Shown here in pieces: positions 1-64,000 of a stretch of 64,000 nt of DNA. The DNA lies in assembly GCA_934699595.1 (NCBI GenBank), contig CAKUWT010000003.1, forward strand, positions 10,130-74,129, read 5' to 3'. Made by a program: the position numbers and the translations under genes. Under the pieces are notes generated by a model. It made no database searches. It was not told where the DNA came from and worked only from the letters and a program-made list of their open reading frames with translations. Source of the stretch: an uncultured Patescibacteria group bacterium (GTDB lineage Bacteria > Patescibacteriota > Minisyncoccia > Phycocordibacterales > UBA918). The number at the start of each line of letters is the position of its first letter. Within the stretch, counting starts at the first letter, position 1.

Positions 1-296
1 GAGGCCTTGCTGCTCGCCAAGCTGAAGCTACCGTCATCGACGGCGAAGCTCGAGCTGAAGCAGCTCGTAAGGTAGCAGCCGTGGCAAACGAGAGCCCAAT
101 AGGGGCAAACGTTATTACCCTGGAGGCCTACATGAAGGCAGTCCAGGCGGCGGCAGACGGGAAGAGTGCTAACATCATTCTCCCCGCAATCGGTCAAGGA
201 ATCGGGGCGGATCCTCTACAGTTGCTGCAACTGCAACAACTGCAAGAGCTCAACAAGAACGAGGAGGGAAAAAAGGATGTCGAAGATAACAACTAG
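1..296 (+). CDS. 3' end of a hypothetical protein; the ORF is open from the window edge, so the gene continues upstream
   Basis: Reading frame 3 is open from nt 3 to the TAG at 294-296. The track ORF 81..296 is only its tail. No recognisable motif. Confidence 0.35.
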   Translation, partial: GLAARQAEATVIDGEARAEAARKVAAVANESPIGANVITLEAYMKAVQAAADGKSANIILPAIGQGIGADPLQLLQLQQLQELNKNEEGKKDVEDNN

Positions 297-1302
297 ACTC
301 GGGAGGTACTGGAAGGTCCTCCTAGGACTGGTCGTGATGGTTGGCATTCTTTACTGGATGCTGACCTTCACACCAGAGCCATTCACAGCAGATACTACCG
401 CCAGTAATGGCGGTAGTATCGGTAAAGTCTTTATGGCTATTATCATCATTGTGACAATTATCATCGTCGCGAGACTGGTGATAAGAAAAACCAACCGCAG
501 CCTACTCCCTCACCTCCAACACCCACTTCGGGGTGTAGGCACCAAGAAGTTGGGCGCAGGAGTCAAAGTGACTCTCAAGCTGGCAGCCATGGTTGCCCTC
601 GCTATCGGCGTAATTCTTTATGCCGATAGGATCATCGGGTACCTTTGGTACCTCGGTGAAACAAGCAGTCTGCAGAATACCGGCATCGCTCGGTCCTTCA
701 ACTATCTGATGCCCGGCTCAGCCAGCTGGCTCTTGCCGACACTTATCTTTATAGGTGCTCTGGCACTTATCGTTTATCTCCTGCAGATAAACGGTCCCAC
801 CAAAGGAGCCTATGGACCAAAACGAGCTGGCTATCTGGCTATCCTCTTTTGGGTAGTCCTGTTGGGCGGCGGGGTTTTTCTGATCTACCAAGTGGGTAGC
901 GGGATTTCCCAGACTGCTTCTGGCGCTGTTGAACGACTGGATCGAGTCATCGGCTTCCAACAGACCCCGACCGTGAGGGACGCACAAAGAGCGACTCTTG
1001 TGGAGCGACCGACTCCCAACAATCAAGTGTTGGGAGAAATGACTGAGGTCCTTTTTCCCGGCGCTTACAGCGCTAAGTACGTCACCGGAGCGGGGAACGG
1101 CTACGTCTATAAAGCCATCGATCCCGCCACTGGTGAACGGGTCGCTGCGCTCGACGTCTTCATCCTCGACAGCCGTGGCAACTGGGTTGACGAGGACGTC
1201 TTCTATGCGTCGGGTCAAACCGATGCGGGAAAGGTGATGTTCAAGAATGTGACCGACCGCAACGTCAAACTGGTCTATGAAAGAACCAGACTCGGTCACT
1301 GA
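277..1302 (+). CDS. hypothetical multi-pass membrane protein
   Basis: ATG at 277 preceded by GGAGG (261-266). Several hydrophobic helices, no family motif recognised. Overlaps the upstream ORF by 20 nt. Confidence 0.55.
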   Translation: MSKITTRLGRYWKVLLGLVVMVGILYWMLTFTPEPFTADTTASNGGSIGKVFMAIIIIVTIIIVARLVIRKTNRSLLPHLQHPLRGVGTKKLGAGVKVTLKLAAMVALAIGVILYADRIIGYLWYLGETSSLQNTGIARSFNYLMPGSASWLLPTLIFIGALALIVYLLQINGPTKGAYGPKRAGYLAILFWVVLLGGGVFLIYQVGSGISQTASGAVERLDRVIGFQQTPTVRDAQRATLVERPTPNNQVLGEMTEVLFPGAYSAKYVTGAGNGYVYKAIDPATGERVAALDVFILDSRGNWVDEDVFYASGQTDAGKVMFKNVTDRNVKLVYERTRLGH

Positions 1303-1393
1303 CAAATTCCTTTCGATGACACAACTCAAGCCCCTTTCCAAAATCTGGAAGGGGCTTTTCTTTTATACTTTTACCGTAGTTTAGTAAATAAGC

Positions 1394-1777
1394 TTATGGT
1401 TTTGGTGGCGTGAACTTGTCGAAGCGATCAGTGTTAAACACACTATCGCAGCCAGAGGCACCCGGGTTATCAGCGCAATCTAGGGTATCCCCTAGGTTGA
1501 AAGTGCCGGCAGCAATTTTCAAAATAGCGAAGGCTGAGAGCATGACCAACATGCCAATTATTCCCCACATAATATGTTTTTGTCCTTCTGCCCGAGCAGC
1601 TGGATTGTTCGCGTTTGTGACGTACATCACCGCTCCATATACAAACACCAGTAAAGCCAGTGCGATCATTAAAGTAATGATCGGAAAAAGGATAATGTCG
1701 TTGACTTTTTCCACAAAACCTCGGGCTACATCCACTCCTGGAGATTGAGCGTGAGCGATAGTGATTAAATAAGGCAT
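1394..1777 (-). CDS. T4SS pilin-like small membrane protein (TrbC/VirB2-like family common in CPR)
   Basis: 127 aa with two hydrophobic helices and the motif ALALLVFVYG that is shared with the neighbouring paralogs. Confidence 0.55.
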   Translation of the reverse strand: MPYLITIAHAQSPGVDVARGFVEKVNDIILFPIITLMIALALLVFVYGAVMYVTNANNPAARAEGQKHIMWGIIGMLVMLSAFAILKIAAGTFNLGDTLDCADNPGASGCDSVFNTDRFDKFTPPKP

Positions 1778-1804
1778 AATTATCTATGAAACCAAAGAAT
1801 GATT

Positions 1805-2203
1805 CTAACCACCCCAGGTCGGTGCAGTAGGTAGAGTGGGAGTGCCAGACACACCTAAGCCGGTTACAATCAAGTTAACCACTCCGAAGAAAATCAGAAC
1901 TATCACAAACCCAGCGATAGAGTAGGTGATCAAATATGTTCCCTTCTTTCGCTCCTCTTCATTGGCCGCTCCTTTAACATAAAAAATAAATACTCCCCAG
2001 ACAAATACCAAAAAGGCGAGGGCTAGGATAGCCGGAATCAGGATGGAGTTGATAAACTCTGCAACATTTTTTAGAATGACAGCGAATGAATTACTCTTTG
2101 CCCACCCAGCAGAACCAATACCAGTCCCTGCCCCTTGAGCGAAAGTCACGAATGGGAGTACAGACAAAAAGGTCGCTAATAGGGCTGAATAAATTTTCTC
2201 CAT
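1805..2203 (-). CDS. T4SS pilin-like protein with signal peptide (paralog 2)
   Basis: Motif NSILIPAILALAFLVFVWG is identical to paralog 3. ATG at 2203; the track start at 2221 is a TTG. Confidence 0.6.
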   Translation of the reverse strand: MEKIYSALLATFLSVLPFVTFAQGAGTGIGSAGWAKSNSFAVILKNVAEFINSILIPAILALAFLVFVWGVFIFYVKGAANEEERKKGTYLITYSIAGFVIVLIFFGVVNLIVTGLGVSGTPTLPTAPTWGG

Positions 2204-2318
2204 AAATATATATTTAGGCAAGTTACTTAAAATATTTGTAAACTATCTTACATTATTCCTAATTCTAACATGGTCCTTGTGTAGATATGGCTAAATAAAC
2301 CTTCCCGTGTAGATAAAA

Positions 2319-2349
2319 ACCGCTTACTTTATAGTAAGCGGTTTTTACC
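2319..2349. terminator. hairpin aaccgcttact..agtaagcggtt flanked by A/T runs (bidirectional terminator)
   Basis: Perfect 11-bp stem followed by ttttt, read directly from the sequence downstream of the pilin gene 2403..2786(-). Confidence 0.5.
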
Positions 2350-2402
2350 GACATGTTTGAGTTGAGACGAAAACTACTTTAAAAAGCTGCGCTTACTAAG
2401 GC

Positions 2403-2786
2403 TTAAACCTCAACACCTACTGGTCGGGTAATGGTATCACCCTCAAGGCCGCTGCCAAAACCTTCAATCAGTAAGTTAACTAGACCAAAGAAAATCAGAA
2501 TAACGACGAATCCAGCCAAGGCATAGATCATCAAACTTCGACCCTTGCCCTTAGCTTCATCATCAGCACCACCTTTAATAAAATAAAGGAAGATACCCCA
2601 AACAAATACCAAAAAGGCGAGGGCTAGAATAGCCGGAATCAGGATGGAGTTGATGAACATCACCAGATTCTGGATAATTTGAGCAAACCGATTGCCAGTA
2701 CCATCGCTAATCAATCCTTGAGCACTAGCTGCAAATGGCAGTACCGCGAGGACGCCTAGAGTCAATAATGAAGAGATTTTTTTCAT
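2403..2786 (-). CDS. T4SS pilin-like protein with signal peptide (paralog 3)
   Basis: Signal peptide plus NSILIPAILALAFLVFVWGIFLYFIKGG; a tandem paralog of 1805..2203. Confidence 0.65.
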   Translation of the reverse strand: MKKISSLLTLGVLAVLPFAASAQGLISDGTGNRFAQIIQNLVMFINSILIPAILALAFLVFVWGIFLYFIKGGADDEAKGKGRSLMIYALAGFVVILIFFGLVNLLIEGFGSGLEGDTITRPVGVEV

Positions 2787-2912
2787 GAACTTATGCGTAA
2801 TAAATAATAATGATTAATCTACACGGAGTACGATGATCTCTCGTAGACTCAATAAACAATACCTCAAAAATACCTAGATGTAAACTTACCGTATCACTAC
2901 CCTGTGGGAAAA

Positions 2913-3170
2913 CTAACCGAACAGTCCCGCTCTGAGAATTGCCAAAATCCCCCACAAGCTAGATATAATTGCCAACACAATAATACCGACAGTTAAAGTT
3001 ACCCTTCCCTCAGCATGTTTCTTTTCATCACCAGCATTTATTATCCAGGAATCCACCAATTTCCAAACAATTACCAAAAAAGCCACTGCTATTAAAACTG
3101 GAATCATTAAATTAATTAAACCAATAATATGATTAACTAAATCGGCTAAGGTATTTGGAGGACTACTCAT
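2913..3170 (-). CDS. small pilin-like membrane protein (paralog 4, no signal peptide)
   Basis: 85 aa, two TM helices, VLIAVAFLVIVWKL resembles the core of the neighbours. Confidence 0.45.
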   Translation of the reverse strand: MSSPPNTLADLVNHIIGLINLMIPVLIAVAFLVIVWKLVDSWIINAGDEKKHAEGRVTLTVGIIVLAIISSLWGILAILRAGLFG

Positions 3171-3180
3171 AATAATTGAA

Positions 3181-3633
3181 TTAACCAGCGAAGGAATCCA
3201 CTAAATTCTTAATAATTTCCGCGATCGTAACCGCTCCCAAGATGAGCACACCACCGATGACCGCGTAAGTGAGAGCCGCGGTAGCTTTTTGGGTTTCGGC
3301 AGCATTGCCACGGGCGGTGACATACTTAAAACCAGCTAGAATAATGAAGAAGACCACCACGGGAATGGCGAGAATTATCACCACATTGAGAATCCCGACC
3401 ATAAACTCATTAAAAGAACCAAATCTTGACATAGGGTTTTCTAGCTTTACTGAACCTGCGGCTGTTGGACTACCGCCTGAGCCACCACTCTTACCTCCAG
3501 TCGGAGAGAGTGCCCCGTCAGATCCAAAATGTTGAGCTAAAGAAAAACTAGGCAAGCTCAAGAGTACCAATGGAAAAAGTATTAACAAAGAACAAACGAT
3601 ACTATTAGCTACTATCCGAAGTTGATTTCTCAT
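3181..3633 (-). CDS. pilin-like secreted/membrane protein with Gly/Ser-rich linker (paralog 5)
   Basis: Signal peptide, GGKSGGSGGS linker, C-terminal hydrophobic hairpin IPVVVFFIILAGFKYV as in T4SS pilins. Confidence 0.5.
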   Translation of the reverse strand: MRNQLRIVANSIVCSLLILFPLVLLSLPSFSLAQHFGSDGALSPTGGKSGGSGGSPTAAGSVKLENPMSRFGSFNEFMVGILNVVIILAIPVVVFFIILAGFKYVTARGNAAETQKATAALTYAVIGGVLILGAVTIAEIIKNLVDSFAG

Positions 3634-3669
3634 AGGTTATTTATATTAAATATATTATCACAAACAAAA

Positions 3670-4983
3670 CTAATAGTTGTCACGTAGACGTAACAACGCA
3701 TCACGCACCGATTCATCAATCCGACGACGACCTGCCGTAGTGTCCTCGATCATCTGCTTGAAGATACCTTGGATAGTCTGGGGATTAGGTGACCACCAAC
3801 CGCGTGCAATCGGAGCCGACTTGAAAGCTAAGCGTCCGTACTGATCATTGCTCCCTGCTTCCAAGCTCACTCGCCGCACCGGTGCCATACCCGCAGTGAT
3901 CGCTATTTCAGCAGCGTTATCACTAGCCGATAAGGCCTGCATAACTTGATAGGCCCCATTGGGATTACGAGCACTTCTAACCACCGCAAGGCCATAGAAG
4001 GAGCCGTACGTACGACGAACGGTTGCGGTCGCGCCCTGCGGCACTTCGGCAATATCAAAATTGAGATTCGGATTTTGTCTAGCCAAACCCTTGGCTTCGC
4101 TCGCCATACCAAAATATAAGAACAATTTTTCCGCTAAGAACTGTTGCTTGTCATTGGGCAAGGAACGATTCCAGGTGTAAAACTCGTTGCTAGGATTAGA
4201 GAAATTTACATAAAAACTAAGCGCGTTTTGTAATGGTGACTCCCCACCACCGTTAACCATTTGGTTAAGTTCAATATTGTAAAAAAATCCATCTCCTGGT
4301 CTTTCAGTAATAAGTTGACTACCTCCCTGAATTAACAACATCGAAAGTACCGGAAAAACATTAGTCACATTATTATACTCACCAAAGGCTAAGGTACTAA
4401 GAGTAATATTGTGACTAAAATCTCTTTCTACCGTCTCCGTCAAAAAGCTGTTTACTAGCTCTTCCCAGGTCGCTGGTGGTGTCAAAATACCTCTAGTACT
4501 CAACATATCTCGATTCCAATACATCATCAGAGGGTCGACCGCTACCGGTAGAGCGTAGATACCGTCTTTTAGGACAAAAACTTCGGCGCCATCGATGAAG
4601 TTGTTCCGGAAATCCCGTATCGGGTAATTGGTGTACGATAATGGCAACAGACGACCGCGATTATGCACTAATTCTTCATGAGGAATTAGCACTAGGTCTG
4701 GAGCACGATTATCAGCCAAGGCTTCTAGGAATTCACTATTGAACTGACTCGGGGATTTATAGGAGTAGGACACTGCGCGCCAAGCTGGATCATTATCACC
4801 AAGTGGCCGCAGCACCGCCTCTACTGCCTCAGCCGGCATCGTACCCCAGATTTCCACAGCCCCTCCCAAACTCACGACCCCGGGTTTGGTTTTAGGTTTG
4901 TAGTTAGAAATAATAAATAACGACAACAATCCCAAAACAGCAAAGATAGTGAAGATAACTAACTCAAAAGGTCTTAATTTCAT
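3670..4983 (-). CDS. extracellular solute-binding protein (ABC transporter substrate-binding, family 1-like), N-terminal membrane anchor
   Basis: 437 aa, N-terminal TM, overall MalE-like periplasmic-binding pattern. ATG at 4981-4983 overlaps the stop of the next gene (ATGA). Confidence 0.45.
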   Translation of the reverse strand: MKLRPFELVIFTIFAVLGLLSLFIISNYKPKTKPGVVSLGGAVEIWGTMPAEAVEAVLRPLGDNDPAWRAVSYSYKSPSQFNSEFLEALADNRAPDLVLIPHEELVHNRGRLLPLSYTNYPIRDFRNNFIDGAEVFVLKDGIYALPVAVDPLMMYWNRDMLSTRGILTPPATWEELVNSFLTETVERDFSHNITLSTLAFGEYNNVTNVFPVLSMLLIQGGSQLITERPGDGFFYNIELNQMVNGGGESPLQNALSFYVNFSNPSNEFYTWNRSLPNDKQQFLAEKLFLYFGMASEAKGLARQNPNLNFDIAEVPQGATATVRRTYGSFYGLAVVRSARNPNGAYQVMQALSASDNAAEIAITAGMAPVRRVSLEAGSNDQYGRLAFKSAPIARGWWSPNPQTIQGIFKQMIEDTTAGRRRIDESVRDALLRLRDNY

Positions 4984-5519
4984 AGTGCTCGAAAAGTTAA
5001 GCCGTAGTGCTGACTTCCGACCGGGAAGTCACGCACATAAGTAAACTGATTACTTTCAGCGCAATCAGTGGCTGCAGCTTTAGAGACAACTGTCTCAGGA
5101 GACGGGCAGACACCCGCGCAGGCTGCCTGCCAATCAATGATATGCAAGCTGCCGCCACGCTTGAGTACTCGCCGTGCCTCCGCCATCAATATTTCCTTGC
5201 GCTCAGCTTGAAAAAGAATATTAACCATGATGACCGCGTCTAAAGATCCGTCAGGGAGTTTAGCCCCGCCCGCCGCTTCCAAATCAGCCCAAATAATATC
5301 GACATTCTCTAAGTTCTTACTACGCACAAAACTGCCCAATTTTTCAATCAACACTTTCTGTATTTCTAAAGCGTAAACACGCCCCGTTTCACCAACGGCC
5401 GCTGACAAACTTGGCAAGAAATAACCACTACCGGCGCCAAAATCAGCCACTAGATCACCTTCTTGTAGATTAAAGTGACTAACGGCTGCCTCTGGCGAAA
5501 TAAACGAGTTACCTAGCAT
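4980..5519 (-). CDS. class I SAM-dependent methyltransferase
   Basis: DFGAGSGYF glycine-rich SAM-binding motif; ATG at 5517-5519. Confidence 0.75.
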   Translation of the reverse strand: MLGNSFISPEAAVSHFNLQEGDLVADFGAGSGYFLPSLSAAVGETGRVYALEIQKVLIEKLGSFVRSKNLENVDIIWADLEAAGGAKLPDGSLDAVIMVNILFQAERKEILMAEARRVLKRGGSLHIIDWQAACAGVCPSPETVVSKAAATDCAESNQFTYVRDFPVGSQHYGLTFRAL

Positions 5520-5616
5520 GCCGTCATTATACAGTACTTCTAGAGCAGAAGAATAAAAACTTCCCCATAGGTGCGAGGGAAGTTTTTATCTTAATATCTA
5601 AGTGATTAGCTCCGGT

Positions 5617-8088
5617 TTAAACAAACACAATACTGGCGATAGAATCCCCCTCACGCATTTTCATCACACGCACACCCTGAGTCTGACGACCAAGAGACGG
5701 GACTGATTTCAACGGCAACTTAATCACTTGACCCTTTTGACTCATAATTACCAACTCACCTTCGTCATGCTCCTCTTCAGTGATCACCAAAGATCCAATG
5801 ATGTGTCCAGTTTTGGCAGTAAGCTTCACAGTTTTTACTCCCGAACCACCGCGTTTCTGCACCTTGTATTCTTTGGCGGCAGTCGTTTTACCATAACCAT
5901 GTTCGGTGACCACGAGAATCTCTAACCCTTTCTGTCCTTTCGGAATTACATCCGCCGTAACAATAAAGTCGTCTTTGCCAAGCTTCATACCCGACACACC
6001 TGCGGCGGTGCGACCCATTTCCCGGACGTCACTTTCCTTAAAGCGAATCGCCTGTCCCTGACTAGTGACCAATGAGACGTCGTCACCCTTACCCACAAAA
6101 GCAGCAGAGATGAGTGAATCCCCCTCCTTAAGAGTAATAGCGATTAAGCCACTGCGTCGCACATCTTTAAAAGCAGCCGCATCTGATTTCTTGGCAACAC
6201 CATTTTTGGTGACCATGAGAAGACTCCACTCGCCTTCCCACTCCTCCTTACGAACCGCTAACACTGAAGTCACTCGCTCATCAGCCGTCATCGACAAAAA
6301 GTTCATAATCGACTTCCCCTTAGTAGCCCGGCGACCCTCAGGAATTTCGTACATCTTACTCTGGTACACCTTCCCCTGATCGGTGAAGAACAAGAGATCA
6401 CTGTGGGCAGAGGTGGTAATGAGAGTGGTCACCACATCTTCTTCCTTGGTATTCAAATCTACCACTCCTACCCCACCACGTTTTTGTACTCGATATTCAT
6501 CTGGGTTGGTACGCTTGACGTAGCCGCCTCGGGTTAGCACCAGTACACTTTCCTCATCGGGCACCAAGTCTTCTGGATTGATTTGTTTTACTCCACCCTT
6601 AACAATTTTAGTTCGGCGATCGTCACCATACTTTTCCGCCACGGCTTCTAGTTCACTCTTGACTAGGCCAAGCATTTTGGCTTTGCTCTTCAAAATAGCC
6701 TGCAACTCTTTGATTAGTTTTTGAATTTCTTTCAGTTCGTCTTCAATTTTCTTCCGTTCCAAACCAGCTAGTTTTTGGAGGCGCATATCGAGAATGGCCT
6801 GGGCCTGGATTTCGGAGAACTTAAACTCTTTCATCAAGGCAGCATGTGCGGTGGGCACGTCTTTTGCAGCACGGATCAGTTTGATAATTTTATCAATATG
6901 ATCAAGAGCTTTCTTGAGACCAAGCAAAATATGTTCGCGGTCTTGTGCTTTGTTTAAATCGTATTGAGTACGACGACGAACTACCTCAGCCCGATGCTTA
7001 ATATACTCCTCGAGAATTGTTTTTAAAGACACTAACTGCGGCACGCCGTCTACCAAGGCCACCATATTGTAGTGGAAAGTGTCCTCAAGTTGGGTATGTT
7101 TGTATAGCTTATTTAAAACGGTTTGTGGTTGAGCGCCACTCTTGAGGTCGATCACCACCCGAATATCGCTGGTTGATTCATCACGCATTTCTTTAATACC
7201 TTCAATTTTTTTATCCCGTACTAAGTCGGCAATTTTGACCTGAAGATCCTGCTTATTCACTCGATAAGGAATAGAGGTAATAATGATAGAGAAGGCACCG
7301 CGTTTGTCTTCAACTATTTCAGCCTCTCCTCGTACTGTTACCCCACCTTTACCGTAGGTGTAAGCATGAATGATATCCTTCTGATTAAAAGCAATCGCTC
7401 CCAAAGGAAAATCTGGACCCTTAATGAACTGCAGAAGGTCTTCAATCGTAGCATCGGGGTTATCAATTAGATGACCAACGGCCGCAGTAACCTCACGGAG
7501 GTTGTGAGGAGGAATATTAGTCGCCATACCAACTGCAATTCCTAAAGAGCCGAGGAGTAACAAGTTTGGTACTGCTGATGGTAACACGACCGGCTCTTGC
7601 TTTTTGCCGTCATAGTTCGGTCGCCAATCAACGGTGTCTTTCTCCAAGTCACGAAGCATCTCTTCAGCGATCCGTGACATTTTTGCCTCAGTATAACGAT
7701 ACGCCGCTGCCGAGTCTCCATCAATCGAACCGAAGTTACCCTGGCCAAGCACTAAGGGATATCGAGTGGAAAAAGGCTGTGCTAACTTCACCATCGCTTC
7801 ATAAACAGCCGCGTCGCCATGCGGGTGAAAACTACCGAGCACATCCCCTACGACAGTAGCTGATTTTTTAAAACGGGCGCTAGCTGTTAATCCATTTAGT
7901 CGCATGGAGTACAAAATACGCCGATGCACTGGCTTTAAACCGTCACGAATGTCTGGTAAAGCTCGCGCGGTAATCACCGACATGGCATAGTCCAAATAAG
8001 CCGTCTCCATTTCCTCAGAAATGTTCTGGGTAATTATCCCCCGCTCAGGGGTAGGAATAATATCTTTACTAGAAGTTTTTTTCGGCAT
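5617..8088 (-). CDS. gyrA: DNA gyrase subunit A
   Basis: [26 protein letters not shown] active-site region, 823 aa, ATG at 8086-8088. Confidence 0.95.
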
Positions 8089-8189
8089 AATTTAGTTATC
8101 AATTATCGGTATTAGGTGGCAATAGTGTTGGCTGATTTTAACAAATTAGTTACCAGTAGTCTCAAATCGTCAGCCATTGTAGCACAGAA

Positions 8190-8678
8190 TTACTGACTCG
8201 TGGTGGTGGCAATACGCACCTCCCGTTTTTCGACAGGTGCCGTAGTGACTGGTTTTGGGTTGGTAGAATCGTTGTTATTTACAGAAGATTTATCGCTCTG
8301 TGTACCTGAAGCCGCAGCATCTTCAGATACATGGTCACCAAGATAGTCTTCGTAACCAGTAAAATCAACGTATTCATTGCTGAGGGTGGTTTCTGTCTCC
8401 ATCGTTTTTTGCGTTTCCAGAGAAGTGGACAGATCATTTAGCGACTGAAGAAAATCCTTACTAGTATCTGAAATATTGGTAATGGGCTCTCCCACTCCTT
8501 GCAGAGCGTTGGCTGCCTGACCATTTTGATCAAAATTAGCAAAAACTCCAGCAAAGCGAACCGGTAATGATAACGACCAGACACCCGCTATTACTGCCAC
8601 CACGGCACAGGTGGCAAAAAAAGCGTAGTTATCGAGAACATGTTTCGGTTTTTGTCTTAAGCGATTGAGCCAATTCAT
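8190..8678 (-). CDS. hypothetical membrane-anchored protein with acidic/Ser-Thr-rich C-terminus
   Basis: ATG at 8676-8678, one N-terminal TM helix, no motif recognised. Confidence 0.4.
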   Translation of the reverse strand: MNWLNRLRQKPKHVLDNYAFFATCAVVAVIAGVWSLSLPVRFAGVFANFDQNGQAANALQGVGEPITNISDTSKDFLQSLNDLSTSLETQKTMETETTLSNEYVDFTGYEDYLGDHVSEDAAASGTQSDKSSVNNNDSTNPKPVTTAPVEKREVRIATTTSQ

Positions 8679-8705
8679 AGATTTTTCTAAAAGATATGGT
8701 GGTAA

Positions 8706-9329
8706 CTACTCAGTTTTAAAAGCCACGACCTCGCCGGTCATTTGTGAGACCTCACGTTTTTTAATGGTCAATTTTGTTACTGGTTTGACAGCTTCACTAC
8801 CAGTTTCTTTCTGGAAAGCTTTCAGGGCAGCGTCGTCACAGTGCATAGGGATAACCAACTTAGCCTCCAGCTTCAGAGCCAACTTGGCTGCCTGCGGCGC
8901 TTCTAGGACCTCACCTCCGCCAATCGGAATAAACAAAATATCAATATCCTCTAATTCTGAAAGAATTTTGGGGTCAATTTCAGGATTATTTAGTGCTCCC
9001 AAAAAAACAATATTCATATCCTCCAAACGGACCTGGAAGATATTGTTAAAATAACTTTGCTTATGATAAATCACCGGAGTGCTCCAGCCACGAGCAGTCA
9101 CATCACCCACTTCAAATTCACCAGGTGTGGAAATAACAAAAGGTTTTTTGGAACCATGGGTCACTTCAGACACACCGTTAAAATCTGGATGCCACAAAGA
9201 AACCAGCACTAAGTCTGCCCCAAACTTACTGGTGTCCATTTTTGAGGCTTTAGAAATAGGGTTAAAGGCCAAAGTGACGCTACCGAAAGAAACTTTAAAA
9301 AACTGACAGCCGTGATGCGTAATAATCAT
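8706..9329 (-). CDS. MBL-fold metal-dependent hydrolase
   Basis: MIITHHGCQFFKV start typical of the family; ATG at 9327-9329. The track start at 9359 is a TTG 10 codons upstream. Confidence 0.65.
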   Translation of the reverse strand: MIITHHGCQFFKVSFGSVTLAFNPISKASKMDTSKFGADLVLVSLWHPDFNGVSEVTHGSKKPFVISTPGEFEVGDVTARGWSTPVIYHKQSYFNNIFQVRLEDMNIVFLGALNNPEIDPKILSELEDIDILFIPIGGGEVLEAPQAAKLALKLEAKLVIPMHCDDAALKAFQKETGSEAVKPVTKLTIKKREVSQMTGEVVAFKTE

Positions 9330-9648
9330 AGTGAGAGAATTATACCGCATCAGGAGCAAAAGCGCAGCTTTTGCTCTCAGTGCGGTTAAAACTGATCATC
9401 TTGACCCCACCCTGCTGCATGACTCATAAAAATCACCCTCAAACTATCACGATTCAGGCTTTACTTTTTCCTTACTAACTTGTATATTAGGCGCACTTCG
9501 CAAGAAGATTATTAGTTTCTAGCGACATGCGTTTAATCCTGTGTTTAGGAACAACGGCCCCGGACAAGTGATAGAGGTTGTTTTTACCACTTGTCTTACG
9601 AGAACTGGCTACACAGACGCGTATCGTCGGAATAAAATTTAAAAGTAA

Positions 9649-10752
9649 ATGACAGAAGAAAAAAGTAACTCCATCGGAGTAATGGATCAGCTTGTAGACG
9701 AGCTACCAGAGATCCCACGTGAGGGTCAGGTAATTGAGGGGGTTGTTTCTGCAATTGGTCGCGCCCGCGTTTATGTTGACCTGCCACCTTTCGGCACCGG
9801 TCTAATTTTTGGCCGCGAGTACTTAAATGCCCGCGACATTCTCCGAAAAGTTTCCGTTGGCGACTCTATTGGCGCAAAAATTGTCGAGTCATATAATGAA
9901 GATGGTTATATTGAACTATCTCTTAAGGAAGCTCGCCAAGCTCTAATTTGGTCTGACGCTGAGGAAGCTGCCAAGCGTGGCACCGTAATGTCTCTGGAAG
10001 TAAAAGAGGCTAATAAGGGTGGCTTAATTATTGAGTGGCAAGGTATTCAGGGATTCCTACCAGCCTCACAACTTTCTACTGACAACTACCCTCGTGTCAC
10101 CGACGGTGACAAAGATAAGATTCTTAGTGCCCTTAACGAGTTGGTCGGCAAGCATTTGTCAGTAGCAGTAATCACCGCAGATCAGAAAGAGCACAAACTG
10201 ATCTTCTCCGAAAAGAGCCTTCAGGAGAAAGAAGAAAAGGAAGAAAAAGTCGGCAAGTACGAAGTTGGTGACGTCTTGAGTGGTGAAGTTACTGGTGCTG
10301 TTGATTTTGGTATCTTTGTCAAAATCGAACAAGGGTTGGAAGGTCTGGTACATATTTCTGAGCTGGACTGGGGATTGGTGGATGATACCCGATCTTTGTA
10401 CAAGGTCGGAGATAAGGTAAAGGTAAAAGTTATTGAGGTAAAGGACGATAAGATTTCTCTTTCGATCAAACAATTGCGTGAAAATCCTTGGTCTGAAGCC
10501 GCAGCTAAGTACAAAAAGGATGAGTTAGTAGATGCAGTCGTCATCAAGTACAACAAACATGGCGCTCTAGCCTCTGTACAGGAGGGTGTGGCTGGCTTGG
10601 TACACATTTCTGAGTTCGCTAGTGAAGAAGTAATGAAGACTACTTTACAACTTGGTGGTGTCTATAAGTTTAAAATCACCCTCTTTGATCCTCAGGACCA
10701 AAAAATGACCCTGTCTTACAAAGACGCTCAAGAAGAAACTGTTGCTGGATAG
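9649..10752 (+). CDS. rpsA: 30S ribosomal protein S1 (four S1 domains, short CPR-type)
   Basis: Repeated S1 motifs: GQVIEGVV..VYVDL, VGDVLSGEVTGAVDFGIFVKI..GLVHISE, VGDKVKVKVIEV. Confidence 0.8.
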   Translation: MTEEKSNSIGVMDQLVDELPEIPREGQVIEGVVSAIGRARVYVDLPPFGTGLIFGREYLNARDILRKVSVGDSIGAKIVESYNEDGYIELSLKEARQALIWSDAEEAAKRGTVMSLEVKEANKGGLIIEWQGIQGFLPASQLSTDNYPRVTDGDKDKILSALNELVGKHLSVAVITADQKEHKLIFSEKSLQEKEEKEEKVGKYEVGDVLSGEVTGAVDFGIFVKIEQGLEGLVHISELDWGLVDDTRSLYKVGDKVKVKVIEVKDDKISLSIKQLRENPWSEAAAKYKKDELVDAVVIKYNKHGALASVQEGVAGLVHISEFASEEVMKTTLQLGGVYKFKITLFDPQDQKMTLSYKDAQEETVAG

Positions 10753-10769
10753 GATAGAAGGTGCTCGCT

Positions 10770-10831
10770 AGAGTTCCTGAAAATAAAGTCGCTGGCCCGT
10801 GCGGGTCAGCGACTTTATTTTCAGGAACTCT
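10770..10831. terminator. 25-bp perfect inverted repeat (agagttcctgaaaataaagtcgctg / cagcgactttattttcaggaactct) with 12-nt loop between convergent rpsA and pth
   Basis: Arms 10770-10794 and 10807-10831 are exact reverse complements (seen in sequence). Bidirectional terminator or recognition site. Confidence 0.55.
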
Positions 10832-10840
10832 TCAACCTCA

Positions 10841-11434
10841 CTACCCCTTCACATTAAACTTATTCATCGCCGCTGACGCTCCTTCCGTACAGATAGTTAT
10901 AATCACGGCTGCCACTCTTTCTGTCAACGACTCTACAACCTTCATCTCCTTAGCCGTGAAAGTCCCCAGCACAAACTTAGCCAGCCGTGCGCCGTCCGGT
11001 CGCACCGCCGCCCCCGTCTCAGGATGACTGCCAGCGATTCCTAACCGAATCCTCACAAACTCATTACTCCCCAGACTTCTAATAATAGAGGCAATCCCAT
11101 TATGCCCACCGTCGCCACGAGCCACCGAGACCTTCAGTTGCCCTAAAGGTAAATCTACCTCGTCCGCAATCACAATCAATTTACTAAAGTCACGCTTTGG
11201 GACAAACTTCGCCACCGCCCCACCACTCTCATTCATGAACGTGTCCGGAAAAAATAACTGCACCTCTTCCCAGCCACAGACACCTGTCGCGATTTGGCCA
11301 TGGTAGGTCCGTGAGGAGAAAAAATTTGTCATACCTAACTCAGCCCGCACTTTGTCCATCACCAACTGACCAATATTATGCCTGGTCTCACGATACTCCT
11401 TTCCTGGATTTCCCAAGGCTACTAAATAATACAT
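10841..11434 (-). CDS. pth: peptidyl-tRNA hydrolase
   Basis: MYYLVALGNPGKEYRETRHNIGQ at ATG 11432-11434. The track ORF is over-extended upstream to 11695. Confidence 0.9.
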   Translation of the reverse strand: MYYLVALGNPGKEYRETRHNIGQLVMDKVRAELGMTNFFSSRTYHGQIATGVCGWEEVQLFFPDTFMNESGGAVAKFVPKRDFSKLIVIADEVDLPLGQLKVSVARGDGGHNGIASIIRSLGSNEFVRIRLGIAGSHPETGAAVRPDGARLAKFVLGTFTAKEMKVVESLTERVAAVIITICTEGASAAMNKFNVKG

Positions 11435-11543
11435 ATTTTGTTTAACATTATTGTACAAGAATTTACTTAAAGAAAAAGTCAGCTGATAGAAAAACGGCGA
11501 CTGTTTGTTTTCTCTACCACTTTCATCTATAATAGGAGCACTT

Positions 11544-12188
11544 ATGTCTCTACCACCCATTATAGACAACTCTTCTGAACTCAGCGATGACAAAACCCTA
11601 ATCATCGCCAATCCTCCCAAGTCTTCCACAAACGGCTTCAAAGACCTGGTGCGCTTTGTCCTCTTGGCACTGGTAATCGTGCTCCCAATCCGCATATTTA
11701 TTGCTCAACCATTTATTGTTTCTGGAGCTTCTATGGAGGAGACTTTTCATGGTGGCGACTACTTAATTGTCGACCAGCTTAGTTACCGCCTCCGTGAGCC
11801 GACTCGTGGAGACGTCATTGTTTTTCACTACCCCAATGACCCCTCTAAGTTCTTTATCAAGCGTATTATCGGTCTTCCGGGTGAGAGGATTGATATTAAT
11901 AACCAGACTGTTACCGTTTACAACTCCACCCATACCGAAGGGCAAATCCTGACCGAAGACTATATCAATACCATGAACAAGCCAAACAATATTGACGTAA
12001 CCCTAACTAGTGACGAGTACTTCGTCATGGGTGATAACCGAGACCACAGCTCTGACTCTCGAGCCTGGGGACCACTGGAGAAGAAGTTTATTACCGGTCG
12101 CGCTCTTGTTAGGTTATTCCCACCGAAAAATTTTGACTACCTACCTGGCGCGGTCTCCGCTGTCGATATGCTTACTCAGAAACTCTAA
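11544..12188 (+). CDS. lepB: signal peptidase I
   Basis: GASMEETF (Ser box), FIKRIIGLPGERI, YFVMGDNRDHSSDSRAWG. ATG at 11544 after AGGAG. Confidence 0.85.
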   Translation: MSLPPIIDNSSELSDDKTLIIANPPKSSTNGFKDLVRFVLLALVIVLPIRIFIAQPFIVSGASMEETFHGGDYLIVDQLSYRLREPTRGDVIVFHYPNDPSKFFIKRIIGLPGERIDINNQTVTVYNSTHTEGQILTEDYINTMNKPNNIDVTLTSDEYFVMGDNRDHSSDSRAWGPLEKKFITGRALVRLFPPKNFDYLPGAVSAVDMLTQKL

Positions 12189-12202
12189 AAATAAAGACCA
12201 CT

Positions 12203-13366
12203 ATGCGTAAAGATTTCAGTCCTACCGTTTTTTTAAAATCAGCCGGCACTATTGCAGAATACTTCGGCTTTTCCCCTCGCGAAGCTTTAAGAAATGATCC
12301 CCTTTGTCGTGACTGTGTCGATACTTTCTCTATTAATATTGACGACGACATCGAACCTCAGCCCCAGTTTAGCACTCGTGCTTTAAATAATTACTATCAA
12401 GACAAGCTTTATGCCTTGGAAAGGCCTGTGTTAGTTTACGACATCGAGACCGATAAAAAGACTGGGGTTGTAGCTTTATCCCTACAAATTTTCAACGTGG
12501 AGAAAAGTATTGCTGAAGCGATACTCATCCAAACCAATCTGGCCCTCCTAAATGAACTGGGCTTCTCTGACCCTACAGTCCGCGTCAACGCTTTTGGCGA
12601 CAGCGATTCCATTACTCGTTACAATCGTGAGTTAACTAACTTTCTCCGTAAACGGTTAGATCTCCTACCAGCCCTGGCTCGAGAAAAACTCAAAATTCAC
12701 CCACTTAAATCTCTTGACGAATTAATTACCACCGAGGATGAGCTCGTTGATAAAAGTCCCAGTCCTCTGGAGTACCTCAACGACAACAGTCGTAAACATT
12801 TTAGGGAGATCATTGAGTATCTCGATATCAGCAATATTCCCTATGAAATTGATCCACGAATGATTGATAACTACAACCTCTACTCAGGTGCCATTTTCTC
12901 AATTGAACATTTTAATGACGAGGATGGTGAACCGGCTATCACCATTTCTGGTGGCCGCTTAGACGAACTGATCGAGCGCTTTGCAGAACAGCCAACCAAA
13001 GCTGTTGGCTCAGTCGCTCGCTTTAAGACCAAGAATATCCCCCAAAGCATCCCCCGGATTAAACTAGCAAACACTGATGTCGCCATTATTCAATTAGGCT
13101 TTGGGCCCAAGATTGGTAGCCTGCAACTCATTGAGAAGTTGCGTCAGCAAGGTATTAATATTCATCAAGACCTGACCAACCACTCTCTGTCTGAGCAGCT
13201 ACGTGCCGTAGAAAATCAGAACATCAGATACGTCATTATTATTGGTCAAAAAGAATTTATGGAGGGAACAGTACTTCTCCGTGATCTCACCACCCGCAAA
13301 CAAGAGACTTTGACTGAAGATCAGCTCCTCAGCAAACTAAAACGAGTAGCTAAAAGTAATAAGTAA
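12203..13366 (+). CDS. class II aaRS, HisRS/HisZ-family paralog with degenerate catalytic motifs but intact anticodon-binding domain
   Basis: C-terminal class-II anticodon-binding domain (IQLGFGPKIG..IRYVIIIGQKEF..TVLLRDLTT), ISGGRLDELIERF resembles HisRS motif 3, motif 2 only ALERPVL; 387 aa. Confidence 0.5.
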   Translation: MRKDFSPTVFLKSAGTIAEYFGFSPREALRNDPLCRDCVDTFSINIDDDIEPQPQFSTRALNNYYQDKLYALERPVLVYDIETDKKTGVVALSLQIFNVEKSIAEAILIQTNLALLNELGFSDPTVRVNAFGDSDSITRYNRELTNFLRKRLDLLPALAREKLKIHPLKSLDELITTEDELVDKSPSPLEYLNDNSRKHFREIIEYLDISNIPYEIDPRMIDNYNLYSGAIFSIEHFNDEDGEPAITISGGRLDELIERFAEQPTKAVGSVARFKTKNIPQSIPRIKLANTDVAIIQLGFGPKIGSLQLIEKLRQQGINIHQDLTNHSLSEQLRAVENQNIRYVIIIGQKEFMEGTVLLRDLTTRKQETLTEDQLLSKLKRVAKSNK

Positions 13367-13431
13367 GACCAGTTAAATATAAAGCTTGTAATTTATTCTA
13401 AAACTGCTATACTCTCCATCACATAAACATT

Positions 13432-13677
13432 ATGGCTATCAACGTTCAAGTCGAAAAAAATCAAAACGAGAGCACTTCTAATGTCATTCGTCGTTTTACC
13501 AAGCGAGTGCAAGGCTCGGGTATTATTCCCAAAAGTCGCAGTCTACGTTATTACAAACGAGTTAAAGGTGTCAATGTTCGTCACGCTGCTCGATTAAAAA
13601 AGTTGGCTCGTAAGGAAACTTATGAAAACCTAGTCAAATTAGGTAAAATCCAAGAATTCGTTCGCGGTCGTCGGTAA
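13432..13677 (+). CDS. rpsU: 30S ribosomal protein S21
   Basis: MAINVQVEKNQNESTSNVIRRFTKRV..RSLRYYK..RHAARLKKLARKE pattern; 81 aa. Confidence 0.7.
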   Translation: MAINVQVEKNQNESTSNVIRRFTKRVQGSGIIPKSRSLRYYKRVKGVNVRHAARLKKLARKETYENLVKLGKIQEFVRGRR

Positions 13678-13678
13678 A

Positions 13679-13727
13679 GCAAAACCCTGAGAAATTTCTC
13701 AGGGTTTTGCTTTACCTTTTTTATCTT
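13679..13727 (+). terminator. rho-independent terminator after rpsU
   Basis: gcaaaaccctgagaaatttctcagggttttgc hairpin followed by tttaccttttttatc. Confidence 0.65.
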
Positions 13728-13825
13728 GTCGACCTGCTTTTACGCATTCTCTTCTCTCGTTAGCATATAGGACTCACAGCCTTGGACTTAAAAAAACCAA
13801 CAAACTATGACATACTGTAGACACC

Positions 13826-14209
13826 ATGGTGACTTTCTTTATTTCCCAGACAATCAAGAGACAGGCTCCAAGCTATCCTTACCAAGCCATTAAAGAGATT
13901 ATCTTAGGCGAAAAATACGAACTTTCTCTTACCTTTATTGGCAAGACCCGAGCCCGTAGTCTCAGCTTGACTTATAAAAATAAAGACTACTTTCCCAACG
14001 TCCTATCTTTCCCCCTCACCGATAACCATGGCGAGATTTTTATCTGTCCCGAGATAGCTGATCGTGAAGCAGCCGACTACCACCTATCCAAGAGTGGCTA
14101 TATTGCTTTTTTATTTATACATGGCTGCCTGCACTTAAAAGGTTACGACCATAGCGGTGCTATGGAGAAACTTGAGCAAAAATACCTGCGTAAATTTGCA
14201 ATCACTTAG
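13826..14209 (+). CDS. ybeY: rRNA maturation endoribonuclease YbeY
   Basis: HGCLHLKGYDH zinc-binding motif; 127 aa. Confidence 0.8.
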   Translation: MVTFFISQTIKRQAPSYPYQAIKEIILGEKYELSLTFIGKTRARSLSLTYKNKDYFPNVLSFPLTDNHGEIFICPEIADREAADYHLSKSGYIAFLFIHGCLHLKGYDHSGAMEKLEQKYLRKFAIT

Positions 14210-14223
14210 TTTAATTATTTATC

Positions 14224-15396
14224 ATGGCACAAGAACGAATCATTACCGGTATCGACGTGGGCACCTATCAAGTGAAGGTGGTAGTAGTGCGCATGGTCAA
14301 AAATAAGAATAACCACGCCGTGCCCCAAATTATCGGCACAGGAATTAGCGAGAGTCGTGGCTTACGCAACGGCTACATCATTAACGAAACTGATGTAATC
14401 CGCAGTGTCCGTAGTGCTGTCTCCCAGGCTGAAAAAACTGCCGGACTAACCATCAAGAGAGCTTTTTTGGCGACTGGCAGTATTGGCTTGGACGAAGTTG
14501 TCTCAACTGGTGAAGTGATTACTTCCCGAGCCGATTCTGAAATCACCGACATCGATGTTGATAAAGTTACCGAAGATAGTGAGGATCGTATCATTGACCA
14601 TATCCCTAATCGCCGCATCCTAAACACTATCCCACTTCGCTATCGTATCGATGGAGAAGATGTTATGGGCAGACCTCAAGGCATGATCGGCACCAAACTT
14701 GAGGTTGATACATTATTTATTACTACGTATGAGCAGCATCTCGATAGTCTTATCAGTACCATTGAGAAAACCGGCATCGCGGTAGAAGATGTTACCTCTT
14801 CCCCAGCAGCAGCCAGCCTTGTCGTGCTCAGCAAGCTACAAAAACGAGCTGGCTGTGTACTGGCCAATATTGGCTCCGAGACAACTTCCATCATCGTTTA
14901 TGAAGATATGATTCCGGTTTCAGTTAAAGTTTTTCCAATTGGCGCCAACGACATCACAAACGATATCGCTCTCGGTTTAAAAATATCTCTTGAAGAAGCA
15001 GAGAAGGTAAAGCGTAATGGCGTCGTTGGCACACCCTACTCACGGAAAAAGTTGGAGGAAATTATCAATGCTAGACTAACGGATATCTTTGAACTAATTC
15101 AAGATCACTTAAAAAAGATTAAACGAGATGGTTTATTACCTGCCGGAATTGTCCTCATCGGTGGCGGCTCTAACACATCCGGAGCCGTAGAATTAGCGAA
15201 GAATATTTTAGTACTTCCAGCCAAAGTTAGTAATCTTGATATTGGCAAAAACTCTCGAGTACGTGATTCTATCTGGGCCGTAGCTTTCGGTCTCTGTATG
15301 CTCGGCTTCTCTAGTCAAGAAGAGACTTCTTTTATAGGTACCATCAAGCCATCTAAGAGTAAGATTATTGCTTGGTTCTCACAATTTATTCCGTAG
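14224..15396 (+). CDS. ftsA: cell division protein FtsA
   Basis: ITGIDVGTYQVKVVV actin-fold start, LIGGGSNTSGAVELAK; sits upstream of ftsZ. Confidence 0.85.
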   Translation: MAQERIITGIDVGTYQVKVVVVRMVKNKNNHAVPQIIGTGISESRGLRNGYIINETDVIRSVRSAVSQAEKTAGLTIKRAFLATGSIGLDEVVSTGEVITSRADSEITDIDVDKVTEDSEDRIIDHIPNRRILNTIPLRYRIDGEDVMGRPQGMIGTKLEVDTLFITTYEQHLDSLISTIEKTGIAVEDVTSSPAAASLVVLSKLQKRAGCVLANIGSETTSIIVYEDMIPVSVKVFPIGANDITNDIALGLKISLEEAEKVKRNGVVGTPYSRKKLEEIINARLTDIFELIQDHLKKIKRDGLLPAGIVLIGGGSNTSGAVELAKNILVLPAKVSNLDIGKNSRVRDSIWAVAFGLCMLGFSSQEETSFIGTIKPSKSKIIAWFSQFIP

Positions 15397-15553
15397 AAAC
15401 AGCCCAATTTTCATCAGTGTCAATTACACGATTGTTAGATATGTCAAGATAGTGACAGCTTACTTCTAAAGCGTTATGATAGGAGGTAAGTGATTTAGGG
15501 CATGGTCTCCCTAATCAAAAATATTACGGAGTTAAAACATTTAAAAAATTATT

Positions 15554-16837
15554 ATGGAGCAGATTAAATCAGACGTAGAAACCTTCGCTCGTATCCGAGT
15601 AGTAGGAGCCGGTGGTTCTGGGAACAACGCCGTCAACTACATGGTCAACTCCAAGGTAAAAGGTGTGGAGTTTATCGCCATCAATAGTGACGCTCAGGAC
15701 CTACATCATTCCCTAGCCAAAAAGAAAATTCATATCGGCAAGAATCTAACTCGTGGCCTAGGAGCAGGAGGCAGTCCTGACATGGGGCGTCGTGCTGCCG
15801 AGGAAACTCGCGAAGAAATCAACAACGCCGTTAAGGGTTCAGACATGGTCTTTGTCACCTGCGGTATGGGCGGCGGCACTGGAACTGGCTCTGCTCCGGT
15901 AATTGCTAAAATTGCTCGCGACGCTGGCGCTCTGACCGTAGGCGTTGTCACCAAACCTTTCTTATTTGAAGGACAGGAACGTATGCGCCTCGCTCTCCAG
16001 GGGATTGAGGAGCTAAAGAAAGAGGTTGACGCTTTGATCATTATCCCTAATGATCGACTTCTCGCAATTGTCGACAAAGAGACCACGGTACGAAACGCTT
16101 TCGAGCAGTGTGACAATATTCTTAAACAAGCCGTTGAGGGAATTTCTGACCTTATTACCACCCCAGGTATCATCAATGTTGACTTTGCTGACATTCGTAG
16201 TGTTATGGAAAACGCCGGTTCGGCTTTAATGGGTGTGGGTATTTCTAGTGGCGAGAAGCGTGCCGAAGAGGCTGCTCAATCTGCCATCAATTCCCCACTG
16301 CTGGAAGTCTCGATTACTGGTGCCAAGGGTGTACTTTTTGCTATCGCTGGTGGCGATGACTTAGGAATGCTCGAAATCCAAGATGCAGCTCGTGCTGTCA
16401 CCGAATCTATCGATCCCCACGCGCGCGTAATCTTTGGCGCTATTAAAGATGACAAGCTCAAGAAGAACGAGGTTAAAGTAACTGTTATTGCTACTGGTTT
16501 CCCCGACGAGACTATCGATGGCCGTGATCACTCCTTTATTCCTAGAGCCATAACTACACCGACCCGTGAGAATCTGAAAAATTCCGAAGCAAAAGAATCT
16601 TTTAGTGATGAAACCGACAGCGGAGAACCACAAACCAAAAAATCTCGCGGCATCTTCAACACTCTATCCAGGCCGGACTACGAAGAAGATGACGAGATAA
16701 GAACTCCAATTACGGAAGAGGCTCGTCCACCGCTTCCTAAACGAGACCCCAAACCAATCGACCCGGTCGACGAAGAAGATGACGATGACGACTGGGGAGC
16801 TGTACCGGCCTTTTTGCGCCGCTCTAAGTTGAAATAA
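15554..16837 (+). CDS. ftsZ: cell division GTPase FtsZ with long acidic C-terminal linker
   Basis: [33 protein letters not shown] tubulin signature, C-terminal [18 protein letters not shown] peptide. Confidence 0.95.
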
Positions 16838-16971
16838 TTACCCTCTAACCATTTTAGATTCTCAGCCAGACTCTTATGAGTCTGGCTGAGTTATTCACAA
16901 AGACTAGCATCAGAAGTTATGGTATCTTAAAAAGACTCTACTAATCCCAATTTAAATATTTTTAATTTACT

Positions 16972-17892
16972 ATGTACGAATTAATTATTATCGGCGGCGG
17001 CCCAGCTGGGATCGCAGCTGGTGTGTACGCCGCCCGCAAACGCTTGAAGACTCTTTTTCTGACAGACGAAATCGGCGGTCAAAGTACCGACTCAGGAGAC
17101 ATCCAAAACTGGATCGGCACTCCCTCGATCAGCGGCCCAGATTTAGCAAAAAACTTTGAGGATCATTTACGTAACTGCGCCGCAGACTCACTGGAGATTA
17201 AAACTAAACAAAAAGTCACACGGGTCTCTGGCGAACAAGGAAACTTTACCGTCACCACTGAGGCTGGAGAGACTTTCCAAAGTGAAGCTGTCCTGGTAGC
17301 GACTGGCTCCACCCGGCGCCAACTACAAGCCCCAGGTGCAGCGGAGTTTGAAAACAAAGGTTTGACCTATTGCGCCAGCTGCGACGGACCTCTGTTCGCT
17401 GGGCAAGATGTGGCGGTGATCGGTGGTGGGAACGCCGCCTTTGAAACTGCTGCCCAACTCCTAGCCTACGCCAAGAGCGTCACGCTGCTGCAGTATCGTG
17501 ATTTTTATAAAGCTGATGAGATTACCATCAATAAGGTTCTCTCCCACCCTAATATGACCGGGCTCCTGAATGCCACCACCAAGAGCATCAATGGCGACAA
17601 GTTCGTCTCCGGCCTTACCTATACCGAAGCCGACGGCACGGAAAAGAACCTCGATGTAACCGGTATCTTTGTCGAGATCGGCCTCATTCCTAACACTGCT
17701 CCTGTGGCTGACTTCTTAGACCTAGACGAAACCAAACGCATCAAGATTGATCCCTGGACTGGACAAACCTCGGTCCCAGGTGTTTGGGCAGCTGGTGATT
17801 GTACCAATGTAAAGTACCACCAAAACAATATCTCTGCTGGCTTCGGTGTGCAGGCTCTAGAAGATATCTACGTACATTTGAAAGCCCGATAG
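16972..17892 (+). CDS. trxB: thioredoxin-disulfide reductase
   Basis: IIIGGGPAGIAAGVYAAR FAD motif, CASCDG redox centre, GGGNAAFETA NADPH motif. Confidence 0.9.
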   Translation: MYELIIIGGGPAGIAAGVYAARKRLKTLFLTDEIGGQSTDSGDIQNWIGTPSISGPDLAKNFEDHLRNCAADSLEIKTKQKVTRVSGEQGNFTVTTEAGETFQSEAVLVATGSTRRQLQAPGAAEFENKGLTYCASCDGPLFAGQDVAVIGGGNAAFETAAQLLAYAKSVTLLQYRDFYKADEITINKVLSHPNMTGLLNATTKSINGDKFVSGLTYTEADGTEKNLDVTGIFVEIGLIPNTAPVADFLDLDETKRIKIDPWTGQTSVPGVWAAGDCTNVKYHQNNISAGFGVQALEDIYVHLKAR

Positions 17893-17951
17893 TAATTCCA
17901 TTTTTCAAGTTTTTCAAAAATCCAAGCAGGGATCTGTTGTGTGACCAGTAG

Positions 17952-17993
17952 AACCCATGGGCGATGTCTTTGACATCGCCCATGGGTTTTCTC
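17952..17993 (+). terminator. 17-bp stem hairpin (aacccatgggcgatgtc/gacatcgcccatgggtt) after trxB
   Basis: Perfect inverted repeat seen in sequence; only a weak T tract follows. Confidence 0.45.
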
Positions 17994-18188
17994 TCCTTCC
18001 TCCACAGTCAATAATTTCCTCTTTCCTAAACTGTTGACAAACTTGTGCACAACTCTGGAATTAGCTCGGTATAAGTGGTGAATAAGTTTGTTTACAGACA
18101 CTGCATAAGCTCAGGATGACTTGGGGAAACACCAGCCTTCCCCACGAAGATATCCTGATAAATCGGGCTTGGTTTTTCCCCCTTTCTT

Positions 18189-18197
18189 TGCTAAGAT
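18189..18197 (+). promoter_or_regulatory. extended -10 promoter (TGcTAAGAT) for tRNA-Glu
   Basis: TGnTAAGAT lies 12 nt before the tRNA 5' end; the same TGCTAAGAT occurs before tRNA-Ser. Confidence 0.4.
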
Positions 18198-18209
18198 AGC
18201 AGAGCAAAT

Positions 18210-18282
18210 GGCCCTATCGTCTAGTGGTTAGGACGCAAGGTTTTCATCCTTGAAGCCGGAGTTCGATTCTCCGTAGGGTCAC
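18210..18282 (+). tRNA. tRNA-Glu (anticodon UUC)
   Basis: Cloverleaf read by eye: acceptor ggcccta/tagggtc, anticodon stem caagg/ccttg with loop ttTTCat, T-arm cggagTTCGATTctccg. Confidence 0.85.
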
Positions 18283-18408
18283 AGAATCGAGTGCTAGTTC
18301 GAGCACTCGACAAGGGTAACGAAAGGAGTAGAACCTTGTTTCTGCTCCTTTCGTGTATATAGATATAAAAATGTACAACGAAGTATAAAGTTGTAAAATT
18401 GATAAAGT

Positions 18409-21111
18409 ATGGCTAGTCTCTTAGAAAAAATTGATGTAATCAATGAAAAAATAAACAAGAACATCGCTATCCTCTCAAATAATGAGCGTGGTCTTGCGTC
18501 TCAGGCAATCCTGGACGATCTCCGTGATCTAGTTGAACACACTGCTGTTTTAATTCACGCTGGTCAAGAAGCAGAAATTGGTTTTGATCTAATCAAAGAA
18601 AGTCTTGAACATATACGTGGATTCTCCAAATACAGTTTTCTATACAAGCTACATAGTAGATTGAATTTAGCTATTTCACATTATGAGCCTAATGAAAGTG
18701 ATGCTGAAATGCTAATGCTAGGCTACATGCATAATTTATTTCTTATAAAGAAATTTTATCTTAAAAATTATAATCATCTCATTTTACAAGATTTACGAAA
18801 TTATCCGTTAAATCTAGATCCTGGCTTATCAGATTATTACAAAGCTATAATTGATAAAATAAAAACTTCTAATTATGAAGAAGTAGACAAAGCTGATTTT
18901 TATATTGACCGAGTAAAACCACTGATTATCGACAACGAACTGTATTATGAGGTAACTTTTCGACCCGCAACAAATAATTTTGCAAAGTTTAATAAAACGG
19001 TGGCATATACAAAGCGTAAAATTACAACAAACTACGCACTTAAGCTGACTTTAGCAAAAACTCAAATAGACGTATTTGATACAAAATCACGTGTTCTCAT
19101 TATATTAGACTTTGAGATCTCAATTCGTCCGTGTGAAATACAACACCTGGGAATGATTTTTGATAGAGGTTTTACGTTCAATAGTAGGACGAAAGAATAT
19201 CAAAATCTGATGAGTGCTTTAAAGGTTAGTCAGTTAACATTGCTTGAGGTAGTGACTCTAAATGAGACCAGATTTGAAAAATTTAAAAAATATTTAAGCG
19301 ATGACGCGCGCTCAGTAAAAATATTAGAGGTTCTTGAAAAATGTAGACAAATAATCATAGAAGATTTAAATGGCTCTAATATTTTGAGGTATCTTCTGGC
19401 TAATCTAAATAATGCTGTTCTGAAGAAACAGCTAAACACCGAGAAGTGCAATATACTTTCGGGTATGTTTTTAAAGAATGGCTGTCGAGTATTCGACGAC
19501 ATGCCTTTCTGTTCATCTCTAAATGGACATAATCCAACGAAGCTTTCTTTAATTGATTGTATCTCCCCAGAAAATAGAAAACATGAATTCTTGGCAAGAC
19601 ATATTAATCAAAACGCAAGAACAAAAAAGATTCTCTATACTCCTATTGAAGAGGTGCAGAAAGTTTATAATGTTGATCAAGAGATCGAGGCTTTTAATTC
19701 AAAAATTTGGGAAGGTCACAAGCCCGCTCGTGAATTGAGAACTTACTCCAAGTATATATACAATTATGGAGCCGAGAAAGATTGTCATGACATATTTACT
19801 AAAATCTTAAGTCTTACCGATTCGGGCATTGAAGATTACCAAACACTCATTGATCTGTGGCTTGACCAACAAAGTGACGATGTCATTGATTCGGATCAGA
19901 AGAGACAAGTTCTAAGAGAATTATTTGCAGAAACACACGTTGCGCTCATTTATGGATCGGCGGGTACTGGGAAAACCAAGATGATTGAATATATTGATAA
20001 TGTATTTCAAGCTGAAAATAAAATATTTCTCTCTAACACAAATGCCTCAGTAAACAATCTCAGGGCCCGAATTGGAGAAAGTGATAAGCATACTTTCTCT
20101 ACGGTTTCTTCATATCTACATAATATTGATGAATATGGTGACTCAGAAATACTTTTTATTGATGAATGCAGTACTGTAAGTAATGCAGATTTGTTACAAA
20201 TTCTCAAGCATAAAAAGTTTGAGAAAATTGTCTTAGTGGGAGATGTTTACCAAATAGAATCAATAGATTTTGGAAACTGGTTTTATCTTTGCAAAAACCT
20301 GCTCCCGAAACATTGCATTTTCGAATTAGATGATACACACAGGACTAAAAAAGAAGACTTGAAACTATATTGGTCTGCTGTTCGAAATTCGGATGATAAT
20401 GTACGCGAAATTGCTTCTAGGGGTCATTTCACCAAACCAGTTGATCAATTCATAAAAAACTATGAGGATAAAGAGGATCAGATTGTACTATGTTTAAACT
20501 ATGATGGTTTATATGGAATCAACAATCTAAATAGACTTTTGCAGGAAAAAAATCAAAATACTGCAGTGGACTGGGGTGTTCATAGTTACAAGGTTGGAGA
20601 CCCCATTATTTTTACCGAATCGTCGAGATTTTTTCCCGTTTTATATAACAACTTAAAGGGGCGCATAGCCAAAATTGACGCTAACGGCGATGAAATAACA
20701 TTTGAAATAGTAATTTCTTATTCACCAAATCCGTTTGATGCCCATCGTTGCGGAGTTGAGTTGTTGGAGAACCTGCCAGACGGTAAATCAAAAATTAAAT
20801 TCTCAGTAAATAAACTAGAAAATGTTGATGAGGATTTAGATGATTCTGATAGATTAGTCCCATTTCAGGTTTCGTATGCTACATCTATTCACAAAGCTCA
20901 AGGTCTTGAGTATAAATCTGTAAAACTTGTTTTTGTTGATGAAGTACAAGATATGGTTACTCATAGTATATTTTATACGGCTATAACCAGAGCCAAAGAG
21001 GAACTAGAAATTTATTGGTCTCCTGAAACTGCAGATAAAGTCTATGAGAAAATTAAAACTAATCTAAATAAGCAGGACTCTTATATTTTTAAGAACAAGT
21101 TTAGCTTATAA
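18409..21111 (+). CDS. 900-aa protein: ~500-aa N-terminal domain of unknown function fused to a C-terminal SF1 (RecD/Dda/Pif1-like) helicase
   Basis: Walker A LIYGSAGTGKTKM, Walker B FIDECSTV, LVGDVYQIESID, UvrD_C-like SYATSIHKAQGLEYKSVKLVFVDE..TAITRAKEELEIYW. The gene is markedly AT-rich. Confidence 0.7.
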   Translation: MASLLEKIDVINEKINKNIAILSNNERGLASQAILDDLRDLVEHTAVLIHAGQEAEIGFDLIKESLEHIRGFSKYSFLYKLHSRLNLAISHYEPNESDAEMLMLGYMHNLFLIKKFYLKNYNHLILQDLRNYPLNLDPGLSDYYKAIIDKIKTSNYEEVDKADFYIDRVKPLIIDNELYYEVTFRPATNNFAKFNKTVAYTKRKITTNYALKLTLAKTQIDVFDTKSRVLIILDFEISIRPCEIQHLGMIFDRGFTFNSRTKEYQNLMSALKVSQLTLLEVVTLNETRFEKFKKYLSDDARSVKILEVLEKCRQIIIEDLNGSNILRYLLANLNNAVLKKQLNTEKCNILSGMFLKNGCRVFDDMPFCSSLNGHNPTKLSLIDCISPENRKHEFLARHINQNARTKKILYTPIEEVQKVYNVDQEIEAFNSKIWEGHKPARELRTYSKYIYNYGAEKDCHDIFTKILSLTDSGIEDYQTLIDLWLDQQSDDVIDSDQKRQVLRELFAETHVALIYGSAGTGKTKMIEYIDNVFQAENKIFLSNTNASVNNLRARIGESDKHTFSTVSSYLHNIDEYGDSEILFIDECSTVSNADLLQILKHKKFEKIVLVGDVYQIESIDFGNWFYLCKNLLPKHCIFELDDTHRTKKEDLKLYWSAVRNSDDNVREIASRGHFTKPVDQFIKNYEDKEDQIVLCLNYDGLYGINNLNRLLQEKNQNTAVDWGVHSYKVGDPIIFTESSRFFPVLYNNLKGRIAKIDANGDEITFEIVISYSPNPFDAHRCGVELLENLPDGKSKIKFSVNKLENVDEDLDDSDRLVPFQVSYATSIHKAQGLEYKSVKLVFVDEVQDMVTHSIFYTAITRAKEELEIYWSPETADKVYEKIKTNLNKQDSYIFKNKFSL

Positions 21112-21133
21112 CTAAATTCAATTAGCTATTTTC

Positions 21134-22417
21134 TTATTTCTGAGCTGAAATAATCTTGTTTTTTAGAATTAAATTATTCTTAACACAATTCAGAACTGAT
21201 CTTTTCTCCAAAACTGTCCCGTCTCTCAAAACAAATTTGAGATAATTTCTCAGATCTACCTTCTGTATTTCTGCAGTGTTTTCTTTGCCCAGAAACATTG
21301 CTTGAAGTCTCTTGAATTTCTTGATCTCAAGATTTAACTTTTCGGTAAGTTGCATTTCATTAAGATCAAGTGTGCTTGCCATTTTCTGAAACTCTTTGAG
21401 GAGATCGTTTTCATTTATTGCTGGGTTTTTGCACTTTCTATCCTTTGATTTGGCGCAGCGATAATATACATGTCTGTTCACTCCTCCATTTAGCAACTTC
21501 TTAAACTTCTCATCAGCGGTAATTCCCGATCCGCAAACACCGCACTTCATCATTCGAGTAAAAGCAAATTCCTTGCCTTGTGACTTTATAACCTGTGACT
21601 TGATTGAGTTTCTCGTCTCATCGAATAATTCCTTAGTAATCAGTGGCGTATGTTTGCCCTCATACCAAATACCAGCACCTTGCGGAAACTCAAATTTTCC
21701 ATAATAAAACGTATTGTTAATGATCTTGAATACATTCCCGATACTTAAGTGATAACCACGCAAGGTACGGAAGTTTAAATCGTATTTTAGCCATGCGTGT
21801 ACCTTTGAAGCACTCCATTTATCATAGGCAATTTTCTCAAAGATTTGCCGTATAACATCTGCCCGTTCTGGATCAATTTCTACCTCGCATTTGGCTAGTC
21901 GCCCATCAACTTTTCTATAGCCTGTCGGTGGTTGGGCTGGCCACAATCCCATCTCGCACCTTGTTCTCATGCCACGCTTCACATTGATACTTTTGTTATC
22001 GTTCTCTAGCTTTGCTTGAGAACAGAGAATCATAAGGAGAAACTTATCGCTTGGTGAATTAGTGAAGTTCTGCCCGAACGTTTTAATGGTAATGAGCTTC
22101 TTTTGATCCATGCGGTCAACGAGCTTACCCAAATCTCCAGCATTTCGTGATAATCGATCAGGTGCCCACGTGATAATGGCGTTAAAAATACCATTATCAA
22201 TGTCTCGTACAATCTCTTCAAATACTGGTCTTTGACCTGATTCTTTAGCGGAGTGTGACTCTCTCCTAATTTCAACGATAGTAAGCTTTTCTCGCTCGGC
22301 TATTTGTGTCATTTCTTTGATCTGTGAATCAATCGAAAGAGCTTGTTTTTCGTCACCTTCGGTCGACTTACGAGCGTATAAACAATAACGATATTCGCTT
22401 GGTAATACTTCTGTCAT
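21134..22417 (-). CDS. large serine recombinase (resolvase domain + recombinase domain + zinc ribbon)
   Basis: N-terminal YARKSTEGDEKQALSIDSQ (catalytic Ser region), DRLSRN motif, C-terminal CGVCG..YYRC zinc ribbon; 427 aa. Confidence 0.85.
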   Translation of the reverse strand: MTEVLPSEYRYCLYARKSTEGDEKQALSIDSQIKEMTQIAEREKLTIVEIRRESHSAKESGQRPVFEEIVRDIDNGIFNAIITWAPDRLSRNAGDLGKLVDRMDQKKLITIKTFGQNFTNSPSDKFLLMILCSQAKLENDNKSINVKRGMRTRCEMGLWPAQPPTGYRKVDGRLAKCEVEIDPERADVIRQIFEKIAYDKWSASKVHAWLKYDLNFRTLRGYHLSIGNVFKIINNTFYYGKFEFPQGAGIWYEGKHTPLITKELFDETRNSIKSQVIKSQGKEFAFTRMMKCGVCGSGITADEKFKKLLNGGVNRHVYYRCAKSKDRKCKNPAINENDLLKEFQKMASTLDLNEMQLTEKLNLEIKKFKRLQAMFLGKENTAEIQKVDLRNYLKFVLRDGTVLEKRSVLNCVKNNLILKNKIISAQK

Positions 22418-22439
22418 GTATTAATTGATGACAGAACCA

Positions 22440-22467
22440 CAAACCCTGCATAGCTATGCAGGGTTTG
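22440..22467. other. 11-bp-stem hairpin caaaccctgca tagcta tgcagggtttg between the recombinase start and the HAD gene end
   Basis: Perfect inverted repeat seen in sequence. Could be a terminator or a recombination site. Confidence 0.3.
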
Positions 22468-22485
22468 AAAAACGTCACATACTCG

Positions 22486-23127
22486 CTATAAATCTAGCAG
22501 AGTCATGAGTTCCGAGATGTTTTTTATTCTGTAATCAGCGTCCGCGGTAACTTCTGGAAAATGCCTATTTTGAAAATGAACGGTTTTTAAACCTGCAGCT
22601 TGAGCCGCAGCCACCCCTCTTGGAGAGTCCTCTACAGCTATTATTTGTTCTGATGGAATGTTTGATTCTTGTATAGCTTTCAGGTAACAATCAGGAGATG
22701 GTTTGGGGTCGGTGTACTTTTCTCTAGTGATAATCCAATCAAGTGACTCAAGTAAACCGCTTTTTTCGTACACAGCTGTAAAAACATCCTGGCTTGCATT
22801 TGTAACAATTCCTATCTTGAATTTCTTACTCAACTCAACAAGTTCACTAACGGTACTTGGCGCAACAGATAGTCCAGTCTTTACTTTTTGAATAAATCTT
22901 CGGTTGCGCTCATTTTTAAAGCCCGCGATGTCTTCAATATGGTTTTGTTTCAAAAAACCAGCTGACCCAAGATTGCTAAGAAACGAGTATCTAATGTAAT
23001 CATCACGTGTGTGTTCAATGCCGTACTGCCGGATAAGCTCGGAGTTGATTTCAAAATAGATATTGTCAGTGTCTGCAACCACTCCATCGCTATCAAACAA
23101 AATACACTTAATATCCATTCTTTTCAT
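22486..23127 (-). CDS. HAD-family hydrolase (beta-phosphoglucomutase-like)
   Basis: ILFDSDGVVADT motif I, GIVTNAS motif, ATG at 23125-23127 (MKRMDIKC...). The track start is a GTG further upstream. Confidence 0.7.
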   Translation of the reverse strand: MKRMDIKCILFDSDGVVADTDNIYFEINSELIRQYGIEHTRDDYIRYSFLSNLGSAGFLKQNHIEDIAGFKNERNRRFIQKVKTGLSVAPSTVSELVELSKKFKIGIVTNASQDVFTAVYEKSGLLESLDWIITREKYTDPKPSPDCYLKAIQESNIPSEQIIAVEDSPRGVAAAQAAGLKTVHFQNRHFPEVTADADYRIKNISELMTLLDL

Positions 23128-23186
23128 GATACACAAAAGTCCTAGATTGACCAGAACATAATATAAGTTATTATTCAACACATATT

Positions 23187-23801
23187 ATGAAAAAAACTGT
23201 CGTACTAATAGAAGGTGGAACAACATTTGAGACTTACGATGGCTACATATCATTTTTGCACTCAATGCCCATTAGTGTTGAATATCTTGAAAAACAAACA
23301 TGGAGAGATTCTCTCCAGTCTGATCTTGGCGAGACTTTTAAAGTAGTGAGATTGCAGATGCCAAACAAGATCAATGCCAAATATGAAGAATGGAAAATTT
23401 ACTTTCACAGATATATAGAAATATTGGGAGACGATCTTATTTTGCTTGGACATTCTCTTGGCGCTACTTTTCTAGTGAAGTTTTTGGCTGAGGAAACCAT
23501 TAAAAACACCATCTCCCGAGTGATACTGGTGGCAGTTCCTTTCGGTGAGAAAAGGACGGGACCGAGTTTAGGTGATTTTACTTTTGAATGCTCAACAAAT
23601 TTTGAAGCAGTTAACTCTGATCTCAAGATCACACTGTTTGCAAGTGACAACGATAAAATGATCACTAAGGATGATGTAGAAAAGTACCAGAAAGTAATAA
23701 AAAATCTAGAAGTCAAAACACTACCTGACCGCGGTCATTTCAGTCAAGGCGAATTTCCTGAACTGATCTCATGTATCAAAAGAGAAGACGTTGAAATATA
23801 G
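23187..23801 (+). CDS. alpha/beta-hydrolase, serine hydrolase (RBBP9/YdeN-like)
   Basis: LLGHSLGA nucleophile elbow, C-terminal PDRGHFS; 204 aa. Confidence 0.6.
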   Translation: MKKTVVLIEGGTTFETYDGYISFLHSMPISVEYLEKQTWRDSLQSDLGETFKVVRLQMPNKINAKYEEWKIYFHRYIEILGDDLILLGHSLGATFLVKFLAEETIKNTISRVILVAVPFGEKRTGPSLGDFTFECSTNFEAVNSDLKITLFASDNDKMITKDDVEKYQKVIKNLEVKTLPDRGHFSQGEFPELISCIKREDVEI

Positions 23802-23889
23802 ACAAATCAGATAATAAGTTGTATTGTACTGAATGAAAAATCGTACCTCATGTGGGTACGATTTGGTCTTTGACATCAGGAAATCCTAA

Positions 23890-24924
<1,035 letters not shown>

Positions 24925-24935
24925 GGAGACGTAGA

Positions 24936-26027
24936 ATGTCCGAGTTTGTTCGCATCGCCACCATGGCGATGAAAGCAATGCTCGGAGATCATGCTGAACT
25001 CGAACTCGTTTTGCTTTCTTCGCCAGGCAGCTCTGGTGCGAGAGTGTCTATCTTTAGGCACTCTCGCACTGAAAAACTGTTTGCAGTGAAGTGCGCAAAT
25101 GAGTCGCGTGTTTCACTGAAGAATGAAATAGCAAGAAGAGATTACCTGAAGCCTTACTTTGAGGGACATTTACCTCAAGTGCTGATGTTTCAGGTGATAG
25201 ATGGGTACGAAGTGATGGTCTCTGAGTGTAGAGGTTTGAACACCCTGCATCAACTCATAGTTCAATCAGAATTGCCACATGAGTATATGTTGAATATCTG
25301 GGAAGATATCTCAGCAAAGCTATTAGGTATGTGGCAGAAGACACGTTCTGACTATCAACCCGAACTGAACCCTCGAAACTTTTCTGCTCGAATGCAGAGG
25401 ATCAAAGACGGTGTTCAGGAAATCGAGTTGTTAGGGACGTCACTTGAGCAGCTCTGGGAACTGCCTATAAAGGTAAATGGTAGAAAGTACTCCAGTCTGG
25501 CAGACACTTTCCATGAGGTCCAAAACATTGAGACTCCTGACTTTGGAGTTTTGTGTCACGGCGACCCTCAGCCAAGCAATTTTATTGTAGACCGGAATGG
25601 TCACTGGAATTGTATTGATTGGGAGTGGGCTGGAGGACCTCACGATTGGCGCATGATGATGGCGCATTTGCACGGCTGGTGGACAACAAGATGTCTTGCG
25701 CTTACCAAAGAACCTTCAGTTAAGGTGAGCGAAGAAGTGCTGGAATTAGAGTATGACGCTTTTGTTCCAGCACACCTGTTTAGGTATCAAAATACCTCGA
25801 TCGGCTTGCTCAAAAGTATGGCTCCAACGGTCAAAGAAAGGGTTCGTGCGATTAATGGTATCAATCGTTATCTCGCGGCCCTTTACTTGGGTGAAGTTCG
25901 ATTTTTGCCTCTCTGGGGCAGAAATGCATTTACTGTGCCCATGTTGGCTCAGGCAGTCATGGCTGTGTCAAACGAGAACGACGCCTATGGCGGTCCCTTC
26001 AAAATCTCTCTGAACGAGGAGGAATAA
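24936..26027 (+). CDS. APH/choline-kinase-fold phosphotransferase
   Basis: LCHGDPQPSNFIV (HGD..N catalytic loop), IDWEWAG (DxE), lysine in FAVKC. ATG 12 nt after the trpS stop, with GGAG RBS. Confidence 0.6.
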   Translation: MSEFVRIATMAMKAMLGDHAELELVLLSSPGSSGARVSIFRHSRTEKLFAVKCANESRVSLKNEIARRDYLKPYFEGHLPQVLMFQVIDGYEVMVSECRGLNTLHQLIVQSELPHEYMLNIWEDISAKLLGMWQKTRSDYQPELNPRNFSARMQRIKDGVQEIELLGTSLEQLWELPIKVNGRKYSSLADTFHEVQNIETPDFGVLCHGDPQPSNFIVDRNGHWNCIDWEWAGGPHDWRMMMAHLHGWWTTRCLALTKEPSVKVSEEVLELEYDAFVPAHLFRYQNTSIGLLKSMAPTVKERVRAINGINRYLAALYLGEVRFLPLWGRNAFTVPMLAQAVMAVSNENDAYGGPFKISLNEEE

Positions 26028-26029
26028 AC

Positions 26030-26836
26030 ATGTATCGAGAACTCATGAGTGATGAGTCGTACAGGTTTGTCTTGAGAGCGACACGCTCGCTCTCAAGACA
26101 CACTGTCGACCAAGGTAAAGACGGGGGCTATTGGGTGAATTATGGAAGCTTCGTAATCAATACCCAACAGCCCAGTAGTGACATTGACTTGCTCTATGTA
26201 CACCAAAACTCTGAGCCAGTCAGCAGAATGTCTGCTTCTTTCGAGGGACATCCTGTCACTATCTATCAACTCAGTGAAAACGATCTTCTAAATGACGGAG
26301 AAATAGCAAAGTTTGGTGGATATTTCAGCGGCAAGCTGTTAAATCCATTTGTGATCCTCTCAGAAGATCATCGACATAACGAAGTCGCACTAAGATCTGC
26401 AGGGTCATTCATTGGCCCTCACACTGTTCACCAAACAGCAGAAGTACATACACCTGCGAGGGTCGTTAAAGACACTGTCTTGGCGCGGTTAAAACTGTGT
26501 CCGTGGTACGACAGCTACTTTTTGCGCTATTACACACACCCAGGTTTTGCAATAATCTGGGAAGTAATGGTGAATGCTGTCTGTCTTTCACTTGAAACAT
26601 CAGGTCACATCCGGATTGATAAGAGTGGGTACAGGTATGTTCGTGTTTATTCTGAACAAGAATTGCACGAAAGAAGTGTGGCTGCCATTGCTCGATTTTG
26701 GAGTCTGGGAAGCTGCTTACACAGTAGTATGCCAGACTTTCCAGACTTCTACATGAAGAAGGCAAGGCAACATGTTGAAACCAATCAATTGAAGGGTCGT
26801 CTGGAGGAAATGATGAAATTCCTTCATTCCCCATAA
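26030..26836 (+). CDS. Pol-beta-superfamily nucleotidyltransferase-like protein
   Basis: YGSFVINTQQPSSDIDLLYV (GS..DxD NTase motif). Start is 3 nt after the previous stop, RBS GGAGG. Confidence 0.5.
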   Translation: MYRELMSDESYRFVLRATRSLSRHTVDQGKDGGYWVNYGSFVINTQQPSSDIDLLYVHQNSEPVSRMSASFEGHPVTIYQLSENDLLNDGEIAKFGGYFSGKLLNPFVILSEDHRHNEVALRSAGSFIGPHTVHQTAEVHTPARVVKDTVLARLKLCPWYDSYFLRYYTHPGFAIIWEVMVNAVCLSLETSGHIRIDKSGYRYVRVYSEQELHERSVAAIARFWSLGSCLHSSMPDFPDFYMKKARQHVETNQLKGRLEEMMKFLHSP

Positions 26837-26846
26837 GGAGGCTACA

Positions 26847-27890
26847 ATGCAACCAGACTATGCCCGTCAGTGGGCACTTGAGGCTGAGAGAATCTACGCA
26901 AGCAAAGTTGCGCAGTTCGCTCTTGAAACAGAGACGGCATTGAGGGAGACTGAGTTCACAAATACTTGGGACTCCCTCCTCGGTGTTGGTGTGTGGGCTG
27001 TACAGAATCACTTCCAGCTTTGCACAGCAATCAAAAACAAAAAAACCTTTGCTGTGTTAGTTGGTATGAGGCCTGGTGCCACGTTTCATCTTGGACATCT
27101 GACCATGATGAACGAGCTGCAATGGTATGTGCAAAAAGGCGGAGTGCCTTTGATTGTTTATGCTGGTTTCGAAGCTAGCAAAAAGCAAGAAGACTTGGAT
27201 CTTACGCACGAGTTCGAGGGCTTCAAGAAGCTGTATCGACGCTTTACAGGTGACGATCTGACTTCTGACACTATCGCTATCTCAGATCTGGAAGATCCTG
27301 CTCTCTTGAGACTGGAACGACAGATAGAGGAAGTTGTAACAGCCAGAAAGATACTCCAACTTTACGGCTGGGATGAGTCGACATCGGTTGCAAAGTTGCG
27401 TGTCCCTTGCAAGACAGCTGCAGCTTTTCTTCTGTCCTCCGTGCTGATGCCCGGAGTACCCAGTGTCATTTTATCGGACATCAATCAAGTGACTCACTTC
27501 GAAGTCGCAAAAATTGCAAGCCGATCTCTTGGGTTAAGACTTCCTACGGTTTCGTATCGCCACCTGCTGCAAAGTCTGGAAGGACCAGAAGGTAGAATGA
27601 GCGTTAAAAACCCAAAGTCTCTATTGTTGCTAGACGATACACCCGAGGTGGTCGGCAACAAGCTCAAAAGATGCTTCTCTGGTGGAAAGCTTACCGCCGA
27701 AGAACAGAGAGAAAGCGGTGGCAATCCTGATGTGTGTTCTTTCTTCAAAGTCGCAAACGTTACGCTTCCTAGAGAAGAATCGTTTGCAATACATAAATCT
27801 TGTAGAGACGGCTCTGTATTGTGTGGTGAGTGTAAGAAGCTGCACATTCCAGAAATTGCCGCAAGATTCCAAAACTTGGAGCCCGACTGA
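26847..27890 (+). CDS. divergent TrpRS-like class I aaRS paralog
   Basis: MRPGATFHLGHL (HIGH-like), EGRMSVKNPKSLLLLDDTPEVVGNKLKR aligns to the TrpRS KMSKS..LLD.PE..KKI region, but KMSKS is altered to RMSVK. RBS AAGGAGG. Confidence 0.6.
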   Translation: MQPDYARQWALEAERIYASKVAQFALETETALRETEFTNTWDSLLGVGVWAVQNHFQLCTAIKNKKTFAVLVGMRPGATFHLGHLTMMNELQWYVQKGGVPLIVYAGFEASKKQEDLDLTHEFEGFKKLYRRFTGDDLTSDTIAISDLEDPALLRLERQIEEVVTARKILQLYGWDESTSVAKLRVPCKTAAAFLLSSVLMPGVPSVILSDINQVTHFEVAKIASRSLGLRLPTVSYRHLLQSLEGPEGRMSVKNPKSLLLLDDTPEVVGNKLKRCFSGGKLTAEEQRESGGNPDVCSFFKVANVTLPREESFAIHKSCRDGSVLCGECKKLHIPEIAARFQNLEPD

Positions 27891-27910
27891 AATAGGTCGG
27901 GCTTTTTTTC
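27880..27910 (+). terminator. rho-independent terminator closing the trpS operon
   Basis: agcccgac tgaaatag gtcgggct followed by ttttttt. Confidence 0.6.
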
Positions 27911-27944
27911 TATGCATTTGTTATTTAAAATCTAGTGACCAGCA

Positions 27945-28010
27945 CACAAAGTCACGTGACCATGTCACAAATATTTTTGACAAAAAGTGTCACTTTTGTC
28001 ACTTTTTGGA
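27945..28010. promoter_or_regulatory. cluster of GTCAC/GTGAC palindromes (GTCACGTGAC; AAAAGTGTCACTTTT; GTCACTTTTT)
   Basis: Perfect palindromes seen in sequence; a further TCACTAAAAAGTGA at ~28394-28407 lies just upstream of the 28430 ORF. Confidence 0.3.
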
Positions 28011-28429
28011 TCTCTCGAGAAGGGTCGAAACAGAAATCAGTCGAGTAGTCAAAAAAGCCTTACAGGTCAATGAAATCATTTGGTTCCATCACGATTCGGC
28101 TCACCAAAATGAGGTCGCGAATTTTGGTGAGCCTAAGTGAGCAAAAACTGATGCTGACGACAGACAAACAGAATATACTGCCAAGCGGTGTGGAAGGTGA
28201 CATCTGGGCCGACATCCTCGGTGTGGCGGTCGTTAACAGCTTTACTCGGTCTATTCTGCTGATCAGAAACTACTAGAGAAGAATTTTTCACAGTCGGCAT
28301 TTTAACATCAAAAACAGTCTTTGTAAATATTTATCACAAGCTAAGTGACTCGCCACTGAAAAATCTCGGACAATACCGGTATGCAAATCACTAGAGTTTG
28401 TCACTAAAAAGTGATATTCTGAAATTAAG

Positions 28430-28738
28430 ATGTTAAAGAAATATATTAAATACTTTACCAATAACCCAGAGGGTTACTGGTTCAAGAAGAAACTTTTTGG
28501 CTGGGGCTGGGTGCCCGTCCGCTGGCAAGGCTGGTTAGTAATCTTAATTGCTATCGCCCTGGCAGTAGCAGGTATTTACATCGGAGAGACCGACGACGCG
28601 CCGGGTGCTGGTGGCTTAGGCCTACTGCTTGCGCTAGGAATTCTCTTTGCTTTTGGCTACTGGAAGGGAGAAAAGCCGAGATGGACCTGGGGTTTACCTA
28701 AAGACGATGGCGATAGCGACAAGGAGGGTATAAATTAG
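28430..28738 (+). CDS. small two-TM membrane protein, Trp/Gly-rich
   Basis: 102 aa with two hydrophobic helices and an acidic C-terminus; no family recognised. Confidence 0.45.
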   Translation: MLKKYIKYFTNNPEGYWFKKKLFGWGWVPVRWQGWLVILIAIALAVAGIYIGETDDAPGAGGLGLLLALGILFAFGYWKGEKPRWTWGLPKDDGDSDKEGIN

Positions 28739-28819
28739 GTAACCCCATACGATTATATTACTCTAAAAAATTACGTCACTACCCTTGGGTAAGTAAGAAA
28801 TAATTTATCTCCTAAGTTA

Positions 28820-28850
28820 CAAAAAACTGTCTAAGTAGACAGTTTTTTGT
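28820..28850. terminator. bidirectional terminator (aaaaaactgtct aagt agacagtttttt)
   Basis: Hairpin with A-run and T-run on either side, between convergent genes. Confidence 0.55.
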
Positions 28851-28873
28851 TTCCTATTTATTAGTCATTCTAA

Positions 28874-31800
28874 TCACCTTCCCCTCAACAATCCCAAGAA
28901 GGCCTGGAGCACAGTAATCAACTCTTGCACCAAGGTCTTATTCTCTTCAGTGACGGTAATCTGAGTGGTGGGAGTAGCTGGTGCCGTTACCGTCTTCTTA
29001 AAGAGATCGGGGAACTTGGCTTCAAGACGAGCTACTTCAGCGGCGTTGCCATTGCTGCGGAGGATATTAACCCGGGAGAGGACAGACATCGTACTAATCT
29101 TTTTCTTGGGGGCGGGTTCGGAGTTATCGGGGACAGCAGAGACTTCTGTCTCAGTATCTGGGTTATCTGGAGTCAGCGGGTTCACAGTGACGGTAACTGT
29201 TTGACTGGCGCCGCCTCCAAGACCAGCACATGTAAGGGTGTAGTTGGTGGTAGTAGCCGGAGTGACCGATTGGGTGCCACTGAGACTCTTGGCACCAGAC
29301 CAGCCGCCAGAAGCGGTACAACTGGTGGCGTCAGCAGTGCTCCAGGATAAGAGAGTACTTTCACCAAAAGACACCTGAGCAGAAGTGGCTGAAAGAGTTA
29401 TTACCGGAGTGTTAGCTGGATTTACCGTCACTGACACCGATTGAATAGTAGTACCACCTGGTCCAGTACAGGTAAGACTGTACATCTCGTTTGTACTAGG
29501 GCTAACAGACTGCGATCCATGCAAACTCTTGGCACCAGACCAGCCGCCAGAAGCGGTACAACTGGTGGCGTCAGCAGTGCTCCAGGATAAGGTGGCGACA
29601 CTACCGTTCGTGATAGTACCTGGGGTGGCGGTAAAGATAATGGCTGGCTCAGGATCGACCGGCACCTCATTCACCGTAACAGTCGCATTAGCGGTCGCAG
29701 TCTTAACCCCATCAGTACAAGTGATGGTGTAATTAGTAGTGGCAGTAGGTGAGACTACTTGGGTGCCACTCTTAGTGGTGTGGCTAGTCCAAGGGGCAGA
29801 ACAACTAGTGACGACGTTGTTAGTACTCCAGGTGAGGGTGGTAGTGTCGCCGTTAGTGATAGTGCTAGGAGTGGCGATAAGGGAGACGGTGGGGTCTGGG
29901 TCTGGAGTGCCGGGGTCTGGGTCTGAGACAGTGAGGGTAACACTTTTGGTATCGGTACCGTCAGTGCCGGTACAAGCCAGGGTGTATGTATAAGTGCCAG
30001 CGGTACTGGGGGTGATGATCTCGGTGCCTGTCGTGGCTTTGGTACCAGACCAGTTACCAGAAGCGGTACAACTGGTGGTGTTGGTGGAGTTCCAGGAGAG
30101 TGTGGTGCTGTCTCCGGTTTCGATGGTGGAGGGGGTGAGGGAGAAAGATACTAGTGGAGCAGCGGGTGCTGGATCAGTAACGGTAATAGTAATCTCTTTA
30201 AAGGTATCGCCTCCAGGACCATAACATTCTAAAGTATAAGCAGTAGTCTCAGTCGGAGTAACAGTCTCTGGACCACCAGACAAGTTACGTGCACCAGACC
30301 AACCGCCAGTAGCCAAACAACTGGTGGTATTGACACTACTCCAAGACAAAGTGGTACTTTGACCCTTTAGAATCGTGCCACTAGCAGCAGTAAAGGTAAT
30401 AGACGGGAAATCAAGTGGATCCAGAGGAGGATTCTCTTCATCCTCAGTTTCAGAGACATCATAGACCTGGAAACCGCCAATGTACCCATCAAATCCAACC
30501 TCACTACCAATCGGATCACCAAAAGCAGGGTCCCAGGACTCCGTTGGTTTTGTCCTTCCGGAAGCAGGCGCAGTAGCTAACAAAACGCCGTCTAAGCTAA
30601 GAGTTAGCTCCCCAGCCACCGAACTATAGGTCACCTTTATTGTGTGCCAGTTATTATCAAGGATATTATTACCTGGAGCCGACACGGAATAAGTGACACC
30701 TTCTTGATTAGTGAAAGAGTGAGAAAGGTTTGAGCCAATTCTAAAATAGGTACTGCTATGCATCCGGAAAGGATTACCTGCTGAGGCGCTGCCGTTGGCA
30801 GCCTTAACATCCATAACCATGGTGTAATTATCTAAATCATAGATTTGGGACACCGCCCCCCGATTAAGCTCCACAGTTGTTGAAGTTGCAGTTATTCTAA
30901 AAGCCCACTTACCATCAATAAACTCTGTTGGCGTTACTGGCAAATTACTAGCGTACGGAGACAGATCGGTAATACCACTCTCAGAAACCCTAATATCTAG
31001 ACGAGAAGATTCTGGCACATAAGCACGACCATACGCAGTGCTGGTAGCCCCTAAACTATCGGTTACTGTTAGGGTTACTTCATAAGTACCAGCCACAGGA
31101 TATTGTCGAGTTACATCTCTACCCAAGGCAGTAGTGCCATCCCCAAAATCCCATTCGTAGTTAGTGCCAGTATCAGGCACCAAACCAGCACTATTAGCTG
31201 TATACTGCCCTGTAAAATGATAAGTATCAGCAGCGCTACTATTTCGATCCACTCGCACAATAGCGGTTAGTTCATCAGGATGGTCGTTAAAGTGTGTTAA
31301 ATTAGCGCCGTACCCCCCGAGAGCAGCCTCTCCTCCCGGCAAGGCCTGTAGAGCCGGGATATCAGAGACAGGCGCGCCAGTCATAGCATTAATAAATAAA
31401 TCATGATAATAACCAGCTGAGAGATATTTTGAATTCTGTACTAGAAGATTGTGGTCTACTACCCAATTATCAGCATCGCCAGGTATGCTAGTAATTGACC
31501 GAGCAATATTATTCTCCACTAAAACATTCATAGACCTGGTAGCCACATAAATAGCTGGTCGGGAAATTTCTCCAGAGAGTGGCTTGTCAACTCCGACATT
31601 ACTTAGTAGAGTGTTGTCCCTAATTACTAATCCGTCTACCTCACCCATGGTAATACCGTGAGAATGACCATTAAAAATGAGGTTATTAATAACAGTAAAG
31701 TCTTTATAAAACATCTCATGCCCACCACCATAACTATCCACCACCTCGTTGCGCATAAAAATAGACTGAGTATGACCACCTGTACCTGAGTACAGAATAT

Positions 31801-32650
31801 TATCTTTAATCGTGACATGTTCGGAAGGGGCGGTAGTACCATTAGTCCAGAACTGAATCATATCTGGATGAGAACCATCAGTCTCATGTCGATGCTGCCA
31901 ACTATGAAAATAATTCCCTTCAATTAAGGTGTCTGTAACCCTAACAAAATTAAAACCGTCTGAACGAATATCGTGAACTTCGTTATTGCGAACAGTCAAG
32001 TCAGTAACGTTACTGTAAACACCAGCACGGTACCAAGTTCGAAATTCATTATTTTCCAAGATTACATGGTCAGTATTACTTATCGATAAACCAATTGCTG
32101 CTCCACGTCCAAATCCCGCAGGAGAAACATCACCGCTGGCATTATCACCTTCAAAAAGAGAATTACGAAAAGTAATATTTTCAGACCTAATTGGGGCCCC
32201 ACCTAAATGTCCCGAATCAACTGAGAATGGCCTATCCTTAGTAAAATTTGGATCACCAGAAAAGGTATATTTAAAAATTAATCCATCAAAGGTCATGTTA
32301 GTTACTCCAGCCAACCCCACCTTGGTAAAACGGGCAGGATTATTCATATCGGCTGAAGTAACTGTTACTTCTCCAGGAAAACGTGAGTAACTCTCGCGAG
32401 CATTGTAAAGCCCTAAAGTGTAATCTCCCGGCTCTAAGGCAATGACATCACCCGGATTAGCAACCGCCAGAGCAGCCATTAATCCTGCATTACTATTAAC
32501 GGTCGTTGTCGCTCCTAAAACTTCACTGCCTAAAAAAGTCTTATAAAATAAACCACCTGCAGACAGGATAAAACCTAACATTAGTATTATCCCAACAATT
32601 TGGTAAATTGATTTTTGTGGGTTTTGTCGCAAAACAGTGACAGTGGACAT
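28874..32650 (-). CDS. large secreted/surface protein: N-terminal anchor, right-handed beta-helix (pectin-lyase fold), PKD domain, lectin/LamG-like region, >=6 tandem Ig-like repeats
   Basis: PbH1-like repeats (NNEVHDIRSDGFNF, NNLIFNGHSHGITM), PKD signature NYEWDFGDGTT..YEVTLTVTD, ~80-aa repeats ..TLSWS..TSC.ASGGWSG..TYTL.C.G.GG. ATG at 32648-32650; the track start at 32677 is a TTG. Confidence 0.8.
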   Translation of the reverse strand: MSTVTVLRQNPQKSIYQIVGIILMLGFILSAGGLFYKTFLGSEVLGATTTVNSNAGLMAALAVANPGDVIALEPGDYTLGLYNARESYSRFPGEVTVTSADMNNPARFTKVGLAGVTNMTFDGLIFKYTFSGDPNFTKDRPFSVDSGHLGGAPIRSENITFRNSLFEGDNASGDVSPAGFGRGAAIGLSISNTDHVILENNEFRTWYRAGVYSNVTDLTVRNNEVHDIRSDGFNFVRVTDTLIEGNYFHSWQHRHETDGSHPDMIQFWTNGTTAPSEHVTIKDNILYSGTGGHTQSIFMRNEVVDSYGGGHEMFYKDFTVINNLIFNGHSHGITMGEVDGLVIRDNTLLSNVGVDKPLSGEISRPAIYVATRSMNVLVENNIARSITSIPGDADNWVVDHNLLVQNSKYLSAGYYHDLFINAMTGAPVSDIPALQALPGGEAALGGYGANLTHFNDHPDELTAIVRVDRNSSAADTYHFTGQYTANSAGLVPDTGTNYEWDFGDGTTALGRDVTRQYPVAGTYEVTLTVTDSLGATSTAYGRAYVPESSRLDIRVSESGITDLSPYASNLPVTPTEFIDGKWAFRITATSTTVELNRGAVSQIYDLDNYTMVMDVKAANGSASAGNPFRMHSSTYFRIGSNLSHSFTNQEGVTYSVSAPGNNILDNNWHTIKVTYSSVAGELTLSLDGVLLATAPASGRTKPTESWDPAFGDPIGSEVGFDGYIGGFQVYDVSETEDEENPPLDPLDFPSITFTAASGTILKGQSTTLSWSSVNTTSCLATGGWSGARNLSGGPETVTPTETTAYTLECYGPGGDTFKEITITVTDPAPAAPLVSFSLTPSTIETGDSTTLSWNSTNTTSCTASGNWSGTKATTGTEIITPSTAGTYTYTLACTGTDGTDTKSVTLTVSDPDPGTPDPDPTVSLIATPSTITNGDTTTLTWSTNNVVTSCSAPWTSHTTKSGTQVVSPTATTNYTITCTDGVKTATANATVTVNEVPVDPEPAIIFTATPGTITNGSVATLSWSTADATSCTASGGWSGAKSLHGSQSVSPSTNEMYSLTCTGPGGTTIQSVSVTVNPANTPVITLSATSAQVSFGESTLLSWSTADATSCTASGGWSGAKSLSGTQSVTPATTTNYTLTCAGLGGGASQTVTVTVNPLTPDNPDTETEVSAVPDNSEPAPKKKISTMSVLSRVNILRSNGNAAEVARLEAKFPDLFKKTVTAPATPTTQITVTEENKTLVQELITVLQAFLGLLRGR
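29284..29350. repeat. 67-bp perfect direct repeat inside the surface-protein gene (second copy 29525..29591), encoding Ig-like repeat units
   Basis: actcttggcaccagaccagccgccagaagcggtacaactggtggcgtcagcagtgctccaggataag occurs twice exactly, 241 bp apart; more diverged copies lie near 30045 and 30290. Confidence 0.85.
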
Positions 32651-32824
32651 GAAAATGAGGGAAATAGATTTTAGCAATAAGTCCTAGACCCAGTAACATT
32701 TTGGTGTCTATTACCTACAATGTTAACAATCCTGTTGATAAAAACTGGAGACACGGTGGATAACTCTACTTGACGAGATAGTTCAACAACACTTGGCTAC
32801 CTTAGCGAGCTTCATTAAAAAATA

Positions 32825-32833
32825 TGCTAAGAT
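32825..32833 (+). promoter_or_regulatory. extended -10 promoter (TGcTAAGAT) for tRNA-Ser
   Basis: Same TGCTAAGAT element as upstream of tRNA-Glu, 18 nt before the tRNA start. Confidence 0.4.
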
Positions 32834-32851
32834 GATAGCGATCGATAATCC

Positions 32852-32938
32852 GGAAGCGTGGCCGAGCGGCTGAAGGCGCTACCTTGGAAAGGTAGTATGT
32901 GGGTAACTGCATCGTGGGTTCGAATCCCACCGCTTCCG
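32852..32938 (+). tRNA. tRNA-Ser (anticodon GGA), long variable arm
   Basis: Acceptor ggaagcg/cgcttcc, anticodon stem ctacc/ggtag with loop ttGGAaa, long variable arm, T-arm gtgggTTCGAATcccac. Confidence 0.85.
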
Positions 32939-32940
32939 CA

Positions 32941-33133
32941 GTTGGTAACTAACTGCAATTAAGTTATAAAGTATTATCGAGGAAGCTAAACCTTGTTTGA
33001 GCAGAGACTGTTTGGGGAACACTTTCTGAGGATTCGAAAAGCTTTTGCGACGGATTAGGAGTGGCGACAGCCCGAACTAATCCGTCCAAAAGGTGTACTG
33101 AACCTGTAAGGTTCGAATCCCACCGCTTCCGCA
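32941..33133 (+). repeat. tRNA-3'-end-terminated structured element, copy Ser-A (~193 nt), ends with a 24-nt copy of the tRNA-Ser 3' end
   Basis: 3' end ggttcgaatcccaccgcttccgca matches the tRNA-Ser 3' end. Core has degraded hairpin 1 (33003-33029), GAGGATTCGAAAAG (33029-33042) and hairpin 2 ggattag/ctaatcc (33052-33083). Confidence 0.7.
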
Positions 33134-33324
33134 TACTACTTAATAAATATTATTAAGTAACTTAATACTAAAGAGCAAACCAAGCTCTGTTTGGGCAGAA
33201 ACAGTGTGAAGACACTGTTTCTGAGGATTCGAAAAGGTTGCCAGCTATTTTGCGAAGTGGTAGCGAGTAAAAATAGCGACAACCTGTACCAAACTCGTAG
33301 AGTTCGAATCCCACCGCTTCCGCA
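33134..33324 (+). repeat. same element, copy Ser-B (~191 nt), tandem to Ser-A, ends with a 23-nt copy of the tRNA-Ser 3' end
   Basis: Hairpin 1 cagaaacagtg tgaaga cactgtttctg (33196-33223), AGGATTCGAAAAG, hairpin 2 ctatttt/aaaatag (33245-33276), 3' gttcgaatcccaccgcttccgca. Confidence 0.7.
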
Positions 33325-33350
33325 TACTCAACATTTATTTAATAAGAAAA

Positions 33351-33378
33351 GGGAGCACAGTAGATGTGCCCCCTTTTA
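33351..33378 (+). terminator. GC hairpin + T-run (gggagcacag tagat gtgccccc tttt) closing the tRNA-Ser/element array
   Basis: Imperfect 9-bp stem followed by tttt, seen in sequence. Confidence 0.45.
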
Positions 33379-33409
33379 TGGATTATTTCTGTTACTGCCA
33401 CTACCTTCC

Positions 33410-33808
33410 TCACATAACCAAAGTCGGTGAAAAAAGAGCTTCCAGCAGGTTATCCTCTCCCAGGACATAAGCCCCTTCAATTCCTCGTACTCCCCACAGA
33501 TCATAGATAGAGGTCTTAAATGCAACCAGACTCTCTCTTGACTCTAAGTACACCTCCAGTGGGACAACTCCCCGCTGAGTCCTTCTTACAAACGTCATTG
33601 ACCAGTATTCACGGACATAGTTATACCAAACCATAGCGTCGAGTCGCATCTCCCCCACGTTAAAATACACAAGCGCACTACTCAGACCTGCTGTCAGAGG
33701 ATGATCATTGTCTCGAAAGATCTCCACCAATCTCTCAAGTGATACTGATGATCTTTCCACCCCTACCTCCCATTTTTCTAAGAGACCTCCTCCTCTAGAA
33801 TAAGTCAA
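33410..33808 (-). CDS. hypothetical protein
   Basis: 132-aa ORF, no motif recognised. Confidence 0.35.
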   Translation of the reverse strand: MTYSRGGGLLEKWEVGVERSSVSLERLVEIFRDNDHPLTAGLSSALVYFNVGEMRLDAMVWYNYVREYWSMTFVRRTQRGVVPLEVYLESRESLVAFKTSIYDLWGVRGIEGAYVLGEDNLLEALFSPTLVM

Positions 33809-33927
33809 CTGTCCCTATTTAGCAACCCAGATCCTAACACATATCAACTTCTATATTGACAAAATGATAGATAAAACGTATAACTGCAGGCAGACTTCTT
33901 TGTACCAGACTTATCTTGGAGGAATAA

Positions 33928-34194
33928 ATGAACGCTCGGTTCACCCCCGAATGGGCGGGTCACGTGCTTCAACTAGCCAATAGTGACGCCTGGCACGAAC
34001 CCGCCATCAAAACCCGCGCCAGCCTGAAACTGGCCGTCGATGCTTTGCGCCAGCAACGGGCAAACTTCTGGGAACTGCCCCCAGAGAAACTGAGCGAGCT
34101 GCTCAGACAAGGCTATAATGCCCGTCTGCGGCGACTCCTTAACCGCCATGACGACCTGGCAATCGCCTTCGCGATCCGCCGAGCAAGAATGTGA
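33928..34194 (+). CDS. small GC-rich (~60% GC) orphan ORF, Arg-rich helical protein
   Basis: 88-aa ORF whose GC content is far above the surrounding DNA; followed by a strong terminator. Confidence 0.45.
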   Translation: MNARFTPEWAGHVLQLANSDAWHEPAIKTRASLKLAVDALRQQRANFWELPPEKLSELLRQGYNARLRRLLNRHDDLAIAFAIRRARM

Positions 34195-34218
34195 ACCACT
34201 ACTGCACTCACAATCCGC

Positions 34219-34262
34219 AAGCCACCGTTAAGCCGCCTCAGGCTTCTCGGTGGCTTTTTTAT
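34219..34262 (+). terminator. rho-independent terminator (aagccaccg..cggtggctt + tttttt)
   Basis: Perfect 9-bp outer stem with a nested inner hairpin, followed by a T-run. Confidence 0.6.
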
Positions 34263-34358
34263 TCTTCGCCCATACGTATTGCCTAAGAAGTTAGAATTTA
34301 AATAATAAGGTTGGGTATTAGACTTATTAGGCCAGATATTAGGCTATAATAGTAAGCA

Positions 34359-35315
34359 ATGAGTATGGAAAAATTCAATCATAGTTATCAGCCAGAAACC
34401 CCTCTAAATCTTGAGGTGACAGATTATGAAGACGAGCCTTTTTACCCACTATTACAAAAACTACCCAGGTCTCTGGCCCTAAAACATATTGCTCATATTG
34501 AGAATAATAGTCTCAGTGAAGATGAAACTATTATCTATTTAGAGAAGATACTGGCTAGTCGTCACGAAGCGACGACCAGCTCAGAAATTAGCGACGTTAA
34601 TTTACAGGAGATATTCAAAAATAACCCTGAACTATTAGCTGAGGTAATTAACTCCCTAGAAACTAGTGTTTTTAACAATCCCGATAATTACCTTGGTACT
34701 GGCATGACAGCCAAAGTTAAACATTACAATTTAACTGACCCTGAGAATACCACTACCATTCCTATGGCAATTAAATATGTAATCACCCCTACAGCAAAGA
34801 CTCTGACCGCCGAACAAGAACATGACGTTATCAAAGAGGTTGAGAGAATGAAAACTATTGAAGATGCTCAACTAAAAAACCCACGTCGTTCTAGGTATTT
34901 ACGCGTACCACATCCATATCTACACCACTCCAATGAGAAGTTGCAACTTTACAGTATGGAGCATATTGATGGAGCAAATCTTTACCAACTTACCAACGGC
35001 GGTTTGACTCAAGAATTCAAACAGACCCTCCGCGAATCTCGCTTGGCCGAGGTTAGCATGGAAGAAATGGATGGCTATGTAGAACGTTTTTTTACCACCA
35101 TGCACGAGTATTGTCTTCACGGCGATATAAAACCAGCCAACCTCATGGTAAATAGTGATGGTGTCCTATACGTAATTGACTTTGGGCAGTCAATTTCACC
35201 CCAGAATATTCCCAAGGGAGCTGAAGAGCAGTTTGAAAATCTTAAAGAAGATGAAATTAAGGAAGCTAAATTATGTATCCGACGCTTACTGCGGCTGGTT
35301 TTTAGCGATGACTAA
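34359..35315 (+). CDS. eukaryotic-like Ser/Thr protein-kinase-fold protein
   Basis: G-loop LGTGMTAKV, lysine region MAIKYV, catalytic loop HGDIKPANLMV, DFGQS. Confidence 0.6.
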   Translation: MSMEKFNHSYQPETPLNLEVTDYEDEPFYPLLQKLPRSLALKHIAHIENNSLSEDETIIYLEKILASRHEATTSSEISDVNLQEIFKNNPELLAEVINSLETSVFNNPDNYLGTGMTAKVKHYNLTDPENTTTIPMAIKYVITPTAKTLTAEQEHDVIKEVERMKTIEDAQLKNPRRSRYLRVPHPYLHHSNEKLQLYSMEHIDGANLYQLTNGGLTQEFKQTLRESRLAEVSMEEMDGYVERFFTTMHEYCLHGDIKPANLMVNSDGVLYVIDFGQSISPQNIPKGAEEQFENLKEDEIKEAKLCIRRLLRLVFSDD

Positions 35316-35361
35316 CATTGGCTTTTAGAGTAAAGTTTTGTATACTACCCATATAAAATCC

Positions 35362-35437
35362 GACCGATTAGCTCAGCTGGTAGAGCGCTACATTGACATT
35401 GTAGAGGTCACAAGTTCAAGTCTTGTATCGGTCACCA
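35362..35437 (+). tRNA. tRNA-Val (anticodon GAC), CCA encoded
   Basis: Acceptor gaccgat/atcggtc, anticodon stem ctaca/tgtag with loop ttGACat, T-arm acaagTTCAAGTcttgt, 3' acca. Confidence 0.9.
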
Positions 35438-35481
35438 CCATTCCACTTTTTTCATTTTTGATAAAGTGCGAAGTATAAAGT

Positions 35482-36087
35482 ATGGAGCAACAGAGAAAAA
35501 TTGGCGTGGGTCCACACCCAAAACCTTGGCCTGAGGATGAGCATTTTGACACTGAATTACTTGAGCACGGAGACACACGTAACGTGTTAGACAAATACCG
35601 CTACTGGAGTAATGCCGCCATCAAAGCTGACCTGGCTCACACCACTACGATGCTCCATATTGCCATTGAAAACTGGCAACACGATTTTAATATCGGCACC
35701 ATTGTCCGAAGCGCCAACGCTTTCAATGTGGAAACTATTCATATCATTGGCCGGAGAAAGTGGAATCGCCGTGGCGCCATGGTGACCGACAAATATGTCA
35801 GCATCGTCTATCATGATTCAGTTGCTGATTTTGTTGACAGTGTACCTGATCGACAATTAATTGCTCTTGATATTGTTTCTGGTGCAACCCCATTGTCTGA
35901 AACCCCTTTACCAAAACGAGCAGTACTGATTTTTGGAGGCGAAGGTCCAGGACTCTCTGCAGAAATGCTCGCAGCCATTGATGATCTGATTTACATTGAG
36001 CAATTTGGCAGTACTCGCTCCATCAATATTGGAGTGGCGGCTGGCATCGCCATGTACGTCTGGGTGCAACAACATGTCCTTAGGTAA
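35482..36087 (+). CDS. SpoU/TrmH-family RNA 2'-O-methyltransferase
   Basis: NIGTIVRSANAF motif and C-terminal IGVAAGIAMY (SPOUT knot region). Confidence 0.75.
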   Translation: MEQQRKIGVGPHPKPWPEDEHFDTELLEHGDTRNVLDKYRYWSNAAIKADLAHTTTMLHIAIENWQHDFNIGTIVRSANAFNVETIHIIGRRKWNRRGAMVTDKYVSIVYHDSVADFVDSVPDRQLIALDIVSGATPLSETPLPKRAVLIFGGEGPGLSAEMLAAIDDLIYIEQFGSTRSINIGVAAGIAMYVWVQQHVLR

Positions 36088-36209
36088 TTAGGCCTCACCA
36101 CGATCGCCACTCTAACGTCTTTACTTTTCTAATATTTGTGACATTATAGGCAAGGAAGCGTTTTTATAGCGCTAATTACAAATTACATTGAATTTTGAAG
36201 GAGAAAACC

Positions 36210-36782
36210 ATGCCTGCTTTAAAAATCGGTATCGATTTTGACGGCGTCCTGGCGGATGTTAATCGTCTACAAAGCCAAATCGCCCATGATTTATATGGAG
36301 CAACAATTCCCCCCAGTGCCTTTCGGCGGGAAAACCGAAGGAGTATCCGAGTCCTGTCTCCAGAACGACTGACTAAGGTACTGAACCAGTCTTATCGCAA
36401 TCCTTTCTATACCCGTCAACTAAGACCCGTACCTGGAGCAATTGAGGGTTTGGAAAATTTGCAAGCAAGCGGTCACCAAGTGAAGATTATTTCTTCTCGC
36501 TACGCTTCAGCGGCACTGGCGGAGGAGTGGCTGAATCATTACTACCGCGCAGGTGTGCGCTTTGTGCCCACCGGCTATCGCCAGGATAAGTCCCAAGCTT
36601 CTCGAGGGCTTGATGTCTTTCTAGACGATGATTTATACAAACTGAAACCGCTGCAGGATGTCGTCCCGCATCGTTTTCTGTTTTCATCAAATAATTCTAC
36701 TGCCAATTTGTCACCCACAGTTACTCGGATCGGTTCTTGGTCAGAGTTCCTGGCGGCCGTAAGCAGAATTCACCAAAAGTAG
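36210..36782 (+). CDS. HAD-like hydrolase (5'(3')-nucleotidase-like)
   Basis: IGIDFDGVLAD motif I; ATG at 36210 after GAAGGAG. The track start is an upstream TTG. Confidence 0.45.
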   Translation: MPALKIGIDFDGVLADVNRLQSQIAHDLYGATIPPSAFRRENRRSIRVLSPERLTKVLNQSYRNPFYTRQLRPVPGAIEGLENLQASGHQVKIISSRYASAALAEEWLNHYYRAGVRFVPTGYRQDKSQASRGLDVFLDDDLYKLKPLQDVVPHRFLFSSNNSTANLSPTVTRIGSWSEFLAAVSRIHQK

Positions 36783-36861
36783 TATGGTGCTCGGGCGGGC
36801 GGAAAATTTATTTTCCGCCCGCTTTTTCTTTTTTCTTTGCTAATCTACTTAGCCTAAGTTA

Positions 36862-37461
36862 CTAATCGTTCAGATGTTTTTTCACCTCTCGACGTAAAGC
36901 TGGCACCACTTGCTTCTCAAACCACGGATTCCTCCCTAGCCAACGAAAGTTCAGCGGCGACGGATGCACTATTGGAAAAAAATCAGGTAAGAAGTCACGA
37001 TAATGATAGACGTTCTCGGTCAGATTTTTTCGCCGCACTTCTTTACTCAAGTAGTGATCTTGTGCGTACTTTCCAACCAGAACAATCAGTTTGGTATCTG
37101 GCATCTCTGCCAGAATTGGTGTGTGCCACTGCTCGGCAAATCCTTTCCGCGGTGGCAAATCTCCCCCCTTCTCGTTTTTGCCCGGATAGTAGAAATCCAT
37201 CGGTAATAGAGAGACGATTCTATCATCACGCAGTTCCTCATAAGTAATTCCCAGCCAATCAATTAGTCTTTCCCCACTCTTATCTTCCCAGACCTTATTA
37301 ATTTCCTGCGCTCGAATACCAGGCGCCTGCCCAATCACGACAATCTTGGCCGTCTTGGAGCAACTGAACAGCGGTTCCCAACCCTTTCTAGTAAAGGCTT
37401 GGTTATCAGCATGAGTCATAATTTTAGTACGCCACTTTTGGTACAGAGAACTCTTTTTCAT
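36862..37461 (-). CDS. uracil-DNA glycosylase superfamily protein (family 4/5-like)
   Basis: VVIGQAPG (motif A) and HPSPLN (motif B); ATG at 37459-37461 (MKKSSLYQ...). Confidence 0.65.
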   Translation of the reverse strand: MKKSSLYQKWRTKIMTHADNQAFTRKGWEPLFSCSKTAKIVVIGQAPGIRAQEINKVWEDKSGERLIDWLGITYEELRDDRIVSLLPMDFYYPGKNEKGGDLPPRKGFAEQWHTPILAEMPDTKLIVLVGKYAQDHYLSKEVRRKNLTENVYHYRDFLPDFFPIVHPSPLNFRWLGRNPWFEKQVVPALRREVKKHLND

Positions 37462-37542
37462 ACTTAGCAGTATACACCCAGAAGCAGTTCTCGGCACAAT
37501 CTTAAAAGTAAGGTACACTAAACGGTAAACAATATATTGCTT

Positions 37543-38424
37543 ATGACTGAAATAAACCCTACTCAACTCAAAGACATCATCGTCATTTATCACGGCAACT
37601 GCTATGACGGCTTTGGTGCTGCCTATGCAGCTTGGAAAAAGTTTGGTGATGAGGCGAGTTACTTCCCTTCAGGTAAACGAGACGAAGCTCCAGAAGGGCT
37701 TACAAATAAAGAAGTTTACATTCTCGACTATAGCTATCCGTTTGAAGTATTAAAACAGCTAACCGAGGACAACAAATCCGTAGTCGTGATTGACCATCAT
37801 ATCTCCGCCAAGGAAACTGTCGAGTCATTCCCGCAAAATATTTTTAATAACGACCATTCCGGTGCGGTACTCGCCTGGCAGTATTTTCATCCAGACGAAC
37901 CAGTTCCAGAGATACTACTTTACATCGAGGATCACGATTTATGGAGAATGTCACTTCCTGATCATCTAGAATTTAATGCCGCCTTACACCTTAGCCCACT
38001 TCGCTTTACGGATTGGGATAATGTGAGCCAGGAGTTAACTGATCCTGAACGTCGTGAAGCATTCATTAGGACTGGAAAAATCATTACTTATTTTGAAGAT
38101 ACATTAATTAATCAGATGTTGGCCTTTAGGGAGAAAGTACTTTTTGCCGGTAAAGAGCTATATGCAATCAATACAGACCGTCTCTACCGCTCTATAATCG
38201 GCAATAAACTAGCTGAGCTAAATCAGCATGAAGGCCTTGAGGCCATTGGTATCGTTTACTACCGATTAAATGGTGCGATCCATGTCTCATTACGAAGTAT
38301 TGGCGACACTGATGTGGCCGCCATCGCTCAAAAATACGGTGGCGGTGGACATAAAAACGCAGCCGCTTTCCGCGTCGCTAGCTTCGCTGACTTACCATTT
38401 GAGTTTTTAAACTCCACAATTTAA
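37543..38424 (+). CDS. DHH-family phosphoesterase (NrnA-like oligoribonuclease/pAp phosphatase)
   Basis: VIDHHIS (DHH motif) and GGGGHKNAAAF (DHHA1). Confidence 0.7.
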   Translation: MTEINPTQLKDIIVIYHGNCYDGFGAAYAAWKKFGDEASYFPSGKRDEAPEGLTNKEVYILDYSYPFEVLKQLTEDNKSVVVIDHHISAKETVESFPQNIFNNDHSGAVLAWQYFHPDEPVPEILLYIEDHDLWRMSLPDHLEFNAALHLSPLRFTDWDNVSQELTDPERREAFIRTGKIITYFEDTLINQMLAFREKVLFAGKELYAINTDRLYRSIIGNKLAELNQHEGLEAIGIVYYRLNGAIHVSLRSIGDTDVAAIAQKYGGGGHKNAAAFRVASFADLPFEFLNSTI

Positions 38425-38476
38425 CTCTAGAGCCCGTTTCCATCTTTTTTTATCTCCTTAAATCTGCTATAACCAA

Positions 38477-39655
38477 GTGATGCTGATTCTCGCCATTGAA
38501 ACAAGTTGTGATGAAACTGGCATTAGTCTAGTACAAGCGACTGGAGATTTTCCGGAGGCCACTTACGAGATTCTCGGCCATGGACTTGCTTCACAAATCG
38601 CTCTGCATCAAGAATACGGCGGCGTCTATCCGAACTTAGCCAAACGTGAACACGCCAAAGCCTTGGTGCCCATGCTGCAAGCTGCTCTCCAAGAAGCGGA
38701 CTTACTCATTCCTGGACAAACTACTCTGGACGAAGCGACCAAGAGTGCACTTAGTGACAATCTCGCCCGTGAAGTTGGCCTGGCTGATGCCTTATTCACT
38801 TTTTTAGACAAATACGAATTACCGGAAATCGATCTGATCGCTGTCACCAACGGACCAGGATTGGAACCAGCCTTATGGGTAGGGGTAAGTTTTGCCAAAG
38901 CCTTAGCCACTCTTGTCAAAGCACCAGTAGTGCCGACCAATCACATGGCTGGACATATTCTTGCCAGTATTTATGATCACGAACGTGATGACCAGCTGAC
39001 AAACATCAGTTTCCCTACTCTCGCCCTCTTAATTTCTGGCGGACATACCGAGCTAGTCCTCATGCCAAACTGGGGACAGTACCAAAAAATTGGCCAGACC
39101 CGAGACGACGCCGTTGGTGAAGCTTTTGATAAAGTGGCCCGGCTTTTAGGATTACCTTATCCAGGTGGACCAGAGATTAGCCGCTTAGCCGCCACTGCTC
39201 GTAAGCAAAACTTACCCGCTTTTAGCGGCAAACCGCTTCCTCGACCAATGCTCCGCTCAGGAGACCTGGACTTCTCTTTTTCTGGTTTAAAAACGGCAGT
39301 GCTTTATGCCACCAAAGATCGAGTTTTGTCTGACAATGATAGAGCTGCTTTGGCTCGAGATTTTGAGGATGCGGTCGTTGAAGTATTGCTTAGCAAGGTG
39401 CGCCAGGCTTTGCAACAAACTGGTGCCAAGACCCTCATTGTGGGCGGTGGTGTTAGTGCCAATACTCACCTTAAACGCACTCTCACTGCCGAGTTACTTA
39501 CAGACTTTCCTGAAGTGGAGGTTTATTTCCCTTCCAAAAACCTGGCGACTGATAATGCCGTCATGATTGCGCTCGCTGGCCACGCAGGTGCAGCCAACGC
39601 CCGCACCGCCGGTAGTATCGACCTCATCCGTGCGGAAGGTAATCGTTCGCTGTAA
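38477..39655 (+). CDS. tsaD: tRNA N6-adenosine threonylcarbamoyltransferase
   Basis: LAIETSCDETGISLV start; the HMAGH and GGGVSAN motifs are typical of Kae1/TsaD. Confidence 0.9.
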   Translation: MMLILAIETSCDETGISLVQATGDFPEATYEILGHGLASQIALHQEYGGVYPNLAKREHAKALVPMLQAALQEADLLIPGQTTLDEATKSALSDNLAREVGLADALFTFLDKYELPEIDLIAVTNGPGLEPALWVGVSFAKALATLVKAPVVPTNHMAGHILASIYDHERDDQLTNISFPTLALLISGGHTELVLMPNWGQYQKIGQTRDDAVGEAFDKVARLLGLPYPGGPEISRLAATARKQNLPAFSGKPLPRPMLRSGDLDFSFSGLKTAVLYATKDRVLSDNDRAALARDFEDAVVEVLLSKVRQALQQTGAKTLIVGGGVSANTHLKRTLTAELLTDFPEVEVYFPSKNLATDNAVMIALAGHAGAANARTAGSIDLIRAEGNRSL

Positions 39656-39817
39656 TTTTTGACTCAAGCTGCTGACTCAAGTTTGGCGAACCCAAGGCCC
39701 TGTGATACACTGAACTTATGAAAAAATTTGTCACTAATTTCTTTTGGTATTGGTTTACGCGAGTGGGAGCGCCAGCTTTTTCTACGGTAACCATTACGGA
39801 ATAATTGTGGTTTGAGG

Positions 39818-39868
39818 AAAAAGTGCGGAGCTTCCCAAGTATGGGAAGCTCCGCACTTTTTATTTTCC
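39818..39868. terminator. 20-bp perfect stem hairpin (aaaaagtgcggagcttccca agta tgggaagctccgcacttttt) + T-run; bidirectional
   Basis: Exact inverted repeat with flanking A and T runs, seen in sequence. Confidence 0.6.
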
Positions 39869-39987
39869 TTTCAGGACTCACTCTAATTTACTTTTTAAGA
39901 TTATTGTTGGCTGCTCCTAAGTAAAAACTTCTTCTTAACTTAGGAGCAGCTCGCAATCAGGCGAGTTGTAAAATTAGGAGAGTAGCG

Positions 39988-40179
39988 ATGTCTAGAGCAG
40001 CTGGTTTTGGAGCAAGTCACCAACCACAACAAAAGCCGAACGGCTGGGGAAGTGCCACAAAGGAGATGGGGACCGATCCTGCTTCCGACTTGGATGCAGA
40101 ATGGAACCTGCGCCAAGGCGACCGCCAGCCAGTAACCCCAATAGATCGACATAATCCAGCCTTCCGTGTAGATCTTTGA
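39988..40179 (+). CDS. small hydrophilic GC-rich orphan ORF (63 aa)
   Basis: ATG preceded by TTAGGAGAG RBS, elevated GC. A 13-bp inverted repeat (39912-39924 / 39938-39950) lies upstream. Confidence 0.35.
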   Translation: MSRAAGFGASHQPQQKPNGWGSATKEMGTDPASDLDAEWNLRQGDRQPVTPIDRHNPAFRVDL

Positions 40180-40300
40180 ACATCAAATCCTGAACTGTTC
40201 TTTACCACAAGGTACGTCCCTCTCAGGGCGTGCCTTTTCTATTATCGACTACCTCAACAATAGTTTATTTCATCCGTTTTTATGTTAAGATGAACCTAAT

Positions 40301-42493
40301 ATGGCTATACTTAAGGACGATTCTAAAAATAATCTCGGAAACAATTTATCAGATATTTTCCTCACCCCTTATGACGCGGCAGCTCATGAGCAGAGCATTT
40401 ACCAGCTCTGGGAACAGAGTGGCTATTTTAACCCTGACCGAATGGTTGCTGACGGCTTAACTGACGTCACTGCCGAACCGTACAGCATTGTTATGCCGCC
40501 ACCAAACGCCAACGGTCGCCTACATGCTGGTCACGGTACCGATATGACCCTAAAGGACATCATGGTGCGGTATCATCGCCTGCAAGGTCGCCGCACCCTT
40601 CTCTTACCCGGTAGTGATCACGCCGGCTTTGAAACCCAGGGTGTGTTTGAGAAGAAACTGCAAAAAGAGGGCCGCTCTCGCTTCGGCATGGAGCGCGAGG
40701 CGCTTTATCAAGAGATCTACGATTTTGTCGTGGAAAATAAGGGCACGATGGAGGATGATATCCGTGCCCTGGGCGTCTCTTGTGACTGGTCTCGCAACAC
40801 TTTCACTCTTGATCCGAAAGTGGTAAAAACCGCGCAGGCTACTTTCATTAAAATGTACAATGACGGACTAATCTACCGTGGCACTCGCAGCATTCATTGG
40901 AACCCCAAGTTTAAGACCTCCCTATCCGATATAGAGACCTGTTTTGAAGAGCGGACTGAACCTTTCTATTATTTCCAATATGGACCGTTCGTTATCGGGA
41001 CCTCTCGTCCCGAGACCAAGTTTTCTGATAAATATATTGTCGTGCATCCAGACGATCCCCGATATTCTCAATACAAACATGGGCAAGAATTTGAGGTAGA
41101 GTGGATTAATGGTCCAATTACCGCCACCCTTCTTAAGGATGAAGTGGCTGATATGGAGCTCGGGACTGGAGCGATGACCATTACTCCTTGGCACAGCCAG
41201 GTAGATTTTGAGTTAGCTGAGAAGTATAACCTACCATTGGAACAAATCATCGACTGGGACGGCAAGCTGTTACCAGTAGCGGGAGAATTTGCCGGCATGA
41301 GTATTGTTAATGCTCGACCGCTCATTGTTGAAAAACTAAAAGAGAAAGGCCTGTTGGTAAAAATTGATGAAAACTATCACCACGCCGTACGACTTTGCGA
41401 GCGTACCGGAGTTGTGGTAGAGCCGCAAGTAAAAGCCCAGTGGTTTGTACAGATGGACGACTTGGCCAAAATGACCTTAGATGCGCTGGACCAAAAACGT
41501 TTCCGCTTCCTCACTGAAAGCCACGAAAAAATCTTTCGTCACTGGATGGCTAATCCACAAGATTGGAACATTTCTCGTCAGATTGTCTGGGGTATTCGTA
41601 TTCCCGCCTGGTTTAAGTATGACGAGCATGGTGAAGTAACTGAGACCATTGCTAGTCTAGAACGCCCTGAAGGCGACGGCTGGGAACAAGATCCGGACAC
41701 CTTTGATACCTGGTTCTCCAGCGGACAGTGGCCTCTTCTCACCCTTAACTATCCTGAGGGTGAAGATTTTAAGACTTACTACCCCACCAACGTCATGGAA
41801 ACTGGTGCCGACTTAGTCTTTAAGTGGGTGCCACGGATGCTGATGTTTGGCCTCTATCTAACCAACCAGGTACCATTTAAAGATATCTACTTCCACGGTA
41901 TGGTGCTTGATAAACACGGCAAAAAAATGAGTAAGAGCAAAGGTAATGTTCTTTCCCCTATCGACCTAGGTGAAGAATTTGGGACTGACGCTACCCGCAT
42001 GGCTTTTGTGGTAGCCAACCCGCCTGGTGCTGACATGCCACTCTCTGAAGACAAAGTACGTGCCTATAAGAAGTTCGCTAACAAGCTCTGGAACATCACT
42101 CGTTTCATTCTTGAAAATACAGCCGACTTCGATCCCCACAAAGAAACGATTTATAGTGAGACTGATAACGCCATCCTCCAAGAGCTGCAGTCACAAATAG
42201 ACACTATCGGTAAAGATATTGAAGAATACCGTCTCCATTTAGCAGCCGAAAAAATTTATCACTATATTTGGCATGAGTTGGCTGATAAGGTACTCGAGGG
42301 AGCTAAGGCCGTGCTACAAGGCGAAGACCGAGACGTCAAACACGCCCGTCAGGCCGTCCTCCGCACCTGTTTACGAGACAGCCTTATTGCCCTTCATCCC
42401 TTCATGCCGTTTATTACCGAAACTATCTGGCAAGAATTACCAGCTAATCTAAGGACTTCCAAGCTGTTAATGGTCGCTCAGTGGCCTAAATAG
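40301..42493 (+). CDS. valS: valine--tRNA ligase, short form lacking the C-terminal coiled-coil
   Basis: PPPNANGRLHAGHG (HIGH), DWNISRQIVWGIRIP, KMSKSKGNV; 730 aa. Confidence 0.85.
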   Translation: MAILKDDSKNNLGNNLSDIFLTPYDAAAHEQSIYQLWEQSGYFNPDRMVADGLTDVTAEPYSIVMPPPNANGRLHAGHGTDMTLKDIMVRYHRLQGRRTLLLPGSDHAGFETQGVFEKKLQKEGRSRFGMEREALYQEIYDFVVENKGTMEDDIRALGVSCDWSRNTFTLDPKVVKTAQATFIKMYNDGLIYRGTRSIHWNPKFKTSLSDIETCFEERTEPFYYFQYGPFVIGTSRPETKFSDKYIVVHPDDPRYSQYKHGQEFEVEWINGPITATLLKDEVADMELGTGAMTITPWHSQVDFELAEKYNLPLEQIIDWDGKLLPVAGEFAGMSIVNARPLIVEKLKEKGLLVKIDENYHHAVRLCERTGVVVEPQVKAQWFVQMDDLAKMTLDALDQKRFRFLTESHEKIFRHWMANPQDWNISRQIVWGIRIPAWFKYDEHGEVTETIASLERPEGDGWEQDPDTFDTWFSSGQWPLLTLNYPEGEDFKTYYPTNVMETGADLVFKWVPRMLMFGLYLTNQVPFKDIYFHGMVLDKHGKKMSKSKGNVLSPIDLGEEFGTDATRMAFVVANPPGADMPLSEDKVRAYKKFANKLWNITRFILENTADFDPHKETIYSETDNAILQELQSQIDTIGKDIEEYRLHLAAEKIYHYIWHELADKVLEGAKAVLQGEDRDVKHARQAVLRTCLRDSLIALHPFMPFITETIWQELPANLRTSKLLMVAQWPK

Positions 42494-42552
42494 TGTCTTT
42501 ATCCCTCTAAGTTTAATCAGGTTGAGACTAGTATTATGCTACACTACCAGCA

Positions 42553-43260
42553 GTGTCGGTATTTTTCAGCCTTGAATTCATCATAACCTTGGGGATTAGT
42601 CTGGTGCCAGCTTTTTTCTGGCTATGGTTTTGGCTACGTGAAGATAAGCAAAACCCTGAACCGCTACCGATTATTCTCTTAGCTTTCGTGGCCGGTATGG
42701 CTGTAGTCCCTCTCGCTCTTCCTCTACAAAAACTAGTCCTGGACACCTACAGCCACACCAATTTGCTTTTCTTGTGGGTAATAATTGAAGAAACTCTCAA
42801 GTACATCTTAGCATTGGGTTTGATTTTTTGGCGTCATGAGGTTGATGAACCCGTCGATATGGTGATTTACATGATCGCAGTAGCTCTCGGTTTTGCTTGT
42901 CTCGAGAATGCTCTCTATATGTTTAACCCCTTTCTGCTTGGTGATTACTTCGATGTCGCCTTGAATGGCGCGCTCCGCTTTGTGGGTGCCACCCTACTTC
43001 ACGTCCTATCTTCAGCTACAGTCGGTATCTTCCTGGCTTTCACTTTTTATAAGCGAGCTGGCACCAAACTACTCGCCAGTATGTTAGGGTTATGCCTAGC
43101 CATCACCTTGCACACCATCTTTAACTTTTTTATAATGAATAGTAACGGCGGGTCGGTACTGTCTGTTTTCCTTTTTGTTTGGGTAGGAGTAGTCATTCTC
43201 TTTTTCCTGTTTGAAAAAATAAAACAATTAGATCTCTATAGTAGTCATTATTTAAATTAA
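42553..43260 (+). CDS. PrsW-like intramembrane metalloprotease family membrane protein
   Basis: EETLK (EExxK), GFACLEN and a His within TM helices; GTG start as in the track. Confidence 0.4.
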   Translation: MSVFFSLEFIITLGISLVPAFFWLWFWLREDKQNPEPLPIILLAFVAGMAVVPLALPLQKLVLDTYSHTNLLFLWVIIEETLKYILALGLIFWRHEVDEPVDMVIYMIAVALGFACLENALYMFNPFLLGDYFDVALNGALRFVGATLLHVLSSATVGIFLAFTFYKRAGTKLLASMLGLCLAITLHTIFNFFIMNSNGGSVLSVFLFVWVGVVILFFLFEKIKQLDLYSSHYLN

Positions 43261-43263
43261 TTT

Positions 43264-43776
43264 ATGAAGAAACCCTCATTTTTTGAAAGATTAACTGGCG
43301 CCATCCCTGTCGACGATTTCGATAAGTCTTTTGATGATGACAGCGAGTTTGATAACTACGATCACCACGACGATCTGGATCTCAGTGACAACTGGCAAGG
43401 GGTCGAAGAAGAAGTTGTAGACGATGCTCCGGAAGAGGGCGAGCTTCCTGTCGATATGTACCAAACCAACGACGCAATTATTATCCGGGCTCTGGTGGCT
43501 GGAGTTAATCCCAATGACATTGAAATCAATATCACTCGTGACATGGTCACGATCAGTGGCCAACGTGAAGAATTTCAAGAAGCGAGTGATGACAACTACT
43601 ACCACCGCGAGCTCTTCTGGGGTGGCTTTACCCGCACCCTCCTCCTGCCTGAAGAAGTGATTATTGATGAGGCCTCCGCTGAAGAGAAGCACGGCTTTTT
43701 GGAAATCCGCCTGCCTAAGCTAGATAAGAACCGCAGTACCCAATTGGAGGTTAAGCCTCATACTGCTAAAAAGTAG
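43264..43776 (+). CDS. Hsp20/alpha-crystallin small heat-shock protein
   Basis: Alpha-crystallin domain: PVDMYQTNDAIIIRA..ITRDMVTISGQREE..GGFTRTLLLPE..HGFLEIRLPK. Confidence 0.8.
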   Translation: MKKPSFFERLTGAIPVDDFDKSFDDDSEFDNYDHHDDLDLSDNWQGVEEEVVDDAPEEGELPVDMYQTNDAIIIRALVAGVNPNDIEINITRDMVTISGQREEFQEASDDNYYHRELFWGGFTRTLLLPEEVIIDEASAEEKHGFLEIRLPKLDKNRSTQLEVKPHTAKK

Positions 43777-43797
43777 TGGATTAAAACTCATAAAAAA

Positions 43798-43836
43798 TAA
43801 CAGCTTGGCAGGTGTGCCGAGCTGTTTTATTTTGCT
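43798..43836. terminator. bidirectional terminator (acagcttggca..tgccgagctgt + ttttatttt)
   Basis: Hairpin followed by a T-run between convergent hsp20 and the small ORF. Confidence 0.5.
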
Positions 43837-43859
43837 TGTTGTTTTTCAACAACTCTCCT

Positions 43860-44069
43860 CTACTTCTTTTTCTTTTGGCCACGAGTCACGCCCGCGGCTC
43901 CCTTGAACATGTCCCCAACGAGGTCCAGTGCCCAGCCGACAAACTGACGGATAGTTTTTATCCACCAGCCATTCACTCGAGAAAGATTCCTAAACCCTCC
44001 CGTGACGATGGCGAAGCCCACAGTCATAGTGTAGGCTGCTACCAGCAGCGTCAGAATGTCAGACATCAT
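43860..44069 (-). CDS. small two-TM membrane protein, GC-rich orphan, Lys-rich C-terminus
   Basis: 69-aa ORF with local GC above background; no family recognised. Confidence 0.35.
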   Translation of the reverse strand: MMSDILTLLVAAYTMTVGFAIVTGGFRNLSRVNGWWIKTIRQFVGWALDLVGDMFKGAAGVTRGQKKKK

Positions 44070-44156
44070 CGTCTCCTAAAAATGATTGCCCTTCCTACCT
44101 TCTACAATATCACGAATTTTTGATAAAGTCAAGATGACTAGATCTAAAATTTCTAG

Positions 44157-44229
44157 TGCTTGGGGCCGGACTTGAACCGGCGACCCCTTCCTCTTCAGGG
44201 AAATGCTCTACCAACTGAGCTACCCAAGC
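44157..44229 (-). tRNA. tRNA-Phe (anticodon GAA)
   Basis: Reverse complement folds as acceptor gcttggg/cccaagc, D-arm gctcagttggtagagc, anticodon loop ctGAAga, T-arm gccggTTCAAGTccggc. Confidence 0.85.
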
Positions 44230-44246
44230 AGTTTGTCTATTTTACT

Positions 44247-44255
44247 AGATTATCA
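44247..44255 (-). promoter_or_regulatory. extended -10 promoter (TGaTAATCT) for tRNA-Phe
   Basis: TGnTAATCT lies 17 nt upstream of the tRNA 5' end on the minus strand. Confidence 0.35.
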
Positions 44256-44285
44256 TTTATTTTCAACCTTGCTTTGCGGAGAATC

Positions 44286-44588
44286 CTACTGCCCTAACAG
44301 TTGCCGGATGTCATTGAAATTCTCACGAAAGTTTTCCACCGCCTCTCGACTGTCTGCTCCGCCAGTAATAGCCGTTTGAAAATTAGACAACGACTGTACC
44401 TGCGGCTTAATATAGTAGGTATAAAGGAGAATTGGCAACCCCAGTAGTATCAAGATGTAGAGAATCTTAAACCAAAATGCCCACCTAGCGTCGCGTCGCA
44501 TCTTCCGGAGAAATTGATTATTCTCCTTGGTGAGGCGGTAGGTTTCTAGCAAGACTTCCTCTAACTCATTCTCTGGTTCCAAATCCAT
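44286..44588 (-). CDS. hypothetical single-TM protein
   Basis: 100-aa ORF with ATG at 44586-44588; no motif recognised. Confidence 0.4.
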   Translation of the reverse strand: MDLEPENELEEVLLETYRLTKENNQFLRKMRRDARWAFWFKILYILILLGLPILLYTYYIKPQVQSLSNFQTAITGGADSREAVENFRENFNDIRQLLGQ

Positions 44589-44739
44589 AAGTGCTTTTAT
44601 AATACCAAACTAAGACTAATTATGCTATTGTGAGGTCGGTCACTGACTAAGCAATTGACCAAAAACAGCTCTGCCCTGGTAATTCAGTGGAGAGACCTGC
44701 CCCGTCTATCAGGAAAAACTGTGGGCTGGAACGTGGTTT

Positions 44740-44748
44740 TGGTATAGT
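44740..44748 (+). promoter_or_regulatory. extended -10 promoter (TGgTATAGT) for tRNA-Arg
   Basis: TGnTATAGT lies 23 nt upstream of the tRNA. Confidence 0.4.
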
Positions 44749-44771
44749 ACTAAAGTAGAGAGAATAAAATT

Positions 44772-44843
44772 GCCCCGGTAGTTCAATGGATAGAACAATT
44801 CCGTCCTAAGGAAAAAATGTGGGTTCGATTCCTGCCCGGGGCA
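44772..44843 (+). tRNA. tRNA-Arg (anticodon CCU)
   Basis: Acceptor gccccgg/ccggggc, anticodon loop gtCCTaa, T-arm gtgggTTCGATTcctgc (two G-U pairs). Confidence 0.8.
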
Positions 44844-45032
44844 CAGTTTGGCAGTAAATATTATTATGCTGTAAGGCTTTATTTTAAAATACTGAATGTT
44901 GTTCGGGTGAAAACAGTCTGGGGGACTGTTTTCGTGAATCGAAGCCTGATTGAGATATTTCTCAGGCGATAGCCGAAAGAAATATCCAATTGGGGTACTG
45001 AAATTGTAAGTTTCGATTCCTGCCCGGGGCAC
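44844..45032 (+). repeat. tRNA-3'-end-terminated structured element, copy Arg (~189 nt), ends with a 21-nt copy of the tRNA-Arg 3' end
   Basis: Hairpin 1 aaaacagtc tgggg gactgtttt (44910-44932), CGTGAATCGAAG, hairpin 2 gatatttc/gaaatatc (44954-44986) with loop ..GGCGATAGCCGAA.., 3' ttcgattcctgcccggggcac (45012-45032). Confidence 0.65.
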
Positions 45033-45149
45033 TAGTAGTTATGGAATACCGATACTATTCTACACAAGTTAACCCTTCGCAGTGTTGCGGAGGATTAACT
45101 TGTGGTATAAATAACGCTCTTTCTTGAACAGGAGTCGGTTCATCACTAA

Positions 45150-45192
45150 AAAACAAAACTCTCCCACATATGTATGGGAGAATTTTATTTTG
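45150..45192. terminator. bidirectional terminator (tctccca catatgta tgggaga with A/T runs)
   Basis: Hairpin with aaaaaacaaaac upstream and attttatttt downstream. Confidence 0.55.
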
Positions 45193-45223
45193 ACAATCTC
45201 TGTCTAGGTTCGATACTTTTTTC

Positions 45224-45472
45224 CTATTCCGCTGGAGCTACTTCGAGCAACTCACGCAACTTAGCCTCATCAAAGCCCACCAAAATGCTGTCGTCGATAC
45301 GGATAACTGGCACACCCATTTGGCCTGTCATCTCGATCATTTCTTGGCGCTTGTCAGTATCAGCCGCCACATCATGCTCAGTAAATTCTACACCATTCTC
45401 TTTAAAGAAATCTTTAGCCATGTGACAGTATTGACAAACGGGGGTACTATAAATGGTAACAGTTTTTTTCAT
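45224..45472 (-). CDS. glutaredoxin/NrdH-like thiol-disulfide oxidoreductase
   Basis: TIYSTPVCQYCHMAKDFF (CxxC in a thioredoxin fold); 82 aa. Confidence 0.8.
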   Translation of the reverse strand: MKKTVTIYSTPVCQYCHMAKDFFKENGVEFTEHDVAADTDKRQEMIEMTGQMGVPVIRIDDSILVGFDEAKLRELLEVAPAE

Positions 45473-45529
45473 AAAATTTATTCTTACTTAAGTCTTACTA
45501 AAAGGACTCCTGTATTGTACCAGAAAAAA

Positions 45530-45904
45530 CTACTCCCAGAAACGCCACCAGGGTTTCGCCGGCTCTACTTCTGGCAGCGGCTCTATCTTTCGCCCCTCTT
45601 CTTCATCAAGAATAATCACTACCTCTTCTCCAGGTTTGGTAACATCAAAATTACGTCGCATCTCCGCTTCAATACCTCGATCGCTAGATAAATACTCCAC
45701 TCGTTCCTGCAATCGGTCTTTACGCTCCCGCAGCTGCTCGGCCTTAGCCCCAATCTCTACCTGACGGTGATACATTTCTCTTTCCACAACATATCGTGCA
45801 TAGACGGCTCTTGCCACCAAAATACAAATAATTATGAGTATCAAGATACCCAGGTTGGAACGAAGAAAATGAAAAAAGGTTTTTCTTTGGTAAAACTGAG
45901 TCAT
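45530..45904 (-). CDS. FtsB/DivIC-like septum-formation initiator protein
   Basis: N-terminal TM, coiled coil, then ..EAEMRRNFDVTKPGEEVVI, which is typical of the DivIC/FtsB C-terminus. Confidence 0.5.
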   Translation of the reverse strand: MTQFYQRKTFFHFLRSNLGILILIIICILVARAVYARYVVEREMYHRQVEIGAKAEQLRERKDRLQERVEYLSSDRGIEAEMRRNFDVTKPGEEVVIILDEEEGRKIEPLPEVEPAKPWWRFWE

Positions 45905-46141
45905 ATGCTATGATACATTCTACTATGAGTTTCTTATATAACAAAAAGACAAGGAAGGTATTTAAGTGGGCATGGATTGTTTTAGCTGTTCTGATCTCCT
46001 TGAGTATGGTGGGTACCCTCTTTCTGTTCTAAGGTTGAGGTCTTATTAGAAAGTTAACAAAACCCAATAGGGCTACATCCCTCGGATGTAGCCCTATTGG
46101 GTTTATTTATTCAATCCCACCCCCTGAGGTTATCAACCAAT

Positions 46142-47926
46142 TTAATCGTTCTTCATCATCTGCAAGAAAACTTCTTGCGGAATATGCACCTTACCTTGCT
46201 CCAAAGCTCGCTTCTTGCCTTTCTTTTGTTTATCCAAAAGCTTTCTCTTTCTGGTAATGTCACCTCCGTAAAGATGAGCGGTGACATCTTTACGGAGAGC
46301 AGAGATCTTCCTAGTAGCAATAATCTTACCCATAATCTTGGCTTGGATCTTGGTGACGAACTGTTGCTTCGGGAGTGTGTGATAAAGCTTTTCCACCACT
46401 GCTTTCGCTTCTATTTCTGCTCGCATTATCCCTACTACTCGAGAAAAAGCCGGCATAATTTCCTCAGCAATCAGGACATCAAGACGAGCTACGTTGGCTG
46501 GACGCATTTCAGCAATTTCATAAGAAAGCGAACCGTAGCCACTGGAAGCATTCTTTAACTTATCAAAAAAACCTCGCATTAGTTCACGCAACGGCATCTC
46601 CAAAACCAACATAGTCCGCCCATCGATAAAAACCTCAGTATCAATTACACTCGCCTCGTGTTCGTACATTAGAGTCATAATATTACCAAGGTAGTCTGGT
46701 GGTGAAATCACCTGCCCCAAAATCCATGGCTCTCGCACCGAAACATTCGCACCATGGTCTGGAAAACGTGAGGCCGCATAAATCAATTCCGTCTTCCCAT
46801 CCTTATCCGTCACTTCGTAAGCGATAGACGGTGAAGTAATAATAATCTCCATAGAAAACTCTCGTCGTAGACGCTCAGAGATAATCTCCATATGCAACAT
46901 TCCTAAAAAGCCACACCGGAAACCACGACCTAGCACCCCTGAAGACTCTTCTTCAAAAGATAGTGACGAATCTGATAGATGTAAGCGATCAAGCGCTTGG
47001 CGCAAGATAGTAAAATCATCCTGACTCTCGGGGAAAATACTCGCCCAGACCACTGGCGGCACCGTGCTATAGCCTGGTAGGGCAGGTGCTTGACTATGCT
47101 CAAACCGGAGCGTATCCCCCACATTTGCCACTCCCGGCTCTTTGATACCAGTGACGATATAACCAATCTCCCCAGAGTGCAGACTACCAGTAGATAATTC
47201 TGCTGGTGACAAAACCCCCACCTCTAAAGCGGTAAATACCTTCCCAGTGGCGGCAAACTCAAGCTTGTCCCCTTTCTTTACCGAGCCTGAAAATACTCGT
47301 TGATAGACGATGATGCCACGATGGTTAGAGTACTGAAAATCAAAAATCAAACCACGGTAATCTTTGTCATCAACTTCGATTTGAGCAGCAGGAATACGCT
47401 CACAAATTACTTCTAACAATCTAGCGACTCCTTCCCCGGTTTTCCCCGAGACCGCTAGGACGTCTTCAGGCAAACAGTTCAAGAGACGGACCATCTCTTG
47501 TCGCACTTCTTCCACTCGTGCATGTGCCACATCCACTTTGGTCAAGACAGGAATAATTATTAGGCCGAGCTTCTTCGCCATATCTAGAGTAGTCAGAGTC
47601 TGCGCCTGGATGCCCTGAGTACTGTCTACCAAAAGCAGCACACCTTCAACCGCATTAAGCGCTCGCGAGACTTCATAAGAGAAGTCGATATGGCCAGGGG
47701 TATCTATCAGATTCAAAATGTACTCCTCACCCTGGTATTGATAATGCATCCGCACCGGTTGCATTTTGATGGTAATACCACGCTCCCGTTCTAGATCCAT
47801 AGAATCTAAAACTTGCGCCTTCATTGAGCGAGCCTCAACCGTTTTGGTCGATTCTAACAAGCGGTCAGACAGGGTACTCTTACCGTGATCAATGTGGGCG
47901 ATAATACTAAAGTTACGAATATTCAT
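46142..47926 (-). CDS. lepA: elongation factor 4
   Basis: NFSIIAHIDHGKSTLSDRLL G1 motif; 594 aa with EF-G-like domains. Confidence 0.95.
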   Translation of the reverse strand: MNIRNFSIIAHIDHGKSTLSDRLLESTKTVEARSMKAQVLDSMDLERERGITIKMQPVRMHYQYQGEEYILNLIDTPGHIDFSYEVSRALNAVEGVLLLVDSTQGIQAQTLTTLDMAKKLGLIIIPVLTKVDVAHARVEEVRQEMVRLLNCLPEDVLAVSGKTGEGVARLLEVICERIPAAQIEVDDKDYRGLIFDFQYSNHRGIIVYQRVFSGSVKKGDKLEFAATGKVFTALEVGVLSPAELSTGSLHSGEIGYIVTGIKEPGVANVGDTLRFEHSQAPALPGYSTVPPVVWASIFPESQDDFTILRQALDRLHLSDSSLSFEEESSGVLGRGFRCGFLGMLHMEIISERLRREFSMEIIITSPSIAYEVTDKDGKTELIYAASRFPDHGANVSVREPWILGQVISPPDYLGNIMTLMYEHEASVIDTEVFIDGRTMLVLEMPLRELMRGFFDKLKNASSGYGSLSYEIAEMRPANVARLDVLIAEEIMPAFSRVVGIMRAEIEAKAVVEKLYHTLPKQQFVTKIQAKIMGKIIATRKISALRKDVTAHLYGGDITRKRKLLDKQKKGKKRALEQGKVHIPQEVFLQMMKND

Positions 47927-47971
47927 AAAACTATCGGTTCGGCTAACTCTACCCCGTAACTGGTAAAAAAT

Positions 47972-49645
47972 CTAGAGGATCTCATCCTGGGAGACGACCA
48001 CTTTAGTTTTAAAGACTCGAGCATGGAAAGAGTAGTAAATTTCAGTCATTTCTTCGGATCCAAGTTTTAAATAAGTGAGAATAACAACCAGGAGGCCAAT
48101 ACTGCCAGCAATCGCTCCCTGCAAAAAGATACCGATGAAAGTATTCTGATTAATACCGTCTACCACCAAAAACAAAACGATATAAGCAGCGAAACTGCCC
48201 GCTAAAGTAGCCAAAATGGCCTGAAGCAGCTTTTTCTGCAGGGGCCGATAGGAGATAGCAAACTTAGTTTTTAAAAAGACCAGCAACAAAACTACCTGAA
48301 TAACAGTAGCCACCGAAAAGCCGATCGGCAAAATCAGAACCTCACCACCCTCCACATTAGCAATACGGAACAAGGCCAACAGCTCAGCCAGCCAATGCTC
48401 ATTTTGTTGAAACAACAGCATCAAACACCAGGCAGTAGCCCCCCCTACCAGGGTGGAAATACTGGTAACAATGAGTGGCACCTTGGAATAACCGCCCGCA
48501 TAGAAAGCTCTAATCAGCAACAAAGAGATTGCTTGCCCCACTAGAGTAATAATAAAAATGCTCAGTGCTGCAGCCGTGAGGCGAGTATCATCCCAATCAA
48601 AAGCGCCAGTGCCTAGCAAGACACGGGCGATCTGTGCACGGAGCACGATCACTAAGCCAGTAATCGGTAACGACCAGAAAATAATGTGGCGGAAGGCAGT
48701 CAATAAATGGGTATTAAAAACATCAATTTTTTGTTGCGAAAGTAAGCTAGTTAAAGTAGGAAACGCAGCAATGGAATAACTCATGCCCACGATTGCTAAG
48801 GGTACCGATTGTAGATTATAAGCAAATTGCAACACCGACGCAGAGCCGACCGTCATCACACTAGCCAAGCTGAAGAGAAAAATAAACAGCACTTGATTAA
48901 GGGATAGAGTAACCGACCGTGGAATAGCCACTGCGGCAATTTCCCTCAAGAGACGCCAGTCAAACTTAAAAATTAATCGTGGAGAAAAATGATTCTTATA
49001 GACCATCGGCAACTGTACTGCTAGGTGGCCAATTGCTCCTAGCACGACTCCCCAGGCTAAACCACTGATACCTATCACTGGATACAGGACCATGACACCA
49101 AAAATGATACCGACATTGTATAACAGAGGCGAAATAGCATAAATAATAAACCGCTGTGAAAGCTGGGTGATAATTCCGGCTAGGCTAGATAATCCGAGGA
49201 AAAACGGCTGGAGTAACATCACTCGTGTTAGCAGCGTCAGCTTCAACTGATCTTCGACAGCAAAACCATGGAAGATTTTCGGCAAGATTATTGGAGCCAG
49301 GACAAATAGGATTATCGCTACCACTAGATACACAAGTAAGAACAGGGTCATCATCTGGTTGACAACCCTGTTCCCAGTATGGTCTCTTTCCTCCAGCCGC
49401 GTAACAAACGGCAACAGTACATAGACCGACAATACCGAGGCAAATAAAGTAAATAATAAATCAGGGATTCTAAAAGCTGCGTAGTAAATATCTAACTCCG
49501 CACCCGCACCAAACTGGTGTGCCAACACTCGATCTCGAACGAGCGCAAGTAACTGTGAAGCCAGTGTGAAGAACGCAATAATATAAGCGGCTTGGTGCAA
49601 ACCTTTAATTTCTTTATATAAGACCCCCAGTATCTGCCGCACCAT
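47972..49645 (-). CDS. murJ: lipid II flippase MurJ/MviN family
   Basis: 14-TM protein; YYAAFRIPDLLFTLF resembles the conserved MurJ N-terminal region. Confidence 0.7.
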   Translation of the reverse strand: MVRQILGVLYKEIKGLHQAAYIIAFFTLASQLLALVRDRVLAHQFGAGAELDIYYAAFRIPDLLFTLFASVLSVYVLLPFVTRLEERDHTGNRVVNQMMTLFLLVYLVVAIILFVLAPIILPKIFHGFAVEDQLKLTLLTRVMLLQPFFLGLSSLAGIITQLSQRFIIYAISPLLYNVGIIFGVMVLYPVIGISGLAWGVVLGAIGHLAVQLPMVYKNHFSPRLIFKFDWRLLREIAAVAIPRSVTLSLNQVLFIFLFSLASVMTVGSASVLQFAYNLQSVPLAIVGMSYSIAAFPTLTSLLSQQKIDVFNTHLLTAFRHIIFWSLPITGLVIVLRAQIARVLLGTGAFDWDDTRLTAAALSIFIITLVGQAISLLLIRAFYAGGYSKVPLIVTSISTLVGGATAWCLMLLFQQNEHWLAELLALFRIANVEGGEVLILPIGFSVATVIQVVLLLVFLKTKFAISYRPLQKKLLQAILATLAGSFAAYIVLFLVVDGINQNTFIGIFLQGAIAGSIGLLVVILTYLKLGSEEMTEIYYSFHARVFKTKVVVSQDEIL

Positions 49646-49650
49646 AAGGT

Positions 49651-52137
49651 CTACTCTACCATTTCCGACTCGGTAACGTTAGTGTCTACCTGATCGGGAT
49701 CCTCAATCACCCTGGAGGTGACCTCTTCAGGCTTCGGTGGAGCACCTACTGAAGGCGGCACATTCTCGGAGACTACTGGTGTCTCCCCGCCAGTAACGTT
49801 TATTTCTGTGATCTCACCACTTTTAATCTTACTAATTATCTCAATCAAGAAGTCATTATCTGGAGAAAGTTGCTTAACGCTCTCCAACTCAGTAATTGCC
49901 AAATCTTTCTCACCCTGGTTTAGGTACTGAATGGCACGCATATAACGAGCATTGGCGTAATCAGAATCAAGTTCAAGAGCGCGGGTAAACGCCTTGATAG
50001 CCTCTTCTGGGTTTTCCTTAGCTATTTCCAATACTCCCAACTGGTAATAGCGACCAGGTACATTTGGCTCCAGTTTTAACAAAGTTTTAGTACTAGCAAT
50101 AGCCTTATCAAGATTTCCAGCTGTCGCCTCTAGCTGCGCAGAGAAGTTTAACGCCTCGGTAAAATTAGGCTTCTGTTTTAAAGCTTTGTCCAAATATTCG
50201 CGAGACTCATCATATTTTTGCATCCGAGCGCTGACTTGTGCCAGATAAAGATTGTAGAGCGGATTATTCGGTTCCAAACTTAAGGCGTGCTTGAAAGTGT
50301 CGTTAGCCTTATCATCAGCTCCCTCCACTTCGGTAGAGACTAGTAGCGAGTAGGTACTAGCCAAGGCCAACCAGTTATTGACGTCCCGCGGGTTAAGACT
50401 GACTGCGGTCTCAGCGGTCGAAATCGTCGAAAGAAATAGACCCTCAAACTCCTCTCGGTCACCATCATCCGGCTCGGCAATCGCTAGAAGTTGCCCCAAT
50501 CGACTCTGATAAACCCCCACCAGCTCTCTCAGATACAAGTCGTAAGTATAAAGCTGGTAAGATTTTACCAATCCTGCTTCCCACTCTCCCAACTCTGCTT
50601 CAGCAGAGATTTTGCTTGGCAAAGTGACGTAGTTGTAGGCAGCTAGTAATTGCTTAGTGGCTAAGTAATTAAAAGAGATCAGGAAAACAATCAGCACCAG
50701 GACACCGGCCACTAAGGCGAAGCCTTTTTGTCGATCACCGTTAACCACCAGCTGCAGCTTTTCCGTACCAGATAATTGCTTAGCACTAACTACCAGTAAT
50801 CCTGTCGTGGCTACCGCTATTAAAATCGGCACAAAGCCAGCCGTCATCAGTAAAAGGACTGCCCATAAATAAATTGCTCCCGAAAAAGCCGCACTACCAA
50901 ATAAAAACCACAAAGTATTTGGACGATCTTGTTTACGTAACAGCATTCGCAGCCCTTCATAAACCAAACTACCCAAGAAGAACAACCAAGCTAACACACC
51001 AATGACGCCGGTCGTCACAAACCAAGTAAAGAGATAGCTACCGCCGCTAAAAAAACTAGTATTCCAAAAAACAGTTTGATTGATATCCTCAGTTTTATAA
51101 AGTCGCCAGTTTTCAACAAAGGTATTTGGGCCACTACCAGTGAAGAAGTTCTGACGGTAGATATCCTTACCAATACTGATTGTGGCGGCAATATTTGGTC
51201 GCACATCCATATAGGAAAGATTGTAATAATTGGTGACTTTCTGGTTGAAACTAGTACCCAAAAAAAGCATCGCTGTGGTTACTAAAAAGACCGTCAACAA
51301 AATTACTACTGATAAATTCTTAATGGTTAACTTTGGTGAACTAACTCTTTCGCTTGGTAGGATAAACAAGTCTTTGACCAGTGAGTATACCAATAACAGC
51401 AAGGAGAACCCTGACAACATGAGCCACAAAAAACCAGCATTGAGGAGTAAAAGGTTAAATAATGCGACGAGAATATTGAGACCAAGAATAGCAGTAATTG
51501 TGCCTGAGAGTCGCTTCTGGGAAACAATTACCAGTGTCACCACTACGAGAAATCCCGCCAAGATACCAACGTCTGCCAGACTACCAACGAGGGCCTGACT
51601 CCAGGCCGGAAGATTCATTCCAAAGACCTGCCCTTTAGTCAATACAACAAACAACTGGTACCAACTCACCACACTAAGAGCCGCAAATAGTCCCACACTG
51701 ATGAACAGCGCAGTTCTTTTAGTGCTGACCAGAACCATTGTGGTAACCAGCACCATCCCTAACAGTGCTAAATTGCCAACAGTAAAGACGTCGAGCACCA
51801 CTCCGAAGAATGACTGTTTAATACTGGCGGCTAAAATTCCAGACAAGGCAGCAGCAGCTACGACCGCACCAAATGAGACTACTACTGGCGAAAACCAATA
51901 ACTGACGCGACCGCTCCGCAAGGTGGCCAAGGCCAATAAGATTAAAGACAGGGAGATTCCAAATAAAAGTATGTAAATTTTAGCTACTCCTAAGCTAGCC
52001 GCAACTCTAGGAAGAAAAAGTAGTGGCCAAGCAAGAAAAGTGACAAAAAAACTCAAAGCCGCAGACTTCAAAAAGAAACGATGCAGAGAGTCGAAGTGCG
52101 GTGTCGCTGATAATGGTGAAAAAGATGGAATATTCAT
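49651..52137 (-). CDS. O-antigen-ligase-like polytopic membrane protein with C-terminal TPR repeats
   Basis: Many TM helices in the first ~480 aa, then TPR-like repeats (..YLAQV..KYDESREYLDKALK..). Confidence 0.5.
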   Translation of the reverse strand: MNIPSFSPLSATPHFDSLHRFFLKSAALSFFVTFLAWPLLFLPRVAASLGVAKIYILLFGISLSLILLALATLRSGRVSYWFSPVVVSFGAVVAAAALSGILAASIKQSFFGVVLDVFTVGNLALLGMVLVTTMVLVSTKRTALFISVGLFAALSVVSWYQLFVVLTKGQVFGMNLPAWSQALVGSLADVGILAGFLVVVTLVIVSQKRLSGTITAILGLNILVALFNLLLLNAGFLWLMLSGFSLLLLVYSLVKDLFILPSERVSSPKLTIKNLSVVILLTVFLVTTAMLFLGTSFNQKVTNYYNLSYMDVRPNIAATISIGKDIYRQNFFTGSGPNTFVENWRLYKTEDINQTVFWNTSFFSGGSYLFTWFVTTGVIGVLAWLFFLGSLVYEGLRMLLRKQDRPNTLWFLFGSAAFSGAIYLWAVLLLMTAGFVPILIAVATTGLLVVSAKQLSGTEKLQLVVNGDRQKGFALVAGVLVLIVFLISFNYLATKQLLAAYNYVTLPSKISAEAELGEWEAGLVKSYQLYTYDLYLRELVGVYQSRLGQLLAIAEPDDGDREEFEGLFLSTISTAETAVSLNPRDVNNWLALASTYSLLVSTEVEGADDKANDTFKHALSLEPNNPLYNLYLAQVSARMQKYDESREYLDKALKQKPNFTEALNFSAQLEATAGNLDKAIASTKTLLKLEPNVPGRYYQLGVLEIAKENPEEAIKAFTRALELDSDYANARYMRAIQYLNQGEKDLAITELESVKQLSPDNDFLIEIISKIKSGEITEINVTGGETPVVSENVPPSVGAPPKPEEVTSRVIEDPDQVDTNVTESEMVE

Positions 52138-52474
52138 AAAAACTGGCGAACAAAAACCGTTAACTTAATATAGTTCTATATTAACATAGCAAAAAACCGC
52201 CAACCTGAGGGTTGACGGTTTTTCTGCATATAAGCCGAATTCTGTATGCCACACCTATTTTATCATCGAGTCAACTACTTGGCTGGCACAAAAGTAAAAT
52301 CCTTTCGGACAATGACTCAATAGCAAAATAGGTGTGGCATGGTGGTCATATATCTGGGATAGCTGTTACCAACTACCTCAAGCGGCTCTCCCAGCCCCAG
52401 TTTCGATAATCATTTATTACCTAAAGTGCTTTACTCACTCAGAATCAGCCTGTTACGGATGGAAAATAAATAAT

Positions 52475-52975
52475 TACTAAAACTGGGGCTGGGCACGGCC
52501 TTGCACGCGAGTAAGGATTTAGCCGTTTCACCCGAGCACGTTCTAGAGCGACTATCAAACAGTCAGAATAATTACGAAACTTCGTGAGAGCATTATTCAA
52601 AACGATAATCGCACCAGAACGTGCTCGGCTACACCCCAAAAAGGAATGCCTGATACTGTTTCCAGCACCAGCGTCTCTGTTCGCACCTCTCCAAGCACGT
52701 CCTGGTGGGGATATTAACGACAGTAATTTCCTTACCCTTCAATAGGAAACTACTCGAGACAATACCCGCACAAGGACGTGCTCGGGACGGGGGTTACCCG
52801 CTACCTGGCTCCGCGGTCCCAGATTTTACCAACAGCAGTGTACTGCAGGCAAAATCTGGGACCGGGGCGTGTTCGGACTTTCCTCCCAGTTTCACTTTTT
52901 TCCTAACCTTCCGTAACTAATAATCAAGGCAAAGAAAAAAGTGAAACTGGGCGACCAACCCTGCTCCCATACTAT
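52475..52975 (-). ncRNA. rnpB: probable RNase P RNA with unusually long P3 and extra long-range helices (boundaries approximate)
   Basis: Minus strand reads GGAGGAAAGTCCGAAC (P4 5' strand consensus) directly after a 16-bp-stem P3 hairpin, and a CR-III-like GTTAATATCCCCACCAGGA downstream. The region is 890 bp of noncoding DNA. Confidence 0.5.
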
Positions 52976-53028
52976 AGCATAAAATCACCTCCTGTAAAGT
53001 GAGCCTCTTTTCTTACTTAAATTATTTT

Positions 53029-53538
53029 TTACTCTACAAACAATCTCTTCTCCGCTATCTCGGGAACAACCGCTCCCGCCGTCAATCCCCATTCCGCCGT
53101 CTTGCCGGCATTAACCTCAACTACATACCTTACAGGAGCGGCAGGAAAAAATACTTCAGGGTAACTCTCTGGGGTAGCCCCTTCTTTAATTGTCACGACC
53201 TCCCCCAGACTATCAATCCAGATAATATCAATTGGAAAACTCATTTCCTTCATCCAAATCCCCCATTCACCATCTTGGGGGAAAATAAACAACCTTCCTG
53301 TCGTAGCTGGTAATGATTCTACACCAGACAGTCCTTGCGCCCGCAGAGCTTCTGTATCTAGGATCTGCACTTCTACCGTTGCGGTTCCCAGAACTAAATA
53401 ACTAGTCTTAACTTTACGCTGCTGACTCTGAGTAAACCAGATACCACTCACAAGAGCCACTATGATTACTAACAATAGTATTTTTCCTGCCATTACCGCG
53501 GGTCTGTTTTCTCTACCCATCTTTACATTATAAGTCAT
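53029..53538 (-). CDS. DUF192-family protein (COG1430)
   Basis: ..GLSGVESLP..GRLFIFP..WMKEMSFPIDIIWIDSLGEVV..YVVEVNAG pattern; ATG at 53536-53538. Confidence 0.6.
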   Translation of the reverse strand: MTYNVKMGRENRPAVMAGKILLLVIIVALVSGIWFTQSQQRKVKTSYLVLGTATVEVQILDTEALRAQGLSGVESLPATTGRLFIFPQDGEWGIWMKEMSFPIDIIWIDSLGEVVTIKEGATPESYPEVFFPAAPVRYVVEVNAGKTAEWGLTAGAVVPEIAEKRLFVE

Positions 53539-53609
53539 TAGCACTCTCGAGAAAGCCAGTTTTACTAAAGTAAAACTGGCTTTCTTACCCCCACACACTT
53601 CTCTCCAAT

Positions 53610-54434
53610 TTAGATCTTAGAAATCACCTCGGCCTTAGCACGCAACCCTTCTACGTAATCACGAACCAGTTCCTGTTCACGTGCCTGCTGTAATTGTAAC
53701 AAAATTATCTCTCTAGCCTCATCAAACTCTGGTAAGTTATCCGGCATAGTAACTTTAGCCTCATCGTAAACCGCCTCAATCTCCTCCTCGGTAATTTCAA
53801 TAGTACTTTGGTCAATAGAACTCTCTAACAACGCTTGTACTACATACTCGTCCTTAATGTCTTGCAGCAAAGCTTCCCGACTAACTTTCATCAAGTCTAA
53901 CTGTTCAAGTAAAACTTCTTCCCCACCCAACTGTTCAGCAATTTCGTTGTAGCGCTTAGCAATCTCTTCATCTGTCGCCACAATTCCTTGAGTGGCAGCC
54001 TCCTGCTTTAATAATTCTGTATTAATAAGCATGTCCAGAGCTTGTTGAGAAACCTCCGCAGAAATCTCACTATTGTTCATGTCATATCCTTGCATTCTTA
54101 AATTCTGCGACACTTGCTTAAGATTCTTTTCGTAATCAGCTTGGGTAATTTTCACCCCATTAACCAGCGCGGCTGTCTGTCGTTCTTTAACCAATGTATT
54201 CAAAGCCGTAAACCAACCCGTTTCTAGGCGCCCCTGCCTCTCCAACCCATATAACAAGAGACCGGTCAGTACAGCAACCACAATAATAGCCAGTAGAGCG
54301 TTACGCCAAGGGTGGCTTTTTTTAGTAACAGTTTTTATTTCAGTAGAAGTCCCCCCTTCCCCCGCGGCCATTTCTGGCGCGTCCATTACTTCCTCCTCAA
54401 CAACCTCCTGTTTTTTCTCCAGATTTTCACTCAT
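53610..54434 (-). CDS. SurA-N-terminal-domain-like chaperone/membrane protein (no PPIase domain recognised)
   Basis: Acidic N-terminus, TM anchor, then a helical SurA_N-like region. Confidence 0.4.
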   Translation of the reverse strand: MSENLEKKQEVVEEEVMDAPEMAAGEGGTSTEIKTVTKKSHPWRNALLAIIVVAVLTGLLLYGLERQGRLETGWFTALNTLVKERQTAALVNGVKITQADYEKNLKQVSQNLRMQGYDMNNSEISAEVSQQALDMLINTELLKQEAATQGIVATDEEIAKRYNEIAEQLGGEEVLLEQLDLMKVSREALLQDIKDEYVVQALLESSIDQSTIEITEEEIEAVYDEAKVTMPDNLPEFDEAREIILLQLQQAREQELVRDYVEGLRAKAEVISKI

Positions 54435-54540
54435 ACTTTAAACTTAACTAAATATTATCAAAACTTATCTACATTCAAACCCCTCTAGGATAACACGGAT
54501 TCTCTCTCAAAACATCTCAAAAGAACCTCCTCCATTAGGA

Positions 54541-55308
54541 TTATTTTAAAGCCCCTGGGTGTTGTGCGCTCCAAGCAAATAAAGTAACCGCAGTAGCTGC
54601 TGCTGCGTTTAACGACTCACATCGTGGGTGCATAGGTATTGAGAGAAGAGTATCACATGCCTCCCTAGTCTTTTCTCGCAACCCCGATGCCTCATTACCC
54701 AGCACAAAAGCGCTCGGCTTGGTGAACTGCTCAGTCGTTAATGGTACTGAGTTATCTTCTCCAGCTAAGCCGTAAACCCAGAAACCGCGCTTCTGCAAAT
54801 CAGCAATGGTGGCATTCACATTACGAATAGTTACCAAAGGCACCCGAAAGGCCATACCAGCCGAAACTTTAATAACTGTCCCAGTGATAGGTGCCTGATT
54901 GTGTGGTGGAATCATCACTGCCCTAAGGCCGAAAGCCGCTGCACTACGGATGGCGGCCCCAACATTGTGCGGATCCTGTACCTCACCGAGAATTAGTACT
55001 GCCGAATCATTAGTGAGAGTTTCTACCTCCATAAACTCTTTGTATTCTCTTACTAATTTATTAACCTTTATACCAGCTACCACCCCCTGATGTACCGCGT
55101 CTCGAGATAAACCTCCTGGCAACTTACGTTCGTCAAGTGGTTTTGGTCCTAGAGTTAGCTTCTTCAGTTTGTACAAAAACTCCTGATCGCGAAATTCGGG
55201 ATCCAAATATAAATCCTTAAAAATATCTGGTCGCAAGCGCGCTGCTTCTGATACGGCATGCTTACCGTAGATGTAAGTTATTTCTGGCTGCGAATTTCTG
55301 TTCACCAT
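54541..55308 (-). CDS. rlmB: 23S rRNA (Gm2251) 2'-O-methyltransferase RlmB / SpoU family
   Basis: IYGKHAVSEA start, EVQDPHNVGAAIRSAAAFG SPOUT motif. ATG at 55306-55308 with GGAG RBS; the track start at 55362 also possible. Confidence 0.75.
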   Translation of the reverse strand: MVNRNSQPEITYIYGKHAVSEAARLRPDIFKDLYLDPEFRDQEFLYKLKKLTLGPKPLDERKLPGGLSRDAVHQGVVAGIKVNKLVREYKEFMEVETLTNDSAVLILGEVQDPHNVGAAIRSAAAFGLRAVMIPPHNQAPITGTVIKVSAGMAFRVPLVTIRNVNATIADLQKRGFWVYGLAGEDNSVPLTTEQFTKPSAFVLGNEASGLREKTREACDTLLSIPMHPRCESLNAAAATAVTLFAWSAQHPGALK

Positions 55309-55377
55309 AACTCCAGCATCATAACATGAACAGCCCGTTGAAAAAACATAGAAAAATGTCATAATTGCTTGGACTTT

Positions 55378-56415
55378 ATGGCTGACAAAAAAAATAATTT
55401 CACTTTAAAAAAATCAGTTTTCAGTCGTTCTTCTCTGCTGGTGTTATTGCTAGCTATTCTGATTATTAGTTTTTATTTATACAAAAACCCTTCCTATCAA
55501 TTTGATCTGTCAAAAATGATTTTTCCAGATCGAGTTGTCGATACTAGCGTAGCGGTCGTACCTTTTCCTGTCGGAATTGATCCCGTCAACAAAATCATCT
55601 CTGAACAAGCTAATCTCACTGAATTCTTAAAAAACGAGGTCGCCTCTAATCATTTCCCTAAACACACCAGTGAAAACTGGTGGCAAAAAATTCAATCCCA
55701 ACTAGTGCAGTGGGAGTGGTACCAAAATCTAGCCTCCTCTACTGGAAGAATTATAGTGGTGCAATCTGGAGAAAAAGCCAGTCAAGTCACAAATAATATC
55801 AGCAAAGTAATGGGGTGGGATCAGTCAGAAAGAGATATTTTTCAGACTGTGATGGCGGATAACCCCCTTCATTTTGCTGAAGGTGTTTACTATCCTGGAA
55901 AATACACCGTAGCAAAAGGAGCGTCGCCGATCGAAGTAGCAGCCGTCATCAAAACGGCCTTTCAAGAGAATATTGTAAACCGCTTCCCCGCAGAGCTCGT
56001 CGAAGCTCTACCTCTAACCGAAGTACTCACCTTCGCTTCTCTACTTGAAAGAGAAGCTTACGATTTTGACGACATGCGTACTATTTCGGGAATTATCTGG
56101 AATCGGCAATTTATTGACATGAAACTCCAACTCGATGCCACCATGCAGTATGCTAAGGCGGAACGTGACGGATTGACTAATTGGCCCCAACCACTACCGG
56201 CTGACAAAAACATCGACTCACCATACAATACTTACAAATATGCCGGCCTGCCGCCGGGGCCGATTGCCAACCCCTCCATCGACGCAGTCATTGCCGCCCT
56301 TAACCCACGCGAAACTAAGTGTTTTTTCTACTTTCACGACAATCGAGGCAACCTGTACTGTAACGAGACCTATGCCGGGCATCAGGCTGATCTAAAACGC
56401 GTCTTTCCTAAATAA
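55378..56415 (+). CDS. mltG: endolytic murein transglycosylase MltG/YceG
   Basis: Hallmark SPYNTYKYAGLPPGPIANPS; ATG at 55378 (the track start at 55369 is a TTG). Confidence 0.8.
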   Translation: MADKKNNFTLKKSVFSRSSLLVLLLAILIISFYLYKNPSYQFDLSKMIFPDRVVDTSVAVVPFPVGIDPVNKIISEQANLTEFLKNEVASNHFPKHTSENWWQKIQSQLVQWEWYQNLASSTGRIIVVQSGEKASQVTNNISKVMGWDQSERDIFQTVMADNPLHFAEGVYYPGKYTVAKGASPIEVAAVIKTAFQENIVNRFPAELVEALPLTEVLTFASLLEREAYDFDDMRTISGIIWNRQFIDMKLQLDATMQYAKAERDGLTNWPQPLPADKNIDSPYNTYKYAGLPPGPIANPSIDAVIAALNPRETKCFFYFHDNRGNLYCNETYAGHQADLKRVFPK

Positions 56416-56440
56416 AATCTGCAGACCAAAGGAGAATGAG

Positions 56441-57046
56441 CTATTTCCTCTGCCCTCGCCAAAAACGAACCACCTGAGCCAAATAAGCGAGGGCGAAGAA
56501 AACAATAATCAAATTAGAAATAGGGTTAACGTATTTCTCCACTAAATAAATATCATCGAGAAGAAGGTAGCCTGCCATAATCAAGCCGGTGTTAAAGATC
56601 AATGTTCCTGCTCCAGAGATTACCAAAAACCGCCAGGGCGACATTCGTACCGAACCAGCAGGGATAGAAATCACTGACCTCACGGTCGGGATCATCCTAG
56701 CCCAAAAGACGGTAGCGTTTTCATGGCGTTCGAAAAACTTCGAAGCCTTAGTAAAATCCTTATCGGTGATGGCAATATAGCCACCAAAACGTTGGAAAAA
56801 ATTATGCAGCCTATCCACCGACAGTACCCAGCCAAACAGAAACCAGAATGAAGTTCCGACAAGTGAGCCGACGCTAGAGATAATAATCCCCAGCCAGACA
56901 TTAATCTCACCCATAGCCGCCGAGTGCCCAACGTACGGCAAAATCACCTCTGAGGGAATGGGCGGGAAAATATGCTCCAGGATCATCAACAGAAAAATAG
57001 CCACGTAACCGTGACTACTCATAAAAGTCAGCATTAGTTCAGTCAT
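56441..57046 (-). CDS. DedA-family membrane protein
   Basis: HGYVAIFLLMILEHIFPPIPSEVILPYVG matches the DedA signature. Confidence 0.75.
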   Translation of the reverse strand: MTELMLTFMSSHGYVAIFLLMILEHIFPPIPSEVILPYVGHSAAMGEINVWLGIIISSVGSLVGTSFWFLFGWVLSVDRLHNFFQRFGGYIAITDKDFTKASKFFERHENATVFWARMIPTVRSVISIPAGSVRMSPWRFLVISGAGTLIFNTGLIMAGYLLLDDIYLVEKYVNPISNLIIVFFALAYLAQVVRFWRGQRK

Positions 57047-57180
57047 ATTCCTACCAGTATACCCCGATTATCAGCGGGAGTTTCTGCCCACTTGTGGGCA
57101 GAAACTCCCGCTGACTAACTTTCCGTCCAATCCACCAAATCTGGTGTCTGAAATTACTAGAACAGTCCTCTCTTAATAAA

Positions 57181-57924
57181 TTATTCAAGACCGAAAGTGA
57201 CTCTAGCAGTCACCATAATATCCTTATTCAAGCTCGCCGTGTCATAAGTGCCGTAGTCACTGATATCCACACCGCCAGCTGGCAAAACCTGCACCACTCC
57301 TCCGGAAGCATTGCGCAACTTTCCTACCTTACGCCCAGAATTAATAGCGATGGCGTTAGCTCGATCGGTAGCGTCCTTGATGGCTTGCGTTAGTAAACTC
57401 ACTCGTTTCTCATCCAACTGACTATAAGTTAGCTCCAGTCCAAAAATAGAGACGTTGTAACCACTGCCTGCAAAGACCGCGGCGTTATTAGCAAAATCAC
57501 CCAGCTTCGCTACCTCGGAACTGCGGACCACCACACTGCGGTTTAGCTGGAATCCAGTCTGCACTGGCTCCGAGTTCTGTGGATAATAAAAATTTGGATT
57601 GGTGTTCCCTGCCGGAGTTTCTATTTCTGTCAGACCCTGCTCTTTGAGAAAGGTCACAATTTTATCCACGCCAGCTTGCAGTCTTTTAGCTGCTGCCTCC
57701 TGGTCATTAAGTCCAGATTTTGTATCGAGACTAATAGTCAATCGACCTAAATCAGACACAACAGACTCTTTAGCCGAACCGGTCACCTCAATAGTATCAT
57801 TAGCCAACTTCACCTGATAAAAAACATGGGCACCATACCAAACCATTCCCGCCAAGCCGATAACTAAGATCGTCGCCGCTGCCACTAGCGGCTGGGCATA
57901 ATCAAATAGTTTACTAATATTCAT
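57181..57924 (-). CDS. SIMPL/DUF541 periplasmic protein
   Basis: TM anchor followed by a SIMPL-domain-like fold (..VTGSAKESV..LTISLDT..RVTFGLE). Confidence 0.5.
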   Translation of the reverse strand: MNISKLFDYAQPLVAAATILVIGLAGMVWYGAHVFYQVKLANDTIEVTGSAKESVVSDLGRLTISLDTKSGLNDQEAAAKRLQAGVDKIVTFLKEQGLTEIETPAGNTNPNFYYPQNSEPVQTGFQLNRSVVVRSSEVAKLGDFANNAAVFAGSGYNVSIFGLELTYSQLDEKRVSLLTQAIKDATDRANAIAINSGRKVGKLRNASGGVVQVLPAGGVDISDYGTYDTASLNKDIMVTARVTFGLE

Positions 57925-58152
57925 AATACTCAATATTATACTCCAGAAAGGTTTCCTTAGCGATAGGATCAAAGAAAACCTCAAACTTAAGATCTAAACT
58001 ACAGCTATAGTTACAAATTACCCCGACACCTCGTAAGAGGTTACGGGGATAACCTTATTTAGGCGCGAAACTAATAAAGTTTATCTGCTTTAGTTTGTTT
58101 TGTTTTTTCTTAATCATTACCGCTGCCGATTATTAAGCACCAGAAAGAAGAA

Positions 58153-58180
58153 AGACCTCACCAGTAAGCTGGTGAGGTCT
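58153..58180 (-). terminator. 12-bp stem hairpin agacctcaccag taa ctggtgaggtct downstream of the 58236..58571 gene
   Basis: Perfect inverted repeat followed on the minus strand by ttcttctttct. Confidence 0.45.
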
Positions 58181-58235
58181 TATGTTCGCGAGCGAAGCAT
58201 ATTCCTCTCTCCGTTTTTTGTTATTCTTGAGAACT

Positions 58236-58571
58236 TCACGCCACAATCTGATGACGCACCCCGCTCAGGATTTCTCGTACACGGTCACTGACCGTGACGC
58301 CGTTGGGCAGAGCCAGTCCGCACCGGAACTGCCCAGGCCCATGCTCCGCCCGGAAAACTGGAGTGGTGGCAACGACAGCCTGTTCCAACATTTCTTCCAG
58401 AAGCCTTTCCGCTTCCAAAAGAGTTGCAGCCAGGCGTCGATTGGTAGCTGCTCCGCCCCAACGACCGCGATATTTCACGATCACCGAGTAAGAGACATTA
58501 CCCCCCTCCAGTCCGGGCACCACTTCCGATATTGAATATTCGATACCGGACGCGAAGTTGTGATTCATCTC
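58236..58571 (-). CDS. GC-rich (~58%) orphan ORF, hypothetical 112-aa protein
   Basis: ATG (MEMNHNF..) preceded by AGGAGGAAAAAA; GC far above background; no family recognised. Confidence 0.45.
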   Translation of the reverse strand, partial: EMNHNFASGIEYSISEVVPGLEGGNVSYSVIVKYRGRWGGAATNRRLAATLLEAERLLEEMLEQAVVATTPVFRAEHGPGQFRCGLALPNGVTVSDRVREILSGVRHQIVA

Positions 58572-58854
58572 CATTTTTTCCTCCTCTACTTCCAACCTAA
58601 ATAATATCACACTTATTTGATTAGTCCAGGTCAAAAGTTGGTATTTTCTAAATAATCCTTTTTCTCAAAAATACTTCGTTCAAATAGAGTATTCCACGTA
58701 GGGCAGACTTATTATAAATAGAGGAACCTACGTAAACGTAAAAGAAAAAGACAACCTCGTAAACCTCACCAGGCATTTACCTCATTGACAAAACACGTGT
58801 TCCCTGTTCTGTACAGAGTTACCCCATGCAGAAATAGCTACTTCTTGTAGAGAT

Positions 58855-59193
58855 TTAGCGATTATCTCTAGTGAGATGTACTTCAGCAAAATTCACAATC
58901 ATTCCCCTCCTGTCAATATCAATCTTTTCTTTTTTATAAATTGCTAGTCGTTCGTCTGGGTTATTACCTAGCCACACCCGACCTCCAGCATAGACAATCC
59001 GATGGAACGGGATCCCTTTCACTCCATTTCTATCGGCCTTCACCAAAATACCATTCACGCTCCGCGCGGCTTGCCCACCACCGCCAGCGACTTTGGCCAA
59101 ATCACCGTAAGTCACTACTCTCCCCGCTGGAATACGTTTAGCTAAATCCACCACTTTCTCACCGAAGGTTTTCCCGAGCTGCACTTTTTTCAT
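58855..59193 (-). CDS. alkyltransferase-like protein (MGMT/Ogt DNA-binding domain without the catalytic Cys)
   Basis: VTYGDLAKVAGGGGQAARSVNGIL..IPFHRIVYAGG: the PCHRV motif is replaced by PFHRI. Confidence 0.55.
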   Translation of the reverse strand: MKKVQLGKTFGEKVVDLAKRIPAGRVVTYGDLAKVAGGGGQAARSVNGILVKADRNGVKGIPFHRIVYAGGRVWLGNNPDERLAIYKKEKIDIDRRGMIVNFAEVHLTRDNR

Positions 59194-59226
59194 AAGGTTA
59201 CTTATTCAGTATACCGCTTCACTTGG

Positions 59227-59523
59227 TTATACAACAACCTTTGATAACTTTACTGATCGGTTTTTATCCCGATGCGAGCAACCAGCCCAACAGCACGGCC
59301 GCTTCTTGCCAGCACTAATTTCTTCTTGCAGTCGGATTAAGTGCTGGTGACGAGTACTTACTTTCTTGACGCTAACTAGCCAACAAATCCATTCGTTCCT
59401 GGCCAACGGGGTTAAATTATTCCAATTACTCAAGAGTTTTTCATCAGCACTCAAAACCACCCGCAAATCTTTCGGAACTTGATGCGCCACACCTTGCTTG
59501 ATAATTTTTGTACCCTTAGCCAT
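59227..59523 (-). CDS. YdeI/OmpD-associated family protein
   Basis: LTPLARNEWICWLVSVKKVSTRHQHLIRLQEEISAGKKRPCCW matches the family signature. Confidence 0.55.
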   Translation of the reverse strand: MAKGTKIIKQGVAHQVPKDLRVVLSADEKLLSNWNNLTPLARNEWICWLVSVKKVSTRHQHLIRLQEEISAGKKRPCCWAGCSHRDKNRSVKLSKVVV

Positions 59524-59776
59524 TAATAATATTTACCTACTTATTTTAAATGATATTTATTAATAGTAAAAGAGTACCCACACTTAAGTTGCAAATTCTC
59601 TTAATAGTTGTCTCTTATTATAAAAAATCTCAATCAAACTATAGTTAGTTTTGCGGGACGTTGATCCAAACACAAGTAAAATAGAACTGATCTAGCAATA
59701 TCAGCACACAGAAATAGAATTCGACTTGCTGTGAAAAATTATATGGCTTACTGGTATTATTTAGTAAGTATGTTTA

Positions 59777-59905
59777 CTGCCGGACAGGGATTCGAACTCT
59801 ACGAGTTCAGTACACCTTTTGGACAGATTAGTTCGGCTATCGCCTCCTAATCTGCCTCAAAAGCTTTTCGAATCCTCAAAAACAGTCCCCCAGACTGTTT
59901 TTGCC
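59777..59905 (-). repeat. tRNA-3'-end-terminated structured element, copy Gln (core ~130 nt), ends with a 21-nt near-copy of the tRNA-Gln 3' end
   Basis: Minus strand: hairpin 1 aaaacagtc tgggggg gactgtttt (59868-59891), GAGGATTCGAAAAG, hairpin 2 gattag/ctaatc (59826-59852), 3' gttcgaatccctgtccggcag (59797-59777). About 85% identical to Ser-A over ~100 nt. Confidence 0.65.
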
Positions 59906-60063
59906 CCAATGGAGTCTTGTTTCCTTTAGACGTCTTAGTAACGTAATAAGATTACGTTACATACTCGCTGGCCGTCTCGAGCTAGAACCGTACACGGTCA
60001 AGCTCAGCTTGACCTTTTAACTATTCTTTTGAATCTAAATCAGAAGGGTCTCGTGCGCTTAAT

Positions 60064-60462
60064 TTATTTTGGTACATCAAGTGAATCAATAACGTTAATC
60101 AACCAGTTACCCGTGAGCTTATCTTGCATCTGCTTAATCTGTTCTTTTGTAAACCATTGGAGGTCAAGAATTTCATCCTTTGCATATGCTAATTCGCCAC
60201 TAATTATTTTTCCTAAATAAACGTGTGTTTCTTTTGTTCCAAGAAATGGATTTTCTATTACGGTTAGCTTCTTTACTAGTTCAACATCAAGCCCAGTCTC
60301 TTCTTTTACTTCTCTAACTGCAGCGACCTCTAAATCCTCTACTCCTTCGACTTTACCTTGCTGCCAGTTCCATAAACCATAGATAATTTTTGTAGCCTCC
60401 TGTCCTAAAAGAAACCTTCCGTCTTTTTCAATCAAAACTGCAACTCTGATATCAGTATTCAT
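60064..60462 (-). CDS. NUDIX hydrolase
   Basis: GKVEGVEDLEVAAVREVKEETGLDVE Nudix box; ATG at 60460-60462. Confidence 0.7.
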   Translation of the reverse strand: MNTDIRVAVLIEKDGRFLLGQEATKIIYGLWNWQQGKVEGVEDLEVAAVREVKEETGLDVELVKKLTVIENPFLGTKETHVYLGKIISGELAYAKDEILDLQWFTKEQIKQMQDKLTGNWLINVIDSLDVPK

Positions 60463-60509
60463 ATCCAAAGTATATCAAAAGTAATTAAACTCTTCGTACT
60501 AGCACGAGT

Positions 60510-60583
60510 TGGCTGCCGGACAGGGACTCGAACCCCGATACCCAGGACCAAAACCTGGTGTCCTACCTTTAGACGATCCGGCA
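60510..60583 (-). tRNA. tRNA-Gln (anticodon UUG), CCA encoded
   Basis: Reverse complement: acceptor tgccgga/tccggca, anticodon stem ccagg/cctgg with loop ttTTGgt, T-arm cggggTTCGAGTccctg, 3' gcca. Confidence 0.85.
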
Positions 60584-60595
60584 ATATTCTTAATT

Positions 60596-60644
60596 AGGTA
60601 TTCCCAACGCTGGGAATACCTAAGATGGTGGGATTATAACACAA
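60596..60644 (-). promoter_or_regulatory. extended -10 promoter TGtTATAAT (60634-60644) followed by a 10-bp-stem leader hairpin (60596-60620) upstream of tRNA-Gln
   Basis: Perfect TATAAT with an upstream TG on the minus strand; hairpin ggtattccca gcg ttgggaatacc seen in sequence. Confidence 0.4.
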
Positions 60645-60681
60645 CGAATTGGTTTTCTGAAGTCATTCTCCTCCAGTCCTC

Positions 60682-62361
60682 TTACTCACGCTTTTTCGCT
60701 AGGGCAGCAGCCAAAAAAGCAGTGACGAGTGGATTAGGAACTAACGGCCGTGCCTGCAGCTCTGGCTGAAATTGGGTACCAACAAAGAACGGATGCTGAT
60801 GCTTGGGCAGCTCAACCGCTTCCACAATCATGCTCTCGCCAGCTGTGCTTGTGGCAGAAACAACCAAACCTTTCTCTTGCAAAGCTTCCAGATAATCATG
60901 ATTGACAGCGAAGGAGTGTCGGTGCCTTTCCTGAATTGTTGCCTTATTATAAGCTTCACCGACCACACTCTCTTTGATCAAATCAATCTCGTGACTCCCT
61001 AAGCGAATCCACCTACCCTCCATATGATGTTCAGGAATATCAGCGATTGGCTCTATGACCAACTCTATTGCCTTTGGATCAATCTCTGCACTAGTAGCCT
61101 TTTTCAACCCTAATAATCTACGAGCAAATTCTATCACTGCTAACTGCATACCAAAGCCAATGCCCAGAAACGGGATCTGTTGTTCACGCAAGTAAGTAAT
61201 CACAGCCAGCTCTCCCTCCACTCCTTCTTTACCGAATGAAGACGGAATCAAGACGCCCTGGTAATTATCTAATCGCTCAAGACCCTTCTTACTGGTAAAA
61301 TCACTAGCCGGCAAATATTCCACCTCGCACGTCACTCCCAACTTGGCAGCGGAAAATTTCAAAGCCTCGAGGACGGATAAATAAACATCAGACAAAACAA
61401 AATCTCCCGAGCTAAAATGCTTACCAATCACCGCTACTCTCACTGTGCCGGTAGCTTGCTCGCGACTGAGTAAGAAGTTTTTCCAGGCTCGTAAATTAAC
61501 GGCCTTAGTAACTGGTAGTTTCAGCAACTCCATTAAATTTGCCGAAAGTTTATCCTTCTCAAAATTAACTGGGATATCGTAAATACTGGCCACATCCGGA
61601 GCAGCAATGACATGCTCCAGACTAACATTACAGAAATTAGAGATTTTCTCTTTACGCTTTTTATCAATGGCGACGTTGCTCCTCGCAATGATAATGTCTG
61701 CCTGCACCCCAGCGCTACCGAGAGTGCGAGCCGCGTGTTGCGTAGGTTTCGTTTTCATCTCGCCGATACTGCCTGGAACTGGCAGATAACTCACCATCAC
61801 TACTGCCACATTGTCTGGCTCACGGTGCTTCAAGAGACGAATGGTCTCCAAGAAAAGTACATTTTCGTACTCACCAATCGTACCGCCGATTTCCACCACC
61901 GCCACATCTGCCTCGGCTTGCTGAGCAGCCATCTTGATGCGCCGAATTGCCTCTTCAGGAATATCGGGCACCACCTGTACATTACGACCCTTGTAGCCGC
62001 CACGACGCTCTTTCTCAATCACTGCTTGATAGACACGGCCAGTCGTCATGTAGTTGATGTTGGGCAAATCTAAATTAAGGAAACGTTCATAGTTACCCAT
62101 ATCCTGGTCGGTTTCCAGACCTTCTGAAAGCACAAAGGCTTCGCCGTGTTCGGTCGGATCCATAGTACCGGCATCCACATTTATATAGGGATCAATTTTT
62201 AGAGCCGTTACTTTCAATCCTCGCGCCTGTAACAAGAGAGCAATCGAAGAAGCGGCTACTCCCTTACCTACACCACTCATCACTCCACCGACCACAAAAA
62301 TTACCTTTGGAGCAGACGTCTTCACTGACGGGTTTTTTTTAGCTTTAGCACTATCTGCCAT
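60682..62361 (-). CDS. pyrG: CTP synthase
   Basis: IFVVGGVMSGVGKGVAASS synthetase N-terminus, with a C-terminal glutamine amidotransferase domain. Confidence 0.95.
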   Translation of the reverse strand: MADSAKAKKNPSVKTSAPKVIFVVGGVMSGVGKGVAASSIALLLQARGLKVTALKIDPYINVDAGTMDPTEHGEAFVLSEGLETDQDMGNYERFLNLDLPNINYMTTGRVYQAVIEKERRGGYKGRNVQVVPDIPEEAIRRIKMAAQQAEADVAVVEIGGTIGEYENVLFLETIRLLKHREPDNVAVVMVSYLPVPGSIGEMKTKPTQHAARTLGSAGVQADIIIARSNVAIDKKRKEKISNFCNVSLEHVIAAPDVASIYDIPVNFEKDKLSANLMELLKLPVTKAVNLRAWKNFLLSREQATGTVRVAVIGKHFSSGDFVLSDVYLSVLEALKFSAAKLGVTCEVEYLPASDFTSKKGLERLDNYQGVLIPSSFGKEGVEGELAVITYLREQQIPFLGIGFGMQLAVIEFARRLLGLKKATSAEIDPKAIELVIEPIADIPEHHMEGRWIRLGSHEIDLIKESVVGEAYNKATIQERHRHSFAVNHDYLEALQEKGLVVSATSTAGESMIVEAVELPKHQHPFFVGTQFQPELQARPLVPNPLVTAFLAAALAKKRE

Positions 62362-62399
62362 GGTAGTAAAATTAACCTTAACTTAAATTGAGAAACAAA

Positions 62400-63326
62400 T
62401 TAAATCTTCAAATACCGAGCGATGGCTAGGACACTAGAGATAAATCCTAGGAAGATACCGACGCCAATGAGTGTGAGAAAGATATGGCCAAAATCTGCTA
62501 CAAAATAAGTGAAGAGATTGAACTCAAAGAACTTCTCGGTGCGAGGACCAAGCCAGTACACAATTGGGTATAAAATTGTCAGTGCCAGGACTCCAGAAAT
62601 CAATCCGTAGATAACTCCCTGAATAATGAACGGCCCGCGAATAAAGGCATTGCTAGCACCAACTAAACGCATAACAGAAATCTCTTCTCGCGCTGTGTAA
62701 ATTGCCAGACGGATAGTGTTGAAAGTGATCATAGCAGCAGCTACCAGTAATACGATCATGGTGATCAGGCCCGCTCGCTCGACGGCGTCCACGATATCAG
62801 TCAGCTTATCAATAGATTCCTTATTCTTGCTATAGTTAACATCGTCAATCAATGGCTCTTTAAGAGATTCGCTATCCTGTTTATCGGTCAAAAATTTAGC
62901 AATACTGTCGTAACGAGAAGTTTCTTTAGCTTGAATCGCTAAAGTGGCTCCCAAGGGATTTTCACCCAACTCATCCAAAGCCTGCAAAGCGATAGTATCG
63001 TTCTTATTACGCTCTCGGTACTGCTTAAGAGCATCCTCTCTTGAGGTGTAAGTCACCTTAGCCACTTCGGGGAGCGATTCTAGCTCAGTCTGCAAGCTGT
63101 TTATTTGCTCTACTGAGGCTGAGGGAACAAAGTAAACATTAATATCTACCTTAGCTTGCAGCTGATTTAGTGATGTAGTAAGCAATTGTTCTAACATCAT
63201 GGTTGAACCAATCACGAACAAAGCGACTGTAATCACAAACACTGACGCCAAGGAGACATAGGCGTTTCGCCAAAACCCCACCAAGCCCGCTCTAATTACT
63301 CTCCGAAAACCTGTTAACATAACCAA
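62400..63326 (-). CDS. ftsX: cell-division ABC transporter permease FtsX
   Basis: Four-TM FtsX topology with a large extracellular loop. An ATG at 63318-63320 is two codons inside the TTG-initiated track ORF. Confidence 0.8.
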   Translation of the reverse strand: MVMLTGFRRVIRAGLVGFWRNAYVSLASVFVITVALFVIGSTMMLEQLLTTSLNQLQAKVDINVYFVPSASVEQINSLQTELESLPEVAKVTYTSREDALKQYRERNKNDTIALQALDELGENPLGATLAIQAKETSRYDSIAKFLTDKQDSESLKEPLIDDVNYSKNKESIDKLTDIVDAVERAGLITMIVLLVAAAMITFNTIRLAIYTAREEISVMRLVGASNAFIRGPFIIQGVIYGLISGVLALTILYPIVYWLGPRTEKFFEFNLFTYFVADFGHIFLTLIGVGIFLGFISSVLAIARYLKI

Positions 63327-63340
63327 ACTAAATAATTGTC

Positions 63341-64000
63341 CTAAATAACGTACTTACCACTATTATCATCACGTACTATCTTACCTTCATCCATAGTAAT
63401 CACGCGCCGCCCCAACTCATCGATTACTCCCTTATTATGAGTAGTCATCACCACAGTCGTACCAAGATCGTTAATTTTTTTCAAAATTTGCACGACTTCG
63501 TAAGTAGCAATCGGGTCGAGATTTCCGGTAGGTTCGTCAGCAATAATAATATCTGGCTGGTTCACGATCGCGCGCGCGATCGCCACCCGCTGCTTCTCAC
63601 CGCCAGACAGTTCGTGTGGAAAATTCCAGGCTTTCTCTTCAAGATTTACCAAAGCGAGAGCTTCCGGGACGTTCTCAGCAATTTCCTCATCAGTCCGACC
63701 ATTAGCCTCCATAGCAAAGGCGATATTTTCGTAAGCAGTCTTATTAGAGAGTAATTTAAAATCCTGAAAAACAGTACCTATTTTACGACGGAAGTACGGC
63801 AGTCGTGAACGAGGGATTTTATGAATATCGGTCGACTCAAAGAAGACTTGTCCAGAGGTAGGCTTATCCTCAGCAATAATCATTTTTAGAAGGGTGCTCT
63901 TACCCGCTCCAGAATGTCCCACGATGGAAACAAATTCTTTAGGTTCAATTTGAAAAGAGATGTTTTTAATAGCGGCGCTATTACCTCCATCATATAACCG
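63341..64000 (-). CDS. ftsE: cell-division ATP-binding protein FtsE, partial: N-terminus lies beyond the window edge
   Basis: Walker [10 protein letters not shown], signature [14 protein letters not shown], Walker [13 protein letters not shown]. The frame stays open upstream of the track start through nt 64000. Confidence 0.85.

Follow-up and report, generated by a model that had tools for sequence, protein, structure and literature searches.

A stereotyped operon of four apparently ancient classes of T4SS-pilin-like genes in Kaiserbacteria-like Paceibacteria

Results

The window, by which we mean the whole 64 kb stretch of DNA that was analysed, belongs to the chromosome of a Kaiserbacteria-like member of the Paceibacteria (Patescibacteria) and carries an array of small genes on its minus strand. 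The initial annotation had described five consecutive minus-strand genes of 85–150 aa; all five open reading frames were found at these coordinates, and the public annotation of this contig calls the same five (p1–p5). The gene p5 (3181..3633) encodes a 150 aa protein whose conserved hairpin of two helices is accompanied by a putative signal peptide (LAQ↓H) and a linker rich in Gly and Ser, and represents a TrbC/VirB2-like class. Starting 10 nt past the p5 stop, p4 (2913..3170) encodes an 85 aa hairpin protein without signal peptide. The pilin-like product of p3 (2403..2786) has 127 aa and a putative signal peptide (SAQ↓G), and the gene has its own promoter-like element and terminator. p2 (1805..2203), a diverged, lineage-specific duplicate of the p3 class, encodes 132 aa from its ATG, or 138 aa from an alternative upstream TTG at 2221, again with a putative signal peptide (FAQ↓G). 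The array ends with p1 (1394..1777), a 127 aa hairpin protein without a classic signal peptide but with a C-terminal extension that bears a conserved Cys pair. All five genes are intact, complete reading frames with starts, and inspection of the ORFs revealed no silent cassettes among the array copies.

Each array protein is built as a small hairpin of two hydrophobic helices. The Alphafold2 model of p3 (pLDDT 75.6) consists of a signal helix followed by a hairpin of residues 31–71 and 76–114; in the model of the mature form, the two helices span residues 7–48 and 53–94. As read off the sequence, the N-termini of p2, p3 and p5 are basic, continue into a hydrophobic stretch and end in a putative A-x-A↓Q-type site, in agreement with the three signal peptides claimed earlier. 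The lead of p1 is confined to a short MPYLITIAHAQS, which is typical of its class, and the p1-class tail follows the consensus L.CA..P...GC. A hydrophobic hairpin with a shared core had been proposed for all five proteins. The hairpin is indeed common to them, but the exact core string IPAILALAFLVFVWG is limited to p2 and p3, while p1, p4 and p5 contain diverged versions. Likewise, the stretch shared by p2 and p3 is real but measures 21 residues (FINSILIPAILALAFLVFVWG) instead of about 19. These two proteins are 58% identical overall; the other array pairs reach 22–38% amino acid identity, and an alignment of all five paralogues contains no conserved stretch.

Assignment to the T4SS pilin family, which had been suggested from the sequence, was borne out by profile searches. 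Four of the five proteins score at or above the gathering score of Pfam T4SS_pilin (PF18895, 26.6 bits), with 26.9 bits for p1, 29.6 for p2, 31.4 for p3 and 27.5 for p5. With 17.0 bits, p4 falls below it; profile–profile comparison nevertheless identifies p4 as a clear paralogue of the other array members (hhalign probability 99.3% against the p3 class, E=1.8e-20). Class alignments are mutually homologous with hhalign probabilities of 93–99%, except for p5 against p4 (63%). Among orthologues, PF18895 is matched by 37/37 p5, 27/37 p4 (at E<=1e-3), 37/38 p3 and 37/37 p1 proteins, and the best E-values over the four classes range from 1.7e-11 to 2.5e-8.

Two further profiles distinguish individual classes. 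TrbC (PF04956, gathering score 27.9 bits) gave scores below threshold for p5 (21.4 bits, E=3e-4), p1 (16.2) and p3 (10.2) in the window, and is matched at E<=1e-3 by 28 of 37 p5-class orthologues (best E=1e-7), marking this class as TrbC/VirB2-like. The p1 class resembles NCBIfam NF045849, with 36 of 37 orthologues matching at E<=1e-3 (best E=1.1e-9). Window scores for this family were 35.0 bits for p1 (E=8e-9), 32.4 for p2, 27.1 for p3 and 21.7 for p5, all under the curated cut-off of 40 bits, so that the array proteins are its relatives and not its members. In hhalign comparisons with six genuine VirB2/TrbC proteins, taken from plasmids and forming a narrow alignment of Alphaproteobacteria only, matches were weak, with a best probability of 68% (p3 against VirB2), over the putative A-x-A↓Q site and helix 1. 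The A-x-A↓Q motif is also present in all six references (AAAQS, ATAQV, AHAQG, ALAQT, ALAQS). No pilin emerged when PDB sequences were searched with a profile, and structural searches with the array proteins were non-specific, making the fold uninformative.

Relatives of the array were collected by a genome scan with an alignment of the p2/p3 class, so that genomes retaining the core motif of the p3 class are over-represented. Throughout the approximately 50 related species sampled in this way, the array resolves into four orthologous classes in the order p5, p4, p3 (one to three copies) and p1, with p5 at the first and p4 always at the second position. The arrangement p5-p4-p3-p1 was found at 18 loci, p5-p4-p3-p3-p1 at 14 and p5-p5-p4-p3-p3-p1 at 8. 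Proteins score around 100 bits against their own class versus around 40 bits against the others. Only the p3 class commonly varies in copy number, and in 37 of 41 pairs of its duplicates the two copies diverged before the species did; the best cross-genome identity of p2 is only 0.49. Variability is highest at the termini, in contrast to the conserved helices. The locus is the same in two independent assemblies, with no polymorphism. In the complete relative CP060229, the array lies approximately 38 kb from the start of a 995 kb record, a start that may or may not be the origin. Judged by this comparison of sequences, the array is a stereotyped operon of four apparently ancient, non-interchangeable classes.

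A gene-conversion tract of 63 nt is common to p2 and p3 (2595..2657 in p3, minus strand, with its partner at 1994–2056 in p2; repeat family D2). Nucleotide identity is 93.7% within the tract versus 55.9% outside, identical codons number 16/20 versus 21/48 (Fisher p=0.006), and the tract contains shared derived residues. It is the only trace of recombination and spans the buried, conserved helix, where it homogenises the two copies and does not diversify them.

The recurring intergenic motif reported earlier, GTGTAGAT, was confirmed in three copies a few bases away from the positions first given: 2279–2286 and 2307–2314 on the plus strand and 2817–2824 on the minus strand. In total, the window holds five copies versus 1.56 expected, a number reached by 1 in 100 shuffles. 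The minus-strand copy is included in GTGTAGATT, a -10-like promoter element (2816..2824, minus strand) located 38 nt upstream of the p3 start. In relatives, GTGTATA(AT) is found 42–57 nt before the starts of p3- and p1-class genes at a density of 1.75/kb versus 0.055/kb elsewhere. Read on the minus strand, the other two copies are ATCTACAC (2279..2314; at 2307–2314 and 2279–2286), the first of which forms the upstream element of a putative composite p2 promoter. It lies 36 nt before TGTTAGAAT, an extended -10-like element upstream of p2 (2262..2270, minus strand), and 39 nt from the -10 hexamer, the same distance as in the relatives' composite. That composite, T[AG]T[AG]CAC-N37-TGTATAAT, occurs in the p4-to-p3 spacers of 16 relatives versus 0 of 200 shuffles. 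A terminator-like hairpin with a T-run follows p3 (2308..2353, minus strand; inverted repeat I1, with 21-nt arms, 90% complementarity and a 4-nt loop). The array transcript would end at a GC-rich terminator-like hairpin of 11 pairs (1328..1357), between p1 and the convergent gene at 166–1302.

Together, GTGTAGAT upstream and ATCTACAC downstream of p3 constitute a 13-nt inverted repeat (I8), which we considered as an invertible or recombination element. This was rejected because 2.4 kb of sequence should contain around three exact 10-mer inverted repeats by chance alone, because the exact 8-mer is not conserved (14 one-mismatch matches in relatives versus 14.7 expected) and because the copies fit a promoter geometry. 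An RNA hairpin between the two half-elements was also rejected, since the left element varies (TATACAC, TGTACAC, TATGCAC) without a compensating change in GTGTATA. We infer that the motif is part of the promoter architecture.

Directly upstream of p5 lies a gene for a membrane-anchored, solute-binding-like (SBP-like) protein of 437 aa (3670..4983, minus strand; SBP_bac_1, 30.7 bits), which is probably co-transcribed with the array. In 51 of 53 relatives, the SBP-like gene is found within 3 kb of the array, mostly ending some 20 nt or less from the first pilin gene, and the stop and start of the two genes often overlap or nearly do so. The gene is an orphan, with no ABC permease or ATPase partners nearby. 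Its protein has 748 homologues, of which the best 120 are all at least 48% identical and belong to the same lineage. A SAM-dependent methyltransferase (4980..5519, minus strand; Methyltransf_11/25) overlaps the SBP-like start by 4 nt and is syntenic in 47 of 53 relatives; it is a conserved upstream neighbour and at best a candidate functional partner of the array. The upstream context of GyrA, methyltransferase and SBP-like gene is fixed across approximately 50 species, and a wider neighbourhood (Pth, S1, GyrA ... IF2) is common to all sampled genomes. The convergent downstream genes were dismissed as conserved partners: one encodes a 341-aa protein without homologue in the relatives, the other a 416-aa protein present in 10 loci only.

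No gene for VirB4, VirD4, VirB6, VirB8 or VirB1 was detected in the 64 kb window and the 8.6 kb beyond it (of a 141 kb scaffold). In relatives, none of the 93 unexplained ORFs of at least 350 aa that lie up to 10 kb from the array contained a Walker A motif, and a VirB4/VirD4-type ATPase was never found at this distance in approximately 50 relatives. With neither T4SS components nor Walker A ORFs nearby, the array's link to a T4SS rests on homology and the literature and not on context. A second pilin locus, L020, was discarded as the T4SS locus because it lies in a housekeeping context (PheT, GyrB).

Discussion

The locus is, in our view, probably a conserved chromosomal operon of VirB2/TrbC-superfamily pilins from which an unlinked T4SS builds a heteromeric filament or conduit, an interpretation that we prefer with some reserve. 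The proteins would be inserted into the cytoplasmic membrane such that the two termini face outwards and the basic loop inwards, and an outside C-terminus of p1 fits the conserved Cys pair in its tail. From this membrane pool, a T4SS of monoderm type (MPF-FATA-like), with its genes elsewhere in the genome, would extract the subunits and assemble a pilus-like, heteromeric filament or conduit. The bulk subunit would come from the p3/p2 class, with p3 as the candidate major subunit, and p5, p4 and p1 would act as low-copy initiator, base or tip subunits; these major and minor roles are assigned by inference only. The GTGTAGAT and ATCTACAC copies would serve as promoter elements for p3 and p2 and not as recombination sites. 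To our knowledge, a pilus has never been seen in these organisms.

In Bartonella and Anaplasma, antigenic variation has been proposed for the VirB2 paralogues; it has been suggested for Patescibacteria as well, and the initial annotation read the tandem copies as a sign of antigenic or functional variation. Antigenic or host-range variation would imply that the copies are alternative versions of one surface subunit that are swapped or recombined and so alter what the cell exposes. The change of the p3 class from one to three copies between genomes, the fast-diverged, lineage-specific p2, the 63-nt conversion tract common to p2 and p3 and the concentration of variability at the termini, with conserved helices, are all in line with this idea. 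However, the four classes are orthologous and equally ordered across approximately 50 species, 37 of 41 duplicate pairs predate speciation and every copy is a complete gene. In addition, conversion homogenises a buried, conserved helix, two independent assemblies show zero polymorphism and the motif copies match a promoter geometry. Antigenic variation is thus very unlikely and, as far as sequence comparison can tell, largely refuted for the array as a whole. The data instead favour functional variation, understood as distinct roles that are fixed, and the diversity of the copies would represent a division of labour fixed long ago. It is scarcely credible that the proteins are generic small membrane peptides without common function, matching a loose Pfam family through their hydrophobic composition. 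Although the window proteins exceed the PF18895 threshold by only 0.3–4.8 bits, many weak matches to unrelated membrane families appear alongside and structural searches are non-specific, conservation within classes is strong and includes Pro, Gly, Trp and Tyr residues that do not vary. Approximately 50 genomes keep the same order and spacing, and the best E-values among orthologues are 1.7e-11 to 2.5e-8 for the four classes (PF18895), 1e-7 (TrbC) and 1.1e-9 (NF045849). Conservation of this kind, as it appears in the sequences, already contradicts the generic reading.

The close and recurrent pairing with the SBP-like gene (51 of 53 relatives, often with overlapping or nearly overlapping stop and start) raises another possibility, namely that a single heteromeric membrane complex comprises the SBP-like protein together with all four classes of hairpin protein and works without VirB4. 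Such a T4SS-independent envelope module could be an uptake channel or receptor scaffold, and 'pilin' would then be a mere family label. The lack of an ABC permease or ATPase near the SBP-like gene, the lack of a T4SS ATPase near the array in any relative, the housekeeping context of the second pilin locus and the uninformative fold would all agree with it. Nonetheless, we deem it unlikely. The entire neighbourhood from Pth to IF2 is shared by all sampled genomes, and the adjacency of SBP-like and pilin genes may thus be inherited synteny without a functional link. Matches of the p5 class to TrbC/VirB2 and of the p1 class to a protein of conjugative elements also speak against it, and elsewhere in the phylum family members adjoin virB4 in 1,135 of 1,948 assemblies with VirB4 and VirB2-like pilins (PMC12102498). 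Quite unlikely, too, is a joint reading in which the four hairpin classes and the SBP-like protein of this Paceibacteria lineage would make up one dedicated envelope machine. The binding protein would capture the substrate of this heteromeric filament or channel, and the rigid T[AG]T[AG]CAC-N37-TGTATAAT element would be a regulatory switch dedicated to it. Either its structural genes would have become separated from the T4SS ATPase locus, or the machine would work entirely without that locus. If true, this would be a nutrient-scavenging organelle derived from conjugative pilins.

Returning to the preferred reading of an operon of VirB2/TrbC-superfamily pilins, the expansion of such genes in Patescibacteria claimed by the initial annotation agrees with the literature (PMC12102498, PMC12857230). 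Quinonero-Coronel et al. 2025 (PMC12102498) list 441 VirB2-like arrays of 2–11 genes in 383 Patescibacteria assemblies. They record VirB4 in 2,417 of 3,035 assemblies; in Paceibacteria, it is often encoded close to dnaA. Like these arrays, the one described here consists of tandem PF18895/PF04956-type genes and is chromosomal, with no relaxase. Copy identities are 22–38%, with one pair at 58%, compared with a mean of 25% and a maximum of 54% in that paper. Whereas the published arrays are there most abundant in Microgenomatia and Saccharimonadia, the present one is apparently universal in a Paceibacteria lineage. It also differs in lying outside a T4SS locus, behind GyrA, the methyltransferase and the SBP-like gene, and the available text of PMC12102498 does not describe a fixed four-class order or an internal promoter. 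Tandem VirB2-like arrays in Patescibacteria being already published, the locus adds no new kind of system.

The array proteins share with TrbC/VirB2 (A. tumefaciens VirB2, RP4 TrbC) their small size, two hydrophobic helices with a short basic loop between them and a Gly-rich C-terminus; p2, p3 and p5 also have a long putative signal peptide with the A-x-A↓Q motif at its end. However, the window copies fall below the PF04956 threshold and do not lie beside virB3/virB4, and five genes of four classes in a monoderm organism contrast with one pilin and VirB5. A parallel to p1 is the Mbov_0395 family of pilin-like conjugal transfer proteins (NF045849) in Mycoplasma ICEs, an 80-residue hairpin profile that p1, p2, p3 and p5 match nearly end-to-end. 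The conjugation system of the Mbov_0395 protein is of the monoderm (MPF-FATA) class, and PMC12102498 relates the VirB4 of Patescibacteria to this class. Whereas the Mycoplasma gene sits on a mobile element beside VirB4/VirD4 homologues, the array lies on the chromosome, away from such genes. Tandem sets of diverged virB2 genes are also present in the T4SS of Anaplasma, Bartonella and Rickettsia, but these are lineage-specific expansions of a single pilin in host-associated pathogens, discussed in terms of antigenic variation, whereas the classes here are ancient and orthologous across species.

Type IV pili offer an analogy only. They combine an abundant subunit under its own strong promoter with conserved low-copy paralogues in fixed order, which are needed to prime or cap the filament. 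Type IV pilins differ in having an N-terminal helix and a β-sheet head, a PilD-type leader and PilB/PilC, and no homology is claimed.

The role of the T4SS and its pilin array in Patescibacteria is an open question that this comparison sharpens. According to PMC12857230, which cites Wang et al. 2023, a six-pilin array is essential in Southlakia epibionticum ML1; the T4SS is essential in the sole species tested, and its function has been described as completely unknown (PMC11665869). A fixed set of four classes, one of them amplified and under its own promoter, with a constant SBP-like partner throughout a large Paceibacteria lineage, points to a heteromeric structure and argues against antigenic variation. 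The classes thereby become concrete candidates for major and minor subunits. Finally, the consistent match of the p1 class to a Mycoplasma ICE protein suggests that T4SS of the monoderm type may have VirB2-like hairpins of their own, which need not have come from Gram-negative systems.

Five pilin-like genes of one superfamily

The source contig, a metagenome scaffold from ENA, is 141 kb long. Our ORF check confirmed five minus-strand genes described in the initial annotation, p1 (1394–1777), p2 (1805–2203), p3 (2403–2786), p4 (2913–3170) and p5 (3181–3633), with the same coordinates as the public gene calls. Three signal peptides had been noted, and the N-termini of p2, p3 and p5 are indeed signal-peptide-like, ending in FAQ|G, SAQ|G and LAQ|H, respectively. 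Read from the sequence, p4 has no signal peptide and p1 a short lead only. Of the core motif noted for all five proteins, the exact form IPAILALAFLVFVWG is confined to p2 and p3. The stretch over which these two are identical does exist, and measures 21 residues instead of about 19.

Profile searches recovered the T4SS pilin family PF18895 (gathering score 26.6 bits) for p1 (26.9 bits), p2 (29.6), p3 (31.4) and p5 (27.5), with p4 below that score at 17.0 bits. With TrbC/VirB2 (PF04956), both p1 and p5 matched below threshold, p5 at 21.4 bits (E=3e-4). Against the NCBIfam model NF045849, which describes the Mbov_0395 pilin-like conjugal transfer protein of Mycoplasma ICEs, p1, p2, p3 and p5 scored 35, 32, 27 and 22 bits, all below the model's cut-off of 40. 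Scanned by orthologue class, named after the window paralogues, PF18895 was matched by 37/37 p5-, 27/37 p4-, 37/38 p3- and 37/37 p1-class members, TrbC/VirB2 by the p5 class only (28/37) and NF045849 by 36 of 37 p1-class members.

Comparing class alignments from relatives by hhalign linked p4 to p3 (99.3%), p3 to p1 (98.7%), p4 to p1 (98.1%), and p5 to p3 (96%), p1 (93%) and p4 (63%). These comparisons show p1–p5 to be a single superfamily. As a reference we retrieved six genuine VirB2/TrbC genes from a plasmid collection, using as probe an A. tumefaciens VirB2 sequence (99% identical to an annotated virB2). The p3 class alone matched this set, modestly (68% probability), across the A-x-A|Q site and helix 1.

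Four classes in a fixed order

A comparative scan with one genome per species yielded 58 loci, nearly all with 4–7 pilin-like ORFs in tandem. With each ORF classified by the window paralogue that it matches best, the order was invariable: p5-type (1–2 copies), p4-type, p3/p2-type (1–3 copies), p1-type. ORFs scored ~100 bits against their own class versus ~40 against the others. The commonest patterns were p5-p4-p3-p1 (18 loci), p5-p4-p3-p3-p1 (14) and p5-p5-p4-p3-p3-p1 (8). The p5 class combines a signal peptide, a variable linker and a highly conserved hairpin; p4-class proteins have ~85 aa and no signal peptide; the p3 class has a signal peptide with A-x-A|Q followed by LIPFIIGIGFLVFVWG; and the p1 class lacks a classic signal peptide and conserves a C-terminal Cys pair. 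This pair (consensus L.CA..P...GC) is found in the p1 class only, in the window within the p1 tail (1394–1480), and suggests a putative extracytoplasmic disulfide loop at the C-terminus. One genome carries, besides a standard array (L029), solo p1-type and p3-type genes (locus L020, JABAZV010000014.1, 2759–3094 and 10001–10375) in a different housekeeping context (PheT, GyrB), so lone pilin-like genes also occur away from the array.

Of the 41 within-genome pairs of p3-class duplicates, 37 consist of copies that are each closer to a gene of another genome, so the duplicates are mostly old. Window p2 looks like an exception, apparently specific to its lineage. Over a 63-nt tract (p3 2595–2657, p2 1994–2056) the two genes share 93.7% DNA identity, against 55.9% outside. 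Identical residues with degenerate codons use the same codon in 16/20 cases within the tract and 21/48 outside (Fisher p=0.006), and both proteins have Ala/Leu at positions occupied by Phe, Gly or Ile in 29–35 of 36 relatives. The tract is a short conversion event homogenising the first helix, not diversifying a surface. Pilin copies have been suggested to serve antigenic variation or host adaptation (PMC12102498). Antigenic variation, also proposed in the initial annotation, finds no support here, given four fixed classes, old duplicates and a homogenising tract.

Probable promoter architecture of the array

The recurring intergenic motif noted earlier, GTGTAGAT, has five copies in the window versus 1.56 expected, including 2279–2286, 2307–2314 and, on the opposite strand, 2817–2824. 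Intergenic gaps in relatives are ~8 nt for p5-p4 and ~90 nt for p4-p3, p3-p3 and p3-p1. There, GTGTATA(AT) lies 42–57 nt upstream of p3- and p1-class starts (1.75/kb versus 0.055/kb elsewhere), and TATACAC 2–17 nt past the preceding stop (1.67/kb versus 0.018/kb). A rigid composite, T[AG]T[AG]CAC-N37-TGTA[TG]A[ACT]T, occurs in 16 p4-to-p3 spacers and in 0/200 shuffles. Across these 16 genomes (loci L003–L055), T[AG]T[AG]CAC-N37-TGTATAAT is confined to the spacer ahead of the first p3-class gene and has the appearance of a regulated promoter preceded by a candidate protein-binding site. An RNA hairpin between the half-elements is disfavoured, since variants of the left element have no compensatory counterpart in the right one.

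In the window, GTGTAGATT (2816–2824) is a -10-like element 38 nt upstream of p3, and the first ATCTACAC copy (2307–2314) lies 36 nt upstream of TGTTAGAAT (2262–2270), itself upstream of p2. The distance from this copy to the -10 hexamer (39 nt, upstream of p2) is the same as in relatives. Positions and spacing thus identify the motif as promoter architecture. Terminator-like hairpins follow p3 (2308–2353) and p1 (1328–1357). The likely transcription units are p5-p4, possibly with the upstream methyltransferase (MTase) and solute-binding-like (SBP-like) genes, p3, and p2-p1.

Other features of the window

A low-GC island (18210–23200; GC 0.354 versus ~0.45 around it) begins at tRNA-Glu (18210–18282) and carries a 900-aa AAA_30/UvrD_C_2 helicase (18409–21111) and a large serine recombinase (21134–22417); the island probably represents a mobile element that has integrated. 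A complete class-I (Trp/Tyr-type) tRNA synthetase gene (23902–24924, +) is followed by a second ORF (26847–27890, +) with a 48-residue match only to the same family; two ORFs between them (363 and 268 aa) gave no Pfam hit. A 1267-aa protein (28874–32677, −) with PKD, right-handed beta-helix and Laminin_G_3 domains is a predicted large surface or adhesin-like protein. Such proteins are thought to be important for host attachment.

Genomic context and putative assembly

The window carries ordinary chromosomal genes (GyrA, FtsA, FtsZ, LepA, MurJ, CTP synthase, aminoacyl-tRNA synthetases, six tRNAs); among named relatives, MAGs of Candidatus Kaiserbacteria, Nomurabacteria and Paceibacteria come closest. 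Gene order is conserved as GyrA, methyltransferase, SBP-like, array, a variable ~2 kb, rhodanese, ... RbfA, IF2; the array-to-rhodanese stretch varies, while the rest of the neighbourhood is rigid. Two convergent genes without Pfam hits lie downstream of the array, at 166–1302 (+) in the window and at 11482–12732 in locus L001. Neither is a conserved partner: the 341-aa multi-pass membrane protein had no homologue downstream of other arrays, and the 416-aa protein recurs in 10 related loci only.

VirB4, VirD4, VirB6, VirB8 and VirB1 families were absent from all window ORFs of at least 120 aa and from the genes called in the 8.6 kb past its left edge, and none of 93 unexplained ORFs of at least 350 aa within 10 kb of relatives' arrays has a Walker A motif. 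One relative (L067) encodes a VirD4-type protein (TrwB_AAD_bind) 8 kb from its larger pilin-domain fusion gene, in a Mur-ligase context. Such fusions (L056 9944–11155, L057 194–1306, L058, L059, L067 10001–11206, L068 10001–11134) encode 345–407 aa with an N-terminal T4SS_pilin-like hairpin (24–25 bits) and an uncharacterised C-terminal part; they lie in Mur-ligase neighbourhoods, each followed by 2.3–3.3 kb without called genes.

The main rival, a T4SS-independent complex of the pilin-like proteins with the SBP-like protein (3670–4983, −), appears to us unlikely. This protein is membrane-anchored; its gene lies at most 3 kb from the array in 51/53 relatives, usually ending ~20 nt or less from the first pilin gene, and the best 120 of its 748 homologues all come from the same lineage. 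The whole neighbourhood is syntenic, so this adjacency is not yet separable from inherited gene order. No ABC permease or ATPase lies beside the gene, the window's only ABC parts being FtsE/FtsX (62400–63922); the SBP-like protein is an orphan.

VirB4 occurs in 2,417 of 3,035 Patescibacteria assemblies; it falls within the monoderm MPF-FATA class and, in Paceibacteria, frequently lies close to dnaA (Quinonero-Coronel et al. 2025, PMC12102498). VirB2-like pilins were found in 1,948 VirB4-containing assemblies, near virB4 in 1,135 of these, and 441 arrays of 2–11 pilin genes in 383 assemblies (mean identity 25%, maximum 54%; PMC12102498). With its PF18895 matches the locus is of this published kind, and had been correctly recognised as a T4SS-pilin array. 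The T4SS role in Saccharibacteria has been called 'completely unknown' (PMC11665869); in S. epibionticum six VirB2-like pilins are essential according to a 2025 FEMS review, which speculates about a pilus-like conduit (PMC12857230). We consider it reasonably probable that the array encodes VirB2-superfamily subunits forming a fixed heteromeric set, in which p3 would be the putative bulk subunit and which a putative T4SS encoded elsewhere in the genome would assemble.

Follow-up and report, generated by a model that had tools for sequence, protein, structure and literature searches.

In the window, the 64,000-nucleotide stretch of contig CAKUWT010000003.1 that we analyzed from an uncultured Patescibacteria group bacterium, a tRNA-Glu gene, two hairpins, an AT-rich 900-amino-acid (aa) gene, a large serine recombinase (LSR) gene converging on it, and genes for a HAD phosphatase and a serine hydrolase were all found in the places given by the original prediction. 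These features are as follows.

18210-18282, + strand: tRNA-Glu(UUC) (ARAGORN; Rfam tRNA, 64 bits), the left flank and probable insertion target
18283..18314: hairpin 1, AGAATCGAGTGCTAGTTCGAGCACTCGACAAGGGTA, conserved terminus that bounds the LSR unit; candidate site for recombination
18319-18354: hairpin 2, with a 15-bp stem and without a U-tract, the first feature of the cargo cassette
18409-21111, + strand: 900-aa open reading frame (ORF) of the PDC-S53 family, the cargo gene, encoding a candidate single-gene anti-phage protein
21134-22417, - strand: LSR, 427 aa (Pfam Resolvase, Recombinase and Zn_ribbon_recom)
22419..22488: conserved region upstream of the LSR gene, containing a palindrome and having nucleotide identity to other LSR loci
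22486-23181, - strand: HAD-family phosphatase (HAD_2 at 1.7e-28)
23187-23801, + strand: PF06821 Ser_hydrolase (Ser_hydrolase at 4e-12)

The helicase and LSR genes are convergent, with a gap of 22 nt between them, and trpS starts at 23902. The GC content is 0.336 in the helicase gene, 0.390 in the LSR gene, 0.385 in the HAD gene, and 0.373 in the serine hydrolase gene, and the window's 39 remaining ORFs of 150 aa or more have a mean of 0.460 (standard deviation, 0.025). All four genes lie below the minimum of these ORFs (0.399). This deviant composition, the adjoining tRNA 3' end, and the recombinase gene are features of a tRNA-associated island and agree with the placement of an island directly 3' of tRNA-Glu. 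GC content is the single criterion by which the HAD gene (3 standard deviations below the host mean) and the PF06821 gene are candidate members of this island. No HAD homologue was found in any other LSR or helicase locus examined, and PF06821 genes are present near the helicase in locus L042 (38% identity) and about 2 kb from the LSR in L185 and L186.

At the left end, folding showed that both predicted hairpins are real. Hairpin 1 has the claimed 9-bp stem, at 18287-18310, with a folding energy of -14.3 kcal/mol (z, -4.4; equally stable shuffles, 0 of 200), but the stem of hairpin 2 (-23.0 kcal/mol; z, -7.8) is 15 bp long and not 9 bp. The hairpin 1 motif, GCTrGTTCGAGCACTCGA, recurs in L166, L175, L177, L180, L181, and L184 to L186, each time on the side of the cargo that faces away from the LSR. 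Among the compared loci, hairpin 2 was found only in L166, where its pairing is kept by two compensatory changes (C-G to T-A and G-C to A-T). The sequence at the junction of tRNA-Glu and the terminus is TCACAG, and the same six letters stand before the conserved terminus in L166 (behind tRNA-Glu), in L185 and L186 (behind tRNA-Arg), and in L184 (behind a non-tRNA flank). The presence of the terminus after three different left flanks, all ending in TCACAG, points to site-specific insertion of the frame to which it belongs.

The LSR contains all three LSR parts (PF00239 Resolvase, 2.6e-20; PF07508 Recombinase, 3.3e-11; PF13408 Zn_ribbon_recom, 1.1e-8), has the same full length as its relatives, and carries the catalytic-serine motif YARKS18T in its translation. 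It matches the PHROG 95 integrase at 1e-64, and its nearest NCBIfam model is CcrB, with a score below the cut-off. We found 7960 relatives at E<=1e-80, the best 120 of which are 78 to 88% identical to the window LSR; this is a very large Patescibacteria family, of the kind tied to mobile elements and not a routine chromosomal resolvase, in agreement with the original prediction. Upstream of the LSR gene, a palindrome at 22440-22467 has a 12-bp stem (-19.3 kcal/mol; z, -5.8), and the sequence AAACCCTGCATAGCTATGCAGGGTTT (22442-22467) of this palindrome lies inside the most conserved stretch. The region 22419..22488 has 80 to 100% nucleotide identity to L175, L179, L180, L003, L168, L170, and L174; in the distant elements L168, L170, L174, and L003 this identity exceeds that of the LSR coding sequence (~65%), and the homology to L179 and L003 ends at about 22488. 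This conserved region could be a promoter/operator or a recombination site. It had been suggested that 18286-18351 and 22440-22467 hold att sites; both contain conserved cis elements, hairpin 1 being the terminus of the LSR unit, but no att crossover could be defined, and we found no att core and no flanking repeats shared by the left end and any of three candidate right ends.

The 900-aa protein can be divided into four parts.

Residues 1-155 (18409..18873, + strand): helical bundle with a predicted HEPN-like fold; H91 invariant
Residues 156-237 (18874..19119, + strand): five-stranded OB-like barrel; Y165, E181, K193, and Y209 invariant
Residues 238-490 (19120..19878, + strand): alpha/beta, winged-helix-like modules; E243, G322, Y328, N335, Q341, H374, and N430 invariant
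Residues 491-900 (19879..21108, + strand): SF1B (RecD/RecD2/Dda/Pif1-type) helicase core

The C-terminal part has the conserved Walker A (GSAGTGKT, residues 516 to 523), Walker B (DECS, 585 to 588), and III to VI motifs of an SF1B helicase, including SIHKAQGLE (826 to 834) and YTAITRA (856 to 862), and a UvrD_C_2-type C-terminal domain; K522, D585, E586, Q615, R645, H828, K829, Q831, and R861 are invariant. Residues 494 to 873 match Pfam AAA_30 (7.6e-20), Viral_helicase1, AAA_19, and UvrD_C_2 (7e-11), and the PDB sequence matches of the core are RecD, RecD2, Pif1, and Dda, a family membership that suggests 5'-3' unwinding. For residues 1 to 490, we found no Pfam family match and no solved structure by sequence. 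This region had been considered a possibly novel domain, a view we do not retain, since it models as three recognisable folds: the confident models resemble a HEPN-like bundle, an OB-like barrel (a closed five-stranded beta-barrel resembling those of SSB or RPA), and winged helices. No nuclease fold and no relaxase, primase, or initiator domain was recognized anywhere in the 900-aa protein.

Within the bundle, H91 (in S-H-Y) lies at the junction of helices 3 and 4, which we take to be where the catalytic His of HEPN proteins lies. The Rx4-6H motif is not present: Q or N occupies position -5 from H91, and there is no conserved Arg at -4 to -6. The HEPN Pfam families gave no match in 18 members of the family at E<=1, nor was there a PDB sequence match, and a Foldseek search retrieved no HEPN. 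It is possible, if doubtful, that the protein is a defence helicase whose HEPN-like bundle is not an enzyme but a dimerisation or sensor module, with the motor as the effector that strips phage replication or recombination proteins, or unwinds phage intermediates, without cell killing. The missing Arg and the missing HEPN matches are what such a protein would show, the recognised OB and winged-helix folds are binding modules, and the helicase and winged-helix parts have the lowest dN/dS values (0.035 and 0.052), against 0.167 in the bundle. This explanation has to contend, however, with an H91 that is invariant in 30 sequences 35 to 96% identical to the window protein, and HEPN families that retain the His alone have been described (PMC3710099), so the bundle may still be active.

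A PADLOC search showed that the protein matches PDC-S53 (PDLC05035) from end to end (E=0; 1049 bits; residues 1 to 898 against positions 1 to 894 of the 900-position profile). Because no difference from this family is seen at the sequence level, the protein is a PDC-S53 member, and its family is not new but already catalogued. PDC-S53 is a single-gene phage defence candidate (Payne et al., bioRxiv 10.1101/2024.01.29.577857), and the 145 catalogued PDCs are candidates predicted to act in defence because they are embedded in BREX, DISARM, or type I restriction-modification (RM) loci (10.1101/2024.01.29.577857). We found no mention of PDC-S53 in the literature searched, and neither the HEPN-like/OB-like/winged-helix/SF1B reading nor the Patescibacteria LSR context of the family was found in searchable papers.

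The family has 65 full-length homologues in our analysis, and relatives of the helicase occur in at least 587 species genomes, from most bacterial phyla and one Nanoarchaeota metagenome-assembled genome. Its N-terminal region is essentially limited to proteins of ~900 aa, in 1212 representative clusters, of which 475 reach E<=1e-30. Only 2 of 50,697 phage records and 5 of 72,556 plasmid records contain the family, and both phage copies lie in an accessory block beside methylase, RM, and recombinase genes. The gene is under purifying selection, with a dN/dS of 0.059 against L166, and all helicase motifs and 21 N-terminal residues are invariant. The 80 helicase loci examined, drawn from most phyla, show no constant partner, since even the most frequent neighbouring family is present in only 13 of them, and the adjoining genes differ in size and strand, as for a single-gene system. 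The commonest neighbours are serine recombinases (13 loci), HsdR, HsdM, and HsdS (12, 10, and 9), ParB-methylase (8), and tyrosine integrases (5). The window protein thus resembles PDC-S53 in its ~900-aa architecture, its solitary gene, and the frequent type I RM neighbours of its relatives, as well as in the end-to-end match.

Comparison with loci whose LSRs are 82 to 88% identical to that of the window divides the segment into a fixed frame, made up of the 30-nt terminus (18283-18314), the LSR gene, and the conserved upstream region to about 22488, and a variable slot that reaches from the terminus to the LSR stop codon (18315-21133) and here holds one AT-rich PDC-S53 gene. The slots of these loci contain the following.

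L175: type III RM and DUF4238
L177: AbiU-like gene and type I RM
L179: type III RM
L180: D12 methylase, HNH_2, and T5orf172
L181 to L183: type II restriction endonuclease, Ppl-like ATPase, and EcoRI-like methylase
L184 to L186: about 85 nt, with a terminator only

PDC-S53 is therefore associated with known defence systems both in the HsdR/M/S genes of 9 to 12 of the 80 loci and in the RM, AbiU-like, and DUF4238 genes of sibling slots. L180 and L181 to L183 share the chromosomal setting of the window locus (trxB in both; in addition, ftsZ in L180 and tRNA-Glu in L180 and L181), and their slot is filled with other genes, while that of L184 to L186 is empty. No relative without the whole LSR frame was found at trxB-tRNA-Glu; the nearest TrxB relative shares no more than 71% identity, and the one nearest by trpS (L083) stops in an IS-like repeat. 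Window positions 18208-21186 are 93% identical to L166, where the helicase cassette follows a different tRNA-Glu in an unrelated context, with both flanks unrelated and the tRNA body only about 80% identical. This copy elsewhere, together with the other or missing cargo of close LSR relatives, shows that the helicase is exchangeable cargo, as had been supposed.

These data bear on what the helicase is for. That it is an ordinary chromosomal RecD2-like repair helicase, AT-rich by chance, is extremely unlikely. Relatives are named "ATP-dependent RecD-like DNA helicase" in their sources and NCBIfam RecD2 matches at 7e-31, but this match, over residues 420 to 877 only, scores 107 bits against a 500-bit cut-off, the family is spread patchily across phyla with variable neighbours, the gene is missing from the equivalent slot in related genomes, and the 93%-identical copy lies in an unrelated context. 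The 490-aa N-terminal region is also unrelated to those of RecD2, Dda, and Pif1, with which the protein shares all SF1B motifs in its C-terminal 410 residues, and its scores are far below the equivalog cut-offs. The original prediction left a replication helicase and a defence gene as alternatives, of which we favor a predicted defence activity. A replication, mobilisation, or recombination-accessory helicase of the element itself is very unlikely: close LSR relatives have RM or Abi genes, or nothing, in place of the helicase, and therefore the LSR unit exists without it; the majority of the 80 helicase loci lack a recombinase; relaxase, primase, and initiator domains are absent; and plasmids and phages have hardly any full-length copies. 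Such a role would fit the occurrence of SF1B domains in relaxases (a TraA_Ti match at 1e-16 is far below the model cut-off), the span of PHROG 325 "Dda-like helicase" over residues 7 to 884, and LSR homologues at most 6 kb away in six Patescibacteria-type loci (L003, L019, L038, L042, L044, and L079) and accompanying the helicase in L168, L170, and L174. In these last three, which hold the closest helicase relatives (81 to 83% identity), the helicase is found at the other end of an LSR element of ~9.7 kb and follows a 417- to 436-aa gene that is absent from the window locus, an arrangement that speaks against the reading we prefer below.

How the cargo moves is a separate question. It is a real possibility, though one we lean away from, that the LSR is not the mover and that the locus is a recombination hotspot whose cassettes are exchanged through homologous recombination in conserved flanks, the tRNA and terminus on one side and a long-resident or decaying LSR gene on the other. 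Conserved sequence does bound the exchanged segments on both sides, att repeats were not found, the LSR gene carries a frameshift in L180 and has only its last 53 nt left in L166, and LSRs of 78 to 88% identity are extremely common, some of them (L184 to L186) on their own amid housekeeping genes. However, the window LSR is of full length and retains its catalytic-serine motif as well as its three domains, the flanks of L168, L170, and L174 switch exactly at the LSR stop codon, and the three TCACAG-ended left flanks share one terminus; the LSR itself may catalyse the exchange.

On balance, we think it probable that the segment is a loaded Patescibacteria LSR unit 3' of tRNA-Glu that carries a PDC-S53 candidate anti-phage cargo. 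For its action, we propose that the OB-like barrel and winged helices of the N-terminal half, which probably bind nucleic acid, would load the protein with its SF1B motor on phage single-stranded DNA (ssDNA) or replication intermediates. ATP-driven 5'-3' translocation might then dismantle or stall phage replication directly or, alternatively, switch on the HEPN-like domain through its invariant His91, so that RNA is cut and infection aborted. The cargo would be exchanged between genomes together with, or beside, the LSR frame. A bolder version strikes us as rather unlikely: here the LSR frame, with its terminus beside a tRNA-type 3' end, would be a dedicated cassette platform whose LSR captures or exchanges whole defence systems against the 3' end of its own gene, as a serine-recombinase analogue of integrons or hotspots in very small genomes, and PDC-S53 would be a new kind of immune helicase that senses phage ssDNA via its OB and winged-helix parts and then triggers an HEPN variant with the His alone.

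Known systems share parts of this layout. The three-domain build of the LSR is that of SCCmec Ccr, Tn4451 TnpX and Tn5397 TndX, and serine-integrase prophages, but the window LSR is short (427 aa) and adjoins a tRNA 3' end, and in its frame, which also occurs empty, the cargo immediately abuts the recombinase gene at its 3' end. A location beside a tRNA 3' end is more typical of tyrosine integrases. P2/P4 defence hotspots next to integrases likewise have a recombinase edging variable cargo with defence systems (PMC9122126). HEPN-SF1 fusions of the MTES_1575 type have an N-terminal HEPN-type bundle and an SF1 helicase in one polypeptide without a modification gene, as in the window protein, but also have an active Rx4-6H motif and further domains, namely transglutaminase, Vsr nuclease, and wHTH (PMC3710099), whereas the window protein is without a nuclease domain and without the Arg. 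DARNA (PD-T7-3) is an HEPN RNase activated by ssDNA but differs in having 456 aa, a canonical R117x4H122 motif, a Pds5-like C-terminal domain, no helicase, and a dodecameric state (10.64898/2026.02.22.705581). It has no sequence relationship to the window protein. The PADLOC Hhe models gave no match to the window protein at E<=0.01; the name Hhe was reportedly given to the giant MTES_1575-type proteins by Gao et al. in 2020.

The locus comparison gives evidence on PDC-S53 that is independent of the guilt by embedding from which the family was first predicted, as the gene shares a slot, in a conserved recombinase frame, with RM and Abi genes of sister genomes. If the gene gives no phage protection, the finding is that of a routine island. 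The predicted layout of an HEPN-like bundle with one invariant His, an OB-like barrel, winged helices, and an SF1B motor leads directly to tests with point mutants. The comparison also suggests a route by which Patescibacteria, with ultra-small genomes and an immunity that has received little study, may exchange single defence genes at recombinase sites linked to tRNAs.

We analyzed the DNA directly 3' of tRNA-Glu by tRNA calling, folding, ORF calling and Pfam searches, and found every part named in the original prediction: the tRNA gene, two hairpins, a 900-aa gene, a large serine recombinase (LSR) converging on it and two hydrolases. Both hairpins had been described as having 9-bp stems, which is true of hairpin 1, while the stem of hairpin 2 is 15 bp long. 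An Rfam scan of positions 17900 to 24000 gave the tRNA as its sole match.

Features of the island (window coordinates)
18210-18282, tRNA-Glu(UUC), the left flank (Rfam match)
18287-18310, hairpin 1, 9-bp stem (folding, z -4.4)
18319-18354, hairpin 2, 15-bp stem (folding, z -7.8)
18409-21111, + strand, 900-aa ORF, SF1 helicase (Pfam)
21134-22417, - strand, 427-aa ORF, the LSR, with Resolvase, Recombinase and Zn_ribbon_recom domains (Pfam)
22486-23181, HAD gene, HAD_2 match (Pfam)
23187-23801, serine hydrolase gene, PF06821 Ser_hydrolase match (Pfam)

The stop codons of the converging ORFs are separated by 22 nt. The AT-rich composition that had been predicted was borne out, with GC values of 0.336, 0.390, 0.385 and 0.373 for the helicase, LSR, HAD and serine hydrolase genes, respectively, compared to a mean of 0.460 (standard deviation, 0.025) and a minimum of 0.399 for the 39 other window ORFs of at least 150 aa. 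The island has a well-defined left end at 18283, its cargo proper occupies 18315-21133, and the conserved LSR frame (terminus motif, LSR and upstream region) extends to about 22488, the HAD stop codon, where homology to two of the comparison loci (L179 and L003) ends. The HAD and serine hydrolase genes are compositionally foreign and have no counterpart in the other elements compared; their low GC makes them candidate island members. Elsewhere in the window, the ORF at 34359-35315 has the lowest GC outside the island (0.399; GC3, 0.368), directly adjoins tRNA-Val (35362-35437) and may be a second small insertion.

The LSR family comprises 7960 proteins at an E value of ≤1e-80, the best 120 of which share 78 to 88% identity with the window LSR at a length of about 426 aa; the named hosts among the best relatives are Paceibacterota or Nomurabacteria. 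The window lies on a 141-kb metagenome scaffold, and the relatives of its LSR and helicase that carry a name suggest that the organism is probably one of the Patescibacteria. When we compared the genomic context of five of the closest LSR relatives and one truncated cluster-mate of the window LSR, we found a shared frame which, in window orientation, consists of a tRNA or tRNA-like 3' end, a conserved motif (GCTrGTTCGAGCACTCGA, the window hairpin 1), a variable stretch and the LSR stop codon. The contents of this variable slot differ between loci.

Contents of the slot between the hairpin-1 terminus and the LSR stop codon
L175, type III restriction-modification (RM) and a DUF4238 protein
L177/L178, AbiU-like AIPR protein and type I RM
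L179, type III RM
L181-183, type II restriction endonuclease, Ppl-like ATPase and EcoRI-like methylase
L180, D12 methylase, HNH_2 and T5orf172
L184-186, about 85 nt with a terminator hairpin only

Two of these loci share the chromosomal neighborhood of the window: trxB is present in both L180 and L181-183, ftsZ in addition in L180 (FtsZ, 77% amino acid identity), and tRNA-Glu in L180 and L181. The left flank is tRNA-Glu in the window, L166, L180 and L181, tRNA-Arg in L185/L186 and a non-tRNA sequence in L184; the window, L166 and L184-186 share a TCACAG junction followed by the motif. In addition, the stretch of about 70 nt that precedes the LSR start and contains the palindrome at 22442-22467 is 80 to 100% identical between elements, and in distant elements this identity exceeds that of the LSR coding sequences (about 65%). 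Since both the terminus and the palindrome are conserved, the two att candidates originally proposed, hairpin 1 and 22440-22467, are conserved cis elements. The att search found no tRNA-derived direct repeat and no repeat of ≥80% identity over 16 to 24 nt that links 18261-18420 to 21100-21200, 22400-22500 or 23700-23905, and it yielded no crossover point. The LSR itself may exchange the cargo; homologous recombination between the conserved flanks is an alternative that we put below even odds.

An empty site had also been sought. The slot is empty in L184-186, but none was found via trpS or trxB: relatives with 77 to 78% identity keep trpS-orf363 without upstream synteny, and the nearest relative via trxB is just 71% identical. 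The closest trpS relative, contig L083 (87.5% identical), diverges at window position 23794, which we rejected as an island boundary because it lies next to an IS-like repeat that also ends the other side of the contig. This repeat, a single 23-codon ORF start (MAKTIQEERWRWLRPIINKEMRL) inverted at the contig ends (2-70, - strand; 9717-9785, + strand), has the look of an IS-like element present in several copies, which would have interrupted the assembly right beside the trpS promoter. The region 23902-27890 itself contains trpS, two ORFs (363 and 268 aa) without a Pfam match and a 347-aa second, divergent TrpRS/TyrRS-like gene with a faint tRNA-synt_1b match. An AspRS/AsnRS-type synthetase adjoins the LSR in L184-186, and aminoacyl-tRNA synthetase genes beside such LSR units may be no coincidence.

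We also observed a conserved noncoding element of about 140 nt at window positions 27985-28130 (+ strand), which starts AAAAAGTGTCACTTTTGTCACTTTTT and runs to ...GGTTCCATCACGATTCGGCTCACCA, an end that resembles a tRNA 3' end. Copies occur in L083 (about 4356), L175 (two, at 15166 and 1018, minus strand), L177 (1418, -), L181 (378, -) and L184-186 (5386, -), and just after the helicase stop in L168, L170, L003 and L038. The hairpin-1 motif lies directly 3' of an element of this type in L175, L177 and L181. The element is absent from Rfam and has no consensus structure in RNAalifold (-1.5 kcal/mol). It may serve the LSR elements as a landing site or form their other end.

The helicase also recurs in other settings. 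Contigs L166 and L167 encode a protein 96% identical to it, and their nucleotide sequence is 93% identical to window positions 18208-21186, a stretch that covers tRNA-Glu and both hairpins, the helicase gene with the 22-nt spacer behind it, and the final 53 nt of the LSR ORF. Outside this stretch, the flanks are unrelated on both sides. The tRNA bodies are about 80% identical, with compensatory stem changes, and two compensatory changes keep the pairing of hairpin 2. The likeliest reading of L166 is that the cassette inserted a second time, behind another tRNA-Glu, and that the LSR was deleted later. A crossover at 21186, inside the LSR gene, was rejected: in every element the LSR proteins align through to their C-terminal residue, and the sharp break at this position is confined to L166, where it is a deletion endpoint. 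A third case of the helicase cassette downstream of tRNA-Glu is the L172/L173 locus (L172, 3771-4414; L173, 55-297), where tRNA-Glu(CUC) lies about 580 nt upstream of a 76%-identical helicase, without an LSR. In that locus, a small XRE-type helix-turn-helix gene ends 5 nt before the helicase start codon.

In the next-closest relatives (L168, L170 and L174; 81 to 83% identity), the helicase lies at one end of an element of about 9.7 kb with a 57%-identical LSR at the opposite end and a ParB-methylase and a 417- to 436-aa gene of unassigned function between them. One flank of the element changes at the LSR stop codon and the other just past the helicase. A reading of the window as a simple circular permutation of this element is not supported, since about 100 nt of conserved sequence that follows the L168-type helicase is absent from it. 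The helicase is therefore carried repeatedly by Patescibacteria LSR elements, and its arrangement in them is not always the same. Two further features were seen in these elements. L168 (2023-2150) and L170 (1545-1666) carry a LOOT RNA (Rfam RF03000; 86 to 96 bits, gathering score 46), which precedes the LSR start codon by about 160 nt and is absent from the window. In L174, a second, longer serine recombinase gene (9846-11552; 568 aa; 30% identity to the window LSR) lies 140 nt past the helicase stop, and two serine recombinase genes thus bracket this element.

The helicase matches PADLOC model PDLC05035 (PDC-S53) end to end (E = 0, 1049 bits). PDC systems are 145 "phage defence candidates" that Payne et al. 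predicted from the location of the genes within BREX, DISARM or type I RM loci and called untested (10.1101/2024.01.29.577857); our literature search found no mention of PDC-S53 in papers or supplementary tables. The family is large and uniform, with 65 full-length homologues (35 to 96% identity, nearly all about 900 aa) and relatives encoded by at least 587 species genomes, including Patescibacteria, Bacteroidota, Bacillota, Actinomycetota, Pseudomonadota, Campylobacterota, Spirochaetota, Synergistota, Thermotogota, Elusimicrobiota, Planctomycetota, Melainabacteria and one Nanoarchaeota metagenome-assembled genome. All SF1B motifs are invariant in the family alignment, as are 21 N-terminal residues, and dN/dS is 0.059 between the window helicase and the 93%-identical L166 copy.

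To survey its neighbors, we called and clustered ORFs in 80 helicase loci. Any one family is present in 13 of them at most; serine recombinases (13), HsdR (12), HsdM (10) and HsdS (9) lead, followed by ParB-N6_N4 methylases (8), tyrosine integrases (5) and TnpV (4), and the immediate upstream and downstream genes differ in size and strand. Two candidate partners were rejected: the 417- to 436-aa gene, which recurs in just 3 of 80 other loci, and a 278-aa gene upstream of the helicase in two phages, which recurs nowhere else. The former (L168, 5701-6969; L170, 5716-6969; L174, 5659-6969) lies 31 nt upstream of the helicase and encodes several CxxC pairs without a Pfam match; it is absent from the window, and relatives of it are found beside the helicase in L005 and L011 and at a distance of 6 kb in L019. 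Few phages (2 of 50,697 records) or plasmids (5 of 72,556) carry a full-length helicase copy. The two phages have it in an accessory block on the opposite strand, with early/replication genes on one side and methylase, restriction and recombinase genes on the other.

As predicted, SF1 helicase domains (AAA_30, Viral_helicase1, AAA_19 and UvrD_C_2) are confined to the C-terminal part (residues 494 to 873), and residues 1 to 490 have no match in Pfam, PDB sequences or NCBIfam. A profile search with residues 1 to 490 gave 1212 representative clusters, 475 at an E value of ≤1e-30. The complete proteins among the best 150 have a length of about 900 aa, and this region therefore travels essentially only with this helicase. 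AlphaFold modeled it confidently (pLDDT, 87.5; pTM, 0.84; residues 238 to 490 alone, pLDDT, 92.4). In Foldseek searches the OB resemblance had a probability of 0.9 to 0.99 with weak E values; against the PDB there was no HEPN match and nothing at an E value of ≤0.001. The invariant His91 (S-H-Y) sits in the loop that joins long helices 3 and 4, the position at which HEPN domains carry their Rx4-6H motif. The Arg of that motif is not conserved in the helicase family, where position -5 is Q or N. From the model, we call the first domain HEPN-like and do not assign the protein as a HEPN RNase. Both HEPN families that have the His without the Arg and HEPN domains fused independently to SF-I helicases have been described (PMC3710099); our literature search on HEPN-plus-helicase defense proteins returned analogues only.

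Judged from its sequence, the locus is a catalogued defense-candidate helicase on a serine-recombinase island beside a tRNA gene. The helicase is probably an anti-phage gene carried as exchangeable cargo, and the original interpretation was largely right. The empty and differently filled slots fit poorly with a helicase that serves replication or transfer of the element, which we consider unlikely, and with a housekeeping RecD2 role, which is more improbable still. For the anti-phage gene, we slightly favor a mechanism in which the OB and winged-helix modules would sense single-stranded DNA (ssDNA) or replication intermediates, coupled to the SF1B motor, leading either to direct interference or to activation of the His-only HEPN-like domain. 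DARNA, which is unrelated to the window helicase in sequence, is a precedent for a working HEPN RNase activated by ssDNA (10.64898/2026.02.22.705581). A motor-only mechanism with a noncatalytic helical bundle is a serious rival, if a less likely one. The locus offers natural evidence of cargo swapping, a domain-level hypothesis for PDC-S53 and a picture of defense-gene traffic in Patescibacteria.

Follow-up and report, generated by a model that had tools for sequence, protein, structure and literature searches.

What are the structured elements that follow tRNA genes in this Patescibacteria genome and end in a copy of the 3' end of the tRNA beside them? In the stretch of DNA analysed here (the window, 64,000 nt) we found only four such units, two in tandem behind tRNA-Ser, one behind tRNA-Arg and one beyond a NUDIX gene at tRNA-Gln (Table 1). 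They are 130-190 nt long, non-coding and strongly folding, and a literature search found no description of such units. In their behaviour they resemble mobile cassettes that target tRNA genes, of a kind not yet described.

The units in the window and their relatives

With filters switched off, the covariance model R1 matched the four window copies only, at 73.7-79.5 bits (E ~1e-15 to 5e-17), and the runner-up in the window scored 10.5 bits, so the four-copy family is not a product of chance. The coordinates given for tRNA-Ser and its tandem units in a preliminary description of this DNA were borne out by ARAGORN, Rfam and repeat mapping, and the terminator-like hairpin said to close this array was found together with its T-run; it is probably the native terminator of tRNA-Ser. 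Both Ser units end in TTCGAATCCCACCGCTTCCGC(A), identical to tRNA-Ser T54-C74. The identity of the Ser copies, put earlier at 23-24 nt, is actually 22 nt, with different bases preceding TTCGA (GGG, AGG, GAG). SerB has an H2 subfamily (GGTT-GCCAG...CGACAACC) that differs from that of SerA. The unit behind tRNA-Arg(cct) ends, as had been described, in an exact 21-nt copy of the tail of its own tRNA, and its box GTGAATCGAAG is a variant complementary to TTCGATTC. For the Gln unit the corresponding claim stood in part: the tail TCCCTGTCCGGCAG is that of tRNA-Gln, but the T-loop part of this right copy is of the element type, TTCGAAT, where the tRNA has TTCGAGT. The unit lies ~600 nt from tRNA-Gln with a NUDIX ORF between them, presumed to be cassette cargo; a gene identical to this ORF, at locus L118, has a PF00293 match. 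Three things had been overlooked earlier, namely that the Gln locus has a Nudix gene as presumed cargo, that the acceptor strand is also copied in antisense, and that the units are spread across Patescibacteria.

Table 1. Positions of the tRNA genes, units and associated features in the window.
Feature	Position	Strand	Basis
tRNA-Ser(gga), target gene	32852..32939	+	ARAGORN, Rfam
tRNA-Ser T54-C74, left copy of the direct repeat	32919-32939	+	repeat mapping
Unit SerA, 5' part AT-rich with a weak hairpin	32940..33132	+	sequence, fold, R1 match 33025-33132, 73.7 bits
SerA short anti-acceptor GGAAGC	32981-32986	+	
SerA H1	~33002-33029	+	
SerA box GAGGATTCGAAAAG	33028-33041	+	box match
SerA H2	33042-33093	+	
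SerA joiner GTAC	33095-33098	+	
SerA H3	33099-33115	+	
SerA T54-C74 copy	33112-33132	+	
Unit SerB	33133..33323	+	sequence, fold, R1 match 33220-33323, 74.9 bits
SerB H0	33137-33159	+	
SerB H1	33196-33223	+	
SerB box	33223-33236	+	
SerB T54-C74 copy	33303-33323	+	
Intrinsic-terminator-like hairpin (33355-33369) and T-run, closing the tRNA-Ser/unit array	33355..33378	+	
tRNA-Arg(cct), target gene, T-loop TTCGATTCC	44772..44844	+	ARAGORN, Rfam
Unit Arg	44845..45032	+	fold, R1 match 44930-45032, 79.5 bits
Unit Arg H1	~44909-44934	+	
Unit Arg box GTGAATCGAAG, followed by H2 and H3	44934-44944	+	
Unit Arg T54-C74 copy	45012-45032	+	
Unit Gln	59777..59974	-	fold, R1 match 59776-59880, 76.5 bits
Unit Gln H0, followed by H1	59938-59960	-	
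Unit Gln box, followed by H2 and H3	59864-59877	-	
Unit Gln copy	59777-59796	-	
NUDIX hydrolase ORF, 134 aa, between tRNA-Gln and unit Gln	60064..60468	-	ORF call
tRNA-Gln(ttg), target gene, CCA encoded, T-loop TTCGAGT	60510..60583	-	ARAGORN, Rfam

The 26-nt motif GTACYRAANNNGTARNNTTCGAWTCC, taken from the units (~38 bits; ~4 chance matches estimated in 596 Gb), matched at least 117 genome loci, nearly all of them in Patescibacteria among the matches listed, and the units are a real multi-copy family, as had been proposed; among 2.9 million viral contigs there were 0 matches. In most of the loci listed a tRNA on the same strand precedes the unit and the last 21 nt of the unit (T54-C74) equal the 3' end of that tRNA, a pattern that had been put forward from the window and that holds for most loci, not for every one. 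Within the 69 tRNA-adjacent units among the matches listed, the repeat begins in most cases at T54, and it stops 21 nt on, at C74, with or without an encoded CCA. The tRNA segment T54-C74 is common to the junctions as a direct repeat. In a minority of units the repeat measures 14 to ~60 nt, which together with the hybrid T-loops weakened the idea of a fixed-length target-site duplication.

At least 17 tRNA types carry units, and 89 of the 151 tRNAs in the sampled loci have one, the same tRNA types being found both with and without a unit. tRNAs with TTCAAGTCC and TTCGAGTCC mostly go without, a comparison that is biased by the search pattern. Each H2 subfamily serves 4-7 tRNA types, arrays reach up to 6 units per 8 kb, and second units are sometimes truncated. 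At tRNA-Arg(cct) a unit is present in the window and at L124 and absent in a relative (L123), in which this tRNA is also inverted. Look-ups for strain-level empty sites gave no match for the exact protein of a 132-aa neighbour and the same strain only for CTP synthase, and there was no sign of an excised or circular form or of a clean empty site whose flanks were identical.

Folding and the antisense copies of the target

Every hairpin covariation quoted earlier for the Arg, Gln, Ser-A and Ser-B copies was found in the sequence, and stem covariation proved significant once ~100 sequences were added. H2, H3 and a new helix between the box and the T-loop copy covary strongly, with 89.7% of cells paired in the alignment compared to 68.6% in shuffles and a covariation score of 0.511 compared to 0.163; none of 500 shuffles scored as high, and slid controls stayed at or below 0.17. 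Structure is conserved and covarying across many Patescibacteria classes among the matches listed. At the covarying box:T-loop pair (n=101) there are 58 UA, 35 AU, 6 GU and 2 other combinations, and at least six T-loop variants are tracked by the box, further box/T-loop variant pairs being GGACTCGAA/TTCGAGTCC, GGGGGTCGAA/TTCGACCCCC, GGGAGAATCGA/TCGATTCTCCC, GCGAGAATCGGA/TCCGATTCTCGC and GGAGTTGAA/TTCAACTCC. The box GAGGATTCGAAAAG, previously described as single-stranded, is paired with the T-loop portion of the copy at the 3' end and acts as a target-matched antisense segment. Box and T-loop copy form a 9-12-bp inverted repeat whose right arm lies inside the 21-nt target repeat. In the copy, TTCG supplies the 3' strand of H3, and the partner of A58-C62 is the box; the 3' end had been called tRNA-like and is not so in fold, the T-loop copy being buried in H3 and P(box), which leaves the suggested RNase P or RNase Z processing signal unsupported. 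The helices contain 129 G-T pairs compared to 56 A-C pairs, favouring the + strand, and a GC hairpin with a T-run (H0) lies between tRNA and core in most Patescibacteria copies. The compensatory changes had been taken as the mark of a structured RNA and not of a DNA site. The stems do covary, but covariation is also compatible with a folded single-stranded DNA site, for which integron attC and CTX attP are precedents.

Scored against the left tRNA, 40 of 87 units have a perfect antisense acceptor segment (g1) of at least 7 nt, which reaches 12-15 nt in, for example, L105, L044, L084 and L108 and which, where present, pairs through N73 and C74. With this segment and the box, such units contain their target in both orientations, sense and antisense. 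A universal anti-acceptor guide was rejected, as only 18% of units have the match when compared to the right-hand copy, with a median rank no better than that of non-cognate tails. Where the left and right copies are unlike (L011, L045, L057, L088, L105), g1 and box match the left one, which is what joint movement of the left tail with the guides would produce. The mismatches in g1 (17 GT, 26 AC, 60 other) show decay without wobble bias, which indicates that g1 is not a maintained RNA helix; it looks as if g1 was perfect at birth and neutral afterwards. A hybrid junction, with an element-type T-loop and a tRNA-type tail in the right copy, is found in the window Gln unit and in L034, L056 and L108. 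When folded as a circle in the T54 register, four of five units (L009, L044, L089, L105) gave z values of ~-9 to -10 and the tRNA-Trp unit of L084 gave -3.1, all computed against mononucleotide shuffles.

Known classes, neighbouring genes and related systems

At gathering thresholds, Rfam 15 matched only the 6 tRNAs in the whole window, and relaxing the cutoff to E 10 over positions 32800-33450 gave only weak, unrelated matches to MicX (24 bits; gathering 75) and YrlA (14 bits). None of its families accounts for the units, in agreement with the preliminary description, which could place them in no known class. ARAGORN found no tmRNA in the window, and no unit was called as a tRNA by ARAGORN or the Rfam tRNA model. 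A functional tRNA mimic was rejected, since a T-arm/acceptor fold with a free NCCA end was not found and the copy pairs in H3 and with the box, and a hammerhead was rejected by eye on the mismatched order of the core (CUGANGA-stem-GAAA). T-box, tmRNA and group I intron were dropped for want of an Rfam match, the last also because group I introns in Patescibacteria tRNAs sit at position 35/36 (PMC13011429).

All-vs-all clustering of the 1239 ORFs at the 117 loci listed returned housekeeping genes as the only recurrent neighbour families, which ruled out a linked enzyme. None of the recurrent families within 8 kb of these loci is a recombinase, a transposase or a reverse transcriptase; no tnpA or tnpB was found among the ORFs and, as would be looked for in a retron, no reverse transcriptase adjoining the units. 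Taking in the window annotation as well, there was no IntI beside the arrays, no recurring recombinase family and no adjoining DEDD (RuvC-like) recombinase gene, and the units contain no integrase gene. An origin as phage attP was rejected on the 0 motif matches on viral contigs. In the window a recombinase occurs just once, a large serine recombinase that belongs to a separate, unrelated island after tRNA-Glu. The cargo genes found (NUDIX, SduA_C (Shedu), HIT, HNH, SLFN_AlbA_2 (Schlafen), HD and DUF6671) include no integrase; arrays with cargo are L067, L092, L049, L024 and the window Gln locus, and at least one cargo gene (L092) is preceded by its own promoter-like sequence. The window units sit between the tRNA and the first terminator, and a promoter of their own was rejected since no candidate upstream of them passed the sigma-70 scan. 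The palindrome CCAAGTCGTGCTAGCACGAGA after tRNA 3' ends has no consistent downstream gene.

Integron cassettes (attC; the Vibrio cholerae repeats are ~120-130 bp) are like these ~130-190-nt units in keeping structure more than sequence, in strand-specific folding and in having one defined type of chromosomal site for insertion. In both, small accessory or defence genes are interspersed among the units of an array, and "empty" units occur too; here single-strand structure is conserved and the repeated site flanks cargo ORFs in several arrays. In contrast to integron cassettes, the Patescibacteria units have no adjoining IntI gene, attI or Pc promoter, are anchored at the 3' ends of many tRNA genes, carry the target in sense and antisense, form a double three-way junction where attC is one imperfect hairpin, and belong to a family that is nearly all Patescibacteria among the matches listed. 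In CTX-phi and IMEX, folded single-stranded attP(+) mimics dif and is recombined by the host XerCD. The likeness is one of logic, in that a proposed single strand would rebuild a duplex image of the target, interrupted mid-way, and it extends to a recombinase that the element does not encode and to tandem arrays at the target, whereas the unit targets the tRNA from T-loop to acceptor end and not dif, and measures 130-190 nt compared to a phage genome. tRNA-targeting islands, prophages and CIME share with the units the direct repeat from T-loop to tRNA 3' end, an attL/attR-type identity block found here as T54-C74 with hybrid T-loops, as well as a tRNA regenerated on one side and tandem accretion behind it; the units are, however, tiny and without integrase, their hairpins covary, they hold an antisense target copy, and one family covers at least 17 tRNA identities. 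The IS110 bridge RNA and the IS605 omega-RNA are likewise ~150-190-nt non-coding scaffolds with short segments matching the target on both strands or at the 3' end, but the units lack a linked DEDD, TnpA or TnpB gene and an Rfam match, and their guide segments are the same 21 nt in both senses instead of target and donor halves. IS200/IS605 takes its guide from the flank past the right end, whereas the target-matched tail of the unit lies inside the direct repeat and occurs in antisense within it as well. MITEs and REP-BIME repeats are also small, non-coding, multi-copy, hairpin-forming and non-autonomous, and a 9-12-bp inverted repeat is present here, but the units show strict tRNA 3'-end adjacency and orientation, a target-identical repeat of 21 nt (14 to ~60 nt in a minority of units) compared to a 2-10-bp target-site duplication, and no terminal inverted repeats of a known transposase family.

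Possible mobile cassettes and the alternatives

We tentatively regard the units as Patescibacteria-wide miniature non-autonomous integrative elements, cassettes either "empty" or with cargo, that insert at tRNA gene 3' ends, a reading to which we give slightly less than an even chance. Of the two alternatives in the preliminary description, this is the better fitting one, due to the dissimilar tandem units, truncated copies, cargo versions, shared H2 subfamilies and presence or absence among relatives; the unit-free tRNA-Arg and the lack of a nearby recombinase also point to a non-autonomous mobile element. The mobile register would run T54...C74 - trailer - H0 - anti-acceptor (g1) - H1 - box (g2) - H2 - H3. 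A single-stranded circle of DNA or RNA may fold on itself so that g1 and box pair with its own T54-C74 and H1 branches out, and the folded circle would then be a duplex image of the tRNA gene end, with H2 and H3 as a conserved three-way junction beside it. A candidate recombinase or nuclease supplied in trans would exchange strands between the folded site and the tRNA gene within T54-C74, mostly in or just past the T-loop, and the outcome would be an intact tRNA regenerated on the left and the old tRNA tail left on the right. Such a process would resemble the recombination of integron attC with attI or of CTX-phage attP(+) with dif, and repeated events could have produced the tandem arrays and the accessory-gene cassette arrays. 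Against mobile cassettes count the missing recurrent recombinase within 8 kb, the missing excised or circular form and clean empty site, the 0 copies on 2.9 million viral contigs, the difficulty of seeing how a single family would come by sense and antisense copies that match such a range of tRNAs, and a 130-190-nt folded site with three extra hairpins that greatly exceeds attC or CTX attP in complexity. In addition, the GT/AC bias and the position before the first terminator are fitted by a tRNA-cotranscribed RNA at least as well as by a DNA site. It is possible, though doubtful, that the units represent a new Patescibacteria-specific class of element, in which a rod-like or branched single-stranded circle (RNA or DNA) of 130-190 nt, carrying the target in sense and antisense, homes into tRNA genes by base pairing without an element-encoded protein and doubles as the module by which an integron-like cassette system, anchored at tRNA genes, recombines and moves defence and accessory genes.

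Two explanations give the RNA the leading role. In RNA-guided homing, which we consider unlikely, the RNA of the unit (tRNA-promoter read-through or a circle-junction transcript) would pair with both strands of the tRNA gene end via g1/box and the sense tail and recruit a trans-encoded recombinase or nuclease, much as a bridge RNA or omega-RNA does, except that no protein gene is linked. One structured scaffold does hold the 21-nt target in both senses, the box tracks T-loop variants like a guide, pairing is biased to the + strand (GT 129 compared to AC 56), unit and tRNA are always on the same strand, the window units lie within the tRNA transcription unit, and units favour tRNAs with a box-matching T-loop, although this comparison is biased by the search pattern. 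Still, IS110, TnpB, IscB and Cas-type genes are absent near the 117 loci listed, H0 with its T-run parts tRNA from core in most copies and leaves no promoter room, no sigma-70-like promoter was found upstream of the window units, and guide and sense tail would pair in cis. The units could instead be host-beneficial structured RNAs cotranscribed with the tRNA and spread by duplication and gene conversion, not by transposition; they could act as modules for processing or termination, as antisense regulators, or as decoys for the 3' end or 3' fragments of the tRNA. This is rather improbable, as identical tRNA types exist with and without units, unlike tandem units, truncated copies and cargo are traits of selfish elements, g1 decays neutrally, and pairing with 21 nt of a folded mature tRNA is implausible, but it would agree with the covarying structure kept across many Patescibacteria classes, the unit on 89 of 151 tRNAs, the fixed orientation to the tRNA, and antisense segments that fit the functional left tRNA despite a decayed right copy (L011, L045, L057, L088).

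It is quite improbable that the units are what is left (scars, or CIME-like attL-attR remnants mobilisable in cis) of larger phages, plasmids or islands that encode an integrase and integrate into tRNA T-loops, with the core as the attP arm region. The identity block agrees with T-loop-class tyrosine integrases, which, as Williams is said to have reported in 2002, give a block that spans the tRNA from T-loop to 3' end, and tandem accretion and cargo genes would follow as well. However, no integrase adjoins any unit or array in the loci listed, the motif is missing from viral contigs, compensatory hairpin changes are unexpected in attP arms, and integrases are site-specific, yet units of a single core family occur at tRNAs of at least 17 specificities. 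A retro-element or self-primed copying, in which the tRNA 3' end or a folded-back terminator hairpin would prime templated synthesis of the antisense copy, like a retroviral primer-binding site regenerated from its tRNA primer, has very little probability. The antisense copy from T54 to C74 or A76 has the extent of such a site, the H0-centred inverted repeat can take in CCA and trailer (L105, L088), and g1 was seemingly templated at birth, but H1 breaks the antisense copy, H2, H3 and the sense copy are left unaccounted for, no reverse transcriptase lies close to the units at the 117 loci listed, and Patescibacteria are reported to be without group II introns (PMC13011429).

If the units are mobile cassettes, they would be an abundant and so far unannotated means by which accessory and defence genes move, anchored at tRNAs and recognised by nucleic-acid folding or pairing. 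Patescibacteria have tiny genomes and are thought to be poor in mobile DNA. Recombination sites that are set by the fold of a single strand are represented by integrons and CTX-type elements, and mobile cassettes of this kind would be a third example; since the target-matching segments change with the tRNA, the system might be programmable. If the units are functional RNAs, a major bacterial radiation would possess a widespread new class of RNA that is linked to the 3' ends of tRNAs. In addition, the units make partial tRNA copies and repeats, which confuse tRNA annotation, assembly and binning.

tRNA-linked units in the window and beyond

The structured units found 3' of tRNA genes belong to a real and abundant family, which is essentially confined to Patescibacteria and apparently undescribed so far, and the explanation that fits them best is a non-autonomous structured cassette element targeting tRNA 3' ends. 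Six tRNAs were detected in the window with ARAGORN and Rfam, and three of them have units downstream on the same strand. The four copies noticed in the preliminary description were confirmed by a covariance model of the unit core (R1), which with filters off gave them 73.7-79.5 bits and the rest of the window at most 10.5 bits; an Rfam search of the window matched the units to no family. The claim that each unit ends in the 3' end of its own tRNA held for exact copies of 22 nt (Ser), 21 nt (Arg) and 14 nt (Gln), but not for the T-loop part of the Gln copy, which is TTCGAAT versus TTCGAGT in tRNA-Gln.

Positions of tRNAs, units and other features in the window
Feature	Position	Strand	Remark
Four small tandem genes	1394-3633		T4SS_pilin family (PF18895) matches
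Low-GC (0.35) island	18283-22417		directly 3' of tRNA-Glu(ttc)
AAA_30/UvrD_C_2 helicase, 900 aa	18409-21111	+	in tRNA-Glu island
Large serine recombinase, 427 aa	21134-22417	-	Resolvase+Recombinase+Zn_ribbon_recom; in tRNA-Glu island
tRNA-Ser(gga)	32852-32939		ARAGORN, Rfam; then two tandem units
Unit SerA	32940-33132		first of tandem pair
Unit SerB	33133-33323		second of tandem pair
tRNA-Arg(cct)	44772-44844		ARAGORN, Rfam; then one unit
Unit Arg	44845-45032		3' of tRNA-Arg(cct)
Unit Gln	about 59974-59777	-	beyond NUDIX ORF
Hairpin and putative decayed right end	about 59975-60016	-
NUDIX ORF, 134 aa	60064-60468		between tRNA-Gln(ttg) and Gln unit
Palindromic motif	60489-60509	-
tRNA-Gln(ttg)	60510-60583	-	NUDIX ORF, then unit, downstream

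A fixed-length motif common to all four window copies, GTACYRAANNNGTARNNTTCGAWTCC, occurs at no fewer than 117 loci in the species-representative genome collection, with about 4 chance matches estimated for that scan. Among the matches listed, nearly all motif-bearing records are Saccharibacteria, Paceibacteria, Kaiser-, Nomura-, Taylor-, Lloyd- or Zambryskiibacteria, and the motif had 0 matches among 2.9 million viral contigs. R1 found 112 copies in 75 loci (599 kb), up to six per 8 kb, and an nhmmer profile found 160, with a unit directly 3' of 89 of the 151 tRNAs having enough downstream sequence (17 tRNA types). The window itself is from a Patescibacteria genome; its best non-self LepA matches (76-81% identical) come from Paceibacteria-type MAGs. 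Typical units were also seen on contigs in MAGs labelled Patiriisocius (Bacteroidota), Nostocoides (Actinomycetota) and Thermodesulfobacteriota (loci L067, with six units in 8 kb, L075, at 93.8 bits, and L003), which are probably misbinned Patescibacteria contigs.

Anatomy and complementarity to the tRNA end

Each tRNA is followed by a trailer with hairpin H0, an anti-acceptor segment (g1), an optional hairpin H1, the box, hairpin H2, the joiner G(T)GTAC, hairpin H3 and a copy of T54-C74 of the tRNA. H0 resembles an intrinsic terminator, as in most genomes it is a GC stem between A- and T-runs; that of the window units is weak and AT-rich. T54 is the first base of the direct repeat, which in most loci ends exactly 21 nt on, at N73 and C74, independent of whether the left copy (in the tRNA) or the right copy (at the unit's 3' end) continues as CCA.

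In an alignment of 101 sequences, ascertained by a pattern with TTCGAWTCC fixed and with the box position picked by complementarity, 89.7% of the cells of the box helix, H2 and H3 are paired versus 68.6% in shuffles, and the covariation score is 0.511 versus 0.163, a value reached by 0 of 500 shuffles (slid controls, at most 0.17). The 3' strand of H3 is the TTCG of the T-loop copy, and its pair 86-94 is CG in 38 sequences, GC in 32, AU in 27, UA in 3 and broken in none. Within the helices, G-T (129) is commoner than A-C (56). In the variant copies L067, L092, L004 and L080 the TTCG strand and its partner change together, for example from GAA/TTC to GGT/ACC (L067, L092). This variant stem and a second right-end type, in which ...TGACCGAATCC and a tRNA tail without canonical H3 close cargo cassettes and some units (L024, L038, L049, L065), indicate that the family is broader than R1 detects.

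The box had been described as single-stranded, which was not borne out: MFE folds pair GGATTCGAA with TTCGAATCC, and the pairing covaries in the alignment. What the box carries is the T-loop region in antisense. The diagnostic box:T-loop pair, with states GATTCGAA with TTCGAATC and GAATCGAA with TTCGATTC, is UA in 58 of the 101 copies so ascertained, AU in 35, GU in 6 and other in 2, and the box-to-H2 distance is constant. Boxes also match T-loops in copies behind tRNAs with rarer T-loops, found by profile search (GGACTCGAA / TTCGAGTCC in L095, GGGGGTCGAA / TTCGACCCCC in L084, GGGAGAATCGA / TCGATTCTCCC in L004, GCGAGAATCGGA / TCCGATTCTCGC in L088, GGAGTTGAA / TTCAACTCC in L074).

In many units g1, which lies upstream of H1, is perfectly complementary to the acceptor 3' strand and N73-C74, extending in some over CCA and the trailer (examples are TGGTGCTCTCACCAG in L105, GCGGAGAGTGAGG in L044, GTGCCTCGGGAG in L084 and GGGCGGCTACCG in L108). 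With the left tRNA as reference, perfect runs of at least 7 nt occur in 40 of 87 units and of at least 9 nt in 29, compared with just 18% of units in a first test against the right copy; the segment is weak in the window copies (SerA, GGAAGC, 6 nt). The full T54-C74 stretch is complementary to g1 plus the box, from between which H1 branches off. The G53/T54 junction is both the start of the direct repeat and the end of the inverted repeat, so the boundaries coincide. Where the repeat copies are discordant, it is the left, functional tRNA that g1 and the box match (L011, L045, L057, L088, L105). Mismatches in g1 are without wobble enrichment (GT 17, AC 26, other 60), and thus g1 looks perfect at birth and then drifting, unlike H2, H3 and the box helix. 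That g1 is a copy of the tRNA 5' strand was ruled out, as its pairing is Watson-Crick throughout, also at G-U positions of the tRNA (L009, L019). At L045 the left tRNA is Gln(ctg), whose tail TCGGGCA is matched by the anti-acceptor; in the right copy, tail and flank are of the tRNA-Gln(ttg) type. Units at two distinct tRNA-Gln loci may thus have recombined with each other.

Signs of mobility, and cargo

The tandem SerA and SerB differ in H2 subfamily and thus stem from two insertions, not from one unit duplicated in place; four H2 subfamilies were each seen with 4-7 tRNA types and across many lineages. Second units, cut off at differing points, follow some copies (L016, L019, L088). Genes carried as cargo are located either between tRNA and core or between consecutive units, and include NUDIX (window Gln locus), SduA_C/Shedu with a membrane ankyrin protein (L049), HIT (L087), DUF6671 with a Zn-ribbon protein (L024), HNH (L092) and SLFN_AlbA_2/HATPase_c_4 with HD (L067). 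The unit after tRNA-Arg(cct) is present in the window and in the relative L124 (LepA 78% identical), and the syntenic relative L123 (LepA 81% identical) has just a simple hairpin there. This tRNA (9077-9149 in L123) has the opposite orientation there with respect to the conserved LepA-DivIC-Grx...HSP20 neighbourhood; the site therefore counts as a presence/absence difference and not as a cleanly empty one.

Next to the Gln unit, a hairpin GGTCAAGCTGAGCTTGACC is followed by GTGTAC and GGTTCTAGCTCGAGACGGCCAG, the latter identical to the tRNA-Gln T-arm and tail at 14/22 positions with an R1 score that is not significant; these may be the decayed right end of a Nudix-carrying cassette. In several genomes (the window, L024, L045, L048, L066, L089, L109), the CCA of a tRNA-Gln or tRNA-Ser gene, or of its right-hand copy, is followed by a palindromic motif, CCAA(G/C)TCGTGCTAGCACGA(A)GAG, with no consistent gene found downstream of it.

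Proposed recombination and its alternatives

The unit would be self-contained in the register T54...C74 - trailer - H0 - g1 - H1 - box - H2 - H3, and as a circle all its helices would be internal: H3 with TTCG, the box with A58-C62 and g1 with 63-74. Circular folds in the T54 register were computed for five units; against mononucleotide shuffles, L009 had an MFE of -84.7 versus -42.5 +/- 4.2 (z about -10), L044, L089 and L105 had z of -8.8 to -9.7, and the tRNA-Trp unit L084 only -3.1. Such a fold would recreate the end of the tRNA gene in duplex form, with H1 as an interruption. We therefore favour a mechanism in which a folded single-stranded intermediate would recombine with the tRNA gene inside T54-C74, with catalysis in trans. 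A crossover within the T-loop or immediately 3' of it would fit the hybrid right copies, whose T-loop is that of the element and whose tail is that of the tRNA (window Gln unit, L034, L056, L108), the guides matching the left tail, and the native-looking flanks (CCA, terminators) 3' of the right copy.

Two of four rivals give the unit a role as RNA, either in bridge-RNA-like, RNA-guided homing or as a host-beneficial tRNA-linked RNA. An RNA made with the tRNA fits the excess of G-T over A-C, the constant orientation of units with their tRNA and the location of the window units, which precede the first terminator; an independent RNA gene is disfavoured by the terminator-like H0 of most other copies and by the lack of promoters in a scan before the window units. 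The other two, that units are scars of larger integrase-bearing elements or arise by retro- or self-primed copying, are the weakest. The neighbouring ORFs of the motif loci include no recurrent integrase, transposase or reverse transcriptase, the recurrent neighbours being PilM, IF-2, ClpB, IscS and ComF, and the window has none except the large serine recombinase of the separate island after tRNA-Glu.

The units share logic with integron cassettes and attC, CTX-type IMEX elements, T-loop-class tRNA integrative elements with their CIME remnants, guide-bearing IS RNAs and MITEs, and attC and CTX attP(+) are the closest analogies to the proposed trans-catalysed recombination. They fail a defining feature of each of these kinds that was open to testing; neither a linked recombinase nor an Rfam match nor a tRNA-like fold was found. 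We know of no described element with its target in both sense and antisense inside a covarying scaffold of about 150 nt. Full-text literature searching found no published description of the units. A single related paper (PMC13011429) deals with group I introns that sit at position 35/36 of tRNAs in Patescibacteria, and it reports that the phylum lacks group II introns.

The tRNA-Glu island has no copy of the tRNA-Glu 3' end that could be found downstream of the tRNA, and it carries a helicase beside the recombinase. Elsewhere in the window, four small tandem genes match the T4SS_pilin family.
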